Counted from the first letter of the stretch, positions 1-64,000 are shown. The stretch is 64,000 bases of DNA from Gemmatimonadales bacterium (GCA_039915645.1 JBDSMX010000285.1:238-64237); one strand, 5' to 3'. Notes: generated from the sequence alone by a model not told the origin. Numbers and translations are program-made.

Positions 1-738
1 GTGTCGGCCTCGCTGATGCGATCGGGTGAGGCGAACACCTCCCCGCCGCCATTGCTGCCGCATCATCCGTCGCTCGACCACTATCGCGCGCTCTTTCTCT
101 CGCAGAACATGGGGCGGTACTTCGCCAACTCGTTGATCATCGCGCTGGGCGGGACCATCCTCGCCGTGCTGATCACCGGGATGGCGGGGTATGCCTTTGC
201 GAAACTCCGGTTCCGCGGCAGCAAGGCGATCTTCCGTGCCTTGCTCGCGGGGATGGTGATCCCGGGTCAGGTGGCGATGCTGCCGATGTTCATCCTGCTC
301 CGCGAAATGGGGCTGATCAACACCCTCTTTGGGGCGATGATCCCGGTGCTGGCGCCGATCTACGGCATCTTCCTCGTGCGGCAGTACGCGCTCTCGATTC
401 CCGATGATCTGCTCGACGCGGCGCGCCTGGATGGGGCGAGCGAATGGCGCGTCTTCCGGTCGATCGTGCTGCCGTCCCTTGGTCCGGTGCTCGCGACCCT
501 TGGCGTCTTCACCTTCCTGAGTGCCTGGAACGATTTCATGTGGCCGCTGATCGTGCTGAGCGATGACGCGCGCTACAACCTGCCGGTGGCACTCGCGAAT
601 CTCGCCGGCGAGCACGTGCAGGATGTGGAGCTGATGATGGCTGGCGCGGTGGTGACGGTGGTTCCGGTGTTCATCGCCTTCCTCTTCCTGCAGCGCTATT
701 ACATCCAGGGAATCATGGCGGGGAGCGTGAAGGGATGA
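1..738 (+). CDS. Carbohydrate ABC transporter permease (MalG-like), 5' end cut by the window edge
   Basis: The ORF is open from base 1. It is a multi-TM protein with the permease EAA-type loop 'LLDAARLDGASEWRVFRSIVLP'. Its stop overlaps the next start (ATGA at 735-738). Confidence 0.85.
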   Translation: MSASLMRSGEANTSPPPLLPHHPSLDHYRALFLSQNMGRYFANSLIIALGGTILAVLITGMAGYAFAKLRFRGSKAIFRALLAGMVIPGQVAMLPMFILLREMGLINTLFGAMIPVLAPIYGIFLVRQYALSIPDDLLDAARLDGASEWRVFRSIVLPSLGPVLATLGVFTFLSAWNDFMWPLIVLSDDARYNLPVALANLAGEHVQDVELMMAGAVVTVVPVFIAFLFLQRYYIQGIMAGSVKG

Positions 739-3700
739 TCGCCGCCGTGTTGCTGGCCGCCCTGATCGTGACGTCGCCACACGACACGTCACGGGTGCTC
801 GATAGCTTCGACCGGATCGATTCCTGGAGCGCGCACCCGGCTGATGGGGTCTCGCTGGAGTTGCATCCGGACCTCGGTCGACGCGGACGGGCGCTGCGAC
901 TCGACTTCGGCTTCACCGGCGGTGGCTACGCCATCGCGCGGCGCGCCCTCGACGTGCCATTGAGCGGAAATTACGCTTTCACTTTCTGGATCAAGGGGCG
1001 TGCGGCACCGAACACGCTTGAATTCAAGTTGATCGACCGGAGCGGCGAGAACGTCTGGTGGTACACCGAGCGCGATCGCCATTTCACGGGTGACTGGGAA
1101 AAGATCACCGTCCGGAAACGCCAGATTGCGTTCGCGTGGGGACCCAAAGGCGGCGGCGAGCTCAGCGAGGTCGCGGCGATCGAGCTGGTCATCACCTCCG
1201 GGAGCGGAGGAGGGAAGGGGAGCGTCTGGTTCGATGATCTCGCACTCACTTCGATGCCCGACAATGGACCGTATACTCTGACCCCTGCCATTGCCGCGTC
1301 GGCAAGTCGGCCCGGCCACCTGGCCAACGCTGCGATCGACGGAGACAGCAGCACCAGTTGGCGCGCGGCCACCGCCCGGCCATCACTCACGCTCGATTTT
1401 CTCCGCCGCCGCGAGTTCGGCGCGGTATCCCTGCTCTGGGAACCCGGCGCTGCACCCGCGCAGGTGACACTGCTTGCCTCCGATGATGCCAAGCGGTGGC
1501 GAGTCATTGGCTCGCGCCAGCGAGGGGGCGAGCGCGCGAATCATTTCTATCTCCCCGATAGTGACGCGCGCTACCTGCGGCTCGATCTCGTCGCGGCGTC
1601 ACCAGCCAGACCGGTCGGACTTCGTGAGTGGCGGATCGAATCGCTCGAGGCCGGCGCATCGCGCAATGCCTTCTTCAAGCTGGTCGCCGGTGACTCGCCG
1701 CGAGGCTCGTTCCCGCGCTACCTGAGCGGCGAGGCGTCGGCATGGACAGTGGTCGGCGTTGACGGCGCCCGCGACGAAGCCCTGCTCGGCGAGGATGGTG
1801 CCATCGAACCGGGGACCGGCGCCTTCAGCATTGAACCATTTCTGCAGGTCGGCGGGAAGTTGCACAGCTGGAGCAACGTGGCCCGCAGCGCTTCCCTCGC
1901 AATGGGAAAGCTGCCGATCCCCACGGTGAAGTGGGATCTTGCTGGTGCCTCGCTCGAGATCACGGCGTTTGCGCGGGGTTCCGCGACGGCGTCCCGCGTA
2001 ATCGGCCGCTATCGCGTGACCAATCGCGCCACTGCACCGATGCGGGGAACACTCTACCTCGCCATCCGGCCGTTTCAGGTCAATCCGCCGTGGCAGTTCC
2101 TGGGTACGCCGGGCGGCACCACTCGAATCGATTCGCTGCGGTGGGATCGTTCGCAGGTCACCGTGAACGGCCTGCGTGAGGTTCGCGCGCTGACTCCGGG
2201 GGCACGCTTTGGTGCGCTTCCGTTTGCGGGCGGCGAGATCGTTGCTTCCCTGCAGGAACAGGCGCTGCCGACGGCAACCGCCGTGCAGGATCCCTTCGGG
2301 GCCGCCTCCGGGGCCCTGGCCTGGCCGCTCGAGCTCGCCGCTGGCGCCAGCACGACCATCGACATCGAAGTGCCCTTCGATCGCGGCTTCCTGCCACCGG
2401 TTCGTGCGGCAGGAGTCGATACCGCCCTGCAGCAGGTAATCCGCGGATGGGAGCGCTCACTGGACGCAGCTGGCGTGCGGCTCCCCGGCGCAGGCGCGCG
2501 CATCGCCAACACCATTGCGAGTACGCTCGGCTACATCCTTATCAATCGGGATGGACCGGCACTCCAGCCAGGCTCGCGCTCCTACGAGCGATCGTGGATC
2601 CGTGACGGGGCGCTCACCTCCACAGCGCTGCTCAGATTTGGGCACGCCGCCGAGGTGCGGGAGTTTCTCCTCTGGTATGCCGGGTTCCAATATCCTGACG
2701 GCAAGATTCCCTGCTGCGTCGATCGTCGCGGGGCCGATCCAGTGGCTGAGCACGACAGTCACGGCGAGTTCATCTATCTGGCGATGGAGTACTTCCGGCA
2801 TACCGGCGATCGTGCGCTGCTCACACAGCTCTGGCCGCAGGTGAATGCCGCGGTGGGCTACCTCGACTCGCTGCGGCGAACGCACCGCACCAGCGAATAC
2901 CGGAACGGGGAACAGGCGCTCTATCACGGACTTCTGCCGCCGTCGATCAGCCACGAAGGGTATTCCGCGAAGGCGATGCATTCGTACTGGGACGACTTCT
3001 TCGCGCTGCGCGGCTTCAAGGATGCCGCTGCGATGGCCACGGCCCTGGGCCGGCCTGACGACGCGCGCCGGATCGGCGTCAGTCGTGATGAGTTTGCCGC
3101 CGACCTCTTTGCCTCGATCGACGCGGTGATGAAGACACTCCATATCGATTTCATTCCGGGCGCCGCCGATCTCGGCGATTTCGACGCTACGTCGACCACC
3201 ATCGCGCTCTCGCCGGTCGAGGAATTGCCTCGACTCCCGCGTGCGGCGGTCGAGCACACCTTCGAGCGGTATTTCACGAACGCCAGCGCGAGGTCGGTCG
3301 CCGGGAGTGCCTGGGAGAACTACACGCCTTACGAGCTGCGGACGGTCGGTGCCATGCTCCGGCTCGGGTGGAAAGCGCGGGCGCTTGCCATGCTCGATGC
3401 CTTCATGGCGGATCAGGAACCCACCGCATGGAATCAATGGCCCGAGGTCGTCTGGCACGATCGCACTGCGCCGAAGTTCATCGGGGACTTGCCGCATACC
3501 TGGGTTGGTTCGGACTTCCTTCGTTCCGCTGCGGATCTCTTCGTCTACGAGCGCGAGGCCGATAGTGCCCTGATTGTCGCCGCGGGAATCCCTGACGCCT
3601 GGCTCGTGGGTGAAGGTGTGACCGTGGAACGCCTGAGCACCTGGTGGGGACCACTCAGCTATACCGCGAAGCGTACCGCAACGACCACGGTGGTCACGGT

Positions 3701-3860
3701 ACCCGCAGGCCTCAATGTGCCGCCAGGAGGTCTGATCGTCCACGCGCCTGGTAGCAGTCGCCCGGTACGAATCCTTCTCAACGGAGCAGCTGTCCAGGCA
3801 TCAGCGGACGGCTCCGTCACGCTCCGTGCACTACCTGCCCGAATCGAATTCACACCATGA
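735..3860 (+). CDS. Large secreted or anchored glycoside-hydrolase-like protein: N-terminal CBM-like module, F5/8 type C (discoidin) domain, C-terminal (alpha/alpha)6 GH15-like domain
   Basis: 1041-aa ORF with a hydrophobic N-terminus 'MIAAVLLAALIV'. The discoidin-like stretch reads 'AAIDGDSSTSWRA...YLRLDL'. The GH15-like motif is 'YERSWIRDGAL', followed by 'EFIYLAMEYFRHTGD'. It is coupled to flanking genes by 4-nt overlaps. The family call comes from motif memory only. Confidence 0.6.
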   Translation: MIAAVLLAALIVTSPHDTSRVLDSFDRIDSWSAHPADGVSLELHPDLGRRGRALRLDFGFTGGGYAIARRALDVPLSGNYAFTFWIKGRAAPNTLEFKLIDRSGENVWWYTERDRHFTGDWEKITVRKRQIAFAWGPKGGGELSEVAAIELVITSGSGGGKGSVWFDDLALTSMPDNGPYTLTPAIAASASRPGHLANAAIDGDSSTSWRAATARPSLTLDFLRRREFGAVSLLWEPGAAPAQVTLLASDDAKRWRVIGSRQRGGERANHFYLPDSDARYLRLDLVAASPARPVGLREWRIESLEAGASRNAFFKLVAGDSPRGSFPRYLSGEASAWTVVGVDGARDEALLGEDGAIEPGTGAFSIEPFLQVGGKLHSWSNVARSASLAMGKLPIPTVKWDLAGASLEITAFARGSATASRVIGRYRVTNRATAPMRGTLYLAIRPFQVNPPWQFLGTPGGTTRIDSLRWDRSQVTVNGLREVRALTPGARFGALPFAGGEIVASLQEQALPTATAVQDPFGAASGALAWPLELAAGASTTIDIEVPFDRGFLPPVRAAGVDTALQQVIRGWERSLDAAGVRLPGAGARIANTIASTLGYILINRDGPALQPGSRSYERSWIRDGALTSTALLRFGHAAEVREFLLWYAGFQYPDGKIPCCVDRRGADPVAEHDSHGEFIYLAMEYFRHTGDRALLTQLWPQVNAAVGYLDSLRRTHRTSEYRNGEQALYHGLLPPSISHEGYSAKAMHSYWDDFFALRGFKDAAAMATALGRPDDARRIGVSRDEFAADLFASIDAVMKTLHIDFIPGAADLGDFDATSTTIALSPVEELPRLPRAAVEHTFERYFTNASARSVAGSAWENYTPYELRTVGAMLRLGWKARALAMLDAFMADQEPTAWNQWPEVVWHDRTAPKFIGDLPHTWVGSDFLRSAADLFVYEREADSALIVAAGIPDAWLVGEGVTVERLSTWWGPLSYTAKRTATTTVVTVPAGLNVPPGGLIVHAPGSSRPVRILLNGAAVQASADGSVTLRALPARIEFTP

Positions 3861-6800
3861 CCCAGAAGCACCAGCTGACCAATGGCAGGTATCTCGTCGG
3901 GGTTTCCTCGGCCGGCGCAGGATACTCTCGCCTTGGAGATATCGAGCTCACCCGCTGGTCTGGCGACGATACGCGTGATGCCGAAGGGTTCTTCGCCTAT
4001 CTCCGCGACGTCGAGACGGGACGCTTCTGGTCCGCCGGCGTCCAGCCTGCGCCGCAACGACCGGGCTGGTACCGAGTCAGCCTTGCCCCGGGCCTGGTCC
4101 GCATCGTTCGCCACGATGAGGGGATCGAGATTCGCACCGAAATCTCGGTAGGAGAGACCGGCAACGTCGAGCAGCGCAGCTACACCATTCACAATATGGG
4201 AAAGGTGGAGCGGCAGCTTGAGCTGACGACCTGCATTGAAGTCGTCCTGAATGTGGCAGGAGCCGATGCCGGGCACCCGGCCTTCTCGAAGCTCTTTGTG
4301 CAGACGGAATCGCTCCCGGGAGGCGCAGGATTGCTTGCGCGCCGGCGGCAGCGCAGCCCCGAGGATCCCACGCTGTATCTCGGCCACGCACTCGTCGATC
4401 CGGCCTCGGTGACGACCGGAAGCCTGGAATGCGAAACCGATCGGGCCCGCTTCATCGGTCGCGGGCATTCGCTGGCGGATCCGGTGGCGATGTCCAGCAT
4501 GGCGCCGCTTTCCGGCACCACTGGCAACGTTCTCGACCCACTCTTCGCCATGCGGCGCCGGTTCACGATTCCCGCAGGGGCGACGATTCAACTGGTCGGA
4601 ATCCTGGCTGCCGGCAACACCCGCGAGGAAGTCGAAACCCTGTTGCGCGATGCAGCAGGGCGCCCGGCGGACTTCAGCGGTGCCGTCACCGAGGGCATCA
4701 TCGATTCGCTCGAGATGCTCGCACGTGAGCGTCCACCGAGCATCCTGCCAGCGGCGGCTGTTGCGGCGGTTGCGCCGGCGGATGAAGCGCTCCGATTCTA
4801 CAATGGCGTTGGCGGGTTCAGCGCCGACGGCAGCGAATACGTGGTGAGGATCGACCGCACCGAGGCCGGACTCCGACTGCCGCCGCTCCCGTGGACCAAT
4901 GTGGTCGCGAATCCCGACGCCGGCTTCGTGGCCTCGGAGACCGGGCTCGGTTTCACCTGGGTTGGCAACAGCAGGGAGAACCGGCTCACGCCCTGGTTCA
5001 ACGACCCCGTGACCGACCCGGTGGGCGAGGCGCTCTATCTGGTCGATCGGACGCGCGGCACTTACTGGTCACCGACGCCGGCCCCAGTGCCGGGCAGCGG
5101 CCCCTACGAGACCCGTCACGGCTTTGGCTACAGTACCTGGCGACATACGTCGTCGGATCTGGTCCAGGAGGTCGTCGCGTTCGTGGCGACCAAGGATCCC
5201 GTGAAGATCGTCCGCCTTCGGGTGACCAACACCGGTACCGAACGGCGATCACTCGCCCTCGCCTGGTACGGAGAGTGGGTACTCGGCGGCGTGCGCTCGG
5301 CAACGGCCGCCACCACGGTCACCGAGTCCGCCTCGAGTGGTCGCGTATTGCTTGCACGAAATTCCGGCAGTCGGGACGTCGCTAGCTCGGTGGCCTTCGC
5401 TGCAATCAATGGCGAATCGAGCACGCCGGTCGAGTTCACCGGCGATCGCGCAACTTTCCTGGGACGCTATGGCAGTGCGGCCGCACCCGAGGCGATCAGG
5501 AAAGACGCGCCACTCGACGGACGGACCGGTGCCAGTCTCGATCCCTGTGCTGCGTTTCGCATCACGGCGGACGTGGAACCAGGTGCCACGCTCGAGTGGT
5601 CGATTCTGCTCGGTCAGACCCCCTCCCGCGAGGCCGCACTCGGCATCGTGGCTCGCTTCGACACGCCCGATGCCGTGGCCGCCGAACTCGATGCGGTACA
5701 AGCAGGGTGGCGGGAACGCCTCGGAGCAGTACAGATCGAGACACCGGTGCCTGCCATCGATTTGATGGTGAATGGCTGGCTGGCATACCAGAACCTGAGC
5801 TGCCGCATCTGGGCGCGCTCGGCGATGTATCAATCCGGCGGCGCGTTCGGGTACCGCGATCAATTGCAGGACGCCGCCTCGATGGTCTATCACTCGCCCG
5901 ATCTCACTCGCGAGCAGATCCTGCTGCATGCGGCCAATCAGTTCGTCGAAGGCGATGTGATGCACTGGTGGCATCCCCCTGCGGGGCGAGGCATCCGCAC
6001 ACGCTTCGCCGACGATCTCCTCTGGCTGCCACTGTTGGCACAGTACTACGTCGACACCACGGGCGATCGCTCCGTCTACGACGAGTCGGCGCGATTCCTG
6101 ACGGCGCGGGCGTTGCACGAGGGCGAGGACGAAGCATTTCTCGAGCCCACCGATTCCGGTACCGCTGCGTCAGTCTACGAGCACTGCTGCCGAGCGCTCG
6201 ATCGATCGCTCGCCGCGGGAGTACACAACCTCCCCTTCATCGGGACCGGCGACTGGAATGACGGCATGAATCGCGTCGGCCGCCTCGGCCGCGGCGAGAG
6301 TGTCTGGATGGGCTTCTTCCTCTATGCCATCCTGGAGCGTTTCATCCCGACCGTGGTCGCGCGCGGTGAGGCCGAGCGCGCCGAACGTTACCGCGCGCGG
6401 ATGCGTACGCTGCATGCGGCACTTAACGAGGGTGGCTGGGACGGCGGCTGGTATCGCCGTGCCTATTACGACGACGGTGCGCCACTCGGCTCCGCCTCGA
6501 GCGACGAGTGCCAGATCGACGCCATCGCGCAGGCGTGGTCAGTGCTGGCAGGGGTGGCATCGCCTGAACGTGCAGCGATCGCACTCGACGCGATGGAGTC
6601 GCGCCTCGTCGACGAAGAGGCCGGGATCATTCGGCTCCTGACACCTCCGTTTGACAAGACTCCGCACGACCCCGGCTACATCAAGGGCTATCTCCCTGGT
6701 GTGCGCGAGAATGGAGGTCAGTACACCCACGCAGCGCTCTGGGCGGTGCGTGCGCTCGCGGAAGCGGGTCGACGCGATCGTGCGGTGCACCTCTTCGAAA

Positions 6801-7261
6801 TGCTGAGTCCGGTCACCCGAGGCGGATCACCGGCAGCGATTGCGACCTATCAAGTGGAACCCTATGTGGTTGCGGCCGATGTGTACGGCGAGGCGCCGCA
6901 TACGGGGCGTGGCGGCTGGACCTGGTACACCGGCTCAGCGGGCTGGATGTTCCGGGTGGCGTTTGAATCGCTGCTCGGCATCACCACCGTGGCGGGGCGC
7001 ACCCTGGTACTGCGCCCATGCATCCCGGCCGAATGGCCCGGCTTCACGGTGCGGTACCGGCTTCCGGGTGATGCCACACGGTACCGGATCGTCGTTCGGC
7101 AAACGAACGCGGCAAGTGCCGTCCGGTCGGCCACTGCGGCCGCGCGCGTGGTCGACGGTGCAATCACTATTGATCTCGTGCGCGACGGCGGTGAACATCT
7201 GGTCGAGGTCGATCTCGGCGATGACGTCGGGACCAGCTACCGGCCGAGTGCCTCGCCGTGA
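3857..7261 (+). CDS. GH94 glycoside phosphorylase, long form (1,2-beta-oligoglucan phosphorylase / cyclic-glucan-synthase phosphorylase-domain-like)
   Basis: 1134 aa. The GH94 catalytic-region signature is 'YQSGGAFGYRDQLQDAASMVY...VEGDVMHWWHP...GTGDWNDGMNRVG'. The N-terminus 'GYSRLGDIELTRWSGDDTRDAEGFFAYLRD' resembles NdvB/SOGP-type proteins. ATGA overlap with the upstream gene. Confidence 0.8.
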   Translation: MTQKHQLTNGRYLVGVSSAGAGYSRLGDIELTRWSGDDTRDAEGFFAYLRDVETGRFWSAGVQPAPQRPGWYRVSLAPGLVRIVRHDEGIEIRTEISVGETGNVEQRSYTIHNMGKVERQLELTTCIEVVLNVAGADAGHPAFSKLFVQTESLPGGAGLLARRRQRSPEDPTLYLGHALVDPASVTTGSLECETDRARFIGRGHSLADPVAMSSMAPLSGTTGNVLDPLFAMRRRFTIPAGATIQLVGILAAGNTREEVETLLRDAAGRPADFSGAVTEGIIDSLEMLARERPPSILPAAAVAAVAPADEALRFYNGVGGFSADGSEYVVRIDRTEAGLRLPPLPWTNVVANPDAGFVASETGLGFTWVGNSRENRLTPWFNDPVTDPVGEALYLVDRTRGTYWSPTPAPVPGSGPYETRHGFGYSTWRHTSSDLVQEVVAFVATKDPVKIVRLRVTNTGTERRSLALAWYGEWVLGGVRSATAATTVTESASSGRVLLARNSGSRDVASSVAFAAINGESSTPVEFTGDRATFLGRYGSAAAPEAIRKDAPLDGRTGASLDPCAAFRITADVEPGATLEWSILLGQTPSREAALGIVARFDTPDAVAAELDAVQAGWRERLGAVQIETPVPAIDLMVNGWLAYQNLSCRIWARSAMYQSGGAFGYRDQLQDAASMVYHSPDLTREQILLHAANQFVEGDVMHWWHPPAGRGIRTRFADDLLWLPLLAQYYVDTTGDRSVYDESARFLTARALHEGEDEAFLEPTDSGTAASVYEHCCRALDRSLAAGVHNLPFIGTGDWNDGMNRVGRLGRGESVWMGFFLYAILERFIPTVVARGEAERAERYRARMRTLHAALNEGGWDGGWYRRAYYDDGAPLGSASSDECQIDAIAQAWSVLAGVASPERAAIALDAMESRLVDEEAGIIRLLTPPFDKTPHDPGYIKGYLPGVRENGGQYTHAALWAVRALAEAGRRDRAVHLFEMLSPVTRGGSPAAIATYQVEPYVVAADVYGEAPHTGRGGWTWYTGSAGWMFRVAFESLLGITTVAGRTLVLRPCIPAEWPGFTVRYRLPGDATRYRIVVRQTNAASAVRSATAAARVVDGAITIDLVRDGGEHLVEVDLGDDVGTSYRPSASP

Positions 7262-8589
7262 CTGCGAATGACGTCGGAGTAGAAGCGCGAGCTGGCTTTC
7301 GGGATGCGGCGCTGATCGACCTTGTCGACGCGGAAGAGCCCGAAGGTTTTGGCGAAACCAGCGCTCCACTCGAAATTGTCGAGCAGTGACCAGGCGAAAT
7401 AGCCGCGCACGTCAGCGCCTTGGCGGATCGCATCGTGCACCGCCATCAGATGGGTGCGGAAATAGTCGACTCGCAGCGGGTCGTGCACCAGTTCGGCATC
7501 GGCAGCGTCCGTATCCAGGAAGGCCGCGCCGTTTTCGGTGATGTAGAGCGGAACCGCCGGATAGCGTTCCGTGATCCAGAGGAGCACATCGGTAAGAGCC
7601 GCCGGGTAGACTTCCCAGTCGAGCGTGGTGTGCAGCGTGGCGTTTTGACGGACGCGCCCTGCGCGGATCGGCAGGGCAGTGGGATCATCGCAGGTCACGT
7701 TTCTGGTGTAGTAGTTGATGCCCAGGAAGTCGAGCGGCTGCTGAATCAGGGCGAAGTCGTCTTCGGGGAAATGCGGCCAGTCGGCGCCGAAGATCTCGGC
7801 CAGCTCCTCGGGATACCGACCGAAGAAGACTGGATCGAGGAACTGCCGGTTCATGTAGGCGTCGGCGCGGCGGGTGGCGGCGAGATCTTCAGGCCGATCG
7901 GTCGCGGGATATTTCGGTTCGAGGTTCACCACGAGCCCCGCCGATTTCCCTCCCTCGGCGCGAATCGCCTGCAGCCCGGCGCCGTGGGCCCGGAGCAGAT
8001 TGTGGCTTGCCAGTGGTGTTTCGGCCGTGCTCTGATGGCCCGGCGCGTGCACGCCATGCAGATAGCCGGCGTCGGAGACGACCCAGGGTTCGTTAAGCGT
8101 GGTCCACATCGGCACTCGGTCGCCAAGGGTTCGCACAACGATGCTGGCGTAGTCGGCAAACCAGCCGGCGACATCGCGATTGAGCCAGCCGCCGAGGTCA
8201 TCGAGTGCGGCAGGAAGATCCCAGTGGTATAGAGTTACCGATGGGGCGATGCCTTTCTGGAGCAGGCGATCGACGAGTCGGTCATAGAAGTCGAGTCCGG
8301 CTTTGTTGATGCCACCTCGCCCGGTCGGGAGGACGCGACTCCAGGAGATGCTGAAGCGGTAGGCATTGAGCTCGAGTTCGCGCATCAGATCGACATCGTC
8401 GGACCATCGGTGGTAGTGATCACATGCGATATCACCAGTGTCACCGTTGTCGATCCGGCCGGGCTCATGAACAAAGCGGTGCCAGTTGCTGGGGCCGGCC
8501 CCGTCGGCAAGCGGCGAGCCCTCGACCTGATAGGCCGAGGTGGCGGCACCCCAGAGGAAATCGGCGGGAAAGCGGATTGTCTCAGACAA
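7237..8589 (-). CDS. GH1 beta-glucosidase
   Basis: N-terminus 'FPADFLWGAATSAYQVEG'. Acid/base motif 'TLNEPW' and nucleophile motif 'ITENGAA'. The start at 8589 is TTG. The 3' end overlaps the convergent GH94 gene by 25 nt. Confidence 0.92.
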   Translation of the reverse strand: MSETIRFPADFLWGAATSAYQVEGSPLADGAGPSNWHRFVHEPGRIDNGDTGDIACDHYHRWSDDVDLMRELELNAYRFSISWSRVLPTGRGGINKAGLDFYDRLVDRLLQKGIAPSVTLYHWDLPAALDDLGGWLNRDVAGWFADYASIVVRTLGDRVPMWTTLNEPWVVSDAGYLHGVHAPGHQSTAETPLASHNLLRAHGAGLQAIRAEGGKSAGLVVNLEPKYPATDRPEDLAATRRADAYMNRQFLDPVFFGRYPEELAEIFGADWPHFPEDDFALIQQPLDFLGINYYTRNVTCDDPTALPIRAGRVRQNATLHTTLDWEVYPAALTDVLLWITERYPAVPLYITENGAAFLDTDAADAELVHDPLRVDYFRTHLMAVHDAIRQGADVRGYFAWSLLDNFEWSAGFAKTFGLFRVDKVDQRRIPKASSRFYSDVIRSHGEALGR

Positions 8590-8603
8590 GGAAGGGCATC
8601 TCG

Positions 8604-9692
<1,089 letters not shown>

Positions 9693-9708
9693 GCGGCCAA
9701 GCGGGACA

Positions 9709-11166
9709 TCACGGCGTCGTGCGACGCCGTGGAATCGCGGTACCGTGACATGCGGTACAGAGCTGCGGATTCTTCTTCAGCATCAGTTCCGCGTTGAAGC
9801 CGGGGCCGTGCGGATTGAAGCCTCGCCCCCCCACCACCGAATGACAGGTCAGACAATCGCGCTCAACGTGGCAGGAGACGCAACTCTCCAGCCCCTGTCG
9901 CGCGGCCTTGCCATGCCCGAGGAAGAACTGGCGATTGTTGTCGTGGTAGCCTGACGCCCCCAGGAGCGTGCGCTTCGCCGTGACGCCAGCCTGGTTGTGG
10001 CAGGTCTGGCAAAACTCGCCCGTGTTGTGACAGTCGGCGCACGAACTCGCTCGTGAGTAACCGTCTGCCGGATGGCGTGTGAGGTAACCAGCGGGGTGAA
10101 ATGCTCCGCGGCGCGCGGTGTTGGGCACGTGGCAGGTGAGGCACTCCTGCCGTTGATGACACGAGGCACAACTGCGATTACTCGCCGCCGCAACGGGCCC
10201 GTGCCCGGCCTTCCGCCACATCGGGGTATGGGTGGCGGGCATCTTCGCCACGGTCTGCGCACCGGCCGACCGACCAGGCGCCGCAGCGAGCAGGGCTCGT
10301 GCCGGCGCGGGCATCGCACCCGAGTGGCAGGTGGCGCAACTCTCCTGGGTGTGACAGCTGCGGCAGGTGGCTGCGTTGGCCCCTGCCAATGCGCCGTGGC
10401 GAGTCTCGAAGTCGGCCGCAGCATGCGAGGTGGGAGCCTTCAACACATGTGGGGCGAGCAGCGATCGGGGGTCCGGCAACAGTGCCTGGATACTGGCCAG
10501 CTCGGATGCATTCACGTGGCACGATGAGCAGAAGTCGCGCGCGTGACAGGTGGCGCAGCTCTGTGCGACCCGGGCCGAACCTGAGGTGTGTTTCGCCAGC
10601 GCGCCGTGCCCCTGCGCCGACATGAAGTTTGCCCCGCGGTGGGAGGGTGGAGCAGGGAAGGCACTGATCCGTTCGCGCGTGAGGGCCTTCGCCTGCGCGA
10701 GTGGCAGGTGGCAGGTCGCGCAGGCCGTGTCGGGGAGGGTGAGGTGGTCGCCTCCACCGGCAGTATGACAAGCGACGCATTGCGGTGCGACCGGCGCCCG
10801 CACCTGCATCCAGCTGCTGGCGGGGGGAGCGTGGCAGTCGGCGCAGGTCGAAGCCGTGTCGCCCCGGCTGCGGCGCGCGGCGGAATGTTGCTGGTGATCA
10901 AAGCGCAGGTTCGAGATCCGAGGCACGGTGCGCGGCTGCCACTCCACCCGTTTCTGCACGACCCCATTATGACAACTGGTACACGTCGCGGCCGGTGGAA
11001 AGGTGGTCGCGCCAGGCGCGTCGATGCCGGCATGGCAGAGCGCGCAACTGACGAAGAGTTTGGCGTGCCGACTGTGGTCGAAGCGCTCGAGCCGTTGTTG
11101 CCCTGCCGCTCGTGAGACGAGCAGCGAGCCGACGGCGACGGCGAGAAGCGTGAGGCGACGGATCAC
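9709..11166 (-). CDS. Periplasmic multihaem cytochrome c (16 CxxCH motifs)
   Basis: GTG start at 11166 gives the signal peptide 'VIRRLTLLAVAVGSLLVSRAAGQQ'. It forms a GTGA overlap with the upstream stop (11163-11166). I counted 16 CxxCH motifs. The ORF-track extension to 11631 is Arg-rich and overlaps the upstream gene. Confidence 0.85.
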   Translation of the reverse strand: MIRRLTLLAVAVGSLLVSRAAGQQRLERFDHSRHAKLFVSCALCHAGIDAPGATTFPPAATCTSCHNGVVQKRVEWQPRTVPRISNLRFDHQQHSAARRSRGDTASTCADCHAPPASSWMQVRAPVAPQCVACHTAGGGDHLTLPDTACATCHLPLAQAKALTRERISAFPAPPSHRGANFMSAQGHGALAKHTSGSARVAQSCATCHARDFCSSCHVNASELASIQALLPDPRSLLAPHVLKAPTSHAAADFETRHGALAGANAATCRSCHTQESCATCHSGAMPAPARALLAAAPGRSAGAQTVAKMPATHTPMWRKAGHGPVAAASNRSCASCHQRQECLTCHVPNTARRGAFHPAGYLTRHPADGYSRASSCADCHNTGEFCQTCHNQAGVTAKRTLLGASGYHDNNRQFFLGHGKAARQGLESCVSCHVERDCLTCHSVVGGRGFNPHGPGFNAELMLKKNPQLCTACHGTAIPRRRTTP

Positions 11167-12653
11167 GGGGCACGGCTCGCGGGTGGGAGCAGCCAGCGAT
11201 CGGCCGATGATTTGAGCGTGACACTGACGCGTGCGCTGAGACGCCACTGGTTCCAGTCGAAGGCCAGCGCATCGGGGCGGTCGCGCGATTCCCAGTAACG
11301 ATCGGCCGAGACGCCAGCGCGCCACCGGTCGCCAACGTGGTAGTCCAGTGCCGCACCGGCCCAACGGACACCAGCATCCTGGAACCGGAGCTCCAGCGGC
11401 CGCTCGAGCGATCCGCCGTTGAGGGAGAGGTCGACCCGCTCCCGAGCGCGCCAGACGACCCGTCCATCGATGCCACTCGATGACGCCCCGGGCTGCAATT
11501 CGCCGTGGCCGCCGAGCTCGACGGTCCACGCCGGCAGCGGAGTCAGCGTCGCCTCGAGGCCCCAGCGATAGCCGCGATCCTTGAGCGGAACCGCTGGAGT
11601 ATTTGCTTCGGCGTCCTGATACCGGAACCACTCTCCGCGTCCCCGAAGCTGCAGGCGACTGATCGGTGTGACGGCGAGCGTGGCGATGGCGCCATCATAT
11701 GGCACTGCGCTGAAGACACCCCAGACAGTCCAGAGGTCGAAGTAGGGCCGGTAGTGCTTGGCCCCGAGCGTGGCCCACACGCGCTTGCCGCTGTAGCCGA
11801 TGGTCGCATCCGCCGAACCGACTCGTCCCTGGGCAATGTCGTAATCGGCGCCGGTCACGATGCGGACGCGACCCAGCGGCCGGAACTGCGCACTGAATCC
11901 GGCTCGCTCAGCCACGATGTAGTTGGTCATCGGATCGAGTTCGCGACGGTACTCGACTTCGGCATCAAATCGAGGAAGATGAAATCCGCTGGTGACTCCG
12001 ACGACGATCTGGCGACTCTCAGGTTGAAAATCGAGGAGCGGGTTCACGGCGGGCGAGGTGATCGGCAGGATGGTGCCGCGCGCGAGGCCCCAGCCGGCGT
12101 AGGCGCCGAATTCAAGGCGGTCGTTGCTGGTGCGAAAGCTGCCTCTGATGCCATCGAGTCCGCTCGAGCCGCTCGCCGCGAGCCGACCGAGCTGCAGCAA
12201 CCGACCCGCCCGGGCCGTCAATCCACCGCGCAGGTATTCGGCATAGCCCTCGACGAGGCGAAGGGCAGGCGTGGTGCCGGGCCAGAGTCGGTCGCCGCTG
12301 AGGTCGCCCATTGTGCGGCCATTCATTCGAATGCTCAGGCCGGTGATGCCAAGCCCCCACATCGACAGATCAAGACCGACACTCGCGGGGATGCCGCTGC
12401 GAATATCGCCCGGACGATAGAACCGACACCACGCATCGAAGCCGCAGGTCGCGGCGAAACCGTCGCGCGTCACCGGCCCGGCACTGTCGGAGCGGATCAC
12501 ATCACCGGTCAACACGCTGTCCGGTGTCACACCGCGGAACGAGACGCGCTGCGCATTGGCGTCGAAGCGAAGCCGCCAGCCCTGCGCGGCGACGGGCATT
12601 GTGCCGGCAACGACGAACAGCAGGCAGGTGAATGCGGCGCGCGACGCTTTCAC
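11163..12653 (-). CDS. Haem-free secreted protein, putative outer-membrane beta-barrel (porin-like partner of the cytochromes)
   Basis: GTG at 12653 gives the signal peptide 'VKASRAAFTCLLFVVAGTMPVAAQG'. GTGA overlap with the upstream stop (12650-12653). No CxxCH motifs. Long runs of alternating hydrophobic/polar residues rich in G, R, Y and W, for example 'RVWATLGAKHYRPYFDLWTVWGVFSAVPYDGAIATLAVTP'. The barrel assignment is inferred from composition and context. Confidence 0.55.
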   Translation of the reverse strand: MKASRAAFTCLLFVVAGTMPVAAQGWRLRFDANAQRVSFRGVTPDSVLTGDVIRSDSAGPVTRDGFAATCGFDAWCRFYRPGDIRSGIPASVGLDLSMWGLGITGLSIRMNGRTMGDLSGDRLWPGTTPALRLVEGYAEYLRGGLTARAGRLLQLGRLAASGSSGLDGIRGSFRTSNDRLEFGAYAGWGLARGTILPITSPAVNPLLDFQPESRQIVVGVTSGFHLPRFDAEVEYRRELDPMTNYIVAERAGFSAQFRPLGRVRIVTGADYDIAQGRVGSADATIGYSGKRVWATLGAKHYRPYFDLWTVWGVFSAVPYDGAIATLAVTPISRLQLRGRGEWFRYQDAEANTPAVPLKDRGYRWGLEATLTPLPAWTVELGGHGELQPGASSSGIDGRVVWRARERVDLSLNGGSLERPLELRFQDAGVRWAGAALDYHVGDRWRAGVSADRYWESRDRPDALAFDWNQWRLSARVSVTLKSSADRWLLPPASRAP

Positions 12654-14590
12654 CCGGACTTCGCCTGCATCAGGTGCTTGCGATAGTCCGCCGGCGACTC
12701 GAGGAAGTGGCAGCTCGAACACTCGGCCGTGGGCTGGTGGTTCCGCTGCGGCTGGTGGCAGGTCAGGCAGAAGGTGCGCGAGGGCGTCAGTATCGCGATG
12801 CGTGAGGGCGTGTGGCAGGCATCGCAACCGGCGTGCGTGGCACGGGTATGGGCCGTGCGATTCTCGGCGCGACTGTGGCACGAGCTGCAGTCGCGCTGTT
12901 CGGTGTGATGCTGGTCGTGGCAGGCAACACAGGTGCGCACGCTGTCCGGCGGCGCGATGTTCGGCGCCTGATGGCACACTGCGCAGCTGAGTTGCTGATG
13001 GATCTCGTGACGGAACAATACGGTGCGAGTCACCGGCGCGCGGTTGCCAACCTTGACGGCGACGACCGTCGGCTTCGCCGTCGCGAGGCGACTTGTGGCG
13101 TGACAACGGACACAATCGCTCGCCACCACCTTCCCCGCGATGACCGACTGATGATGACAGAGATCGCAGCCGCGGGGCGCCTCGAAGACGAGACCGTTCT
13201 TGGCGCGATTGACGGTGTGGCAGGTGAGGCAGGGAAGCGAAGTGTGGCGGGCGTGCGGAAAGGTGTCCGGAGAGCTGCGGGCGGGGGCTTCTGCCCGAGG
13301 ACCCCCTCCGGGCGGGGGATCCTCCGGCAACGCGTCACCCTTCCCCCGGTGCTCTGGCGCGTCGACCTCGCTCTGGCTGCTCGCGGCCTCCGAAGTGGAG
13401 TGCAGCGGCACGGACACTGGGGTCATCGCAACGCGCCGCTTGAGCACCGCGTTGGTATCGAACGGAAGTGGCGGACGGAACTTCCCGCGGGCCCTCACGG
13501 ACGCATGGCAGCCGACACAGTCGGACGCATCGACCGAGGCTGCGTGCGGGTTGTGACAGGTCAGGCACTCGGTCTTGACCCGCTGGTGATTCTTGCCGTT
13601 GTGGAAGGCGCTACTGGCAAGGTCGGTATGACACTTGGTGCAGCTCGCCTTGGCATCAATCGGCAGTGCGTGGGCATGGACATCGTGGCACGAGCCGCAG
13701 CTCCCCTTGTGGGGATCCTTGGCGAGCAGATAGCCGGCCGGCTTGCCGTCCATCTGATGGCAGCTGCGGCACTGGGCCTGCGAAGGGATGAGAGCCTTGC
13801 GGGCAGAGTCGCGATCGGCCAGCGCCGGCAGGTCGGCGGTGAAGGCGTGGCAGGTCACGCAATTGATCTCGGGAAGCAGCTTCATTCCCGCGAGCTTGAT
13901 CGACTGATTGACGTGGCAACCGCTCTGCTGACAGGTCCGCGCTGATGGCAGGAAGCGATGCACTTCCGCACCGTGACAGGTCACACAGGTGAGCCCCTTC
14001 AGCGCACTGGAGTCCGACTCGAAATGCGCCTTGTGCCCTGCCAGGTTCCTGATGTGCTCCCAGGCCTTCTTGCCCCCCAGCAGCTGATGGCATCCTTCGC
14101 AGCGTGAGTTCGGTACCGGCGCGTGCTTGCCGATGTCGGTCGGGCGGTTGCTCACCCAGAGCACCAGCTGCCGGCTGCTCGCAAAGATGGACTGCTGGTG
14201 GCAATCGTGGCATTTCAAGTCACGGTGTTTGCCCGCCGTCTGCTGGAACTTGCCGAACGGCTTCTCCATCACGTGACAACCGGTACAGAAGCCGTTGTCG
14301 TGCTGCATGTAGTCCCAGCTGGTCTTGCCGGCAAACGCCGCGACCAGCAGGACGACTGCTGCCCCGCCGACGAAGGTGACTTGCAGCGGTCGGCTCCTGG
14401 TACGGACCCACATCGCGATGGCGGCACGATGACGCCATGCCAGCAGCACGACGACGAGTCCGACGATGGCGCCGAGCACGACGCCGCTGATCTGGATCCA
14501 GCGTGGGACCGCAAAGATCATTCGGACGAAACGGGCGACGCCCTCGGGAAGCGGCGGTGGCACCAGCGTATCACGGAGCGCGCCGGCCAT
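12650..14590 (-). CDS. Membrane-anchored multihaem cytochrome c: NapC/NirT-like N-terminal module fused to a long multihaem extension (19 CxxCH + 1 CxxxxCH)
   Basis: Two N-terminal hydrophobic helices ('WIQISGVVLGAIVGLVVVLLAW', 'VTFVGGAAVVLLVAAFAG') are followed by the NapC-like 'WDYMQHDNGFCTGCHVME'. 20 haem motifs including 'CQQSGCH'. The start is uncertain: ATG 14590 (used here) or TTG 14692. The ORF-track start at 14785 would overlap the upstream gene. Confidence 0.8.
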   Translation of the reverse strand: MAGALRDTLVPPPLPEGVARFVRMIFAVPRWIQISGVVLGAIVGLVVVLLAWRHRAAIAMWVRTRSRPLQVTFVGGAAVVLLVAAFAGKTSWDYMQHDNGFCTGCHVMEKPFGKFQQTAGKHRDLKCHDCHQQSIFASSRQLVLWVSNRPTDIGKHAPVPNSRCEGCHQLLGGKKAWEHIRNLAGHKAHFESDSSALKGLTCVTCHGAEVHRFLPSARTCQQSGCHVNQSIKLAGMKLLPEINCVTCHAFTADLPALADRDSARKALIPSQAQCRSCHQMDGKPAGYLLAKDPHKGSCGSCHDVHAHALPIDAKASCTKCHTDLASSAFHNGKNHQRVKTECLTCHNPHAASVDASDCVGCHASVRARGKFRPPLPFDTNAVLKRRVAMTPVSVPLHSTSEAASSQSEVDAPEHRGKGDALPEDPPPGGGPRAEAPARSSPDTFPHARHTSLPCLTCHTVNRAKNGLVFEAPRGCDLCHHQSVIAGKVVASDCVRCHATSRLATAKPTVVAVKVGNRAPVTRTVLFRHEIHQQLSCAVCHQAPNIAPPDSVRTCVACHDQHHTEQRDCSSCHSRAENRTAHTRATHAGCDACHTPSRIAILTPSRTFCLTCHQPQRNHQPTAECSSCHFLESPADYRKHLMQAKSG

Positions 14591-14702
14591 CCCGCCGAGG
14601 GAGTCGTGGATCTGAAACGCCGAACCCCCCGGGACACCAGTCACGGTGTCCCGGGGGTGCTGTAGCGCGAGAATGACGGGAGTGATCGTCAAACCCGCCG
14701 CA

Positions 14703-16253
14703 CTACTTCTGCATCGAGAGCGACTGCTGCATCGCGGCGGGGAAACGGACCTTGCCGTCGCCGATGGCCTTCTGGACTGCCGCATTCACGTTGGCCGGCG
14801 GAGCAGGGAGTGCGTACACAGCGCGGAGTTCGGTGATGTTCGCCGCGAGGAGGGCGCGCGCAAGCACTGGATTGTGCACCCCGAACGAGCCATCGCCGTG
14901 GCCGTTTCGGTTCTCGCCGAAGAGGCTGACGTTGAACAGTGCGCCCTTGGCCGGGGTGATCACCGTGACCGTGGAGAGCTCAGTCGGTCGATCCCGCTTG
15001 ATGATGGCGAGGTACCCGCCATCCACCGGCGCTGCATCGAGCACCTTGTTGCCATTGGTATCGAGCCAGATCTGGTCGGCCATGATCGCGAGGCTCGAGC
15101 GCAGGACCCCGAGAATCGACGCGGCGACGGCGGCCGAACCGTGACAGCCCGACGCGGTGCAGGATTTGAACGTGCGCGCCGTCGTGGTGTAGGCGCAGTC
15201 GGTCAGGCCAGTCGGCTTGCCGGTGCCGTCAACGCACGGGAGCGGCCGGAAGGAGTGGCCAGTCGAATGGAAGACCGTCGCACCACTTGCGGGATCGGTC
15301 ACATCGAACGCGACCACGTGGCAACCAGCACACAGCTTCGGGTTCGCTTCGCTCGAGTGGGTCGACAACACCGCCTGCGTATCCACCGAGACGCCCGCCG
15401 GGCGATATCCGGCGACGCCGAGCAGGACATAGCCTGCAGCACCGTGCGGCGAACTCGACGAGACCGTTGGCGAGCCACGGTTGAGGTGGCACTTCATGCA
15501 GAGGTTCTGGTCAGGATCAGGCGTGTTGATCGGGAACCGAAGCTGGTGCTCATTGGCGGAGCCGTGCGGATTGTGGCAGACCGCGCAGGTGGTGGCGATG
15601 TTGACCGTCGCCGAGTCGCGCTCCGAATAGTTGGTCGAGACGCCCCATGCCTTGAGCGCCGTCCGCCCTTCGTGGCAGTTCTTGCAGTTCGACGTCGTGT
15701 TGGCGAGTGGCGGCGCCTCGAGCTTGGCGTGACCACTGCTGGCCCACTCTTCGGCGAACGGCGTGTGAATCCCGGTGTGACACGCCGCGCAGCTGGCACT
15801 GGCCTTGGTGAGCGAGAGACGCGCGAGTGGCCACGTCGCCTTGTTCTCGGGCAGCTTCACGTGCTCGGTCCCGGGGCCGTGGCAGCTTTCGCACTGGACG
15901 TCCTGATACCCGGGATCGGGAAGCATGTCCCAGCCGACTTTGCCCACCAGGCCGTTGCCGTTTCCAGTCAGCGTGTGACAGGTATAGCAGGTCGCGGTGG
16001 CCTTGCCGCTCGCGACGAGCGTCGAATAGGCCTTGGCGTGATGGGTGGTAGACCAGTCGGCCTGATGACCCGAGTGGCAATTGCCGCAGGTCGTCTGCTT
16101 GGTGCTGGTGGTGTAGTAGCCGAGGAGTCCGCTGGCGACGTCCGGGGCGGGATTGAACGGCGCTCGGTCGCGATAGACGATGTCGGAGGAACTGCATCCG
16201 GCCAGGAAGAGGATCAATCCGAGGACATGACCACGACGTGGTAGAACCGACAT
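14703..16253 (-). CDS. Lipoprotein multihaem cytochrome c (8 CxxCH + 1 CxxxxCH)
   Basis: ATG 16253 gives 'MSVLPRRGHVLGLILFLAGCSS' with lipobox LAGC. Haem motifs: CGNCH, CYTCH, CESCH, CAACH, CKNCH, CAVCH, CMKCH, CAGCH, plus 'CTASGCH'. The C-terminal 'GHGDGSFGVHNP' is reminiscent of the helical region of NrfA/HAO-type multihaem enzymes (weak, from memory). Confidence 0.85.
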   Translation of the reverse strand: MSVLPRRGHVLGLILFLAGCSSSDIVYRDRAPFNPAPDVASGLLGYYTTSTKQTTCGNCHSGHQADWSTTHHAKAYSTLVASGKATATCYTCHTLTGNGNGLVGKVGWDMLPDPGYQDVQCESCHGPGTEHVKLPENKATWPLARLSLTKASASCAACHTGIHTPFAEEWASSGHAKLEAPPLANTTSNCKNCHEGRTALKAWGVSTNYSERDSATVNIATTCAVCHNPHGSANEHQLRFPINTPDPDQNLCMKCHLNRGSPTVSSSSPHGAAGYVLLGVAGYRPAGVSVDTQAVLSTHSSEANPKLCAGCHVVAFDVTDPASGATVFHSTGHSFRPLPCVDGTGKPTGLTDCAYTTTARTFKSCTASGCHGSAAVAASILGVLRSSLAIMADQIWLDTNGNKVLDAAPVDGGYLAIIKRDRPTELSTVTVITPAKGALFNVSLFGENRNGHGDGSFGVHNPVLARALLAANITELRAVYALPAPPANVNAAVQKAIGDGKVRFPAAMQQSLSMQK

Positions 16254-16559
16254 GCAACCTCCGGGAGACGCACAACCCTTGTCCATCGCAGCAGCCGGGA
16301 GAGTCCACTCGCGGCAATGACTCAATAGGACGTGGCTGATGATCGCCCCGGATCGATGAAGACTTGGTGAAGGTTACGTGAAACGTCAGTAGTCACACGG
16401 ACTCAGTATGAAGGTGTCGGGAGAATGCTGATCTGTGGCGTGGAGACGACGGGTACGAACGCAACAATCGTGATCTCTCAAATCGGGCACTCGTTCACAA
16501 GTCTTTGCTATACAACGAGTTGGCACTTTGCTCCTGACCTCGATTGTTGCCCCGGTTCC

Positions 16560-16575
16560 GGGCACGGCAGTTGCC
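16560..16575 (+). promoter_or_regulatory. Candidate sigma-54 (-24/-12) promoter
   Basis: gGGCACGgcagTTGCc matches TGGCACG-N4-TTGC with correct GG/GC spacing (GGCACG 16561-16566, TTGC 16571-16574). It lies about 80 nt upstream of ATG 16654 in a 400-bp intergenic region of lower GC. Confidence 0.45.
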
Positions 16576-16653
16576 TCTTATCACCCTGAAGAGCAGCGGC
16601 CATGATGGATCGGCCGGACCCAGTGCAGCCAACCGACCCCCGGAGAAGTCCTG

Positions 16654-17424
16654 ATGCGCGCGCACCCCAGTTCACTCATCACCTTTGCGGCGCTCGCCCT
16701 GCTTGCGGCTCCGTTGACCGCCCAGTCCTGGACCGCCATCGGATCGCCCAACAACGTGAGCGCCGGCCAGCAGTTCTGGGACAACACCTCGGCTGACGGG
16801 ACCTACTGCAACTCCGGCTATGTGGTCACCGGTGTCGCTGGAACGGCCGGTAAGAGCTGCGCCAATCAGCGCCCTGGCAACTGGCTGCCATACAGCGGCC
16901 CGACCCCCACGACCTATCTGCAGGGCGCTGGTGGTGGCTTCCAGGCCTTCCTCTTCGCGGCCGGCAGCTACTCCTTCTCCCTGTTGAGCGGCAATGCCTC
17001 GAGCGGTGGTGACATCGCCGGCGCCAACACGGACTGGGGTTATTACGACGCGTCGACCAATCTGCGGACCTCGCTCAACGGCGGGTTGCCCGGATCGGCC
17101 ATCACCTTCGGCGGGAACTGGGGATTGTACGTCCTCCTGACCAACGGCAACTACGCCTACTCCGGCCTCGACAATCAGTTCGCCCTCTTTGGCTTCGCCC
17201 CTCCGGGGAATGCCGGCACCAACTGGATTGCTGGTATCGAGGACATCTACACCGGCGCCAACGGCGGCTCGGACAAGGATTACCAGGACATGCTCTTCAA
17301 CATCGCCTACGATCCGCCGGCGAATACCGAAGAAGTCGTCCCCGAGCCGGGCACGATGCTCCTCCTTGGCAGCGGCCTCGCAGGCGTGCTCGCAAAGGCT
17401 CGGCGGCGTCGCCAGCTCGCCTGA
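16654..17424 (+). CDS. Secreted PEP-CTERM sorting-domain protein
   Basis: Signal peptide 'MRAHPSSLITFAALALLAAPLTAQS'. The C-terminal 'VPEPGTMLLLGSGLAGVLAKARRRRQ' has the form PEP motif + TM helix + Arg cluster. Confidence 0.85.
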   Translation: MRAHPSSLITFAALALLAAPLTAQSWTAIGSPNNVSAGQQFWDNTSADGTYCNSGYVVTGVAGTAGKSCANQRPGNWLPYSGPTPTTYLQGAGGGFQAFLFAAGSYSFSLLSGNASSGGDIAGANTDWGYYDASTNLRTSLNGGLPGSAITFGGNWGLYVLLTNGNYAYSGLDNQFALFGFAPPGNAGTNWIAGIEDIYTGANGGSDKDYQDMLFNIAYDPPANTEEVVPEPGTMLLLGSGLAGVLAKARRRRQLA

Positions 17425-17444
17425 TCACGACACGGAGTCAGAAC

Positions 17445-17479
17445 GAGACCGGGGGGCCCTGACAGGGCCCCCCGGTCTC
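17445..17479. terminator. Perfect 15-bp stem hairpin between convergent genes (bidirectional terminator candidate)
   Basis: gagaccggggggccc-tgaca-gggccccccggtctc. It lies between the PEP-CTERM stop (17424) and the yfcH stop (17507). Confidence 0.6.
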
Positions 17480-17506
17480 GCTTTGCACCTCGCAGTGACG
17501 ACCCGC

Positions 17507-18412
17507 TCAGTCCTCGTTCACGATCTCCCGCAACGCCGGCTCAAGCAACGGAAAGCGCCACTGATAGCCGGTGCGCTCGAGTTCGGCCGGGACGACCCGC
17601 TGGCTCGCAAGCAACGTCGCTTCGGCCATCTCCCCAAAGGCAAGCTTGAGGACCGCTGCGGGGAGGGGCACCACCGCCGGCCGATGCAGCACACGACCAA
17701 GGGTCCGACCAAAATCGGCATTGGTCACCTGTTCGGGGGCGACGCCGTTCACCGGCCCGGTGAGGTCGGCCTGAGCCAGTAGATGCCGCATCACTCCGAC
17801 CACGTCGGCTATGGCGATCCAGGCCAGCCATTGCTTGCCATCGCCGACCGGACCGCCAAGTCCGAGCTTGAACGGCGGCAACAGGCGGGCAAGTGCTCCC
17901 CCTTGTGCGGAGAGGACGACGCCGAACCGCGGATGCACCACCCGCACGCCGACGGCTTGTACCGGGTCGGCCGCAGCTTCCCACTCCGCCGCCAGATTGG
18001 CCAGAAAGTCGTTGCCGAGGGTGGCGTGCTCATCGAGGAGTTGATCCCCCCGGTTGCCATAGATTCCGACCGCCGAGACCGAAATGAGTACCCGAGGTGG
18101 TTGAGCGAGTCGGCCAATCGTCTCCGCGAGCAATCGAGTCGGTGTCAGCCGGGAGTCGCGCAACAGTTGCTTGCGGGCCGCTGTCCACCGCCCGCCGCCG
18201 ATGTTCTCTCCCGCGAGATGAATCACGGCATCGATGCCCTCGAGGGCACGAGCGTCGAGCACGCCACGGCCTGGATCCCAGCGGGTCCCCCCCGGCACGG
18301 CGCGCCGCGAGATGGGGAGGATGGTCCGCCCCTCCGCCCGCAGGGTCGCGGTGAGGGCCTGACCGATCATTCCGGAGGCGCCAGTGATCGCAATCGTGTT
18401 CGAGGAGGACAT
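17507..18412 (-). CDS. TIGR01777/YfcH-family NAD-dependent epimerase-like SDR
   Basis: 'MSSSNTIAITGASGMIG' Rossmann motif, with a DUF1731-like C-terminus 'LLASQRVVPAELERTGYQWRFP'. ATG at 18412, with an alternative ATG at 18424. The rest of the 727-aa ORF-track entry is antisense to speA and is rejected. Confidence 0.85.
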   Translation of the reverse strand: MSSSNTIAITGASGMIGQALTATLRAEGRTILPISRRAVPGGTRWDPGRGVLDARALEGIDAVIHLAGENIGGGRWTAARKQLLRDSRLTPTRLLAETIGRLAQPPRVLISVSAVGIYGNRGDQLLDEHATLGNDFLANLAAEWEAAADPVQAVGVRVVHPRFGVVLSAQGGALARLLPPFKLGLGGPVGDGKQWLAWIAIADVVGVMRHLLAQADLTGPVNGVAPEQVTNADFGRTLGRVLHRPAVVPLPAAVLKLAFGEMAEATLLASQRVVPAELERTGYQWRFPLLEPALREIVNED

Positions 18413-18610
18413 AGCGGGTGCCATCTCCAGTGACTGGGCGCACAATTGTCGGGGCGGATCTGCTGTGGACGCAACCGGACCGCACGCCCGCACACGGCGG
18501 CTGCCGCCGACTGCCCCGAGGTTCCCGGTCCGGCGGGTCCGCTGTCCCCACCCCCCGGCGACCGTTAGACTTGTGCCCTCTACATTCCCGGATCCTGCAG
18601 GAGTCGCTTG

Positions 18611-20545
18611 ATGGCCGCTTCCACCGGCACCCCGTTCGTCCTGTCGCCCTCGGCTGACCCGTCCCGCTGGACGGTTCGCGATGCCGAGAAGCTCTACAAC
18701 ATGCAGGGCTGGGGTCTGGGCTATTTCCGGATCAGTGAGGAAGGCCACGTGATGGTGCATCCGGATGGTGCAGCCACCGGCGGCATTGATCTCTATCACA
18801 TCGCGATGGACCTCAGCGCCCAGGGCGTCGGTCTCCCGCTCCTGCTCCGCTTCTCCGACATCCTTCGCTCGCGCATCGCGGAACTCGCCGAGCGATTCCG
18901 CGTCGCGATCGACGACTTCGGGTACGAAGGGAAGTACACCACGGTCTATCCGGTAAAGGTCAATCAGCAGCGCCACGTCGTCCAGGAGATCGTCGAGTTC
19001 GGCACCCCGCACGGTGTCGGGCTCGAGTGCGGCTCGAAGCCCGAGTTGATGGCGGTCCTCGGCCTCAACGAGAGTGCACGCCACCTGATCATCTGCAATG
19101 GTTACAAGGATGAGGAGTTCATGCGCCTCGCCCTGATCGGGCAGCAGCTCGGTCACAAGGTGGTCATCGTACTGGAGCAGCTCAACGAACTCGAAGTCCT
19201 GCTCAAGGTCGCCGATGAGATGCAGATCGAGCCGACCGTGGGTGTCCGCATCAAGCTTGCGACCGAGGGTTCGGGGCGTTGGGCCAAGAGCGGCGGGGAG
19301 AAGTCGAAGTTCGGGCTCTCGGCCGTCGAACTGGTCCGCCTGCTTGACACCCTCGAGACGGTCGGCAAGAAGCACATCCTCAAGCTGGTCCACTTCCATC
19401 TCGGATCGCAGATCACCGACATCCGGTTCGTGAAGGCAGGGCTCGAGGAGGTTGGCCGGTACTACGTCGAACTCCGCAAGATGGGCTTCGAGATCGACTA
19501 CGTCGATGTCGGCGGCGGACTCGGCGTCGACTACGACGGATCGCGCAGCACCCGGCCGGCGTCGATGAACTACACCATGCGCGAGTACGCGAATGACGTG
19601 GTGTACACCATTGGCGGCGTCTGTCGGAACGAAGAGCTGCCGATGCCGCACCTGATCTCGGAATCGGGGCGGGCGATCACTGCCCACCACTCGCTGCTGC
19701 TCATCAACGTGATCGATTGCGAGTCGCAGAACCAGTCAGCGCCCGTCGTGCTTACCGATGACGCCCAGCCGCTGCTGATCGAGATGCAGGAGAACCTCGA
19801 CACCCTCAGCCCGGACCGGATCGAGGAAGCATTTCACGATGCGGTCTTCGCCAAGGAACGCTCGCAGGAGCTCTTCGCGAGCGGCGTCTATTCCCTTCGC
19901 GACCGCGCGAATGCCGAGCAGCTCTACATCACGACGCTGAACGCGCTGGCTGCTTCGATGGGTGATGACCGGGCGTCCTATCCCGAGTTGGCGGCCCATC
20001 TCGAAATCGCGCTCGTCGACCGCTACTTCTGCAATTTCTCGCTCTTCCAGTCGCTGCCCGACAACTGGGCCATCGATCAGCTCTTCCCGATCATGCCGAT
20101 CCATCGTCTCGGCGAGATGCCGGCACGCCGCGGCACCATCCAGGATGTGACCTGCGATTCCGACGGCGTCATCGATCGATTCACTGGCGGACGGAAGGGG
20201 AAACCCTCGCTGGAGCTGCATCCGTGGCGGGAAGGGGAGCCCTACATCCTCGGCATCTTCCTCACCGGCGCCTATCAGGAGATTCTCGGCGATCTGCACA
20301 ACCTTTTCGGTGACACCAACGCCGTGCACGTCCGCCAGAAGGACGATGGCTACGAGATCACCGACCTGGTCCACGGCGACACCGTGACGGAAGTGCTCAC
20401 CTACGTGCAGTTTCACGCCTCCGACCTGCTGGCGACCTTCCGCCGCAAGGTGAATCGCGCGAGCGAATTGTCGCGGCAGCAAGCGAACGCGTACATCGCC
20501 GATTATGTCGCAGGGCTTGAGGGGTATACCTATCTCGAGGAGTAA
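18611..20545 (+). CDS. speA: Biosynthetic arginine decarboxylase
   Basis: 'WTVRDAEKLYNMQGWGLGYFRISEEGHVMV' and 'YTTVYPVKVNQQRHVV' are typical of SpeA, as is the length of about 644 aa. ATG 18611 is preceded by AGGAG. The ORF track begins one codon earlier at TTG 18608. Confidence 0.92.
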   Translation: MAASTGTPFVLSPSADPSRWTVRDAEKLYNMQGWGLGYFRISEEGHVMVHPDGAATGGIDLYHIAMDLSAQGVGLPLLLRFSDILRSRIAELAERFRVAIDDFGYEGKYTTVYPVKVNQQRHVVQEIVEFGTPHGVGLECGSKPELMAVLGLNESARHLIICNGYKDEEFMRLALIGQQLGHKVVIVLEQLNELEVLLKVADEMQIEPTVGVRIKLATEGSGRWAKSGGEKSKFGLSAVELVRLLDTLETVGKKHILKLVHFHLGSQITDIRFVKAGLEEVGRYYVELRKMGFEIDYVDVGGGLGVDYDGSRSTRPASMNYTMREYANDVVYTIGGVCRNEELPMPHLISESGRAITAHHSLLLINVIDCESQNQSAPVVLTDDAQPLLIEMQENLDTLSPDRIEEAFHDAVFAKERSQELFASGVYSLRDRANAEQLYITTLNALAASMGDDRASYPELAAHLEIALVDRYFCNFSLFQSLPDNWAIDQLFPIMPIHRLGEMPARRGTIQDVTCDSDGVIDRFTGGRKGKPSLELHPWREGEPYILGIFLTGAYQEILGDLHNLFGDTNAVHVRQKDDGYEITDLVHGDTVTEVLTYVQFHASDLLATFRRKVNRASELSRQQANAYIADYVAGLEGYTYLEE

Positions 20546-20547
20546 CA

Positions 20548-20590
20548 CGAGAAGCGAGAAGCGAGAAGCGAGAAGCGAGAAGCGAGGAAG
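20548..20590. repeat. Tandem heptamer array (CGAGAAG)x5 plus one degenerate unit, ending 2 nt before the cyclophilin start codon
   Basis: There are five perfect CGAGAAG units at 20548-20582, then CGAGGAAG. The array fills essentially the whole speA-ppi intergenic spacer (20546-20591). Confidence 0.9.
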
Positions 20591-20591
20591 T

Positions 20592-21185
20592 ATGCGGATA
20601 GCGAAGTGGGCAGCTCCAGGGATCGTCGTCATTTCCCTTGCGACACCGCTCGCGGCCCAGCGGTCGGCGGGGATCGTGCCGCTGGTGGTGAAGACGTCGC
20701 TCGGCGATATCGGCGTCGACATCGATAGCGCGCACGCGCCGCGCACGGCCACTAACTTCCTGCGATACGTCGACGCGGGGCGCTTCCGCGGCGGGCAGTT
20801 CCACCGCACCGTTACGCTGCAGAACCAACCCGACTCACCCGTCAAGATCGAAGTGATCCAGGGCTCCGTCGCGCCAGAGCGGGTGCGAGATGATTTCCCG
20901 CCGATCGCCATGGAAGGGACCCGGACCACCGGCCTACGCCACGTCGACGGCACCCTCTCGATGGCCCGGGCCGGCGCCAACAGTGCGACGTCGAGTTTCT
21001 TCATCACCATCGGCCCCCAGCCCGAACTGGACGCAGGCGGCAAGCGCAATCCCGATGGCGAGGGGTTCGCCGCCTTCGGCCGGGTCACCAGCGGAATGGA
21101 GATTGTCCGGGCTATTCAGCGCGCTCCTGCGAACGGGCAGGCGCTGACGCCGGCGATCCGCATCACTGATGTCGTGAGGAGGTAG
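20592..21185 (+). CDS. Periplasmic cyclophilin-type peptidyl-prolyl cis-trans isomerase
   Basis: Signal peptide 'MRIAKWAAPGIVVISLATPLAAQ'. Cyclophilin motifs 'FHRTV' and 'GTLSMARAGANSATSSFFITIG'. Confidence 0.88.
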   Translation: MRIAKWAAPGIVVISLATPLAAQRSAGIVPLVVKTSLGDIGVDIDSAHAPRTATNFLRYVDAGRFRGGQFHRTVTLQNQPDSPVKIEVIQGSVAPERVRDDFPPIAMEGTRTTGLRHVDGTLSMARAGANSATSSFFITIGPQPELDAGGKRNPDGEGFAAFGRVTSGMEIVRAIQRAPANGQALTPAIRITDVVRR

Positions 21186-21221
21186 GACGAGAAGGGAGAA
21201 GCCCTTCTCCCTTCTCGTCCT
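21184..21221. terminator. 18-bp perfect inverted repeat filling the ppi/gltA convergent spacer (bidirectional terminator candidate)
   Basis: aggacgagaagggagaag-cc-cttctcccttctcgtcct. The left arm starts inside the ppi stop codon. The arms contain the same CGAGAAG core as the upstream heptamer array. Confidence 0.6.
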
Positions 21222-21225
21222 TCGC

Positions 21226-22509
21226 CTACCGCCCCTTCATCTCGACAAAGTTCCGCTCCGCCGGCCCGGTGTAGATCTGCCGCGGGCGGGCAATCTTCTG
21301 TTCCTTGTCGGTGATCATCTCTTCCCACTGGGCCAGCCAGCCAGGCAGGCGACCGAGCGAAAAGAGGACGGTGAAGTAGTCGGTGGGATATCCCATCGCC
21401 TGGTAGATCAAGCCGGAATAGAAATCGACGTTCGGGTAGAGCTTCCGCTTGATGAAGTATTCGTCCTCGAGGGCAATTCGTTCGAGTTCAAGAGCGATTT
21501 CGAGCTTCGGGTTGAGTCCCGTCTGCGCGAAGACATCGTTGGCAACGCCCTTGATCAGCTTGGCGCGCGGGTCGTACGACTTGTAGACCCGATGGCCGAA
21601 GCCCATCAGCCGATCGCCGCCGTTCTTCACCTCTTCGATGAACTTCGGGATCCGGTCCTTGGTGCCGATCTCGTCGAGCATCCGGAGCACGGCTTCGTTG
21701 GCGCCGCCATGCAGCGGGCCGTAGAGGGCCGCAATGCCGGCCGAGACGGCAGAGAACGGATCGACGCCGGAGGAGCCCACGGCGCGGACGGCGCTGGTGG
21801 AACAGTTCTGCTCGTGGTCGGCGTGCAGGATCAGCAGAATTTCAAGCGCACGCTGCAGCACGGGATTGGGCTGATGCTTGCCCCCGATGCTGAAGGTCAT
21901 GTTGACGAAGTTGCCGATGTAGTCGACATCGTTCCGCGGGAACTCGTATGGCAGGCCGCGCGAGTGGCGGAAGCAGAACGCGGCGATGGTCGGGAGTTTG
22001 GCCATCAGGCGAACGCGCTGGATGTAGCGGTTCTCCGGATCTTCGATGTTCTTCGCGTCAGGATAGAACGTCGAGAGCGCGCCGACGATGCCGAGCAGCA
22101 TCCCCATCGGATGGGCGTCGTAGCGGAATCCCTCGAGCAGCTTGATGATGTTCGTGTGAACGTAGGTGTGATAGCGGATGTCGTTGGTCCACTTGTCGAG
22201 CTGGGGCTGCGTGGGCAGCTCGCCGGCGTTGAGCAAGTAGGCCACTTCGAGGAAGGTGGCCTTCTCGGCGACCTGCTCGATCGGGAACCCGCGGTAACGG
22301 AGAATTCCCTTGTCGCCATCGATGTAGGTGATGGCACTGCGACAGGAGGCGGTGTTCATGAACGCCGGGTCGTAGGTCATCATCCCGAAGTCGTCGGCGT
22401 TCACCTTGATCTGGCGCAGGTCGATCGCCTTGATGGTGTCGTCAACGATGGGAAGCTCGTAGGCTTTCCCAGTGCGGTTGTCGGTAATGGACAGGCTGTC
22501 GCTCGCCAC
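21226..22509 (-). CDS. gltA: Citrate synthase
   Basis: 'ITYIDGDKGILRYRGFPIEQ', 'GPLHGGANE' and 'MGFGHRVYKSYDPRA' are citrate synthase signatures. GTG 22509 gives 427 aa. The ORF-track extension to 23049 is Arg/Ser/Ala-rich. Confidence 0.92.
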   Translation of the reverse strand: MASDSLSITDNRTGKAYELPIVDDTIKAIDLRQIKVNADDFGMMTYDPAFMNTASCRSAITYIDGDKGILRYRGFPIEQVAEKATFLEVAYLLNAGELPTQPQLDKWTNDIRYHTYVHTNIIKLLEGFRYDAHPMGMLLGIVGALSTFYPDAKNIEDPENRYIQRVRLMAKLPTIAAFCFRHSRGLPYEFPRNDVDYIGNFVNMTFSIGGKHQPNPVLQRALEILLILHADHEQNCSTSAVRAVGSSGVDPFSAVSAGIAALYGPLHGGANEAVLRMLDEIGTKDRIPKFIEEVKNGGDRLMGFGHRVYKSYDPRAKLIKGVANDVFAQTGLNPKLEIALELERIALEDEYFIKRKLYPNVDFYSGLIYQAMGYPTDYFTVLFSLGRLPGWLAQWEEMITDKEQKIARPRQIYTGPAERNFVEMKGR

Positions 22510-22612
22510 GGACGGGCCCCTGTAAAGGAGGGTGGAGCGTGATGCCGAAAGAGCTGGCACCGGAAATCTACACGGGGCTGGAACCGGCGCTGACCTCCCG
22601 TATCTTGTCGGG

Positions 22613-23521
22613 ATGACTGGCCACCGGCTTCCCACTGATCCGACGCGTGCCGAGCGGTGCGAAGGCTTCCTCGTGGGTGCCGTCCTGGGCTCGGCGCTGG
22701 CGGCCAGGACCGCAGACCTGACCGATCCGCAGGCGATCCGCGAGCGGCTGGGAGCGGCGCTTCCACCCGCCCCGACGCCCCTGCCGGACGGCACCCGTCG
22801 GGCCGCAACCGCGCTTGCGGACGCGCTGCTGGAACAACTCGTCGCTGGAGGGGTCGATTTGCGGCAGCTGACGAGGCGATGGGTCGATTGGCGGGCCGCG
22901 GAAGGCACCGACGTCGACCCCCTCCTGGCGCGCGCGTTCGACCATCTCCGGGATTTCGATGCTCCGATCGAGTCGCTGCCGCGCCCAGGGATCGCGCCAC
23001 TCGCCGCAGCCCTCCCGGCCGCGCTCGCCAGTTCGTCACCCCAGGCCATGATCGCGGGTGCCTTTCATGTGGCGCGACTACTCGATCCGAGCGAAGAGTC
23101 CGCCCTCGCAACGGTCGCGGTGGTGGTCGCCGCATCGCGGTTCCTCGAAGGCAGCCGCGATTTTCTTCCTGACGTCATTGCCGTGTTACGGGCCAACGAT
23201 GCTCCGACTGCGCTCCTCGACGCCGTGCGCCTGATCCCTCGCGATCCCGGAACGCCGCCTCCTACTCCGTTGGGCGAGACTCCATCCCCCACAGTAGCGC
23301 TCACCTGGCTGCTCTGGACGGCGCACCATCGTCCACGGGCGCTCGATGTCCTCACCACAATGACATTGCACGGTGGCATTTCGTCGACCATCGGTGCCGT
23401 GCTCGGCGCGCTACTCGGCGCGCGGGACGGCCTCACCATCTGGCCCGCCACCTGGCTCGAGGCTGGCGCGGAGGAGATCACCCTCAGGGCAGCGCTGGCG
23501 CGTCGGATCTCTGCGAGCTAG
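22613..23521 (+). CDS. ADP-ribosylglycohydrolase-family-like protein, probably lacking the metal-binding Asp residues
   Basis: N-terminal 'CEGFLVGAVLGSALAA' and C-terminal 'HGGISSTIGAVLGALLGARDGLTIWPATW' resemble the family's GDALG and GGDTDT blocks, but with the Asp residues replaced. The family call comes from motif memory. Confidence 0.4.
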   Translation: MTGHRLPTDPTRAERCEGFLVGAVLGSALAARTADLTDPQAIRERLGAALPPAPTPLPDGTRRAATALADALLEQLVAGGVDLRQLTRRWVDWRAAEGTDVDPLLARAFDHLRDFDAPIESLPRPGIAPLAAALPAALASSSPQAMIAGAFHVARLLDPSEESALATVAVVVAASRFLEGSRDFLPDVIAVLRANDAPTALLDAVRLIPRDPGTPPPTPLGETPSPTVALTWLLWTAHHRPRALDVLTTMTLHGGISSTIGAVLGALLGARDGLTIWPATWLEAGAEEITLRAALARRISAS

Positions 23522-23622
23522 CCCGGCGCTCTATTTCTGACACCCCGCTGACAGCAGCACTCCCGTGGCGTCGGTATCGTTGGCTTCACCACGCCTGACG
23601 ACCCGAAGCCCGGAACTTCAGC

Positions 23623-24108
23623 ATGCCGGAAGCCGACCTCGCTCCCGTACCTCTCGATCGCGTCGTGCGCGCCGGCCTCGCGGCTGGAGCACTCGATCTG
23701 GTGTTGGCGCTGGGGATTACCTTCGCCGTTCGAGGCACTATCGTGCCCGGCAAGGTGCTGCAGTCAATCGCGGCTGGTGCGGTGGGCGATGCCGCCAAGG
23801 AAGGGGGCGTGCGAATCTGGGCCGCAGGCGCCGTGCTGCATTTTACCATCGCGCTCATCTGGGCCGCGATCTACGCCTTCTCGACCCGGCGACTTCCCCC
23901 GGTTCGCTCACTTCGGATGGCGTTGGGCCCAGCACGAACCGGACTCCTCTTCGGCCTGGTGGTCTGGGCGTCGATGCGCTTCATCGTGGTGCCGCTCTCG
24001 CACGCACCGAGCAACGCGTTCAAGTTCTCCGCCGTGATGGTGGCGATGGTCGTCGGTCACATGGTGATGATCGGACTCCCCATCGCCCTGATCAGCGAGC
24101 GCGACTAG
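23623..24108 (+). CDS. Small integral membrane protein (about 4 TM helices), unknown function
   Basis: 161-aa ORF with hydrophobic segments such as 'AGLAAGALDLVLALGITFAV', 'WAAGAVLHFTIALIWAAIYAF' and 'LLFGLVVWASMRFIVVPL'. Confidence 0.6.
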   Translation: MPEADLAPVPLDRVVRAGLAAGALDLVLALGITFAVRGTIVPGKVLQSIAAGAVGDAAKEGGVRIWAAGAVLHFTIALIWAAIYAFSTRRLPPVRSLRMALGPARTGLLFGLVVWASMRFIVVPLSHAPSNAFKFSAVMVAMVVGHMVMIGLPIALISERD

Positions 24109-25970
24109 CGCGCGTCGGGTTCGCGGACCATCCCCTCCTCAAGCCAGGCGAACTCGCCCGCCATCACCGCCTGCGCCGTGCGATAGGTTGCAACATCATC
24201 CGGGCCGAACGTCTCACCAAACAGGATGTCGACCCGATTCGCCGCGTGCCGGCAGAAGATGTCGGCAAGCTCCGTCGCGTTGCGATTGCCCGACGTCGTC
24301 AGCGCGTCGGCACGCGAGACTGCCGCGCTCATAGCGAGCAACTCGGCGCCGATGTCAACCAGCCGGAAGAGGACCGACTGCCGCTGCTCCAGCTTGGGTC
24401 CGAACCGGACCATCGCGTGGAAAAGGGTCCGCGCCAGCTTGGCGGAACGCCGCTCTACAAAGCGCATATGTCTGGCGAGTGGCCCGAATTCGCCGTGCTT
24501 GAGAAAGGCCACACCGAACCAGAGCCGTGGGTACCATCCAGCATAGAAGATCCCGGCGCGAAGCAGACTCTTCAACTTTGTCGAAGTGGTGGCCTTGGGG
24601 TCGATGAGATCGCCCGCAACTTTCAGGTGGGTATCCACCGCCTCGCGGGCGATGAAGAGTCGCATGATTTCGCTCGACCCCTCGAAGATCCGGTTGATAC
24701 GGAAGTCCCGATACATCCGCTCCACCGGATCGGGCCGCTCGCCACGCAGGCGCAGCGAATCCGCCGTCTCGTAGCCACGACCGCCCTTGATCTGCAGGCA
24801 GTCGTCGATGATCCGGTCGCCCATCTCCGAATTCCAGAGCTTCGCGAGTGCGGCCTCGAGCCGGATGTCGGCGTCACCGCGGTCGGCGAGCAGCGATGCG
24901 AGGTCGCTGACCGCCTGCATCGCGAAGGTGTCCGCGGCCATGGTGCCCAGCATCTGCGCAACAGCATCGTGCTTCCCGATCGGCTTCCCCCACTGAACCC
25001 GTTCGGCGGCCCAGCGTCGGGTGATCTCGAGTGCGCGCTTGGCGCCGGCCGCGCACGACGCCGGTAGCGTGAGCCGCCCGGTGTTGAGCGTCGTGAGGGC
25101 GAGCTTCAATCCTTTCCCCTCACCCCAGATCACATTGTTCGCCGGTACCCGCACGTTGGTGAAGCGAAGCACGCCGTTCTCGATTGCCTTGAGCCCCATG
25201 AAGTGCAGCCGATGGACGAGTTCCACGCCCGGCCAGTCAGACTCGACCACGAACGCCGTGATCCGCTTCCCGGTGCGTGCCATCACCACCATCACTTCGG
25301 CGATCGGGCCGTTGGTGCACCAGAGCTTCTCGCCGTTGAGGATCCAGTGCGTCCCGTCTTCGCTCTTCTCGGCATGCGTGGCAACGCCTGCGGGATCGGA
25401 GCCGACCTGCCGCTCGGTCAGCGCAAAGGCCGAGATGGCGCCGAGCGCGAGCCGGGGCAGATAGCGCTGCTTCTGCTCCTCGGTGCCGAAGAGCTGGAGC
25501 GGAACCGCGACACCGATCGACTGCGAGGCCGAGAGGAGTGCCGTGAGCGAGCCATCGTGCGAGGTCACCATCGCGATCGCGTGGGTGTAGGAAAGCTGCG
25601 AGAGGCCAAGCCCGCCGTACGACTCCGGAATCTTGATACCGAAGGCGCCCAGCGCGCGCAGTCCCTCGATGACCTCGTCGGGGATCTTTCCCTCACGGTC
25701 GATCCGGTCGCTGTCGACGTTGGCGTGCAGGAATGCCTCGAGTGCCGAGAGAAAGGGCGTCGCCTTCTCGACCTCACTGGCTTGCGGCGCGGGAAAGGGA
25801 TGGATCAGGTCGAGGCGCAGTCGCCCTTCGAAGAGCTCGCGCACGAAGCTCGGCGCGCTCCACTCGGTCTCGCGCGCCGCCTCGGCGACTGCGCGAGCCT
25901 CGTCGACACTCGGCGCCACGTGCGGCGCAGGCGAAGTGACGGGAGGCGTGGGCTGGAGCACATCGGTCAT
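24105..25970 (-). CDS. Long (VLCAD-type) acyl-CoA dehydrogenase
   Basis: ACAD motifs 'FALTERQVGSDPAG', 'WCTNGPIAEVMVVMA' and 'QIKGGRGYETA...RDFRINRIFEGSSEIM'. ATG 25970 overlaps the TetR stop (ATGA). Confidence 0.9.
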   Translation of the reverse strand: MTDVLQPTPPVTSPAPHVAPSVDEARAVAEAARETEWSAPSFVRELFEGRLRLDLIHPFPAPQASEVEKATPFLSALEAFLHANVDSDRIDREGKIPDEVIEGLRALGAFGIKIPESYGGLGLSQLSYTHAIAMVTSHDGSLTALLSASQSIGVAVPLQLFGTEEQKQRYLPRLALGAISAFALTERQVGSDPAGVATHAEKSEDGTHWILNGEKLWCTNGPIAEVMVVMARTGKRITAFVVESDWPGVELVHRLHFMGLKAIENGVLRFTNVRVPANNVIWGEGKGLKLALTTLNTGRLTLPASCAAGAKRALEITRRWAAERVQWGKPIGKHDAVAQMLGTMAADTFAMQAVSDLASLLADRGDADIRLEAALAKLWNSEMGDRIIDDCLQIKGGRGYETADSLRLRGERPDPVERMYRDFRINRIFEGSSEIMRLFIAREAVDTHLKVAGDLIDPKATTSTKLKSLLRAGIFYAGWYPRLWFGVAFLKHGEFGPLARHMRFVERRSAKLARTLFHAMVRFGPKLEQRQSVLFRLVDIGAELLAMSAAVSRADALTTSGNRNATELADIFCRHAANRVDILFGETFGPDDVATYRTAQAVMAGEFAWLEEGMVREPDAR

Positions 25971-26638
25971 CGTGGACTCCGTCGAGCGGAAGGGGTGCGC
26001 CGGGGCGGCAAGGCGCCGAGGAGCAGGGCGGTGATGTGCTTCTTGCGCGCCGCGCTGAATCGCGGATCCTCGGCATCGAATCCGATCGCCGGGATCAGCG
26101 TGGTGGCGTGGATCAGCGGAAACCATGTGAGGGCGATCAACGACAGGAAGACGTGCATGGCAGCGGTTCGGGCACGGGGCGGAAAGCCCAGCTCCTGCGC
26201 CAGCGCGGCAACCGCTTCGGCCCCGACGGCCTGGCCCAGCGGAAGCGTGCCCAGGTCGGCGGCCTCGCCGAGCGCCTGTCGCTGAATCAGGCGCACGAAC
26301 TTGGGATGAGCGGCAACGAAATCGACATAGTCACTGACTGCCCCTTCAAGGACGTCGGCGGCAGGTCGCGCGCTGCGCATCGCCCGGGCCCGCCCCACGC
26401 GGACGGCATCGAGGGCGTCCGCAAAAGCCCGGTCGATCACGGCACGATAGAGCTCGGCCTTCGAACGGAAGAAGTACCCCGGGGTGCCGCGCGAGACTCC
26501 CGCCTGCGCGCCGACGTCGGCCATCGAGGTGGCGGCGAAACCGCGTTCCGAGAAGAGCGTCTCGGCGGCGTCGAGCACGGCGCTGCGAGTGCGTTCGGCG
26601 TCACGCGATCTGGGCGGAGCGGCGGCACGAGGCATCAT
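25967..26638 (-). CDS. TetR/AcrR-family transcriptional regulator
   Basis: The HTH region 'RSAVLDAAETLFSERGFAATSMADVGAQAGVSRGTPGYFFRSKAELY' is present. It is translationally coupled to the acyl-CoA dehydrogenase. Confidence 0.9.
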   Translation of the reverse strand: MMPRAAAPPRSRDAERTRSAVLDAAETLFSERGFAATSMADVGAQAGVSRGTPGYFFRSKAELYRAVIDRAFADALDAVRVGRARAMRSARPAADVLEGAVSDYVDFVAAHPKFVRLIQRQALGEAADLGTLPLGQAVGAEAVAALAQELGFPPRARTAAMHVFLSLIALTWFPLIHATTLIPAIGFDAEDPRFSAARKKHITALLLGALPPRRTPSARRSPR

Positions 26639-26647
26639 CAACTCCGG

Positions 26648-26673
26648 TAACTTGCTTGTTGATTAGCAAGTTA
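26648..26673. promoter_or_regulatory. Palindromic operator candidate (TetR autoregulation)
   Basis: TAACTTGCT-tgttgatt-AGCAAGTTA is a perfect 9-bp inverted repeat. It lies 10 bp upstream of the TetR start codon, in AT-richer DNA. Confidence 0.55.
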
Positions 26674-26704
26674 TCCCTGCTGGCCTCACCCTCGCAACGC
26701 AGCC

Positions 26705-28621
26705 TCAGCCTGGGGTCGTCGCAGGAGTCGCCTCCCGTGGCCGCCCCGGGCGGAGGACCCGACGGAGTGCACCATGGCCACCCAGTTCCTCCAGCAGCTC
26801 CATTTCGAGTGACCGGGCATCGGCGAGCTGGCCGGTGAACTCGCCCGCCGAGGCGACGTCGAGGGTGAGTCGCGCGAGCTGAAGACGCAGTCCTTCGAGC
26901 GCCGTGATAGCCGCCGTTTCCCGCTCGCTCAGCTGACGCTCCAGCAAGAGGTGGCCCGGCGACTGCGGCAGGCCGGGATCCGTCAGGTGGCGGCGCAGTG
27001 CCTTCATTTCGGCGATCCGGTGCCGCAGGCCGCTCGCGAGGGCAGGGAGATCGTCCAGCAGGAGTCGGCTCGACTCGGGGAGCTCGGCCCAGAGTTCCTC
27101 AATCGCGAGATCAAGGACGAGTTCGGTCGGTCGGTGCAGCGTCGTCTCCGGTGGGATCGCTCCGCGGAGGCCGACCGCCGCGAGTCGCGCGGCGAGTCCA
27201 CCGAGGCGGGAGCCCCAGAATCGCTCGGTCAAGGTCGTGCTGCGGCGGGGAGTCGTTCGGCGCATCCGGATCACGAAGGCGGCCCCGATCCCGGTCCAGA
27301 GCAGCATCCAGCACCACCGCGCCAAATCCACCACGACTTTCACGAACGGGACGAAGGTCTCCCAGTTGTGGACCAGCAAGGGGGCGTAGCGGATCGCCTG
27401 CGTCATCAGGAGAATGCCGCCGATCGAGAGCCAGGCGATGTCATGCATCACGCGGCCGAGCAGCGGCGGGGCTTCGACCTCCCGTTCGGCGAGATGCCGC
27501 TGGAGTGCGAGTCGCAGGTCCTCGAGACCGTAGCCTGCCCGCAGGGCGAGCCGGAGTTCTCGCCACTCGAAGATCGCTTGCAGCAGCAACGTCGGGATCA
27601 GGACGAGCAACGTGCTCCGGAGAATGGTGCCGATCAGGTCGAGCCCTTCCAGCGTCATCATCGCGGAAGTGAATGCCGATATCGAGAGCATTCCCACCAG
27701 CGGGGCCGCGAACGCCCATGCCGGACGGATCCGGGCGCCGCGCGAGACCCAGCGTTGCATCGGCGCCGCAAGCGTAGTGCCGCTGCCTGGTCGTTGCAGC
27801 AGCGCGAGCAGTGCTTCCACACTCTCTGGTCGCGCAGCGGGATCACGTTCGAGGCACCGTTCGATCGCGCGAACGACGCGCGGCGACGTCGCCGGTGCCG
27901 CGCTCGCCAGCGAGGGCAGCGGTGCGGTCACGTGTTGCAGCAGCACGGCGGCCGTGTCCTCACCATCGAAAGGGAACCTGCCGGCCAGCATGGTCCACGC
28001 GGTGATACCCAGCGCATAGATGTCGCTCACCGGTCCGGCGCTTTCGCCACGGATCAGTTCGGGGGCGAGGTACGCCGGCGTCCCGAGGAGCGGGCCTGCC
28101 TCGGCACGATCCACCTCGGCGGCGATGCCGAAATCCGCGAGCAGTGCCCGGCCGGTGTTTCGCTCGAGCAGGATGTTGTCGAGGGTGACATCGCGGTGGA
28201 CGATCCCCATTGCATGGGCATACGCGAGACCCCAACCCACCTCGTGCAGGATCCGCTCGGCATCCGCCCCGGAGACCGGGCCCTCGCGCCGCAGTCGACT
28301 GCCCAACGATTCCCCGTCGACGAGACCCATCACGAAGAAGACCACCCCGCCGAGTTCGTCGACGGCATAGATCGGGACGATATGCGGATGCGAGAGTCGC
28401 GCACCAGTTCGCGCCTCGCGCAGGAATCGCTCGCGCTGGTCGACGCGCGCGGCGAGGTCGGGATGGAGCACCTTGATCGCGACCGGACGGTCGAGCGAAA
28501 CATCGCGCGCAAGAAAGACAGTGCCCATGCCGCCGATGCCGAGCACCCGCTCGAGCGACCATGCGCCGGCCAGCGCGTCCTGCACCGCCTCGAGTGTCGC
28601 GCCCACCGATGCGCTGCTCAT
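26705..28621 (-). CDS. Membrane Ser/Thr protein kinase (Hanks type) with multi-TM and coiled-coil C-terminal region, paralog 1
   Basis: G-loop 'LGIGGMGTVF', 'VAIKVL', catalytic loop 'HRDVTLDNILL', 'DFG', 'GTPAYLAPE'. Hydrophobic helices follow after about residue 290. The start ATG overlaps the upstream kinase stop. Confidence 0.88.
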   Translation of the reverse strand: MSSASVGATLEAVQDALAGAWSLERVLGIGGMGTVFLARDVSLDRPVAIKVLHPDLAARVDQRERFLREARTGARLSHPHIVPIYAVDELGGVVFFVMGLVDGESLGSRLRREGPVSGADAERILHEVGWGLAYAHAMGIVHRDVTLDNILLERNTGRALLADFGIAAEVDRAEAGPLLGTPAYLAPELIRGESAGPVSDIYALGITAWTMLAGRFPFDGEDTAAVLLQHVTAPLPSLASAAPATSPRVVRAIERCLERDPAARPESVEALLALLQRPGSGTTLAAPMQRWVSRGARIRPAWAFAAPLVGMLSISAFTSAMMTLEGLDLIGTILRSTLLVLIPTLLLQAIFEWRELRLALRAGYGLEDLRLALQRHLAEREVEAPPLLGRVMHDIAWLSIGGILLMTQAIRYAPLLVHNWETFVPFVKVVVDLARWCWMLLWTGIGAAFVIRMRRTTPRRSTTLTERFWGSRLGGLAARLAAVGLRGAIPPETTLHRPTELVLDLAIEELWAELPESSRLLLDDLPALASGLRHRIAEMKALRRHLTDPGLPQSPGHLLLERQLSERETAAITALEGLRLQLARLTLDVASAGEFTGQLADARSLEMELLEELGGHGALRRVLRPGRPREATPATTPG

Positions 28622-30465
28622 GCCGGCGTGCCCGCCCCGGAGCGGCGCGCGCGCCCGAGCAGCTTCCGCAGTTCGCTGTGGCCACCGACTTCTCGAAGCA
28701 GGGCAGCCTCGAGCAGACGGGCCGCTTCGAGTTGCTGGGTCAGCTCGGCGGTGTGTTCCCTCGTCGCGAGCAATCGCAGGAGTTGCAGCCGGATCCGCTC
28801 AAGGGAGGCCACGGTCTCGCGGTGTCGTGCCTCGAGCGGAACCAGTGCCTCGCTGACCTCGGTGTGCTCGAAGGAATCGGCCGGCAGTTCGCGTTCACTC
28901 TCGCGCAGCCGGTCGATGAGGTCGCGCAATTCGGTGGCGCTCCCTTGCAATGCGTGCGCGAGGGTCGGCACGTCTCCCAGTTCGGCTCGTGTGGCCGGCG
29001 GGATGACCTTCCAGAGATCATCGACCGCGAGGCCGAGCACCAGTTCGGTGTTGCGGTGCAGGGTGGACGATGCGGCGATGACTGCCCGTTGTCCCGCGGC
29101 CGACATGCGCGCCAGCATCCCGGCGATTCGCGAGTTCCAGAAGGCTTCCTTGATCGCATTGACCCAGCCGTCCGGCTTCGGCCGGTGCCCCGGCAGCAGG
29201 AAGCCGATGCCGACGCCGGTCAAGGTGCCGAAATAGACGCCGGAGAGCATCCACACCATCGCATCGCGAACAATCGAAACGTCGGCGACCTGCCAATTTT
29301 CGAGATTGGGCCAAATGACCCCGAGTGAGACAACCAGGGTCAGGGCGCCAATCACGGTCAGGTCCCAGATGACCCGTCCGCCGAGTGGCGCGAGCCCTTC
29401 ACGACGGCGCTCGCGCACCATCTCTGCCCGCCAATGCGACAACGCCGAGCGAATGTCGTCAATGCCGAACCCGACCCGACGCAGCCGTCGAAGCTCCGCG
29501 GCTTCGAAGAGCAAGTGGGTGATGATCGGGATTGCCGTGAGCGAGAGGAGTGTCGTGATGAGTGCCACGGTGAGCAGTTCGCGCTTCCCTTCTTCGAAGG
29601 CGCTCTGGATCAGCAGCCAGGTCTGCATCGCGAGCAGTGGCGTCGCGAGCGCATAGATCGACCTGATGCGATCCCAGCGCGTGAACCAGCTGCGGAGCGC
29701 CGGCGCGATCGCCACCGGTTCCGGCGGGCGCTCCAGCAGTGTCAGCAGCGCCGCAGTGTCGGCTGGCCGGGCATCGGGGTCCTTCGCGAGGCACCGCTCC
29801 ACCGCATCGATCATTCGTCGCGACGCGCCACGAGCTTTGGGAGCGAGCGGACGATGCGGTTGCACCAGGTGTCGAGCCAGAAGCTGAGCCGGAGATTCGG
29901 CCTCGAGCGGCGGCGTCCCCGCGAGTGCGAGGTAGCCCACAGCCCCGAGCGCGTACAGGTCAGAGGCCACCGTGGCTGGATCGCCGCGAATGATTTCCGG
30001 GGCCAGATAGCCGGGGGTGCCGAAGACCGGCCCCTGCTCGAGATCATCGTGTCGCATGGCAATGCCGAAGTCCGCGAGCACGGCACGACCACTCCCCCGT
30101 TCGAGCAGGATGTTGGCCGGGGTGAGGTCGCGATGAATCACGCCATGCGCGTGGGCATAGCCGAGGGCCCAGGCCGTTTCGCGCAGCATGCGCTCGGCGT
30201 CGTCCGGAGGGAGCGCACCACGTCGGCGCAATCGTTCGCCCAGGGTTTCGCCGTCCACGTGTGCCATCACGATGATGACACAACCGGGGTGTTCCTCAAC
30301 GGCGAAGATCGGAACGATGTGGGGGTGGGCGAGTCGTGCGGCGGTGCGGGCCTCGCGCAGGAAACGTTCACGCGAATCGGCGTCACCCGCGAGTCGGGGG
30401 TGCAGCACCTTCAATGCGACCGGCCGGTCGAGCCGCACGTCGCGCGCGAGGTAGACCGTGCCCAT
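28618..30465 (-). CDS. Membrane Ser/Thr protein kinase, paralog 2 (annotated from the first ATG; the true N-terminus probably lies upstream)
   Basis: 'MGTVYLARD', 'VALKVL', 'HRDLTPANILL', 'DFG', 'GTPGYLAPE'. The 35 in-frame codons upstream (30466-30570) encode kinase subdomain I ('SAASVALQEILLGRYSLERELGHGG') but contain no ATG, GTG or TTG. Confidence 0.8.
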   Translation of the reverse strand: MGTVYLARDVRLDRPVALKVLHPRLAGDADSRERFLREARTAARLAHPHIVPIFAVEEHPGCVIIVMAHVDGETLGERLRRRGALPPDDAERMLRETAWALGYAHAHGVIHRDLTPANILLERGSGRAVLADFGIAMRHDDLEQGPVFGTPGYLAPEIIRGDPATVASDLYALGAVGYLALAGTPPLEAESPAQLLARHLVQPHRPLAPKARGASRRMIDAVERCLAKDPDARPADTAALLTLLERPPEPVAIAPALRSWFTRWDRIRSIYALATPLLAMQTWLLIQSAFEEGKRELLTVALITTLLSLTAIPIITHLLFEAAELRRLRRVGFGIDDIRSALSHWRAEMVRERRREGLAPLGGRVIWDLTVIGALTLVVSLGVIWPNLENWQVADVSIVRDAMVWMLSGVYFGTLTGVGIGFLLPGHRPKPDGWVNAIKEAFWNSRIAGMLARMSAAGQRAVIAASSTLHRNTELVLGLAVDDLWKVIPPATRAELGDVPTLAHALQGSATELRDLIDRLRESERELPADSFEHTEVSEALVPLEARHRETVASLERIRLQLLRLLATREHTAELTQQLEAARLLEAALLREVGGHSELRKLLGRARRSGAGTPA

Positions 30466-30570
30466 CCCGCCGTGCCCCAGCTCGCGTTCCAGCGAATAGC
30501 GACCGAGCAGGATTTCCTGGAGTGCGACTGACGCGGCGGAGAAAGCGATCGGGGGTGCCTCGCGCTGGTA

Positions 30571-30966
30571 TTACAGTGGCTTGCTCGGCAGCGTCACACT
30601 GCAAGTGGTCTCGAAACCGCCACGCACATTGTAGAGCGTCGTGACCGTCAGGGTCTTGGCGCGAAGCACCTGCTGGAGGTCCTGCGCCAGTCGAGCCGTC
30701 GCATGCTCCTGGAAGATGCCGACGTTGCGGTAGCTCATGACGTAGTACTTGAGGCTCTTGAGCTCGATGCAGCAATCACCGGGCACATACCGCAGCGTCA
30801 GGACAGCAAGGTCCGGAAGTCCGCTGAACGGACAGACCGCGCTGAATTCTCCCGTGGTGGTCACGATCTCCTGATCGGGGCCCTCATAGGGAAAGGTCTC
30901 CAGCACGGCGGTGTCGATCGCCTCGGGCCCCACAAACGGAATCGTCCGTCCTTCTGCTGTTGCCAT
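30571..30966 (-). CDS. queF: NADPH-dependent 7-cyano-7-deazaguanine (preQ0) reductase, unimodular type
   Basis: 'EFSAVCPFSGLPDLAVLTLRYVP' and 'CIELKSLKYYVMSYRNVGIFQEH' are QueF signatures. 131 aa from ATG 30966. Confidence 0.9.
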   Translation of the reverse strand: MATAEGRTIPFVGPEAIDTAVLETFPYEGPDQEIVTTTGEFSAVCPFSGLPDLAVLTLRYVPGDCCIELKSLKYYVMSYRNVGIFQEHATARLAQDLQQVLRAKTLTVTTLYNVRGGFETTCSVTLPSKPL

Positions 30967-30997
30967 CGCCTGCTCCACGAAAAGTCTTACATCAAAG

Positions 30998-32191
30998 CTA
31001 ATCCACCGACTTCGGGGGCCGGACCAGTCGGCCGCTCCGCAAGGCATCAAAGCCGAATTTCGCCCGGACGGTGTCGACGGCCCGGACCACCTCCCGTTGC
31101 CGTCCCCGGTCGGCCGATTCGAACAGATCAGGCGCCTCGGCCGGCTGCAGCGAGGTCGCTGCAACACCCAGCAGGCGCACGCCCTGGCGCCGACCCCGAG
31201 CTGCCGTGAACGCGGGCTCGAGCAGTTCACGCGCCACCCGCAACAGCTCCTGGTCGAACGCCGTCGGGGTCGCGAGAGTCTTGCGTCGGGTGACCGTCAC
31301 GAAGTCGCCGTGGCGCAGCTTCAGCACGACCGCCCCGGCCACCAACTCCTCATCGCGGAGCTGCCCCGCCATGCGCGCCGTGAGGAGCAGCAGCACCCGG
31401 TCAAGTTCGGCGAGATCGGTGAGGTCGCGGCCGAACGTCGTCTCGCGGCTCACCGACTTGGCGCGCCCGTGTGCCCGCAGGATCGCACTCCCCTTGCCAG
31501 CGGAGCGCCGCGCCAGGGCGGCTGCTTCGTCGCGGCCGAGGATGCGCGCGAGTTCATCGAGCGACATTGCCTGCACCTCGGCCACGTTCTCGAGTCCCAG
31601 GTCGCGGAGTCGTTGTGCGGTCTTCGGGCCGATGCCTGGCAAGGCGGCGAGTGGCAATCCCGCCATGAAGTCGCGCTCCCAGCCTTCACGCACCTCGCAT
31701 ACTCCGCGCGGCTTGGCATAATCGCTTGCGATCTTCGCGATCATCCGGTTCGGGCCGATGCCGATCGAGCAATCCAGGCCGGTGCTCGCGTGGACGGCGT
31801 TCCGGATAGTGGTCGCGGTTGCCAGCAACGACACGGGGTGCAACAGGTCGGTACCGGTGAAATCGAGATACCCCTCATCCAGTCCGGTCATCACCACCAG
31901 CGGTGCCTGCTGCTCGAGCACATTCCTGACGCGTCGTGAGGCCTCGCGATAGTCGGCGAATTCTCCGCGCACGAAGGTGGCATCGGGACAGATTCGCACC
32001 GCCTGCCCGATCGGCATTCCGGAGCGGACTCCGAACTTTCGCGCACCATAGCTCGCGGATTGCACCACCCCGCGTGACTCGCGCTTCCCTCCCACCACGA
32101 GCAACTCGACATCGCGAAGCTCGGGTTGCTGCTGCCGACAGACTTCGACGAAGAAGGCGTCGAGATCGAGGTGGAGGATTCGGGTGGCCAT
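30998..32191 (-). CDS. dinB: DNA polymerase IV (Y-family)
   Basis: 'ILHLDLDAFFVEV', 'VVQSASYGARKFGVRSGMP' and 'GLDEGYLDFTG'. ATG 32191. Confidence 0.92.
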   Translation of the reverse strand: MATRILHLDLDAFFVEVCRQQQPELRDVELLVVGGKRESRGVVQSASYGARKFGVRSGMPIGQAVRICPDATFVRGEFADYREASRRVRNVLEQQAPLVVMTGLDEGYLDFTGTDLLHPVSLLATATTIRNAVHASTGLDCSIGIGPNRMIAKIASDYAKPRGVCEVREGWERDFMAGLPLAALPGIGPKTAQRLRDLGLENVAEVQAMSLDELARILGRDEAAALARRSAGKGSAILRAHGRAKSVSRETTFGRDLTDLAELDRVLLLLTARMAGQLRDEELVAGAVVLKLRHGDFVTVTRRKTLATPTAFDQELLRVARELLEPAFTAARGRRQGVRLLGVAATSLQPAEAPDLFESADRGRQREVVRAVDTVRAKFGFDALRSGRLVRPPKSVD

Positions 32192-32229
32192 GGCCGTACA
32201 TTCTAGCGTCTCATACACCCGGAGCCCGG

Positions 32230-33120
32230 ATGCGGATCGGCTTTGCCGGCCTCGGCGCCATCGGAGTCCCGATGGCCGCCCGACTGGCTGAGGTCTACGA
32301 AGTGAAGGTCTGGAACCGAACGGCGGCCCGTGCCGCCGAATTCGTTGCAGCTCACCCGCTCGCGAACCAGGCGCTCACCCTGCGCGATCTCGCCGAGGGG
32401 GTCGATGCCATCGTGACCTGCCTCCCCACCTCGGCCGACGTCGCGATGCTGCTTGATGGACCGGACGGGCTCCTCGCGGCCTTGCCTGCGGGCGCGCTGC
32501 TCGTGGATTGTACTTCCGGCGATCCCGCCACTTCGCGGCGTATCGCCGCGCGGCTCCTCGAGCGCGCCGTCGCCTTCGTCGATGCCCCGCTCAGCGGTGG
32601 CCCGCCGATGGCGATCAAGGGCACCCTCACCGTGATGTGCGGTGGGGCGCCCGCCGACGTCGCGCGTGCCGAGCGCGTCGTCGCCCCGTTCGCGGCCAAG
32701 GTGATCCATCTCGGTCCGGTCGGGGCAGGGCACGCGGCGAAAGCGGTCAACAACGCGCTGCTCGCGGTCAATATCCTCGCGCTCGCCGAAGGTCTGGTGA
32801 CGCTTGCGAAGGCCGGGCTTTCGCCCCGCGCTGTGCTCGATGTGATCAATGCATCGAGCGGGCGCTCGTTCGTGAGCGAGGTCCTGGTGCCGGAGCGCGT
32901 GCTCACCGGGGCGTTCCCGAAGCTCTTCCGCCTGGCGTTGCTTGAGAAGGACATCGGAATCGCCCATGACCTGGCCCGCGAGTTGGGAATTCCCGACCCG
33001 GTCATCGCCTCGGCGCGTGAGCGCGCTCGGGATCTCCGCAGTGAGCTGGGGGAGCGCGCCGATTATCTCGACCCCTTCCGGGTCGCTGAGCAGCAGGCGG
33101 GTCTGGAGCTACGCGGATGA
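32230..33120 (+). CDS. NAD(P)-dependent 3-hydroxyisobutyrate / 6-phosphogluconate-dehydrogenase-like oxidoreductase
   Basis: 'MRIGFAGLGAIGVPMAARL' Rossmann motif, 'VDAPLSGGPPMAIKGTLTVMCGG' and 'GAGHAAKAVNNAL'. Confidence 0.85.
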   Translation: MRIGFAGLGAIGVPMAARLAEVYEVKVWNRTAARAAEFVAAHPLANQALTLRDLAEGVDAIVTCLPTSADVAMLLDGPDGLLAALPAGALLVDCTSGDPATSRRIAARLLERAVAFVDAPLSGGPPMAIKGTLTVMCGGAPADVARAERVVAPFAAKVIHLGPVGAGHAAKAVNNALLAVNILALAEGLVTLAKAGLSPRAVLDVINASSGRSFVSEVLVPERVLTGAFPKLFRLALLEKDIGIAHDLARELGIPDPVIASARERARDLRSELGERADYLDPFRVAEQQAGLELRG

Positions 33121-33950
33121 GCAGGGAACGGGTGATGCCACCGGCACCGGTCCTGGTGCTGGTCGCGGTCCAGGATCTGGTGAACCTGGCTTCCTGCGTC
33201 CGGATCGCCAAGAATTTCGGAATTAGCGAGATCCGGCTGGTGGCCCCGGAATGCCCGGTCGACCTCTACCGGATCGAGGGGGTCGCCCACAACACAGCCG
33301 ACGTGCTCGAGCGGATGACGATCCACGCCACCATCGACGAGGCCTTCGCCGACCTCAGCTATGTCCTCGCCCTGACTGGCCGAGAGCGAACCGCCAAGCG
33401 AGCGGTTCTCCGTCCACGCGAGGCCGCTGTCGAGCTGGCGGAACGGAGCCTCGAGGGGCGGGTCGGAATTCTCGCGGGCCGTGAGGACCATGGCCTGAGC
33501 AACGAGGAGCTTGACCGTTGCGCCAAGCTGGTGACCATCAGCGCCAATCCTGAATACACCTCGCTGAATCTGGCCCAGGCCTGGGCGGTGATGGCCTACG
33601 AGACCTGGGTTGCCCGCGGCGGCGACCAGATTCCCCTGAAGAGGCCGCGTCACGCAGCCGGTCCCACCAATCACGCCGAGCTCGAGGCGCTCTTTGCCGA
33701 CTGGGAAGCCTCGATGCATGCCATCGAGTTCTTCAAGAAGCGGCAATCGGATCTGGTCATGCGGGGGTTCCGGGAGGTCATCTTCCGCGCCGACCTCGAT
33801 GTCCGCGAGGCGGGTCTCTTCCGGGCGATCGGGCTGGAAATCGGCCACTTCCTCCGGCGAAAGGGGCTGCTGCCCCAATTGCCGCGCAAGGTCGGCGGCC
33901 AGCTGGTCCCCCCCGAGGTCGCTCCGGAAGCCGGACCGGAAGTCCCGTAG
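33117..33950 (+). CDS. SpoU/TrmH-family RNA 2'-O-methyltransferase (TrmJ-like)
   Basis: 'NLASCVRIAKNFG', 'GILAGREDHGLSNEEL' and 'ISANPEYTSLNLAQAWAVMAYE'. ATGA overlap with the upstream gene. Confidence 0.85.
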   Translation: MSRERVMPPAPVLVLVAVQDLVNLASCVRIAKNFGISEIRLVAPECPVDLYRIEGVAHNTADVLERMTIHATIDEAFADLSYVLALTGRERTAKRAVLRPREAAVELAERSLEGRVGILAGREDHGLSNEELDRCAKLVTISANPEYTSLNLAQAWAVMAYETWVARGGDQIPLKRPRHAAGPTNHAELEALFADWEASMHAIEFFKKRQSDLVMRGFREVIFRADLDVREAGLFRAIGLEIGHFLRRKGLLPQLPRKVGGQLVPPEVAPEAGPEVP

Positions 33951-33979
33951 TTGAACGGACCTTTGAATTCGGCTAGCTT
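33951..33979 (+). promoter_or_regulatory. Candidate sigma-70 promoter for the act operon
   Basis: TTGAAC (33951-33956), a 17-nt spacer, then TAGCTT (33974-33979). It sits in the 85-nt spacer upstream of actA. Confidence 0.3.
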
Positions 33980-34035
33980 TGCGCCCGGCAAGGAGTTGCA
34001 ACCCTGTCTCGGATCCTCTTCGGCGGTCAGCAGAT

Positions 34036-34611
34036 ATGAGTAAGCGGTTCGTCCTCGGACTCGGCGTCGTGACGATGGCAATGGCCTTGCTGGCCACTGC
34101 CGCCCTCCCCGGCGTCGCACAGAAACCCGCCACCGGCCCGGCACCGCTCAGTGCCGCCGATTCATCCTCCCTGAAGGGTCCGCGGCAACCGATCTTCTTC
34201 CGTCACGACATCCATACTGGCCAGCTCAAGATGCAGTGCCAGTACTGCCACTACTCGGTCGGGGTTTCGTCCGAGCCAGGCATTCCCAGCATGCAGACTT
34301 GCATGGGCTGCCACATCGCCGTGGCCGGGAAGACGGACGCCAACAAGGCCGAGATCAAGAAGCTCAAGGAAGCCTGGAGCGCCAAGAAGCCGGTGGAGTG
34401 GGTGCGCGTGCACAGCGTCGCCCGCCACGTCCGCTTCCCCCACGCACGTCACATCAAGGCACTCGGCCCCGCGGCCTGCGCCACCTGCCACGGCAACGTC
34501 TCGCGGATGCCGCAGGTCTACAAGGTCAACAACGTGAATAACATGGGCTTCTGCATCAGTTGTCACATCGAGCGGAAGGTTTCGCGCGATTGCACCGTCT
34601 GCCACTACTGA
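34036..34611 (+). CDS. actA: Alternative complex III, pentahaem cytochrome c subunit ActA
   Basis: N-terminal anchor 'MSKRFVLGLGVVTMAMALLATAAL'. Five CxxCH motifs (CQYCH, CMGCH, CATCH, CISCH, CTVCH). It is the first gene of an actABCDEF-ordered operon. Confidence 0.88.
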   Translation: MSKRFVLGLGVVTMAMALLATAALPGVAQKPATGPAPLSAADSSSLKGPRQPIFFRHDIHTGQLKMQCQYCHYSVGVSSEPGIPSMQTCMGCHIAVAGKTDANKAEIKKLKEAWSAKKPVEWVRVHSVARHVRFPHARHIKALGPAACATCHGNVSRMPQVYKVNNVNNMGFCISCHIERKVSRDCTVCHY

Positions 34612-34612
34612 T

Positions 34613-37663
<3,051 letters not shown>

Positions 37664-37664
37664 G

Positions 37665-39023
37665 ATGGCCGTCATCGCGCACGATCCGAGCATTCCGACC
37701 CAGACGCACGGCGAGGTTACCCGCGACGTCCTGAAGTCGATCACCGACAAGCCGACCCGGGGCTATTACATCCTCGTTTCGGTGATGGCGTTCCTCACGC
37801 TGGTGCTCTTCGGCACCGTTGCCGCTGAACTCAAGTACGGCCTCGGCATCGCCGGCTACGCGCCACCGATCATGTGGTCGGTCTACATCACGACCTTCGT
37901 CTTCTGGGTCGGTATCGGCCACGCCGGTACCCTGATCTCGGCGATTCTCTTCCTGTTCCGTTCACCGTGGCGTACTGCCGTGTACCGCGCCACCGAGGCG
38001 ATGACCGTCTTCGCCGTCATGACCGCCGCGCTCTTCCCGATCATCCACATCGGTCGCGAGTGGGTCTTCTACTGGCTCATCCCGTATCCCAACCAGCGCT
38101 ACCTCTGGCCGAACTTCAAGTCGCCGCTGATGTGGGACGTCTTCGCCATCTCGACCTACCTGACCGTGTCGAGCACCTTCCTGATGGTCGGACTGGTTCC
38201 CGACATCGCGGCCATCCGCGACAACGTCAGCGGCTGGAAGAAGAAGGTCTACGGCGCGCTCTCGCTGGGCTGGACCGGCGCCGATTCGCAGTGGCGCCAC
38301 TACACCCGCGCCTATCTCTACCTCGCCGCGCTCGCGACGCCGCTGGTGCTCTCGGTGCACTCCGTGGTTTCGTGGGACTTCGCCTCGTCGATCGTCCCGG
38401 GCTGGCACGGCACCATCTTCGCCCCGTACTTCGTGGCCGGCGCCATCTATTCTGGCATCGGGATGGTGTTCACACTGGTGGTTCCACTGCGCAAGGTGCT
38501 CAAGTTCGAGCACATGATCACCGACTACCACTTCGACAATCTCGGCAAGCTGACCCTGTTCACCGGGTCGATCCTCTTCTACGCCTACGCCATGGAATAC
38601 TTCGTGGCGTGGTACTCGGGATCGACCTTCGAACAGGTCACCTTCTTCCGTCGCGCGCTGGGTCCCAACTGGTGGGCCGGCTGGACCATGATCATCTGCA
38701 ACGCCTTCGTGTCGCAGCTGCTCTGGTTCCGGAAGATCCGGACCAACATGACGTCGCTCTTCGTGATCTCGATCTTCATCAACATCGGGATGTGGTTCGA
38801 GCGCTACGTCATCGTCGTATCGTCGCTGTCGAATGACTACCTCCCCTTCGCCTGGGGGCAGATCAATCCGACCTGGGCGGACTGGTGCATGCTCGCCGGT
38901 TCGTTCGGCTGGTTCGGACTCTGGTTCTCGCTCTTCTACAAGAATTTCCCGATCGTGGCGATTCAGGAGCTCAAGGAGCTGATCCCGATGCCGCGCCGTA
39001 ACTCCCACGGGGGGGCACACTGA
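37665..39023 (+). CDS. actC: Alternative complex III subunit ActC (NrfD/PsrC-like quinol-interacting membrane subunit)
   Basis: 452-aa polytopic membrane protein immediately after actB. NrfD-like 'FVFWVGIGHAGTLISAILFL'. Confidence 0.88.
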   Translation: MAVIAHDPSIPTQTHGEVTRDVLKSITDKPTRGYYILVSVMAFLTLVLFGTVAAELKYGLGIAGYAPPIMWSVYITTFVFWVGIGHAGTLISAILFLFRSPWRTAVYRATEAMTVFAVMTAALFPIIHIGREWVFYWLIPYPNQRYLWPNFKSPLMWDVFAISTYLTVSSTFLMVGLVPDIAAIRDNVSGWKKKVYGALSLGWTGADSQWRHYTRAYLYLAALATPLVLSVHSVVSWDFASSIVPGWHGTIFAPYFVAGAIYSGIGMVFTLVVPLRKVLKFEHMITDYHFDNLGKLTLFTGSILFYAYAMEYFVAWYSGSTFEQVTFFRRALGPNWWAGWTMIICNAFVSQLLWFRKIRTNMTSLFVISIFINIGMWFERYVIVVSSLSNDYLPFAWGQINPTWADWCMLAGSFGWFGLWFSLFYKNFPIVAIQELKELIPMPRRNSHGGAH

Positions 39024-39535
39024 TGGCGGCGAAGACCGTACCCGGAGTGCTCGGGTCGTTCCAGCACATCGACGCGGCCTGTGATGCGATCCGCGGCCTC
39101 AAGGCCGAAGGGCACACCGACCTGACCGTCTATTCGGCGGCACCGAACCACGAGCTCGAGGCCGCCATTGGCGACAAGATCTCGCCGGTCCGGATGTGGA
39201 CCCTCATCGGTGGCCTCACCGGCTGCACGGCCGGCTTCTCGATGACGATCTGGATGGCCCGCGAGTGGCCGCTGCTCGTCGGCGGCAAGCCGATCGCGGC
39301 CATTCCGGCGTTCGTCGTGCTCGGCTTCGAGCTCACGATTCTCGTCGGCGCCCTCTCGACCATCGCCGGCATCATCATTCTCTCGATGCGCCGCTCGCTC
39401 AAGGGCCGTCCCTACCATCCCAAGTACAGCGACGACCTGATCGGGGTCTTCGTTCCCTGCGGTGCCGACCAGGCCGCTGCCGTCGCTGGAATGCTGACGG
39501 CGGCCGGTTCGGTGGAGGTGCTCCGTGATGCGTAA
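39023..39535 (+). CDS. actD: Alternative complex III subunit ActD
   Basis: 170 aa. TGATG overlap with actC. Central hydrophobic hairpin 'WTLIGGLTGCTAGFSMTIWM...IPAFVVLGFELTILVGALSTIAGII'. Position in the operon supports the call. Confidence 0.8.
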   Translation: MAAKTVPGVLGSFQHIDAACDAIRGLKAEGHTDLTVYSAAPNHELEAAIGDKISPVRMWTLIGGLTGCTAGFSMTIWMAREWPLLVGGKPIAAIPAFVVLGFELTILVGALSTIAGIIILSMRRSLKGRPYHPKYSDDLIGVFVPCGADQAAAVAGMLTAAGSVEVLRDA

Positions 39536-40127
39536 GGCGATGTCCGCGCTCGTGCTGCTTGCGCTCGGTGGCTGCAACTTCTGGTACAACGAAGTGCCGT
39601 CGCCCGATGACCTGATGCACCGGGTGCCCTGGTTCGACCACATGATTCTCTCCAAGGGCGTCCATCCGTATCAGCGGTTCGACATCCCGCGCAATACTCC
39701 TGCCGGCGTCGTGCCGCTGGGTGGTGGAGAACGCGAGTGGCGCGTCGGCGATCCGACGGCGGCCTTCCCGGTCTACGGCTTCGATACCCTCGTGGCCAAC
39801 GCGCTGCAGCACCCCACCACGCCGGCCAAGGTTGGCGCGCGGAGCGGGGAAGAGCTCTTCGATACCTATTGCTCGATGTGCCATGGCTATCAAGGCGCCG
39901 GCGACGGCACGGTGACGCCGTACAACGGTGCGCCATCCCTGATGACCCCCAGCGCACGTCACTGGGGCGATGGCTACATCTACAGCATCATCCGTTATGG
40001 CCGCGCCGGCATGCCGCAGTATGGCGACAAGATTGTCCGCCAGGACGAGCGTTGGGCCGTCGTTGACTATCTGCGCTCGCTCCAGGCGAAGTCGCCCTTG
40101 CCACCCGCCGCCGGAGGAGCCCACTGA
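39525..40127 (+). CDS. actE: Alternative complex III monohaem cytochrome c subunit ActE (lipoprotein)
   Basis: Lipobox 'LLALGGC' and a single 'CSMCH' haem motif with downstream 'GMPQYG'. Operon position supports the call. Confidence 0.85.
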   Translation: MMRKAMSALVLLALGGCNFWYNEVPSPDDLMHRVPWFDHMILSKGVHPYQRFDIPRNTPAGVVPLGGGEREWRVGDPTAAFPVYGFDTLVANALQHPTTPAKVGARSGEELFDTYCSMCHGYQGAGDGTVTPYNGAPSLMTPSARHWGDGYIYSIIRYGRAGMPQYGDKIVRQDERWAVVDYLRSLQAKSPLPPAAGGAH

Positions 40128-41398
40128 TGGCGACCGATTTTTCCGTGGTGCAGGACCAGCTCGCCGAGAAGAGCGTCAACAGTGATTACCGCTCCTTCCT
40201 GACGATCGGCGGCGGAATGGCAATCGTGGGGATTGTCCTCTTCGTGATGGCCCTGATGGGCGAGGGAAGTCATCGCGCCTGGCAGACCTTCCACGTCAAT
40301 TGGCTCTTCTTCACGTCGCTGACGGGCGGATCGATCGCCATCACCGCTGTTTACAAGATTGCCAACGCCAAGTGGTCTGGTGTGATCCTTCGGCTGTCGC
40401 AGGCGGTGTCGGGCTTCATTCCCGTCTCGCTCATCGGACTCGCGCTGATCTTCACCTTCGGTTACCAGGACATCTACGGCAACATGCAGGCGGCGCTGCA
40501 CGGCGTTTCGCCCGGCAAGGCGCTCTGGCTCTCCAAGAGCTGGATGGCGGCACGCCTCTTCATCGGCCTCGGCGTGCTCTACTACCTCGGCATGCGCCTG
40601 ATCCGGAGCGACATGCTCCCCGATCTGGTGCTCGCCAAGGAGAAGGTCACCGACGGTCGCAAGGCCCGCTACGAGCGGATGCTCACCGGCTACAACGAGG
40701 CCGAGAACCACACGCGGATCTACCGCCTGGCGGCGATCTTTGCGGCGGTCTATGCGCTGGTCTTCACGATCGTGGCGTTTGATGGCATCATGGCGCTGCA
40801 GCCCCACTGGTTCTCGAACCTGCTCGGTGGCTGGTTCTTCATGGGGTCATTCCTCGGCGCGCACATGTTGCTGGGCCTGATGGTGATCTTCGCCCGGAAC
40901 AACGGCGCCAAGCTGGGTGACTTCATCTCGCCCAAGCAGCGGCATGACCTCGGCAAGCTCTGCTTCGGTTTCACCGTGTTCTGGACCTACCTGATGTGGG
41001 CGCAGTTTCTGGTGATCTGGTACGGCAACCTTCCCGAAGAGACCGGCTTCGTCTTCGCCCGCCTCTGGGGTCCGTGGCGTGTGATTGGCAGCGCCGTCTT
41101 CCTCGGGATGTTCGTACTCCCGTTCACCGGCCTGCTCGGTGTCGGTCCCAAGAAGACGCCGGCAATCTTCGGCATCTTTGCCACCATCTCGCTCTGCGCC
41201 CTCTGGCTTGAGCGCTATCTCCTGGTGATGCCGTCGGTGACGGCCGAGGCCGGCCCGGTGTTCGGTCTTCCTGAAATCGGCCCGACGCTGACCTTCCTCG
41301 GGCTCTTCATCGCCTGCATCGGCTGGTTTGCCCGCACCTATCCGATGGTCTCGCCGCGACTGGCGCTGATCACGCTGCAGAAGGAAGCGGCGCACTAG
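40127..41398 (+). CDS. actF: Alternative complex III subunit ActF (second NrfD-like membrane subunit)
   Basis: 423-aa polytopic membrane protein. TGATG overlap with actE. It is the last gene before a strong terminator. Confidence 0.85.
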   Translation: MATDFSVVQDQLAEKSVNSDYRSFLTIGGGMAIVGIVLFVMALMGEGSHRAWQTFHVNWLFFTSLTGGSIAITAVYKIANAKWSGVILRLSQAVSGFIPVSLIGLALIFTFGYQDIYGNMQAALHGVSPGKALWLSKSWMAARLFIGLGVLYYLGMRLIRSDMLPDLVLAKEKVTDGRKARYERMLTGYNEAENHTRIYRLAAIFAAVYALVFTIVAFDGIMALQPHWFSNLLGGWFFMGSFLGAHMLLGLMVIFARNNGAKLGDFISPKQRHDLGKLCFGFTVFWTYLMWAQFLVIWYGNLPEETGFVFARLWGPWRVIGSAVFLGMFVLPFTGLLGVGPKKTPAIFGIFATISLCALWLERYLLVMPSVTAEAGPVFGLPEIGPTLTFLGLFIACIGWFARTYPMVSPRLALITLQKEAAH

Positions 41399-41406
41399 GG
41401 AAGCAG

Positions 41407-41498
41407 GATGATGGATGATGGATGTGCGAAGGGCCGGCGTCTCGATGGAGATGCCGGCCCTTTCTGTTTGGTCCATCGATCATCCATCATCCATCATC
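41407..41498. terminator. Composite palindrome: GC-rich terminator hairpin with T-tract, nested inside an 18-bp outer inverted repeat built from GGATGAT heptamers
   Basis: The inner stem is gggccggc (41431-41438) paired with gccggccc (41453-41460), followed by tttctgttt. The outer arms are gatgatggatgatggatg (41407-41424) and catccatcatccatcatc (41481-41498). It lies between the actF stop (41398) and the convergent anti-sigma stop (41502). Confidence 0.75.
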
Positions 41499-41501
41499 GC
41501 T

Positions 41502-42455
41502 CTACTGCAAGGTCAACTTCCCCATCATCGCATCGAGTGAGTCACTCGGAAGGTATCCAGCGATGGTCACCATCCGGATCGTGCGCTTGGGGTCATCATC
41601 GGTGCCGATGTAGTCCGGCTTCGCCCGCACCGGGATGCTCATCGACAAGCCACTCGCCTCGAGCAGCTGATGGACCGGACCAACGTCTTCCACCTGGCCC
41701 TCGACCACCCAGAGGGAGCGGCCGTCGGGAAGCTGATGCCGGACCAGGAAGGTGGGCCGACCACCATTGGCCGAGCGCTGGATCCGCACTGCGGCCACCG
41801 CATAGCCCTCGAGTCGGGCGATCGAGCCGTGCGCCAGCGCCATTGCGGCTTCCCATGACAGCGACTCCCAGCCTGCCGACGGATCCAATTCGGCGAGGGG
41901 CTCCACCGGGCGGAAGCGACGGGTCACCTGCATCGTTGGAGCAGGACCGACGACTTGCGGACGAATTACCGCGCGCGAGGCAAGGGTCAGCGTCCGCTGT
42001 TCAGCGCTCAGCGGCGCCGGCTCATCGGGCGTGGTGGCCATCGGAGAACCGACCTTCGCGAAGATCGTCGGCGCTACGAACGCTGCGGCAAGCCGCGTCG
42101 ACGACGTATTCGCCGGGACGGGCTGCAGGGCCAGGTAGCTGCTCAGGCCGACCACTGCGATGCTTGCCGCGGCGACGCCACCCATCCAGGTGCGAATGGA
42201 CTTCGAGGTGCGAGAGGGAAGCGCCGACCGCCTGATCACCCGAGGTGCAGCAATGGCAAGCAGGCGCGATGCTCGCGCCCGCACTTCCTGCACCTCGCCA
42301 TACATCGATCGACAGATCAGGCAGGCGAGCAGGTGCTCGGCAATCTCGGCACGCTGCGCCGTCGACAGCTCGCCGTCGGCGTAGGCGTGGAATTCCTCTT
42401 CAGGGACGTGCGGACGCACGGCGAGGCTCCTCTTCGGTCTCCGATCCGAGCTCAT
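41502..42455 (-). CDS. Anti-sigma factor (zf-HC2 type) with one TM helix and a periplasmic domain
   Basis: 'HAYADGELSTAQRAEIAEHLLACLICRSMYGEV' and TM helix 'GGVAAASIAVVGLSSYLAL'. The start is either ATG 42455 (56-nt overlap with the sigma gene) or GTG 42419 (20-nt overlap). Confidence 0.8.
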   Translation of the reverse strand: MSSDRRPKRSLAVRPHVPEEEFHAYADGELSTAQRAEIAEHLLACLICRSMYGEVQEVRARASRLLAIAAPRVIRRSALPSRTSKSIRTWMGGVAAASIAVVGLSSYLALQPVPANTSSTRLAAAFVAPTIFAKVGSPMATTPDEPAPLSAEQRTLTLASRAVIRPQVVGPAPTMQVTRRFRPVEPLAELDPSAGWESLSWEAAMALAHGSIARLEGYAVAAVRIQRSANGGRPTFLVRHQLPDGRSLWVVEGQVEDVGPVHQLLEASGLSMSIPVRAKPDYIGTDDDPKRTIRMVTIAGYLPSDSLDAMMGKLTLQ

Positions 42456-42930
42456 CGTGGGCGGCGATCAGGCGCTTGCGAGCCCGAGCCAGCGTGGTAC
42501 CCACGGCGCCAAGCGCGAGACCGGTCTGCTCGGCGATTTCGGGGTACGCGAGTCCAGCATCCCACAACAACAGCACTTCGCGATCGCGCGGACTCAAGGT
42601 CGCGAGAGCGCGCTTGACTTCATTCTCCTGTTCTTCGTGCTCGAGATCGTCTTCGACGTTGTCGAGTGGGGCCGGCGATGCGATCGGCTCGTGGGTGAGG
42701 AGCACCAAGTGCTTGCGTCGGCGAATGGCCGAACGCGCCTCGTCACGGGCGATATTGGCGGCGACTGCGAAAACCCAGGAGCGTGGCTTTTCGGGCTGGT
42801 GGGCGAGGGCGCGCATGAAGACTTCCTGCGCGAGATCTTCGGCGCGGTCGGCATCCCATACCTTGCGGTACAGGAAGCGCACTACAGCGTCGTAAGTGGT
42901 CCGGTAGAGCCCTTCAAGATCGAAGGCCAT
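42400..42930 (-). CDS. ECF (group 4) RNA polymerase sigma factor
   Basis: Region 2 'AEDLAQEVFMRAL...WVFAVAANIARDEAR' and region 4 'LSPRDREVLLLWDAGLAYPEIAEQTGLALGAVGTTLARARKRL'. I prefer ATG 42930 over GTG 42990. Confidence 0.88.
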   Translation of the reverse strand: MAFDLEGLYRTTYDAVVRFLYRKVWDADRAEDLAQEVFMRALAHQPEKPRSWVFAVAANIARDEARSAIRRRKHLVLLTHEPIASPAPLDNVEDDLEHEEQENEVKRALATLSPRDREVLLLWDAGLAYPEIAEQTGLALGAVGTTLARARKRLIAAHDELGSETEEEPRRASARP

Positions 42931-43021
42931 CGGTGCCTCGTATGGTCTGGGATGCTTCCCTGTAGACGCACACCCAGGGCCAGCTTGCACACCCTAGTCC
43001 AAAATCTTGTGCCATAACAAC

Positions 43022-43783
43022 TTACAGCGGTAGACGCCGATTCCGGAAGGCACAGCCCGGGTGCAGACCTGTCCTTGTTTCAGGCCAGTGTGTACACATA
43101 TGCGGCTTGGCGGGCTCGCCATTGGCGCGAGTCCGGCCATGGAGATCGCAATGGAGGCCGTCCTCCTTGAGGAAATCGCAGGCCGAGATGATTTCGGCGC
43201 TCAGCAGCCCCTCCTCGGGATCCTCACGTTCCACCTTGCACAGGTAGGGTGACTTCCTGTTCCGGAGCAACGACTCGAGCAGCGTTTCCTCGGTGGTGCA
43301 GCGGATCTCGACATTGAGATCGCGGCAGCAGGCCGCGTGGCGGGTATGGTCCGCGGTCCGGCAGGGCGCCTTGGCACACGGATTCGTGTCGGGAGCCAGT
43401 GGCAGCGCCCGTTTGAGGGGCGTGGGCGGTGGGATGTGCCGGGTGACAAGCTTCCGGTTCTCCACGATGCGGAAGCGATCCTTGCCGAGTCGACGCGGGG
43501 CGGCGGTGCGCCGGGGGACCGGGACACGCCCGGTGAAGCCGTGGGCGCCGCATCGGACCGCACTGCCATCGCCCGACTCGAGATGCTTGCAGGGGACGAA
43601 GACCGTGGTCTCGCACCAGAGCTCGCCGTCATCAACGAAAGTCCGGCCGAACTCGAGCCGTTCGGTATGGCCGAAGAACCAGGTCGCGTCGTGGTCTTCC
43701 TGCCCCTCGAGCGTCGCCACCCGGACGGTGACTTCGAGGGAACGGCACTGGGAGCCAAGGCGTCGGCAGGGCGGTGGAGCCAT
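43022..43783 (-). CDS. Cys-rich protein with YkgJ/UPF0153-like zinc/iron-chelating motifs
   Basis: 'PCAKAPCRTADHTRHAACCRDLNVEI' and 'ACDFLKEDGLHCDLHG...KPHMCTHWP'. It lies directly upstream of the ECF sigma gene on the same strand. The function is uncertain. Confidence 0.5.
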   Translation of the reverse strand: MAPPPCRRLGSQCRSLEVTVRVATLEGQEDHDATWFFGHTERLEFGRTFVDDGELWCETTVFVPCKHLESGDGSAVRCGAHGFTGRVPVPRRTAAPRRLGKDRFRIVENRKLVTRHIPPPTPLKRALPLAPDTNPCAKAPCRTADHTRHAACCRDLNVEIRCTTEETLLESLLRNRKSPYLCKVEREDPEEGLLSAEIISACDFLKEDGLHCDLHGRTRANGEPAKPHMCTHWPETRTGLHPGCAFRNRRLPL

Positions 43784-43986
43784 CGGATTCCTGGAGCGGA
43801 GGTACGGTGGTCGGCGTGCGCGGGCGGAAACTAGTGCGCTCCGGGGGAATCGCCAGCAGACAGACTACCGCGAGGACCGGTCGGCACATTACTCTTGACG
43901 CTTCCCGAGATCCTGGTGGACGGGAGCCGGTGCTGCCGGGGGGCAGTTTCGACGACAAACATCACCAGGGATGAGGCAAGACAAGA

Positions 43987-44451
43987 ATGCGCGTTTCTGT
44001 GATCGTGGCCGGTGCGGCGCTGGTGCTGGCGGCGTGCGGCGGTGAGAAGAAGGAAACGGCGTCGGATACCACTACGACGACCGCTCCTATGGCAGCTCCG
44101 GCGGCAGCGGCGACTGGCGCCCGCCATGAAGTTCAGATGATGCAGGAAGGCACCACCTACAAGTTCTCGCCGGCCGACCTGACCATCAAGGCGGGCGATG
44201 TGGTGGTCTTCAAGAACGTGTCGGGCGGCGCGCACAACGTGGCGTTCAAGTCCGACAGCATTCCGGCTGGCGCCGAAGCCATTCTTGATGCGGCGATCGC
44301 CGACAAGATGGGCCCGCTCTCGTCGGCTCTCATCGCGGCGCCGGGCGATTCGCTCGTCGTCTCGTTCGCTGGCGCGCCGGTGGGTGCATATCACTTCACC
44401 TGCACTCCGCACATGGCGATGGGAATGCACGGGATGATCACCGTTCAGTAA
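43987..44451 (+). CDS. Lipoprotein cupredoxin (plastocyanin/pseudoazurin-like type-1 copper protein)
   Basis: Lipobox 'LVLAAC'. Copper ligands 'GGAHNVAF' (His) and 'FTCTPHMAMGMHGM' (Cys-x2-His-x4-Met). Confidence 0.85.
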   Translation: MRVSVIVAGAALVLAACGGEKKETASDTTTTTAPMAAPAAAATGARHEVQMMQEGTTYKFSPADLTIKAGDVVVFKNVSGGAHNVAFKSDSIPAGAEAILDAAIADKMGPLSSALIAAPGDSLVVSFAGAPVGAYHFTCTPHMAMGMHGMITVQ

Positions 44452-44493
44452 GCAACGGACAGCGACGCACGCGTCGCTGCACCAAGGTGAGGG

Positions 44494-44522
44494 AAATGGG
44501 TGACGCGATGCGTCACCCATTT
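44494..44522. terminator. Bidirectional rho-independent terminator
   Basis: aaatgggtgacgc-gat-gcgtcacccattt is a 13-bp stem with flanking A- and T-runs. It lies between the cupredoxin stop (44451) and the PAP2 stop (44528). A second, smaller hairpin is at 44460-44479 (cagcgacg-cacg-cgtcgctg). Confidence 0.75.
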
Positions 44523-44527
44523 TCGTT

Positions 44528-45373
44528 TCAGGCCGTCCGTCGAATCACCATCAGCGGCACCGTCACGCCGACCACAACGCCTGCCACGCTGTCGAGGACA
44601 TAGTGCATCTGACAATACACCACGCCCACAGCCAGCAGTGCAGTCGGCACCGCGAGGATCATCGCGAGTCGCCGCGAGCCGAACCACGCGCCGACCGTGG
44701 CGGCGACCGTCGCCGCCACGTGAGAGGAGGGAAACGCCGCGCCGAATGCGCTGCCGCTCGACAGGGCGCGGTACACCAGGCGCGCCGGCCCGTTGTTGAT
44801 GAACTGCCCGGCAGGTCTGGCGAACTCATAGTACGGGCCAGCCACCGGGAAGAGCATGTAGCAGATGTAGCACGCCAGAAAGGTGGCGATCACCGCATTG
44901 AGGTATTGCTCGAGGGCGGCCGCACGCCGGGTGGCCAGAAAATAGAGCGCGGGAATAGGCACAATGACGTAGTACGAGAAATACACCGCGTGCAGGAGGG
45001 TCGACCAGAAGTCGCTTGGGGAGGCCCGCCACCAGTCACGACTTGGCTGGCCACCGAAGAGTCCTGATTCGATTCGCTGCAGCAAGTCGTCGTGCGTGAC
45101 CGCGGCACCGAAGCCATTGAGCGCGTCGATGGAGGAATAGAGTGCGGTGAGAATGAGGAGCGGGTAGGCGGTCCGCAGGAAGCGTCCCGTGGCGCTCTCC
45201 GGAGCGCGGACCGCGAGCCACGCCAGGCCCGCCAAGGCAACGTGTGCGGCGATCAACGGCAGCATGGCGCGCTGCGTCCATCGTGTCGCACCGATCAGCG
45301 CGACCACGATGCCATACCCGGCCAGCAGACGATCGACGAGTCGCCAGCGTGGGGTGGCAAGTATCAGAGCCAT
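44528..45373 (-). CDS. PAP2-superfamily membrane protein (PAP2_3 / inositol-phosphorylceramide-synthase-like)
   Basis: Polytopic protein with 'FPSSHVAATVA' and 'YCQMHYVLDSVAG' (PAP2 C2/C3 His/Asp motifs). ATG 45373, with an alternative GTG at 45391. It overlaps the stop of the upstream SDR gene. Confidence 0.75.
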   Translation of the reverse strand: MALILATPRWRLVDRLLAGYGIVVALIGATRWTQRAMLPLIAAHVALAGLAWLAVRAPESATGRFLRTAYPLLILTALYSSIDALNGFGAAVTHDDLLQRIESGLFGGQPSRDWWRASPSDFWSTLLHAVYFSYYVIVPIPALYFLATRRAAALEQYLNAVIATFLACYICYMLFPVAGPYYEFARPAGQFINNGPARLVYRALSSGSAFGAAFPSSHVAATVAATVGAWFGSRRLAMILAVPTALLAVGVVYCQMHYVLDSVAGVVVGVTVPLMVIRRTA

Positions 45374-46338
45374 CCCGCCTCGCGGTACCACACCGCCGTG
45401 TCACGAATGCCGTTGCTGAGTTGCCACTGCGGTGTCCAACCTGTCGCGGCGCTGAAGGCTGCCGAGTTGCCGGTCCACGCCTCCTGATAGAACTCGTTGG
45501 CCTTGTCGGCCCGGAGAATGGTCTTTCGCCGCAACGCTCGCGCCCAGAGTCCGGTCGCGTTGAGCGCCGTTCGCGCGATCCATTCTGGAATCGGCAGCAG
45601 GGTGACGTCCTTCCCCATCTCCTGCCCGATGGTCCGGACCAGGGAGGCACTGGTAATCACCTCCGGATGGTTCACATAGAAGATCCGGTGGTCGAGTCCC
45701 TCCGCGTTCCCGGCCCGGATGATGGCATCGGCAAGGTCGGCGACGTGAATGATCGAGAGTTCCATCGAGCCGTCGCCGAAGACCGGAGCAACGCCAAGTC
45801 GGGCGGCCTTGAAGACGGTGAGCAGGTTCTCGCGGTCGCGCGGACCGTACACGGTCGGCGGCCGAAGGATCGTCCACGACAGCGGTTCACCTCGAAGCAC
45901 CAGCTCCGATGCAAGCTTGCTGCGGCCGTACATCGTCACCGGCTGGTCGTGGCCGTCGGCCTCCTTGAGCACGCCCCGGCGCGACGGTCCACCCGCGGCC
46001 ATCGAGGACACCAGCACGAACCGCGCAGCTCCACCAGCGGCGACGGCGGCACGTGCGAGGTTCGCAGTGCCATCGCGGTTCGCCATCATGAACTCCGCCT
46101 CATCCACCGCGCCCGTCAGTGCGGCAACGTGATAGATGACGTCCTGACCCTCGGTGGCTGCGCGCAGCGCCTCGAGGTCGGCGAGGTCGCCTTGCACGAG
46201 CCGCACGCCACGAGCGGCCGCGCTTGCGGCGCGGGCCGGAGACCGAACGAGCGCGGTGACGGTGTCACCACGCTCGAGCAGTTGATCGATGAGGTGGCCG
46301 CCGACAAAGCCGGTCCCACCGGTGACCAGGGCCTTCAC
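45364..46338 (-). CDS. NAD(P)-dependent epimerase/dehydratase-family SDR (candidate ceramide reductase CerR-like)
   Basis: 'VKALVTGGTGFVGGHL' and catalytic 'YGRSKLASE'. GTG 46338 forms a GTGA overlap with the upstream stop (46335-46338). The CerR assignment is inferred from context. Confidence 0.8.
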   Translation of the reverse strand: MKALVTGGTGFVGGHLIDQLLERGDTVTALVRSPARAASAAARGVRLVQGDLADLEALRAATEGQDVIYHVAALTGAVDEAEFMMANRDGTANLARAAVAAGGAARFVLVSSMAAGGPSRRGVLKEADGHDQPVTMYGRSKLASELVLRGEPLSWTILRPPTVYGPRDRENLLTVFKAARLGVAPVFGDGSMELSIIHVADLADAIIRAGNAEGLDHRIFYVNHPEVITSASLVRTIGQEMGKDVTLLPIPEWIARTALNATGLWARALRRKTILRADKANEFYQEAWTGNSAAFSAATGWTPQWQLSNGIRDTAVWYREAGWL

Positions 46339-47471
46339 GTCGCGCGGTCGAGCACGCGGTAGGTCTTGTAGGCGGTGAAGCCTGCCTTCGAGAGCCCCTG
46401 GATGATCCCGGGGTTGTCCTCGAGCAACCACCCCGCCTCGCCCCAGCCGATCCCCACTTCTGCCGCCTTGCTCCAGATCCAGTGGTAGAGCGCCGAGTCG
46501 ATCCCCTTGCCACGCCACTCGGGGAGAATGCCCAGCAGCGGAATCCGCGCTCGCGTGATCTTCTTCGTCTTGAGCTTCCACATCATCGTGAGTGCCGCAG
46601 GGAACATCCCGCCACCGCGATTCTCCCGCAGTACCTCGTTGAGGTCGGGAAGACCCAGGCCGAAAGCGATCGGGACGCCGTCCTTCTCGACGAACGGGAT
46701 GATCGATGGAATCACGACCGGCTTGAACTGCGTCGCGAGGTTGTCGATTTCCGCATCGGTCATCGGGATGAAGCCCCAGTTCTGTTCCCACCCGGCGTTG
46801 TAGAGCTTCTTGATCAGCGCGACCTCGTCGGCGAAGCGCTTCATGTCGAGCGAGCGCATCGTGAGGCCGTATCGCTTCTTGAGCAATTCCACGGCACGCG
46901 CCGTGCGCTCGGGCGGCGTGACTGGCGCCTTGAGCGAGCCGCCCTCGAGGCAGACCATGTCCTTCGCCTTGGTGAACCCGGCCGTCTCGAGCAGCGTCAG
47001 GTAGTAGGGCGGATTGTGCGGCATCATCAAGGTGTTCGGCGTGTCGAAGCCATCGATCAGCAGGCCGCACTCGTCGTTGACCGAAAACGACATCGGCCCT
47101 CGCATCGTGTCGAAGCCGCGCGCCCGCACCCAGGCGGCCGCGGTATCGAGCAGTGCCGCTGCCACGCGGAAATCGTTGATGCACTCGAAGAACCCGAAGA
47201 ATCCGACCTTGTCGTGGTGGATGTCGTTGTGGAGTCGATTCGAGATGGCCGCGATCCGGCCCACGACCTCGCCATCCTGCTCGGCGATGAAGTAGTCGGC
47301 CTCGGCATGCTGGAAGAACGGATTGCTGGCGCGATCGAGCAGCTTCTTGACCTCAGCGCGAAACGGCGGGACCCAGTTGAGGTCCCGCCGGTGCAGGCGA
47401 TACGGCAAGTCGATGAAACGACTGAGATCCTTCGGCGACTCGACGCGCCGGATAGCCGGCGCGTTGTTCAG
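46335..47471 (-). CDS. GNAT-fold N-acyltransferase-like protein (candidate bacterial ceramide synthase); start codon unresolved
   Basis: C-terminal GNAT motif A-like 'LGILPEWRGKGIDSALY' and conserved-looking N-terminus 'ESPKDLSRFIDLPYRLHRRDLNWVPPF'. The nearest in-frame canonical starts are GTG 47570 (103-nt overlap with spt) and TTG 47408 (which would truncate the conserved N-terminus). CTG 47471 forms a CTGA overlap with the spt stop. Confidence 0.7.
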   Translation of the reverse strand: MNNAPAIRRVESPKDLSRFIDLPYRLHRRDLNWVPPFRAEVKKLLDRASNPFFQHAEADYFIAEQDGEVVGRIAAISNRLHNDIHHDKVGFFGFFECINDFRVAAALLDTAAAWVRARGFDTMRGPMSFSVNDECGLLIDGFDTPNTLMMPHNPPYYLTLLETAGFTKAKDMVCLEGGSLKAPVTPPERTARAVELLKKRYGLTMRSLDMKRFADEVALIKKLYNAGWEQNWGFIPMTDAEIDNLATQFKPVVIPSIIPFVEKDGVPIAFGLGLPDLNEVLRENRGGGMFPAALTMMWKLKTKKITRARIPLLGILPEWRGKGIDSALYHWIWSKAAEVGIGWGEAGWLLEDNPGIIQGLSKAGFTAYKTYRVLDRAT

Positions 47472-48673
47472 ATGACCCCCAACTCCTTGCCAATGGTGCC
47501 GAACGCGTCGAGTGCCTGATCGATCTGCGCCGGGGTATGAGTCGCCATGACGCTGGTGCGCAGGCGACACTGGGAGGGCGGCACGGCCGGCGGAACGACC
47601 GGATTGGTGAAGACGCCCGCATCGTAGAGCTTCCGCCAGAAGACGAAGGTCGTCTCGAGCGGTCCGATGAGCACCGGGATGATCGGTGTCTCGGTGGGGC
47701 CGATTTCGAAGCCGAGGTGGCGGAAGCCGTCGCGCAGGCGCCTGGCGTTCGCCCAGAGCGCATCGCGGCGCCACGGTTCCTGTTGCATCACTTCGAGGGC
47801 CGCGAGTACCCCGGCCGTGTTGGCCGGCGGCAGCGAGGCCGTGAAGATGAACGGCCGCGAGTGGTGCTTGAGGTAGTGGATCACGGACTCATCGGCGGCG
47901 ACGAAGCCACCGACCGATGCCAGCGACTTCGAGAACGTCCCGGCGACGATGTCGATCTCGTCCTGCAGGCCCCAATGTGACCCGGTGCCCTGTCCGTTGG
48001 GTCCCAGCACGCCGAGCGCGTGGGCGTCATCGACCGCGAGGGCCGCCCCGAAACGCTTGGCAATGCGTGACAGCTCCGGAATGTCGGCGATGTCCCCTTC
48101 CATCGAATACACGCCATCAACCATGATCATCGTGCCGTACCCGCTGGTATTTTGCTCCAGCAGGCGGCTGAGTTGCTCGAGGTCACCATGATCGAACCGC
48201 TGAGTCTCGCCGTAGGAAAGGCGGGCTCCATCAACGATGCAGGCGTGGTCGAGCTTGTCGAGGTAGACGGTTTCCTTGCGCTTGAGCAGGCCGGAGATCA
48301 GGCCGAGGTTGGCGCCGTAGCCGGTCGAGAAGACCAGGGCGGCCTCCTTCCCGAGAAAGCGGGCCAGCGACTCTTCGAGCTGCTCGTGGAGATCGAGGGA
48401 GCCGTTGAGGAAGCGCGAGCCGGTGCAACCCGCACCGTAGCGGTGCAGGGCCTTTTCGGCTGCTTCGAGCACCTGGGGATGATGGGTGAGCCCGAGATAG
48501 TTGTTCGAGCCCAGCATGATCCGCTTCTTCCCTTCGATGACGACGACGGTGTCTTCCGACTCCGAAATCGGCTTGAAGTACGGGTACATCCCGGCGGCCT
48601 GGATTTCGCGCGCCTGGGTGAAATTCCGGCACTTGTCGAAGAGTGCCACCTGGGTCTGGAGCGTTTCAGCCAC
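47468..48673 (-). CDS. spt: Serine palmitoyltransferase-like alpha-oxoamine synthase (PLP-dependent)
   Basis: 'GSNNYLGL', PLP-lysine block 'GTFSKSLASVGGFV', 'RPFIFTASLPPANTAG', 'HTPAQIDQAL' and the C-terminal 'GVI'. From memory these closely parallel the Sphingomonas SPT sequence. BioF or Kbl remain alternatives. Confidence 0.7.
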   Translation of the reverse strand: MAETLQTQVALFDKCRNFTQAREIQAAGMYPYFKPISESEDTVVVIEGKKRIMLGSNNYLGLTHHPQVLEAAEKALHRYGAGCTGSRFLNGSLDLHEQLEESLARFLGKEAALVFSTGYGANLGLISGLLKRKETVYLDKLDHACIVDGARLSYGETQRFDHGDLEQLSRLLEQNTSGYGTMIMVDGVYSMEGDIADIPELSRIAKRFGAALAVDDAHALGVLGPNGQGTGSHWGLQDEIDIVAGTFSKSLASVGGFVAADESVIHYLKHHSRPFIFTASLPPANTAGVLAALEVMQQEPWRRDALWANARRLRDGFRHLGFEIGPTETPIIPVLIGPLETTFVFWRKLYDAGVFTNPVVPPAVPPSQCRLRTSVMATHTPAQIDQALDAFGTIGKELGVI

Positions 48674-48746
48674 GGGCCCTCACAGAGCACGGGTGGATCT
48701 TGGGCAGGGAAACGCCCAAGTTTGCAAATGGCCAAGTGATGAAACT

Positions 48747-51023
48747 ATGACTCCCCCCCCACCGACACAAGGTAAAACCGCCCCGGGTAGCCCCGGGCGC
48801 GGCCTCCGGCATGGGCTGCTTCTGGTGCTGTTGGCGGCCGCCAGCTGGGCGGCTCCTGCCGGCGCCCAGTGGCCGCGCGCCAAGCTGGGTGAGTTCGAGG
48901 TTCGCGGCTTCGACATCCCCCGGGATGGCGCCTGGCGCCGCGAAGGCGCCCGGGTGCTTGAGGCCCGGCAGGCGCTCCTCCGGCAGGGCGCCTTCTCCCG
49001 CCTCAACGCCACGACCAGCTCCCGCCCCGCGGTGGCAGGCAATTACTTCATCGCGGTGGTCCCGATCGCGTTCCGCGATGTCGGGGCGCCATTTGGCGCA
49101 CCCCTCTATCAGGACCTCCTCTTCTCCTCAAATCCGGCGAGTCGCCCCTGGAGCCTCCGCACCTTTTACCAAGCACAATCCCGAGGGTTGCTCTCGCTCG
49201 ACGGCGTCGTCTTCGACTGGGTGCGGCTCGACAGCACGGCGGCCTGGTACGAGGACGGCTGCAACGGGATCGGAGTGCTGGCGCCGTGCCCGGCTCGGAG
49301 CCGTTCACGGATGGCTGATCTGTTGGTCACCGCGCTCGATTCGATTTCGCGGCCGAGCGGAGGTGACACGGTCTGGAATCGCTTCGACAATGACGGGCCG
49401 GACGGAGTGCCGAATTCCGGCGACGACGATGGCGTGGTAGATCTGGTGACCTTCCTGCAGCCGAAAGTGGATGGTGCCTGTGGTACCGACGCGATCTGGG
49501 CACATCGTTACCAGATCGCTGGCTGGAACGGCGGCCAGGCGTACGTCACACGCACCCCGCGCCGGGGGAGCAACGGGCAGCCGATCCCGGGACAATTCCT
49601 GCGAGTCAACTCCTACACCATCCAGTCGGGGCAGGGCGGCAACACGGCTTGCACCGCCGGGCAGATCATGCCGATCGGCACGGTTGCCCACGAGACGGGA
49701 CACGCCTTCGGACTCCCCGACCTCTACGACACCGACGCCTCGTCCGGGACCGAGGGGATCGGCGAGTGGGGACTGATGGGCAGTGGCAACTATGCGCGGC
49801 CGTACTCGCCCGGGTCGTTCGATGGCTGGTCGCTCACGCAGCTCGGCTGGGTCGTCGTGGACTCCGTGCCGAACACCCGCACCACCACCACGGCATCGGT
49901 GCAATCGAGCGACACCGTCTTCTACGCCTCCACGGCATCTTCGGCGCGATACCTCCTGCTCGAGAATCGTCAGCGAGAGGGAACCGACACGGCGATGATG
50001 AATCCGGCCTTCGTCCGTCCCAAGGGACCCGGACTACTCATCTGGCTCGTCAATGACGGCCGGATCGACGCCGGCCGCGCTCCAAACACCGTGAACACCG
50101 GTGCCGAGCAGGGACTCTCTCTGATGCAGGCGGATGGCCGCAACCAGCTGCGCTCCAACATCAATGGGGTCAAGAACCGCGGCGATCCCGGGGATCCATT
50201 CCCCGGGACCACCTTGAATCACGACTTCGGCCTGATGGGAGTCGCGCCTGCTGTCGATTACAGCGGTGCCCCGCTCGGTGTCCGGATCGACGGCATCACC
50301 GCACTCGCCGACGGTCGCGTCCGCTTTCGGTATGTCCGTCGTGCCGCCTCGCTCATCGCCTCGCGAACTCCCCTGGCCAAGGTTCGTGTCAACGCATTCT
50401 TCGCGTCGAGCATCGTCGAGATCTTTGCGACCGGCGATACCCTCGCGCTCTCTGCCGATTCGGTGCAGACCACGAGTGATGGACGCAGTGGTGCCCGCTT
50501 CCGGAATTGGAGCGACGGTGGCGCGCGTGTCCATCAGGTCATCGCGCGGGCGGGTGCTCCCGACACCATCTTCGCCGACTTCGCGCTGGCGCATCGGGTG
50601 CGCCTCATCGCGGCTGGTCCGGGTACGGTGACTGCCTCACTGCAGGGTGACCCAGTCACCGGCATCTTCGCCGATGCGGGTACGGTCGTCCGGGTGACCG
50701 CCCTCGCGCCGGCCGGCGTCGAATTCCTCGGCTGGCGCGGTGATACGACGACGACGGCGACCGTGCTCGATCTGCCAATCAATCACCCGTTCGACCTGGT
50801 CGCCGATTTCGTGAGTATTGCCTCGGTCGATGCCGCGGCCGCCGCACGGGCACTCCTCGGTGGCGCTCCGCTCGATCAAGCGGCGCGACTCTATCTGGAT
50901 GCGACCGGAAATCGCAACGGCAGCTTCGATGTCGGGGACTACCTCGCCTGGCTCCGTCGCACCGGTCAGCGGGTACCACCCGCCCTGTTGGGCATCGGCG
51001 CTCACACCGGGGTGACGCGATGA
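48747..51023 (+). CDS. Secreted M6-family (immune inhibitor A-like) zinc metalloprotease with a C-terminal dockerin/EF-hand-like loop
   Basis: Signal peptide 'LLLVLLAAASWAAPAGAQ', zinc site 'AHETGHAFGLPDLYD', and C-terminal 'DATGNRNGSFDVGDYLAWL'. Confidence 0.85.
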   Translation: MTPPPPTQGKTAPGSPGRGLRHGLLLVLLAAASWAAPAGAQWPRAKLGEFEVRGFDIPRDGAWRREGARVLEARQALLRQGAFSRLNATTSSRPAVAGNYFIAVVPIAFRDVGAPFGAPLYQDLLFSSNPASRPWSLRTFYQAQSRGLLSLDGVVFDWVRLDSTAAWYEDGCNGIGVLAPCPARSRSRMADLLVTALDSISRPSGGDTVWNRFDNDGPDGVPNSGDDDGVVDLVTFLQPKVDGACGTDAIWAHRYQIAGWNGGQAYVTRTPRRGSNGQPIPGQFLRVNSYTIQSGQGGNTACTAGQIMPIGTVAHETGHAFGLPDLYDTDASSGTEGIGEWGLMGSGNYARPYSPGSFDGWSLTQLGWVVVDSVPNTRTTTTASVQSSDTVFYASTASSARYLLLENRQREGTDTAMMNPAFVRPKGPGLLIWLVNDGRIDAGRAPNTVNTGAEQGLSLMQADGRNQLRSNINGVKNRGDPGDPFPGTTLNHDFGLMGVAPAVDYSGAPLGVRIDGITALADGRVRFRYVRRAASLIASRTPLAKVRVNAFFASSIVEIFATGDTLALSADSVQTTSDGRSGARFRNWSDGGARVHQVIARAGAPDTIFADFALAHRVRLIAAGPGTVTASLQGDPVTGIFADAGTVVRVTALAPAGVEFLGWRGDTTTTATVLDLPINHPFDLVADFVSIASVDAAAAARALLGGAPLDQAARLYLDATGNRNGSFDVGDYLAWLRRTGQRVPPALLGIGAHTGVTR

Positions 51024-51409
51024 CCTGGCGCCGCACGCTTCTGCTCCTTTCGCTCGTGCTGGCAGCCTGTGGCGGCGACTCCACCGCGCCGACGAAGCCC
51101 GGCACACTCACGCTGCGACTCGCCACGCCCAACAGCAACGACGGAGCCCTGGTCGTGGTCGTCAGTGGCGGCGTCGTGACGGCCGTCCACCCCGCGGGGA
51201 ATCTCGAGGTGACTCGCCAGGTCGACGGTGCGGGAACTCACCTTCTGCTGGTGGGTGATCTGGCGGAGGGAATCATCGCGACCATCGACGTGCCCGACAT
51301 CGCGCACGCGAGTGCCTATGTTGCCGTGGTGGAACAGGCGGCCGATCGCACCACCTTTGCGCTGCTCGATCCGGCGGCATATCGCATCACCATCGTTCCC
51401 GCTCCCTGA
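51020..51409 (+). CDS. Small lipoprotein, unknown function
   Basis: 'MTWRRTLLLLSLVLAACGG' lipobox. ATGA overlap with the protease gene. Confidence 0.65.
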   Translation: MTWRRTLLLLSLVLAACGGDSTAPTKPGTLTLRLATPNSNDGALVVVVSGGVVTAVHPAGNLEVTRQVDGAGTHLLLVGDLAEGIIATIDVPDIAHASAYVAVVEQAADRTTFALLDPAAYRITIVPAP

Positions 51410-51442
51410 GGCGCGGCTGGCCCGCGAGGAACAATCCCCTAC

Positions 51443-52843
51443 GTGAGTAATCCCAGGGTGGTGGTCGTTGGTGGCGGCGTCGCGGGCTTGCTCGCGGCAC
51501 TCCAGCTTCGCGATCTCGGTATCGAGGTGGTTCTGCTCGAGGCATCGGCCAGTGTAGGCGGGGTGATCAGGACGGTGCACCGCGATGGCTGGATCGCCGA
51601 ATCGGGACCCAACACCCTCGCGGAACCCGACCCGGCAGTGCGAACACTGCTCGACGCCACCGGGCTCGCCTCGCGAACACTTCGGGCGGATCCGCGCAAC
51701 GCGCGCCGATTTCTCGTGCATCAGGGAAAGCTGGTCGCGGTGCCGAAATCGGTGGGTGAGCTGATCTCCTGGCCGGTGCTCTCGACTGCGGGTCGGATGC
51801 GACTCCTCAAGGAACCATTCATCAAGGCGGCGCCTTCCGGCATCGAGGAGAGCGTCGATGCTTTCGTGCGTCGTCGTCTCGGCGAAGAAATGGCCGAACG
51901 CGTTTTCGATCCGCTGATTGGCGGTGCCAGCGCAGGCGATCCCACTCAGGTCCTGATGCGCTACGCCTTCCCGCGACTCGTGGAATGGGAGCAGGCCGGC
52001 GGATCATTGTTGCGTGGTTCGATGAGAGTGGGGATGGAGGCGCGACGAAAGGCAGGGAAGGGGCGTTCGGCGCCGGGTGGTGTCTGGTCGTGCCCCGAGG
52101 GGCTGGCGGAAATTCCGTTCCACATCGCCGAGCGTCTCGGCGGAATTGTTCGCAGTGGGATCACGGTGTCGGCGATTGAACCGTGCGGGCGTGAGTACGA
52201 CGTGGTGACCCTCGAGGGCCAGCGCGAACGAGTACAGGGTGTCGTGCTGGCGACGCCTGCTGCTGCATTCCGTACTCTGCGCGTCGGAGTTTCGGGGGCG
52301 GATGTCCTCTCGGAGATCGCAGCGGCACCCCATGCCTCGCTCGCCACGGTCTCGCTCGGATTCAGGCGCGCCGATGTTGCTCATGCGCTCGATGGCTATG
52401 GCCTGCTGGCCCCGTCGGCTGAACGCCGCAATCTCCTCGGCACCCTCTTCGTCTCCTCGCTCTTCGCCGGAAGGACACCAGACGATCATGTCCTCCTGAC
52501 CAGCTTCATCGGCGGCGCGCGACGTGAGGATCTCGTCGGTCGGCCGGAGGGAGAACTGGTTGACCTCGTGAGTCGTGAACTCCGCGATCTGGTTGGCACC
52601 ACCGCACCGTCGGTGTTCCAGTCGGTCGCCCGGTGGCCCTCGAGTCAGCCCCAAGCGGTCGCGGGCCACGGCGCACGGCTCGCGGGCGTTGCTGCACTCG
52701 AAGCGGAGTGTCGCGGGCTGGTCTTCGCTGGAGGGTGGCGCGATGGCCTCGCGCTTGGCGAGGCGATGCGCTGCGGGCGAACGGCCGCAGTGCGGCTCGC
52801 GGTGGGGATGGGGTGGGCGGGGGCCGAAGCGACCCCCGCTTGA
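51443..52843 (+). CDS. hemY: Protoporphyrinogen/coproporphyrinogen oxidase (FAD, HemY family)
   Basis: GTG start. 'VVVVGGGVAGLLAA...VLLEASASVGGVIRT' FAD fold and the 466-aa length are typical of HemY. Confidence 0.85.
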   Translation: MSNPRVVVVGGGVAGLLAALQLRDLGIEVVLLEASASVGGVIRTVHRDGWIAESGPNTLAEPDPAVRTLLDATGLASRTLRADPRNARRFLVHQGKLVAVPKSVGELISWPVLSTAGRMRLLKEPFIKAAPSGIEESVDAFVRRRLGEEMAERVFDPLIGGASAGDPTQVLMRYAFPRLVEWEQAGGSLLRGSMRVGMEARRKAGKGRSAPGGVWSCPEGLAEIPFHIAERLGGIVRSGITVSAIEPCGREYDVVTLEGQRERVQGVVLATPAAAFRTLRVGVSGADVLSEIAAAPHASLATVSLGFRRADVAHALDGYGLLAPSAERRNLLGTLFVSSLFAGRTPDDHVLLTSFIGGARREDLVGRPEGELVDLVSRELRDLVGTTAPSVFQSVARWPSSQPQAVAGHGARLAGVAALEAECRGLVFAGGWRDGLALGEAMRCGRTAAVRLAVGMGWAGAEATPA

Positions 52844-52883
52844 AGCAAACGTCCAACACACTTCACTTGAAGGAGCTGGGTCG

Positions 52884-54224
52884 ATGACGAAGCGAGACGT
52901 GCGTCACTGGTATCTGGGTGTCATGGCTGCAGCGGTCGCGGCGTGCGGCGGCAACAGTCGCCCCGCGACGACGGCTGCCACGGCATCGCCGGTTGCCGAG
53001 GAGGCGCTGGTCGCCAAGGCCCGCGGAATTCATCAGCGGGTGATGACCCTCGACACGCATGTGGATATCGCTCCGGGCAATTTCCGCAAGGACACACTCA
53101 ATTACGCCCAGAAGCTGCCCCGCACTCAGGTCGACCTGGTGAAGATGGAGGAAGGCGGGCTCGACGCGGCGTTCCTCATCGTCTATGTCGGCCAGTCGCC
53201 GCAGCTCGACAGCGCCGGATTCGCGCGCGCCAACGCGCAAGCGATGGAGAAGTTCAAGGCGATTCATCGACTGACCGAGGAGATCGCCCCGGAGAAGGCC
53301 GGACTGGCGCTCACCGCCGATGATGCGCGCCGGATCTATGCCAGCGGCCGGAAGGTGATCTTCATCGGGATCGAGAACGGCTTCTCGATGGGGACCGACA
53401 TCACCAACGTCCAGCGCTTCCATGATCTGGGCGGTCGCTACATGTCGCTGGCGCACAACGGACACAGCCAGCTGAGTGATTCCAATACTGGTGAGCGCGA
53501 CAATGTCTGGATGTGGCATGGCCTGTCGCCACTGGGAAAGCAGGTCATCCCCGAGATGAATCGGGTCGGGATGATGATTGACATCTCCCATCCCTCGAAG
53601 GAATCGATGATGCAGACGCTGCAGATCACCAGGGCGCCGATCATCGCCTCGCATTCGGGGGTCCGCGCGATCTGCAATGTCTCGCGCAACCTTGACGACG
53701 AACAGCTCAGGGCGCTCGCGAAGAACGGTGGCGTCGCGCAGCTGGTCGCCTTCACCGGGTACGTGAAGTGCGATCCGGCGCGCGACGCCCTCCGGGCGGA
53801 TGCCATCGCGGATCTGCGCAAGGAGTTCGGCATCAGCGCGACCGGCTTCCAGCAGATCAGCGCCGCGATCTCGGCCCTGCCGGAGGAGAAGCGGAATGCC
53901 TACCTCTCGCGCCAGGAAGACATCAACAACCGGCGCTATCCGCAGGAGACGCCCGCCAGCGTCAAGGAGTTCGTTGACCATATCGATTACGCCGTGAAGC
54001 TGATCGGCATCGACCACATCGGCATTGCGTCCGACTTCGATGGCGGCGGGGGAGTGACCGGCTGGCGCTCGGCGTCCGAGACGTTCAACGTCACCCTCGA
54101 GCTGGTGCGACGCGGGTACACCGAAGAGCAGATCGGCAAGATCTGGAGCGGCAACCTGCTCCGGGTGCTCGGCGAGGTGGAGCAGGTGGCGAAGCGGATG
54201 CAGCGGGAGAAGCGACCCGGCTGA
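52884..54224 (+). CDS. Membrane dipeptidase (peptidase M19), lipoprotein
   Basis: AGGAG lies 8 nt upstream of ATG 52884. Lipobox 'AAVAACGG'. M19 blocks 'LDTHVD', 'MIDISHPS', 'IASHSGVRAICNVSRNLDDEQL' and 'IGIASDFDGGGG'. Confidence 0.9.
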   Translation: MTKRDVRHWYLGVMAAAVAACGGNSRPATTAATASPVAEEALVAKARGIHQRVMTLDTHVDIAPGNFRKDTLNYAQKLPRTQVDLVKMEEGGLDAAFLIVYVGQSPQLDSAGFARANAQAMEKFKAIHRLTEEIAPEKAGLALTADDARRIYASGRKVIFIGIENGFSMGTDITNVQRFHDLGGRYMSLAHNGHSQLSDSNTGERDNVWMWHGLSPLGKQVIPEMNRVGMMIDISHPSKESMMQTLQITRAPIIASHSGVRAICNVSRNLDDEQLRALAKNGGVAQLVAFTGYVKCDPARDALRADAIADLRKEFGISATGFQQISAAISALPEEKRNAYLSRQEDINNRRYPQETPASVKEFVDHIDYAVKLIGIDHIGIASDFDGGGGVTGWRSASETFNVTLELVRRGYTEEQIGKIWSGNLLRVLGEVEQVAKRMQREKRPG

Positions 54225-54235
54225 CCCCTGCGCCG

Positions 54236-55093
54236 TCAGCGAGGACGCCGTGGCATCTCGTGCGGGAGCTCGCCGAGCCCGAAATACTGGTGCGTGAGAC
54301 CGGTATCGGTGATGGTGACGAGTCGGATGCCGCTCTGGATGCCGCCGAATGGCATTCCGACCGGACCCGTCGTCACCATTTCGATTTCCCCATCTCGCGC
54401 AACCGCATTCTGGTGGTAGTGCCCCGAGAAGAGCGCCTCGACGCCGAATTTATGAAAGAGGGCGAGGTAGCGGGCACGGTGGGCCAGCGGAATGTTGAAG
54501 TACTGGTCCGGCTCGCCTGGCGAAGTGAGGAACCACGGGTGATGCTGGAAGATCAGGACGTGGCGGACATTGGCCGCTCGCGCCTTGGCCAGCTCGCCAT
54601 CGAGCCACCGCTCCTGAGCGGCAAATTCGGCGGGCGTGCTCACGGCGGAGTCGATCACCACCGAATTCAGCACGATGCCTGTCAGGTCACCGGAGCGGAA
54701 GGTGTAGTGATCCGGTCCGAAGCGATCCGTGTAGCGGCGGATTGTCGCCGGCGTCGGCGTATTCCCGACGTCGTGATTCCCGGCGACGTTGTAGAGCGGG
54801 ATTCGTTTGTCGAGTTTCCGCGCGATGCGCCAGAACTCGGCCACCTGCGTCGGGTCGCCCGGCTTGTTGATCAGGTCGCCGGTGATCACCACGAATTCCG
54901 GCTTGAGGCGGTTCGCCGTGGCGATCACCATTTCGAAATTCGCCGTCTCCTGCACGAAGTTGGAATCCTTCGCGAACATGCCGAACTGCGGGTCGCTCGC
55001 CACCATAAAGAATCGCGGCGGGGTCGCAGGAGTGGCGAGGACCGGGCCGCCGAAGGCGAGCAGGCAGCTGAGCGCATACTGGAAGAGGTTCAT
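54236..55093 (-). CDS. Calcineurin-like metallophosphoesterase, secreted
   Basis: 'FVVITGDLINKPGD', 'VAGNHDVGN' and 'LIFQHHPWF'. ATG 55093 gives the signal peptide 'MNLFQYALSCLLAFGGPVLA'. Confidence 0.85.
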   Translation of the reverse strand: MNLFQYALSCLLAFGGPVLATPATPPRFFMVASDPQFGMFAKDSNFVQETANFEMVIATANRLKPEFVVITGDLINKPGDPTQVAEFWRIARKLDKRIPLYNVAGNHDVGNTPTPATIRRYTDRFGPDHYTFRSGDLTGIVLNSVVIDSAVSTPAEFAAQERWLDGELAKARAANVRHVLIFQHHPWFLTSPGEPDQYFNIPLAHRARYLALFHKFGVEALFSGHYHQNAVARDGEIEMVTTGPVGMPFGGIQSGIRLVTITDTGLTHQYFGLGELPHEMPRRPR

Positions 55094-55102
55094 TCGGTGA
55101 AA

Positions 55103-55883
55103 ATGGCAGAAGTGCACGCGGGGGGCCAGAGGCGCATCGTGATCACGGCGCCCGCTACCGCTTTCCCTGGGCTGGAGGCACAATTCCTCGGGCTGCCGGT
55201 AAATCTCCGTCGGCAGCCTTTGCTGGAGGTCGATGTGCAACCGATCTCTCGAGACTCGATGCAGCCCTGGCGCAGCGGGAGTCGGTCCACGCGATCGTGT
55301 GCGTCTCACCGCGAGCCGCTTCCGTGCTGGCAACGCATTGGCCCCATCCGTCGGGAGTCGAAGCGCCATCGATCTGGACGCTGGGCGTCGTCGACAACTC
55401 GCCGCTCAAGAGGATCACCGACCACATCGTCTCGTTTCCTGGTGATCCGCTCGATCCATCGCTGGCAGCTGCGCTCATCGCGCAGATGCTCGGCGCCGGA
55501 GTGCGTGGGCGGGTGCTCTGCATCCTCGGAGACCCCGACCTGCCGGATGTCGCCTCGCGTCTCACCGACGCCGGCGTGCAGGTCGACACCGTGGCTGTCT
55601 ATCGCGCCGAATTGGTGAGCGATGTGGAACTGCTGGCGACACTGGAACGCGCCGAGGTGCTGGTGGTCGCGAGTCCGGGCGTCGTGGATGCGCTGGTCTC
55701 GCAGGGGAGGACGCGCAACTACCCGCATGGGTCGCCGTGGGGAGACCGACGGCCGAGCGATGTCGTCAGGGCCAAGTGCCGCTGATTGCTGTCGCGGATG
55801 ATGCCACGACCGCGCGAGTGGCATCCGCAGTGCTGGAGGCGCTTTCGATCCGGTTCGGACTGCAACCTCGGGGCCGGGTGTAA
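55103..55883 (+). pseudogene. hemD: Uroporphyrinogen-III synthase (hemD) interrupted by two single-nucleotide frameshifts
   Basis: Three consecutive HemD-like segments lie in three different frames. Frame 2: 'MAEVHAGGQRRIVITAPA...QPLLEVDVQP' (55103 to about 55243). Frame 1: 'DLSRLDAALAQRESVHAIVCVSPRAASVL...VAVYRAEL...VLVVASPGVVDALVSQ' (about 55243-55707). Frame 0: 'QLPAWVAVGRPTAERCRQGQVPLIAVADDATTARVASAVLEAL', stop at 55881-55883. The restored length is about 260 aa. Confidence 0.65.
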
Positions 55884-55938
55884 GCCGTTCTGCCTGAGTC
55901 GTCTCTGGAGCGAAGGCTTACTTCATCTGGAGACATGG

Positions 55939-56514
55939 ATGCGAAATCTCTTTCGCGCACTATTGGTAATCGGCGCACTGGCACCGCTGCATGCGGCGTC
56001 GGCACAAACCACCTTCGGCATCAAGGGCGGCCTCTCGTTCGCCACCCTCTCGAACAAGCATCCTGATTGGGACAATCGCACCGGCTTCGCGGCCGGCGTC
56101 GCGCTTGACATGCGTGCCGGCCCGATCGGCATCCAGCCGGAAGTGCTTTACGTCCAGAAGGGCGTGAAGAGCGACGGCTCGCCTGACTCAGATGCGCCGA
56201 AGCTCGACTACATCGAGGTACCCATCCTGCTCAAGGTCACCATCCCGATTCCGGCGATTCAACCGTTCGTGTATGCCGGACCGTCGATCGGCTTTCGGCT
56301 CACCTGCAAAGTCGGCGAGATCGATTGCGATTCGGACGCCGTGAAGAGCACTGACTTCGGTGCGGCGCTGGGTGGTGGTATCCGGCTCGGTGGCAACAAG
56401 GGGATCACCCTCGAGGGCCGCTACATGTGGGGCCTGAAGGACCTCAACAAGCTCAATTCTGGGGTGGAGACCAAGACGCGGACCTTCCTCGTGATGGCCG
56501 GCGTTTCGTTGTGA
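55939..56514 (+). CDS. Small outer-membrane beta-barrel protein (OmpA-beta-barrel/OmpW/PorT-like)
   Basis: Signal peptide 'MRNLFRALLVIGALAPLHAASAQ'. Alternating beta-strand pattern, ending in the aromatic-free 'FLVMAGVSL'. 191 aa. Confidence 0.75.
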   Translation: MRNLFRALLVIGALAPLHAASAQTTFGIKGGLSFATLSNKHPDWDNRTGFAAGVALDMRAGPIGIQPEVLYVQKGVKSDGSPDSDAPKLDYIEVPILLKVTIPIPAIQPFVYAGPSIGFRLTCKVGEIDCDSDAVKSTDFGAALGGGIRLGGNKGITLEGRYMWGLKDLNKLNSGVETKTRTFLVMAGVSL

Positions 56515-56605
56515 ATCTGCAGGGATAGGGGCGGGGGCCAACGCGGAACACGATTCGCGCGTACCATTCAGGTTGTCCCCCTCCCATATCTCCTGGAGTC
56601 GTTCC

Positions 56606-58330
56606 ATGGCACTCCCGCTGGTTCGCCGCACTCTCGCGTTCGGTAGCCTCCTCGCGCTCGCCGCCGTCGTTTCCCCACTCGCCGCCCAGGAAAAGGTCGA
56701 CGTCGCGACGATCGAGAAGATCAAGACTGAGGCGATGGAACACTCGCAGGTGATGGATATCATGAGCTGGCTCACCGATGTCTACGGGCCGCGGCTCACC
56801 TGGTCACCCAATCTCACCAAGGCCGGCAATTGGGCGGCGACGACGCTCAAGGGCTATGGCCTGTCGAACGTGCATCTGGAGCCGTGGACGACGCCGGCCG
56901 GCTTGGGCTGGGCCAGCGAGCGCTTCTCGTTCCAGGCGGTCGCACCGAACCCGTTCATCATCCAGGCCGTCCCGCGGGCGTGGTCGGCGAGCACCAAGGG
57001 GAAGGTGACCGGCGCCGCGATGATCGTTGAGGCCGGCTGCATCAGCGAGCTGCAACAGAAGTATGCCGGCAAGCTCAAGAACGCCTTCGTGATGGCGACG
57101 CGCGCCGATACCAATCCGGTGCGGGAGTTCACGGCGTGGGCGACGCGCCTGAGCGATTCGGCACTCGCGCTGATGGCGAATCCGCCGGCAGCTGCGGCGC
57201 CGGGTGGTGGCCGCGGCAACTTCCCGGCAGCAGGCACTCCGCCGGCACTTTCGGCGGCCTGTCAGGCAGAGGCCACGGTGCGCGCCGCGGCTGCTCCGCC
57301 CGCCAACGCGAACGCTGCCGGCGCCCGTCCGGGCGGGTTTGGTGGCGGGCGCTTCAATCTCAACAGTGACACGACGGCACTTCGCTGGCTCGAGAAGCAG
57401 GGCGTCGGCGCGATCATGATCGGCGGCGCGGGCCGTGGCTATGTCGGCGGCGATATCGCGACCGACAACGGAGCGTCCCGCGCGAAGGGTGCGCCGGCAG
57501 TGCCGTTCGTGCACGTGGCGACCGAGTCGTACGGCCGGATGTACCGCATGGTCCAGAAGGGTGTGCCGCTGACGCTTGAACTCGAAATGCAGAACCACTT
57601 CTATCCGGCCGACTCGACCTCATTCAATGTCATTGGCGAGATTCCCGGCACCGATCCGGCGCTCAAGGACGAAGTCGTCATGATCGGCGGCCACTTCGAT
57701 TCGTGGCACTCGGGCACCGGCGCCACCGACAACGGCGCCGGCTCTGCGACGATGATGGAAGCGATGCGCATCCTCAAGAAGCTCAACCTCCAGCCGCGTC
57801 GCACCATCCGGATCGGGCTGTGGACCGGTGAAGAGCAGGGGCTGATGGGCTCGCGCGCCTACGTCCGCCAGCACTACGGGTACAGCGACAGCGTCGGCTT
57901 CCATCCCACGCCGGAGCAAGCGAAGTTCGCCGCCTACTTCAACGTCGATAACGGCAGCGGCAAGATTCGTGGTGTCTATCAGCAGGGGAACGCTGGTGTC
58001 GCCCCGGTCTTCACCGCCTGGATGACTCCGTTCAATCCGATCGGGATGAAGACCCTCAACATCGGCAACACCGGCGGCACCGACCACCTCTCGTTCGATG
58101 CCGTTGGCCTCCCGGGCTTCCAGTTCATCCAGGACGGCCTCGATTACGGCTCGCGGACGCACCATACCAACCAGGACGTCTACGAGCGCATCCAGCCGGA
58201 TGACATGCGCTTCAATTCCGCCGTGCTTGCCGCGTTTGCCTGGCAGGCTGCGCAGCGTGACGAGCGGCTCCCCCGGAAGCCGGAACCGACCGCGACGCCG
58301 GCCCGCGGTGGACGTCCCGGCGGGCAGTAA
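56606..58330 (+). CDS. M28-family aminopeptidase with PA domain, secreted
   Basis: Signal peptide 'MALPLVRRTLAFGSLLALAAVVSPLAAQ'. M28 metal-binding blocks 'MIGGHFDSWHSGTGATDNGAGSA', 'WTGEEQGLMGS' and 'GGTDHLSF'. Confidence 0.88.
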   Translation: MALPLVRRTLAFGSLLALAAVVSPLAAQEKVDVATIEKIKTEAMEHSQVMDIMSWLTDVYGPRLTWSPNLTKAGNWAATTLKGYGLSNVHLEPWTTPAGLGWASERFSFQAVAPNPFIIQAVPRAWSASTKGKVTGAAMIVEAGCISELQQKYAGKLKNAFVMATRADTNPVREFTAWATRLSDSALALMANPPAAAAPGGGRGNFPAAGTPPALSAACQAEATVRAAAAPPANANAAGARPGGFGGGRFNLNSDTTALRWLEKQGVGAIMIGGAGRGYVGGDIATDNGASRAKGAPAVPFVHVATESYGRMYRMVQKGVPLTLELEMQNHFYPADSTSFNVIGEIPGTDPALKDEVVMIGGHFDSWHSGTGATDNGAGSATMMEAMRILKKLNLQPRRTIRIGLWTGEEQGLMGSRAYVRQHYGYSDSVGFHPTPEQAKFAAYFNVDNGSGKIRGVYQQGNAGVAPVFTAWMTPFNPIGMKTLNIGNTGGTDHLSFDAVGLPGFQFIQDGLDYGSRTHHTNQDVYERIQPDDMRFNSAVLAAFAWQAAQRDERLPRKPEPTATPARGGRPGGQ

Positions 58331-58355
58331 CCCCGGGTTGTTGCCCGTTCGGCGC

Positions 58356-58383
58356 GAAGGGGGTGGCCCAGGCCACCCCCTTC
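58356..58383 (+). terminator. 13-bp stem hairpin after the M28 gene
   Basis: The hairpin gaagggggtggcc-ca-ggccacccccttc lies 26 nt after the stop. There is no T-tract. Confidence 0.45.
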
Positions 58384-58423
58384 CTGCGTTCGGGAGGGGT
58401 CGCGTATTAGATTTGCCCCGACT

Positions 58424-58496
58424 GGGGCGGTAGCTCAGCTGGGAGAGCACCGCGTTTGCAACGCGGGGGTCAGGGGTTCGATCCCCCTCCGCTCCA
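58424..58496 (+). tRNA. tRNA-Ala (anticodon TGC)
   Basis: The cloverleaf was folded by hand. Acceptor GGGGCGG/CCGCTCC carries the G3:U70 Ala identity pair. D-arm GCTC/GAGC. Anticodon stem CCGCG/CGCGG with loop TTTGCAA. T-arm AGGGG-TTCGATC-CCCCT. CCA is not encoded. Confidence 0.93.
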
Positions 58497-58545
58497 TTGG
58501 TCGCGGTCGCCGCGACGGCAGGACCCCACTCCTACCCCGACTTCC

Positions 58546-60009
58546 ATGCCATCCACTCGACGCTTCCTTCGCGTACCTGCCGCCAGCTTCGCGGTGCTCC
58601 CCCTCGTCCTCGCCGCGTGCAGCGGCGGCAAGCTGTCGCCCGAAAAGGCCAAAGCAGCCGTGGTGGTCGAGGCGGGTGGGGCGAAGCTGACTGGGGCCAC
58701 GCTCGCGTCGTGGCTGTCGCAGGCCCCGACGCCGCCAAACGAACTCGCGGCCGCGCTGCTCGTGAGCACCTGGCTCGATCAGACATTGCTCGATCAGTCC
58801 GTTCGGAAAGGGCTGGTGCTCGATGATTCGGCCACGATCGATGCAGCGATCACCCCGGATGCAGTCCGAGGGATGCTGCTCGACTTCTGGGAGAAGCGCG
58901 CCAAGGCGCGTCCGGGCATCACCGACGCGCAGGCCGATTCGCTTGCCGACGTCGATCGCGTCCGGGTGTTCCAGCAGCTCTTCATCTCGCTGCCCAAGGA
59001 ACTGGATTCCGCCGCGGCTGCCCCGATCGTTGCCCGGATCAAGGCAGCCTCGGTACGTGCGCACGCCGACGGTGCCAACTTCACCACGTTGATCCACGAA
59101 TTCACGACCGACTCCGCAGTGCTCGCCAACGACGGCTTCATGCCGGCATTGACTCGTGCCGACCTCCCCAAGCCGGTCGCCGATGCCATCTGGGCGCTTC
59201 GGCCAGGGGAGGTCTCGGGCATCCTTGGCAGCTCGGGCGGCGGTCATCTCTTCCGTCGCGCGTCACGCGCCGAATCACGCGCCGCACTGAAGCGCTGGCT
59301 CGCGCCGCAGGTGGCTCTCCGGGCCGAACAGCGATTCACGGATTCCATCAGCACCGCCCTCGGCTTGACCTATTCCCCGGATGCAGTAGTGCGGTTGCGG
59401 GCGATGGCACCGGAGCCGCTCGTGCTCGCTCCCGGTCCGGCCCTGGCGACCTGGAAGGGCGGCGAACTCTCGGCAGCCAAGGTGCGCAGCTGGATTGCCA
59501 TGCTCGGCCCCAACGAGCGCGTTCTGCTCAGCTCCACGTCGGACTCGGCTGCGACCCGCTTCCTCCGCGAACTCGCTCAACGTGAGATCCTGCTCTCGTT
59601 CTCCTCGCCGGGACGTCCGGCACCCAATGCCGAAGCACGTGCCGCGCTGAGTCCGCAGTACAAGCTCGCGCTCGACAGCGCCAAGATCCGGCTGCGGGAA
59701 GTCGCCGGGGCCAGCCCCGAGGCGGAAGCTGGCAGTCTCTTCATCGCCGCGATTCTCTCGCAGCGGGTGTTCTATCGCCCGTTGCCGGGCAACCTCGCCG
59801 GCATTCTCCGGGCACGGTTGCCGGCGACGGTGAACAAGCCGGCGCTCGACGGCATCATCGCCGCAGCAAATGCTGCCTGGCGCGAGCAGCACGCCAACGA
59901 CAGCACTGCCGGGAAAGCGCCAGTCCCGCGAGTCCCGACGCCCCTCGATGGAGCAGCGCCTCAGTCGGCTCCAGCCATTGTCCCGGGCGTGGTGCCACCC
60001 AAGCCGTGA
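58546..60009 (+). CDS. SurA/PpiC-like periplasmic chaperone lipoprotein (parvulin-type domain degenerate)
   Basis: Lipobox 'LVLAACSGG'. Parvulin-like 'VRVFQQLFISLP...ARIKAASVRAHADGANFTTLIHEFTTDS...LRPGEVSGILGSSGGGHLFR'. The ORF-track start at 58456 lies inside the tRNA. Confidence 0.6.
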   Translation: MPSTRRFLRVPAASFAVLPLVLAACSGGKLSPEKAKAAVVVEAGGAKLTGATLASWLSQAPTPPNELAAALLVSTWLDQTLLDQSVRKGLVLDDSATIDAAITPDAVRGMLLDFWEKRAKARPGITDAQADSLADVDRVRVFQQLFISLPKELDSAAAAPIVARIKAASVRAHADGANFTTLIHEFTTDSAVLANDGFMPALTRADLPKPVADAIWALRPGEVSGILGSSGGGHLFRRASRAESRAALKRWLAPQVALRAEQRFTDSISTALGLTYSPDAVVRLRAMAPEPLVLAPGPALATWKGGELSAAKVRSWIAMLGPNERVLLSSTSDSAATRFLRELAQREILLSFSSPGRPAPNAEARAALSPQYKLALDSAKIRLREVAGASPEAEAGSLFIAAILSQRVFYRPLPGNLAGILRARLPATVNKPALDGIIAAANAAWREQHANDSTAGKAPVPRVPTPLDGAAPQSAPAIVPGVVPPKP

Positions 60010-60623
60010 TGATTGCCGCGACCCCGGCTGGCGTGCGCCTCACCGTGCACGCACAGCCCGGGGCCTCGCGGAGTGAAATCGCCGGCGTGCATGGCAACGC
60101 GATCAAGGTGCGCCTCGCGGCCCCTCCCGTCGATGGGAAGGCGAACGAGGCGCTGCGACGTTTTTTCGCGGAGTTGTTCGGAATCCCGCTGCGCGATGTC
60201 ACGCTGGTGCGCGGGGCGACTTCGCGCGCCAAGGTGATCGACCCTATTCGCTCGGTCGCCGTTCGGCGGTCCGCCGAGCCTCGACGGCGAGGAGTTGTCG
60301 CAGGCGCCTTCGCTCGGCCGCAGGGAAGAGATGCTTCGGTGAGAGCCGTGCCCAGCCATCGGGTCCGTGTCCGACCCACAGTACGTCGAGCACCAGTACC
60401 AGTTCGCGGGCCAGGACGGCGAGCGGGCAGGCGAGCGCGACCGAGCGCTCCTGCGACATCACCATGTCGGCGCTTCCCGAGCGACGGTCGGCCCAGCTGT
60501 GAATCCGCAACTGGACCAGGTCTCCCTGCCGCTCGAAAGTCCATTCGTGGACCCCTGGGGCATCCTCCAGCACCAGCGATGCGTGCGCCCCGCCTTCGAG
60601 CAGCGTCACGGCCGCCCGGGTGA
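60006..60623 (+). CDS. DUF167/YggU-family protein with an abnormal 110-aa Arg/Pro-rich C-terminal extension
   Basis: 'GVRLTVHAQPGASRSEIAGVHGNAIKVRLAAPPVDGKANEALRRFFAELFGIPLRDVTLVRGATSRAKV' matches YggU, which is normally about 100 aa. There is no in-frame stop until 60623, so the tail overlaps the convergent ORF. Confidence 0.6.
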   Translation: MMIAATPAGVRLTVHAQPGASRSEIAGVHGNAIKVRLAAPPVDGKANEALRRFFAELFGIPLRDVTLVRGATSRAKVIDPIRSVAVRRSAEPRRRGVVAGAFARPQGRDASVRAVPSHRVRVRPTVRRAPVPVRGPGRRAGRRARPSAPATSPCRRFPSDGRPSCESATGPGLPAARKSIRGPLGHPPAPAMRAPRLRAASRPPG

Positions 60624-60873
60624 GGTCACCCAGTGCGTCGGTCTCGTCGGTCGCCTGCATCGCCACCCGAAGATCATCTGCCTCCAGCGCCACAACGGCC
60701 CGGCCGGGAGATGTCAGGGCGTAACGGAGTGAGAGTGCCACGTCGTATCGTTCCTCAGGTGTATGCCTGGTTGAGTATCGGCGTCCCCCGCTGGGGTTCA
60801 AGGTCGGGACCTCGTTGCCCTGCCTCACGGGGCGAACCATCTTTCGAGCACAGTTTACCCCTGCCGGAGTCAC
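60244..60873 (-). CDS. Hypothetical protein (start uncertain)
   Basis: The composition is balanced, not the junk of a wrong frame ('[63 protein letters not shown]'). The maximal start at 60873 is only 3 nt from the sodA start; ATG 60840 or a later start is possible. Confidence 0.45.
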
Positions 60874-60876
60874 TCG

Positions 60877-61485
60877 ATGTCATTCTCGCTGCCACCACTT
60901 CCGTACGACTATACCGCGCTCGAGCCCCACGTGGACGAGCAGACGATGCGCATTCATCACGACAAGCATCACGCCGCGTATGTCACCAACCTCAATGCCG
61001 CGCTCGAAGGTCTGCCCGAGTTGCTGGCGATGCCGATCGATCAGCTGATCGCCAACCTCGACCGGGTGCCGGAAGCCAAGCGCGCCGCGGTGAGAAACAA
61101 CGGCGGCGGGCACTTCAACCACACGATGTTCTGGGAGATCATGGCACCGGGTGGTGCGTCCGCGCCAGAGGGCGACCTCGCCGCCGCGATCACCACGGCC
61201 TTCGGCAGCTTCGATGCCTTCAAGGAGCAGTTCGCCAAGGCGTGCACCACCCGGTTCGGATCGGGCTGGGGTTGGCTGGTGAACACGGGAGGCAAACTCT
61301 CGATCGAGAGCTCGCCCAACCAGGACTCTCCCGTCATGGAAGGTCGGACGCCGATCCTCGGCTGCGATGTCTGGGAACACGCCTACTACCTCAAGTATCA
61401 GAACCGGCGACCGGATTATGTCGCGGCCTGGTGGAGCGTCGTGAACTGGCGCGAGATCGGGCGTCGCTTCGCAGGGAGTCGTTGA
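60877..61485 (+). CDS. sodA: Fe/Mn-family superoxide dismutase (Mn-type signature)
   Basis: '[14 protein letters not shown]', 'HHDKHH', '[11 protein letters not shown]' and '[18 protein letters not shown]'. Confidence 0.92.
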
Positions 61486-61486
61486 A

Positions 61487-61957
61487 ATGCCCACCGACGC
61501 CTTGCCGAAGGTCGGCGCAGAGGCGCCAGCGTTCACACTTCCCTCGACGAGTGGAGATCAGGTCACCCTGGCCTCCTTCCGGGGGAAGCAGAATGTGCTG
61601 CTGGCGTTCTTTCCACTGGCATTCACCTCGACGTGCAGCACCGAGCTGCACGAGTTTTCCGAAGACCTCGAGCAGTTCGAGAACGCCGGTACTGTCGTCC
61701 TGCCGGTGTGCTGCGACTCGGTGCCCACGCTCAAGGCCTTCAAGCAGCAGGGCAAGATGCGCATCGACCTGCTGAGCGATTTCATGCGTGCCATGTCGCG
61801 CGACTACGGCACCCTGATCGAGGCGAAGAATCACTCGTCGAGGGCCTACATCCTCATCGATCGCAGCGGAGTCGTCCGCTGGACGTGGGAAGAGGCTGAG
61901 CTGGGTCATCGACGCGAGAACGGGGAGTTGCTGGCCCAGATCGCGGCGCTTGGCTGA
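61487..61957 (+). CDS. Peroxiredoxin (AhpC/TSA family, AhpE/Bcp-like)
   Basis: 'APAFTLPSTSGDQVTLASFRGKQNVLLAFFPLAFTSTCSTE'. It starts 1 nt after the sodA stop. Confidence 0.88.
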   Translation: MPTDALPKVGAEAPAFTLPSTSGDQVTLASFRGKQNVLLAFFPLAFTSTCSTELHEFSEDLEQFENAGTVVLPVCCDSVPTLKAFKQQGKMRIDLLSDFMRAMSRDYGTLIEAKNHSSRAYILIDRSGVVRWTWEEAELGHRRENGELLAQIAALG

Positions 61958-62015
61958 TTCCTGAATGGCGCGCGGCCCTTGGCACTGCCGGGGTCGCGCC
62001 GCCACTTTCCAGTCG

Positions 62016-62492
62016 ATGTCCATCCCGAACCGCTCCGTCGCCATCCTGTTCTGCCTGCTCGCCCTCTCCGGGTGCCGGTTCGATTATCGCACCCCCACCG
62101 GGGCGCGAAATGAGGACCCCGTTCTGCAGGGGCTCCCCATCGCGTTCTACCGGGCGCTCGCGCGGCACGATTCTGCCGCCTTTGGCCGGGCAGTCTTTCC
62201 TGCCGCCACGGTACTGATCGACGGCGGCAACAACCCGGTTACGCTGGTCTCTGCACGCGCCCTGCTCGGGGTCCCGGAGTACCGGACCGAGCGGAATGGG
62301 GTGCGACTGATTCGCTCGGAGGTCCGCGCCGATGGCAATCTGGCCACGGTGCGGGTGGTGATCGCGGCCGATGGTGCCCGCGGCGCTGGAGATTTCGAAG
62401 CCAACGACTTTCTCACTCTGGCCCGGCGTGATGGCGCCTGGCGCATCGCCCACGCGGTATTCGGTCCGTGGCGTCCGCGATCGGCGCCGTGA
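62016..62492 (+). CDS. SnoaL/NTF2-like (DUF4440-type) lipoprotein
   Basis: ATG 62016 gives 'MSIPNRSVAILFCLLALSGC'. The C-terminal 'DFLTLARRDGAWRIAHAVF' is typical of NTF2-like folds. The function call is weak. Confidence 0.55.
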   Translation: MSIPNRSVAILFCLLALSGCRFDYRTPTGARNEDPVLQGLPIAFYRALARHDSAAFGRAVFPAATVLIDGGNNPVTLVSARALLGVPEYRTERNGVRLIRSEVRADGNLATVRVVIAADGARGAGDFEANDFLTLARRDGAWRIAHAVFGPWRPRSAP

Positions 62493-62506
62493 GCGAGGAC
62501 GGGCGG

Positions 62507-63946
62507 ATGACGACCCCGCCTCTGGCGATCATTGCCGGGGCCGCTCGGGTCCTCGGCGCCGCCGTTCCGGCCGCCGATCGGCTGCGCGGGCTCTGCGAGC
62601 AGTTGCGAGCGGCACTCCCGGCCCACGAGGTCCGCTTGCGGGCCGGCGCACGACGCGCCGATGCGATCACGGTCACCGATGGGACCAGCGACGACTCGAC
62701 ACCCTTCTCGGTGACGGTGCCGTGGCGCGGTGATCGGCACGCCGTCCTCGAGGTGGTGGGGACGCCGCGTCCGCCAGCCGAGCTTCGGCCGATCCTCGAG
62801 ACGATCGCCTCACTGCTTGTGGCCGTCCTTCCCGCGTTCGAGCTTGGTGCCGATGACGAGGTGATGCTGGAGCGACAGATCCACCGCTTGACCATCGATT
62901 CGTTGCCGGTCGGGTTGTACGTCGTGGATGAGCAGTTCAGGATCGTGCTCTGGAATCGCAAGCGCGAAACCGGAATGCAGGGGTTGCGGCGCGAGGATGT
63001 CCTGGGAAGGCCCGTCCACGAGGTGCTCTTCCGCCAGCCGCCGGCCACGCTCCGCTCCGAATTCGATGGTGTCTTCCAGACCGGCGAGACGCACGAGAGC
63101 GAGCAGGAGGTGCAGGCGGGCGATGGCGAGCCGCGCATCTATCGCACCTCGCGGATCCCGATGCGGCTGAGCGGGAGCCGGGTGACGCACGTCATTTCCA
63201 TTGGTGAAGACGTCACCGAAACCCGGATCATCCAGCGCGCGATGCATCAGACCGAAAAGCTGGCCGCGGTGGGACAACTCGCCGCCGGCGTGATGCACGA
63301 GATCAACAATCCACTGGCCACGATCGGTGCCTGCGTGGCCGCGATTTCGTCACGCCTCGGGGGTCAGGCCGACTCCGTGGTGCGGGAATATCTCGACATC
63401 ATCGAGAGTGAAGTCGGTCGCTGCACCAATATTGTCGACGGTCTGCTCGATTTCTCGCGCGCTGGCCGCAGCGGCGGAGCCCACGAGCCGACGGATCTCA
63501 ACGCGCTGCTTGAGCGGACACTTTACCTGCTCAAGCACCACCAGCGCTTCCGACGCCTCAAGGTGGTGCGCGAGTTCGCCGAGGACCTGCCCTCGGTCAC
63601 CGGCAACAGTGAGCGTCTGGTGCAGGCGGCGATGGCCATCCTCCTCAATGCGGCCGATGCCACGAACGGCTACGGCAACGTGGTGGTCCGGACCTGGCTC
63701 GAGAATGGCATGATCATCACCGAATTCCAGGATGACGGACCGGGAATCCCGCCCGACATCCTGCCCAAGATTTTCGAGCCCTTCTACACGACCAAGGGGC
63801 CATCGCGCGGGACCGGGTTGGGGCTCGCGATCTGTTACGGCATTGTCGCAGACCATCAGGGTCGACTGGACGTGCGCAGCGAGCAGGGTCGCGGCACCGT
63901 CTTCCGGATGGCGCTGCCCATCGTCAGGGAAGGGAGCACCGGATGA
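62507..63946 (+). CDS. Cytoplasmic sensor histidine kinase (N-terminal sensor region, PAS, HisKA, HATPase_c)
   Basis: PAS 'LPVGLYVVDEQFRIVLWNRKRE', H-box 'AAGVMHEINNPLATI', N-box 'LLNAADA', G-boxes 'DDGPGI' and 'GTGLGLAI'. GAGGA lies 7 nt before ATG 62507. No TM helices were seen. Confidence 0.88.
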   Translation: MTTPPLAIIAGAARVLGAAVPAADRLRGLCEQLRAALPAHEVRLRAGARRADAITVTDGTSDDSTPFSVTVPWRGDRHAVLEVVGTPRPPAELRPILETIASLLVAVLPAFELGADDEVMLERQIHRLTIDSLPVGLYVVDEQFRIVLWNRKRETGMQGLRREDVLGRPVHEVLFRQPPATLRSEFDGVFQTGETHESEQEVQAGDGEPRIYRTSRIPMRLSGSRVTHVISIGEDVTETRIIQRAMHQTEKLAAVGQLAAGVMHEINNPLATIGACVAAISSRLGGQADSVVREYLDIIESEVGRCTNIVDGLLDFSRAGRSGGAHEPTDLNALLERTLYLLKHHQRFRRLKVVREFAEDLPSVTGNSERLVQAAMAILLNAADATNGYGNVVVRTWLENGMIITEFQDDGPGIPPDILPKIFEPFYTTKGPSRGTGLGLAICYGIVADHQGRLDVRSEQGRGTVFRMALPIVREGSTG

Positions 63947-64000
63947 AGCTGCTGGTGGTCGAAGACGACAAGACCGTGGGACACTACGTCAAGCGCGGCC
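63943..64000 (+). CDS. Response regulator receiver domain, 3' end cut by the window edge
   Basis: 'MKLLVVEDDKTVGHYVKRG'. ATGA overlap with the kinase stop. Confidence 0.75.
   Translation, partial: MKLLVVEDDKTVGHYVKRG

Follow-up and report, generated by a model that had tools for sequence, protein, structure and literature searches.

We found that four adjacent genes in the genome of a Gemmatimonadales bacterium, labelled A to D in the order of transcription, probably encode a variant of the porin-cytochrome conduit that connects the quinone pool of the inner membrane, in one direction or the other, with a redox partner outside the cell. The initial annotation had proposed that the operon is a possibly undescribed variant of such an electron conduit, and this proposal is supported in silico by: i) the modelled structure of the haem-free protein C; ii) the conservation of the gene order in related genomes; and iii) the comparison of the cytochromes with known periplasmic reductases.

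Organization of the operon

The coordinates of the various features are collected in Table 1 and refer to the window, i.e. the whole stretch of 64,000 nucleotides that was analysed. The tight coupling of the four genes was confirmed by reading the sequence directly, with GTGA start/stop overlaps at 12650-12653 (B/C) and 11163-11166 (C/D), and with a gap of 8 nt between the stop of A and the TTG start of B. The ATG start of A is preceded by GGAGG at 7 nt; for B the longer form (TTG start) is favoured because the gene calls of its relatives span 668-689 aa. A recount of the haem motifs returned the numbers given earlier, 8 + 1 for A (CxxCH + CxxxxCH), 19 + 1 for B, 0 for C and 16 for D, which amounts to 45 haem sites across the operon. 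Shuffling the residues of each protein yielded at most 3 motifs, of the 51 CxxCH motifs obtained by translating the whole window in six frames, 43 lie within A, B and D, and the haem-motif cysteines are all at least 90% conserved (52-75 relatives). Inside the four-gene block, terminator-like or promoter-like sites were not found above chance. The intergenic region upstream of A, in which a sigma-70 consensus was not found, is presumed to be the promoter/regulatory region of the operon, a role assigned by inference only. The ACIII operon that had been placed at about 18 kb is real and lies at a distance of 17.7 kb.

Table 1. Position of the operon and of its features within the window
Feature	Position	Strand	Description
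Operon A-B-C-D	9709-16253	-	four co-directional genes
Gene A	14703..16253	-	516 aa; 8 CxxCH + 1 CxxxxCH; OcwA/OmhA-like nonahaem lipoprotein cytochrome
A signal peptide and lipobox (LAG-C20)	16194..16253	-	Cys20 invariant in 52 relatives
A C-terminal helical bundle, residues 372-516	14706..15140	-	AF2 model
Gene B	12650..14692 (TTG, 680 aa) or 12650-14590 (ATG, 646 aa)	-	19 CxxCH + 1 CxxxxCH
B membrane region	14327..14506	-	two hydrophobic segments (residues 63-86 and 104-122) around a basic loop; 59-relative alignment
B first haem motif CTGCHVM	14267..14287	-	CxxCHxM, as haem 1 of NrfH
B Pro/Gly/Ala/Glu low-complexity linker	13232..13504	-	joins the 11-haem and 9-haem halves
Gene C	11163..12653	-	496 aa; haem-free predicted outer-membrane beta-barrel of unnamed family
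C conserved loop RPYFDLWTVWGVFSAVP, residues 302-318	11700..11750	-	conservation 0.78 vs 0.51 for strands
C long conserved loop, residues 190-214	12012..12086	-	conservation 0.68; pLDDT 35-42
Gene D	9709..11166	-	485 aa; secreted 16-haem cytochrome, translationally coupled to C
D five di-haem repeats (SH..F..HG..CxxCH-x4-5-CxxCH)	9832..10689	-	sequence pattern
Upstream region of A	16254..16653	none	400-bp intergenic, shared with a divergent PEP-CTERM gene
ACIII operon	33979-42235		same window

Gene C: a predicted outer-membrane barrel

Protein C has a cleavable signal peptide. Its AF2 monomer model (pLDDT 80, pTM 0.71) contains 23 DSSP strand elements, which we read as 22-24 strands, and the model retrieved outer-membrane barrels only in Foldseek (probability 1.0). 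The best TM-scores (0.44-0.48) were obtained with the 22-strand PfeA and the 24-strand FimD usher, and the 16-18-strand porins scored 0.25-0.39. The barrel that the initial annotation had suspected, and for which it had set a lower bound of about 16 strands, is thus predicted to be a large one. It belongs to an unnamed family: C did not match any Pfam or NCBIfam family at E<=0.1, the family profile gave 0 matches among the PDB sequences at E<=10, and the generic OMP_b-brl matched weakly in 9 of 45 relatives. Membership of the MtrB/PioB family was rejected on the same searches (PF11854/TIGR03509 not matched at E<=0.1; no PDB sequence match); PF11854 did not match among the 45 relatives at E<=1 either, and MtrB was absent among the best 50 Foldseek matches of the model. 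Across these searches, C showed no recognisable homology to a validated conduit barrel.

The loops of one face of the barrel are long and conserved (0.58-0.99, vs 0.51 for the strands and 0.05-0.45 for the opposite turns), and they are poorly ordered in the monomer model, as seen for RPYFDLWTVWGVFSAVP with a pLDDT <50 at residues 306-315. Such a combination is as expected of a partner-binding surface and not of a nutrient porin. The conserved IV[YF]RDRxPFN segment (also given as IVYRDRxPFN) that follows the lipid anchor of A behaves like the loops of C (pLDDT <50 in the monomer model).

Genes A, B and D: the multihaem cytochromes

As judged from its sequence, A is a clear homologue of OcwA and OmhA, the nonahaem terminal reductases found on the cell surface of Gram-positive iron reducers, a link that is new here. 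The A family profile matched OmhA (6qvm_A, 1.4e-12) and OcwA (6i5b_A, 1.6e-12) among the PDB sequences, and the alignment is colinear over haems 1-7 and the C-terminal SxGVHN helix. In the bundle to which this helix belongs (AF2 helices 374-395, 434-445, 462-480 and 487-503, pLDDT mostly 84-98) the residues D454, S456, H460 and N461 are invariant and aligned with the helix of OcwA/OmhA. Protein A also matched the Pfam family Cytochrome_C554 (PF13435) with 32.4 bits, above the cut-off of 20.8, and weaker matches of the profile were ONR (2.7e-4, over 64 residues only) and HAO (0.04). The initial annotation had stated that, by eye, none of the four proteins is an obvious ortholog of the known conduit proteins; that statement stands for C with respect to MtrB/PioB and for the cytochromes with respect to MtrA and MtrC, whose cut-offs they do not reach, but A is no orphan, given its relation to OcwA/OmhA. 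The homology strengthens the reading as extracellular electron transfer (EET), as OcwA is a cell-surface reductase of iron oxide and electrodes (PMC6703420), and it also places A in the NrfA/c554/MccA superfamily, which includes catalytic haems. An identity as catalytic multihaem reductase (NrfA, ONR, MccA, HAO) was nevertheless rejected: the CxxCK motif is absent from the operon proteins and CX15CH from A, the A profile did not match MccA or NrfA among the PDB sequences at E<=1, and there is no strong family match. In addition, all the cytochromes stay below the NCBIfam equivalog cut-offs of the known periplasmic reductases (e.g. nitrite, sulfite or tetrathionate); orthology to one of these would have argued against the conduit.

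Protein B has at its N-terminus an NrfH-like quinol-dehydrogenase module (CxxCHxM) that is fused to c7/c3-type wire domains. Its matches among the PDB sequences were NrfH (2j7a_C, 9.5e-9), GSU1996 (3ov0_A, 1.7e-10) and HmcA (1z1n, 6.7e-9), and in the first haem motif C136, C139 and H140 are 100% and M142 is 88% conserved. The N-terminal module, with its anchor, the subsequent CxxCHxM and the homology to NrfH, has the characteristics of the NrfH/NapC-NirT proteins. Membership of B as a whole was rejected: the curated cut-offs are not reached (TIGR03153 NrfH: 8.4e-10, 38.8 vs 134 bits; PF03264 NapC/NirT: 19.2 vs 24.1 bits), although the B' copy of expanded clusters does exceed that of PF03264 (34.8 bits), and the protein has 20 haem motifs vs the tetrahaem families. 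The earlier description of B as an inner-membrane-anchored NapC/NirT-like cytochrome holds for the NrfH-like N-terminus, and has to be amended from the implied single anchor to two hydrophobic segments; one N-terminal anchor only was found in the distant relatives L089 and L090. The linker between the two halves is poorly conserved (0.35) and differs in length among relatives. The wire part has ~28 residues per haem. A 20-haem NapC fusion had been called unusual, but Carboxydothermus ferrireducens already provides an example of a putative 20-haem quinol oxidase (PMC7829351).

Protein D, which has a cleavable signal peptide, 16 motifs, 31-32 conserved histidines and 29 residues per haem, is an Hmc/c7-like wire. 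It matched HmcA (2e84, 3.3e-9) and ACIII ActA (6lod, 1.5e-8) among the PDB sequences and Paired_CXXCH_1 in Pfam (5.3e-13). That D is HmcA itself was rejected (NF045713, 23.6 bits vs a cut-off of 400), although both contain 16 haems. In B and D alike the conserved histidines number about two per haem, at a wire-like haem density.

Conservation and gene neighbourhoods

The synteny on which the initial annotation had made its reading depend was recovered: the order A-B-C-D is kept in nearly all related loci with enough sequence, with differing flanks and down to 26-33% identity of the barrel. Relatives of the C barrel occur in ~400 species genomes. The named hosts are Gemmatimonadota MAGs, except for one Ca. 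Eisenbacteria MAG and one 'Bacillota' MAG that is probably misbinned; every listed barrel match is a MAG, and isolate genomes are absent among them. The invariant core consists of B-C-D, which persists at 26-33% barrel identity, with 20 haem motifs in every B and 16 in every D; D directly follows C in every locus examined. Locus L090 retains B-C-D with a different lipoprotein, a protein of 13 haems.

The genes found next to the cluster include (duplicate loci counted): the cytochrome c maturation genes CcmF (12/44 loci) and CcmE (10/44), and an uptake NiFe hydrogenase (9/44). Extra genes in other loci encode Rieske/cytochrome b, cytochrome b561 with an 11-haem cytochrome, ResB/CcsA, or an Rrf2 regulator. 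In the expanded clusters Rieske and cytochrome b/c modules come right after D, and a second cytochrome b is found upstream.

Proposed electron path and alternative explanations

In the proposed conduit, B would reside in the inner membrane and exchange electrons with (mena)quinol through its NrfH/CymA-like first module, and its remaining ~16 haems would form a wire in two blocks, with a flexible linker, that spans the periplasm. D, whose gene always comes right after that of the barrel, with translational coupling of the two, is the likeliest cytochrome to occupy barrel C, as MtrA does inside MtrB. A, as an outer-membrane lipoprotein that we infer to be exposed at the surface, would likely be the outer end of the complex, in contact with the extracellular acceptor or donor. 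The direction of flow is most likely outward, so that Fe(III)/Mn(IV) minerals, humic substances or another cell would serve as respiratory acceptor and, for instance, H2 or organics as donor.

The same complex might work inward. A or D would then oxidise an extracellular donor, be it Fe(II), Mn(II), reduced humics, a cathode or a partner cell, and the electrons would enter the quinone pool or reach oxidases, as in MtoAB/PioAB and as proposed for PCC3/PCC4. In iron oxidisers, Rieske/cytochrome b-type modules are used where electron flow is branched or reversed, and it is this type of module that follows D, along with the upstream cytochrome b, in the expanded clusters; NapC/NirT-type proteins can work in either direction; and the ACIII operon is found within the same window. 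Moreover, in a survey of marine Gemmatimonadota, annotation was unable to tell iron oxidation from iron reduction (PMC11316326). We nevertheless consider inward flow unlikely, as the uptake hydrogenase, an electron donor, that adjoins nine loci suits an acceptor-side conduit better, the closest characterised relatives of A are reductases, and genes for carbon fixation or other lithotrophy were not seen in the flanks examined.

OcwA has two five-coordinate haems, numbers 2 and 5, whose sites are open, and it is able to reduce both nitrite and hydroxylamine in vitro (PMC6703420), so that a soluble substrate has to be considered for A as well. A would then be an enzyme of the OcwA/NrfA superfamily that acts at a five-coordinate haem on a small molecule (an N or S oxyanion, hydroxylamine etc.), fed in the periplasm by B and D, with C as substrate channel or anchor and not as cytochrome sheath. 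The A family falls within the c554/MccA/OcwA clade (PMC9250108), and the top Foldseek match of the A model, although non-significant, was an octahaem nitrite reductase. In the alignment, from which coordination cannot be read, the invariant H163 of A corresponds to OcwA H281 near haem 2; T164 corresponds to H282, and the pocket H380/H381 is replaced by S267/S268. Besides the missing CxxCK, CX15CH and MccA match, A has exactly nine invariant non-motif histidines for its nine haems, feeding such an enzyme would hardly call for 36 wire haems and a 22-24-strand barrel with conserved loops, and L090 retains B-C-D with its different lipoprotein. An enzyme of this kind is therefore quite improbable. 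Still less credible is a periplasmic electron store (capacitor) or general hub between respiratory complexes, with C as an unrelated structural outer-membrane protein that is co-transcribed by chance: the many haems, the missing catalytic subunit and the varied respiratory modules in the neighbourhood would suit it, but the C-D adjacency with start/stop overlap is invariant family-wide, to 26% identity, the loops are the most conserved parts of the barrel, and among the cytochromes there is a lipoprotein whose anchor-proximal motif is conserved.

The conduit reading can be extended, tentatively and with more doubt than confidence, to a phylum-wide, hard-wired 45-haem conduit of independent origin, in which electrons would run from the quinol dehydrogenase-wire B via D, threaded in the new barrel family C, to the OcwA-type A at the surface. 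Extracellular electron transfer is not a known trait of cultured Gemmatimonadota. If the extended reading is true, many soil and sediment Gemmatimonadota, thought to be aerobic heterotrophs, respire minerals or humics, e.g. with H2, and the Gram-positive OcwA/OmhA family supplies the outer end of a porin-cytochrome complex in diderms as well.

Comparison with known systems

At the level of the components, A shares with OcwA (Thermincola potens, 6I5B) and OmhA (Carboxydothermus ferrireducens, 6QVM): nine haem motifs in ~500 aa, a c554-like N-module, an NrfA-like C-module, a C-terminal helical bundle (of three helices as the clade is defined) and the SxG[VI]HN motif. It differs from both in being a diderm lipoprotein that is encoded with a barrel and in its ninth motif, CxxxxCH, and from OcwA in that the beta-sheet insertion between haems 1 and 2 and the HH380/381 pocket are missing and only one His of HH281/282 is retained. 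B resembles NrfH, CymA and NapC-NirT in having CxxCHxM and a second haem immediately after an N-terminal membrane anchor, but has 20 haems vs 4 and, in the main clade, an extra N-terminal hydrophobic segment. The C-terminal half of B and D are made of c7/c3-type and paired-CxxCH modules, like the dodecahaem 'nanowire' GSU1996 and HmcA, the latter with the same 16 haems as D, whereas context and module order differ.

With MtrCAB, MtoAB and PioAB the operon has in common a gene for a secreted wire cytochrome beside that of a large barrel, a lipoprotein cytochrome and a NapC/NirT-type quinol dehydrogenase (CymA), and A and B show weak local similarity to MtrA (6r2q_A; 2.5e-8 and 1.1e-4). However, the C barrel falls outside the MtrB/PioB family and is modelled with ~22-24 strands vs 26 in MtrB, the haem counts are 16, 9 and 20 vs 10, 10 and 4, lipoprotein A is OcwA-like and not of the MtrC/OmcA type, and the quinol dehydrogenase is, unlike in CymA-type systems, fused to a 16-haem wire and encoded within the operon. 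The decahaem families were likewise rejected: MtrA/DmsE (TIGR03508) scored 46.4 (A), 21.9 (D) and 18.0 (B) vs 192 bits, with 9, 16 and 20 haems and not ten, and MtrC/OmcA (TIGR03507) at best 13-14 bits (B, D) vs 209, with A not matched.

The Geobacter Pcc (OmaB-OmbB-OmcB) and Ext operons encode a porin-like barrel together with two kinds of multihaem cytochrome, one periplasmic and the other a lipoprotein (PMC4282303, PMC6148476), the same parts as found here when compared by operon content. They are without an inner-membrane quinol dehydrogenase, the haem numbers in Pcc are 8/12, and the only family-level match, the GSU2203 decahaem family, fails with 47.8 bits vs a cut-off of 325.

By its operational definition, a PCC cluster has a gene for an outer-membrane beta-barrel beside one for a secreted multihaem cytochrome (PMC4245776, PMC5566968), and such a pair is formed by C and D, with their GTGA overlap, the barrel model of C and the signal peptide and 16 motifs of D; A, with its invariant lipobox and putative surface exposure, provides the lipoprotein or extracellular multihaem cytochrome of the cluster. 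PCC3 and PCC4, the conduits predicted from the genomes of Fe(II) oxidisers (PMC5566968), are similar in being genome-predicted only and in having a barrel, very haem-rich wires (~30 residues per haem) and, in one cluster, a redox protein of the inner membrane. Going by their descriptions, they are mostly proteobacterial and have a five-helix di-haem-b-like inner-membrane protein, whereas the present operon is set apart by an NrfH-like membrane module fused to a wire, an OcwA-like lipoprotein, and hosts among the Gemmatimonadota and Eisenbacteria.

The operon, its haem motifs and the remainder of the window

The operon comprises four minus-strand genes (see the table): A, a lipoprotein cytochrome resembling OcwA and OmhA, B, a cytochrome with an NrfH-like membrane anchor, C, a haem-free putative barrel, and D, a secreted cytochrome. 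The GTGA start/stop overlaps that the initial annotation had reported at 12650-12653 and 11163-11166 were borne out when read directly from the sequence, and the stop of A is separated by a gap of 8 nt from the TTG start of B. The haem motif counts were identical to those in the initial annotation (A, 8 CxxCH and 1 CxxxxCH; B, 19 and 1; C, 0; D, 16). Residue-shuffled versions of A, B and D contained at most 3 haem motifs each, 43 of the 51 CxxCH motifs in the six-frame translation of the window fell within these three genes, and each haem-motif cysteine was at least 90% conserved among 52-75 relatives. A signal scan recovered no terminator-like or promoter-like signals above chance inside the four-gene block, which would be compatible with a single transcript; the promoter/terminator and Rfam scans yielded nothing relevant.

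Features of the window
Feature	Position	Strand	Remarks
A	14703-16253	-	516 aa; GGAGG 7 nt 5' of the ATG
B	12650-14692 (TTG start, 680 aa) or 12650-14590 (ATG start, 646 aa)	-	
C	11163-12653	-	496 aa
D	9709-11166	-	485 aa
Secreted 256-aa protein with PEP-CTERM sorting signal	16654-17424	+	
Tandem overlapping Ser/Thr protein kinase genes, 638 and 615 aa	26705-28621, 28618-30465	-	
ActA-like multihaem cytochrome	33979-34611	+	ACIII operon
ActB, 1016 aa, molybdopterin-like and FeS	34613-37663	+	ACIII operon
ActC, NrfD-type	37665-39023	+	ACIII operon
Monohaem cytochrome c	39525-40127	+	ACIII operon
Single tRNA gene	58424-58496	+	sole Rfam match in the window at the gathering threshold
1134-aa ORF, putative glycoside phosphorylase	3857-7261	+	by eye from the translation
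Putative GH1 beta-glucosidase ORF	7237-8589	-	by eye from the translation

The Alternative Complex III (ACIII) operon mentioned in the initial annotation is real and occupies 33979-42235 on the plus strand. It looks complete (ActA-like, ActB, ActC and monohaem cytochrome c); two further ORFs in it had no Pfam match. The PEP-CTERM gene is divergent from the cytochrome operon, with a 400-bp intergenic region between the two. A putative sugar-utilisation block (3857-9692), as judged from the translations by eye, flanks the operon. It comprises the putative glycoside phosphorylase and GH1 ORFs of the table and an ABC-transporter ATPase-like ORF, likewise assigned by eye, which is convergent with D and ends 16 nt from its stop.

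The haem-free protein C

No match to C was found in Pfam, NCBIfam or the PDB sequences. An AlphaFold2 model based on 45 homologues (pLDDT 80, pTM 0.71) contained a signal peptide followed by 23 DSSP strand elements, the first of which (residues 25-48) is long enough for two strands, so that the barrel was counted as having 24 strands, with a minimum of 22. Foldseek connected the model exclusively to outer-membrane barrels in the PDB (probability 1.0); the query-normalised TM-scores peaked with barrels of 22-24 strands (PfeA 0.48, FimD usher 0.44-0.46) and were lower with porins of 16-18 strands (0.25-0.39). MtrB was absent among the top 50 matches, and, of the 45 relatives of C, none matched MtrB_PioB and nine gave weak matches to the generic OMP_b-brl family. 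We read the modelled C as an outer-membrane beta-barrel of 24, or at least 22, strands. The radius of a barrel is given by R = b/(2 sin(pi/n) cos alpha), with b about 4.4 Å and a tilt of about 40 degrees, which for the predicted strand numbers would put the diameter at the C-alpha atoms at about 40-44 Å, as in barrels large enough to house a plug domain or let folded pilins pass. The initial annotation had stated that a barrel of fewer than about 16 strands would refute a conduit, an objection that does not apply to a barrel of this predicted strand number and width.

The conservation within C is concentrated in the long loops of one face (0.58-0.99, versus 0.51 for the strands and 0.05-0.45 for the turns of the opposite face), for instance in RPYFDLWTVWGVFSAVP at residues 302-318 and in residues 190-214. 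These same loops are the lowest-confidence parts of the monomer model. Loops that are conserved yet disordered when modelled alone are expected of partner-binding surfaces and not of a diffusion porin, and this suggests that they serve to bind a partner.

The lipoprotein cytochrome A

In A, an invariant lipobox is directly followed by IV[YF]RDRxPFN, a conserved segment for which the model shows no order. The model further shows a confident helical C-terminal domain and a haem region with pLDDT 50-70, and its comparison by Foldseek returned nothing significant. Single-sequence searches recovered generic multihaem matches only and A passes the Pfam cut-off for c554; the family profile matched OmhA (6qvm_A, 1.4e-12) and OcwA (6i5b_A, 1.6e-12) in the PDB, followed more weakly by 6r2q_A, which we take to be MtrA despite a wrong label (2.5e-8), c554 (1.9e-5), ONR (2.7e-4) and HAO (0.04). 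The match to OcwA is colinear, haems 1-7 of A aligning with haems 1-7 of OcwA, and a C-terminal helix motif, SxG[VI]HN, is common to both. OcwA and OmhA are cell-surface terminal reductases of Thermincola and Carboxydothermus, and share one clade with c554 and MccA inside the NrfA/HAO superfamily (PMC6703420, PMC9250108); the grouping of OcwA with uncharacterised Gram-negative nonahaems has been remarked before (PMC7829351).

A differs from OcwA in that: i) the beta-sheet insertion is missing; ii) its ninth motif is CxxxxCH; iii) it has Ser-Ser at the position of the HH380/381 pocket; and iv) it retains only one histidine (H163) of the HH281/282 pair. Exactly nine invariant non-motif histidines accompany the nine haems. 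A number of conserved histidines equal to twice the number of haems was considered as proof that all haems of A are bis-His ligated, and rejected, as OcwA has sufficiently numerous histidines, yet two of its haems are five-coordinate and one is His/Met-ligated (PMC6703420). Such counts thus do not establish bis-His ligation, and A may possibly contain a five-coordinate haem. With its place in this superfamily, A could alternatively be an NrfA-superfamily enzyme that acts on a soluble substrate; a CxxCK motif was found in none of the cytochromes of the operon, and none of them reached an NCBIfam equivalog of any reductase system.

The wire cytochromes B and D

From its N-terminus onwards, B has a conserved PLPGG...VPQW segment and then two hydrophobic segments with a basic loop between them, after which comes SWNYMQHDNGFCTGCH[IV]M. 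The CxxCHxM in B is the NrfH haem-1 signature (methionine 88% conserved), and the N-terminal region matched NrfH (TIGR03153, 8.4e-10, below the cut-off; PDB 2j7a_C, 9.5e-9), while the rest of the protein matched the dodecahaem wire GSU1996 (1.7e-10) and Hmc-type cytochromes. A variable Pro/Gly-rich linker separates a block of 11 haems from one of 9. In the main Gemmatimonadales clade, the N-terminus of B (window 14435-14692) has, besides the PLPGG...VPQW segment, an extra hydrophobic helix before the NrfH-type anchor; neither feature occurs in the distant clades represented by loci L089 and L090. D has a signal peptide, an N-terminus like that of Hmc (3.3e-9) and ACIII ActA (1.5e-8), and a di-haem module that is repeated five times. 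With about 28-29 residues per haem, B and D have the haem density of MtrA-type wires, whereas A, with 55, is like the globular OcwA (criterion from PMC5566968). Conserved histidines number 41-42 for the 20 haems of B and 31-32 for the 16 haems of D.

Conservation of gene order and neighbouring genes

When 88 loci were searched with A, B, C and D (tblastn), almost all that extend far enough upstream had the genes in the order A-B-C-D, at 40-80% identity and with differing flanks; the four genes share one common history. In L089 (barrel identity 33%) the order is: Rrf2 regulator, A, B (single anchor, 17+3 motifs), C and D (16 motifs). In L090 (26%) it is: sensor kinase and sigma-54 regulator, an 11-haem cytochrome, cytochrome b561, a different 13-haem lipoprotein, B (17+3 motifs), C and D (16 motifs). 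A Ca. Eisenbacteria locus has ResB/CcsA upstream, followed by an A-like cytochrome, a B-like gene that is much shorter (about 11 haem motifs), C and D; cytochrome c biogenesis system II (ResB/CcsA) thus adjoins the cluster in place of Ccm. B-C-D thus forms an invariant core in which the haem numbers are fixed, and the lipoprotein is exchangeable, like the outer cytochromes of Mtr systems. The adjacency of C and D is universal; a rival reading takes the cytochromes as a periplasmic electron buffer and C as an unrelated outer-membrane protein.

One 801-aa gene call (L090:2890-5295) joins the sigma-54 response regulator to the 11-haem cytochrome. A signal-peptide-like stretch directly follows its HTH domain and it ends in a C-terminal anchor; judged by these features, it probably represents two genes in one frame and not a true fusion.

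An expanded cluster of 10-11 genes (e.g. L058:813-12922) was found in seven loci (L044, L046, L058, L060, L064, L073 and L080). It contains, in order: A, further on a 169-aa ORF (no Pfam match), cytochrome b, a 9-haem cytochrome, B' (a diverged copy of B), an 11-haem cytochrome with a C-terminal anchor, cytochrome b561, C, D, Rieske and a cytochrome b/c fusion. Two of the added genes are of the cytochrome b/b6 type. The view that the 11-haem cytochrome and cytochrome b561 had replaced B in these loci was wrong: B', with 21 CxxCH motifs and a NapC/NirT match above the Pfam cut-off, persists, and modules were added.

For the census of neighbours ORFs were chosen by a GC3-GC2 filter, as choosing the longest ORF picks antisense ORFs in DNA of 65-70% GC. 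Of 44 loci with 3 kb or more of upstream sequence, a few of them duplicates, 12 contained CcmF, 10 CcmE and 9 an uptake NiFe hydrogenase. In three distinct loci (L003:11048-17134, L007:11110-17515 and L035:11269-13683; L004 and L008 duplicate L003 and L007), D is immediately followed by a molybdopterin oxidoreductase cluster. In L003 and L007 this cluster encodes the Mo subunit, two small cytochromes, an FeS protein and NrfD, in L007 also a NapD-like chaperone; L035 was examined for the Mo subunit only. The arrangement recalls that of Shewanella dmsEFAB, but the cluster has a membrane module of its own.

Distribution of the family

A word-indexed search with C recovered 186 barrel relatives, all named ones being 'hypothetical proteins' of Gemmatimonadota. 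When a profile was run exhaustively against 1.84 billion representatives, 494 clusters matched at E ≤ 1e-3, of which 183 matched at E ≤ 1e-30; among the 150 clusters listed, the full-length members have about 450-550 aa and many others are fragments. The GTDB species set contains 400 stretches with a gene for a barrel relative, and the 80 listed all derive from Gemmatimonadales/Gemmatimonadota MAGs, except for one 'Bacillota' MAG. The contig of the latter (L049, JBLMWC010000189.1) carries the full A-B-C-D at 42-52% identity and has 69.5% GC, and is therefore most likely a misbinned Gemmatimonadota contig. No isolate genomes were present among the C-family matches listed. The L089 clade was found in Gemmatimonadales and Longimicrobiales MAGs. 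P0385, the most distant barrel, gave no match when genomes were scanned with it; a protein search traced its clade to a Ca. Eisenbacteria MAG, whose barrel is a relative of that in L090. With loci L258 and L259 of this MAG (JAWXBZ010000077.1), the barrel family reaches beyond Gemmatimonadota.

Proposed mechanism

The best-supported reading, on entirely computational grounds, is that A-B-C-D forms a trans-envelope electron conduit. The NrfH-like module of B would oxidise quinol or reduce quinone, the wire of B would carry electrons over the periplasm to D, D would sit in barrel C, by analogy with MtrA in MtrB, and the OcwA-like lipoprotein A would be the outer contact. We favour an outward flow of electrons, because the characterised relatives of A are reductases and because an uptake hydrogenase, which as a donor reduces quinone, recurs next to the cluster; the Rieske/cytochrome b modules of the expanded clusters keep an inward or bidirectional flow alive as an alternative.

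Significance and comparison with known conduits

Gemmatimonadota are among the commoner phyla of soil and sediment, and their anaerobic physiology is nearly unknown; the interest of the cluster lies in its breadth across this abundant and physiologically obscure phylum. Their iron cycling has so far been inferred solely from generic FeGenie matches, which in a survey of marine Gemmatimonadota comprised MtrABC in three MAGs, Cyc2 and 'DFE_461-465' homologues, with iron reduction and oxidation being indistinguishable (PMC11316326); some of these matches might be cytochromes of the A-B-C-D cluster. A conduit conserved in about 400 species-level genomes would supply a concrete and testable genetic marker of extracellular electron transfer for the phylum, and a barrel profile could extend the annotation tools, which now label the C family 'hypothetical protein'. 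The cluster would also link the OcwA/OmhA reductases of Gram-positive bacteria with a diderm system, a connection relevant to the number of times that extracellular respiration arose in evolution, and C would enlarge the small set of known conduit types by a new barrel family.

A full-text literature search found no published description of the cluster. Its proteins fell outside the Mtr/Mto/Pio proteins on every criterion tested, and outside the equivalogs of GSU2203, HmcA and NrfH. By the operational definition it is a porin-cytochrome gene cluster (PCC), alike in kind to PCC3 and PCC4, which are likewise 'novel PCCs' predicted from genomes (PMC5566968). Three features come together in it: a lipoprotein of the OcwA type, a quinol dehydrogenase fused to a wire, and an unnamed barrel family with no match in Pfam, NCBIfam or the PDB sequences.
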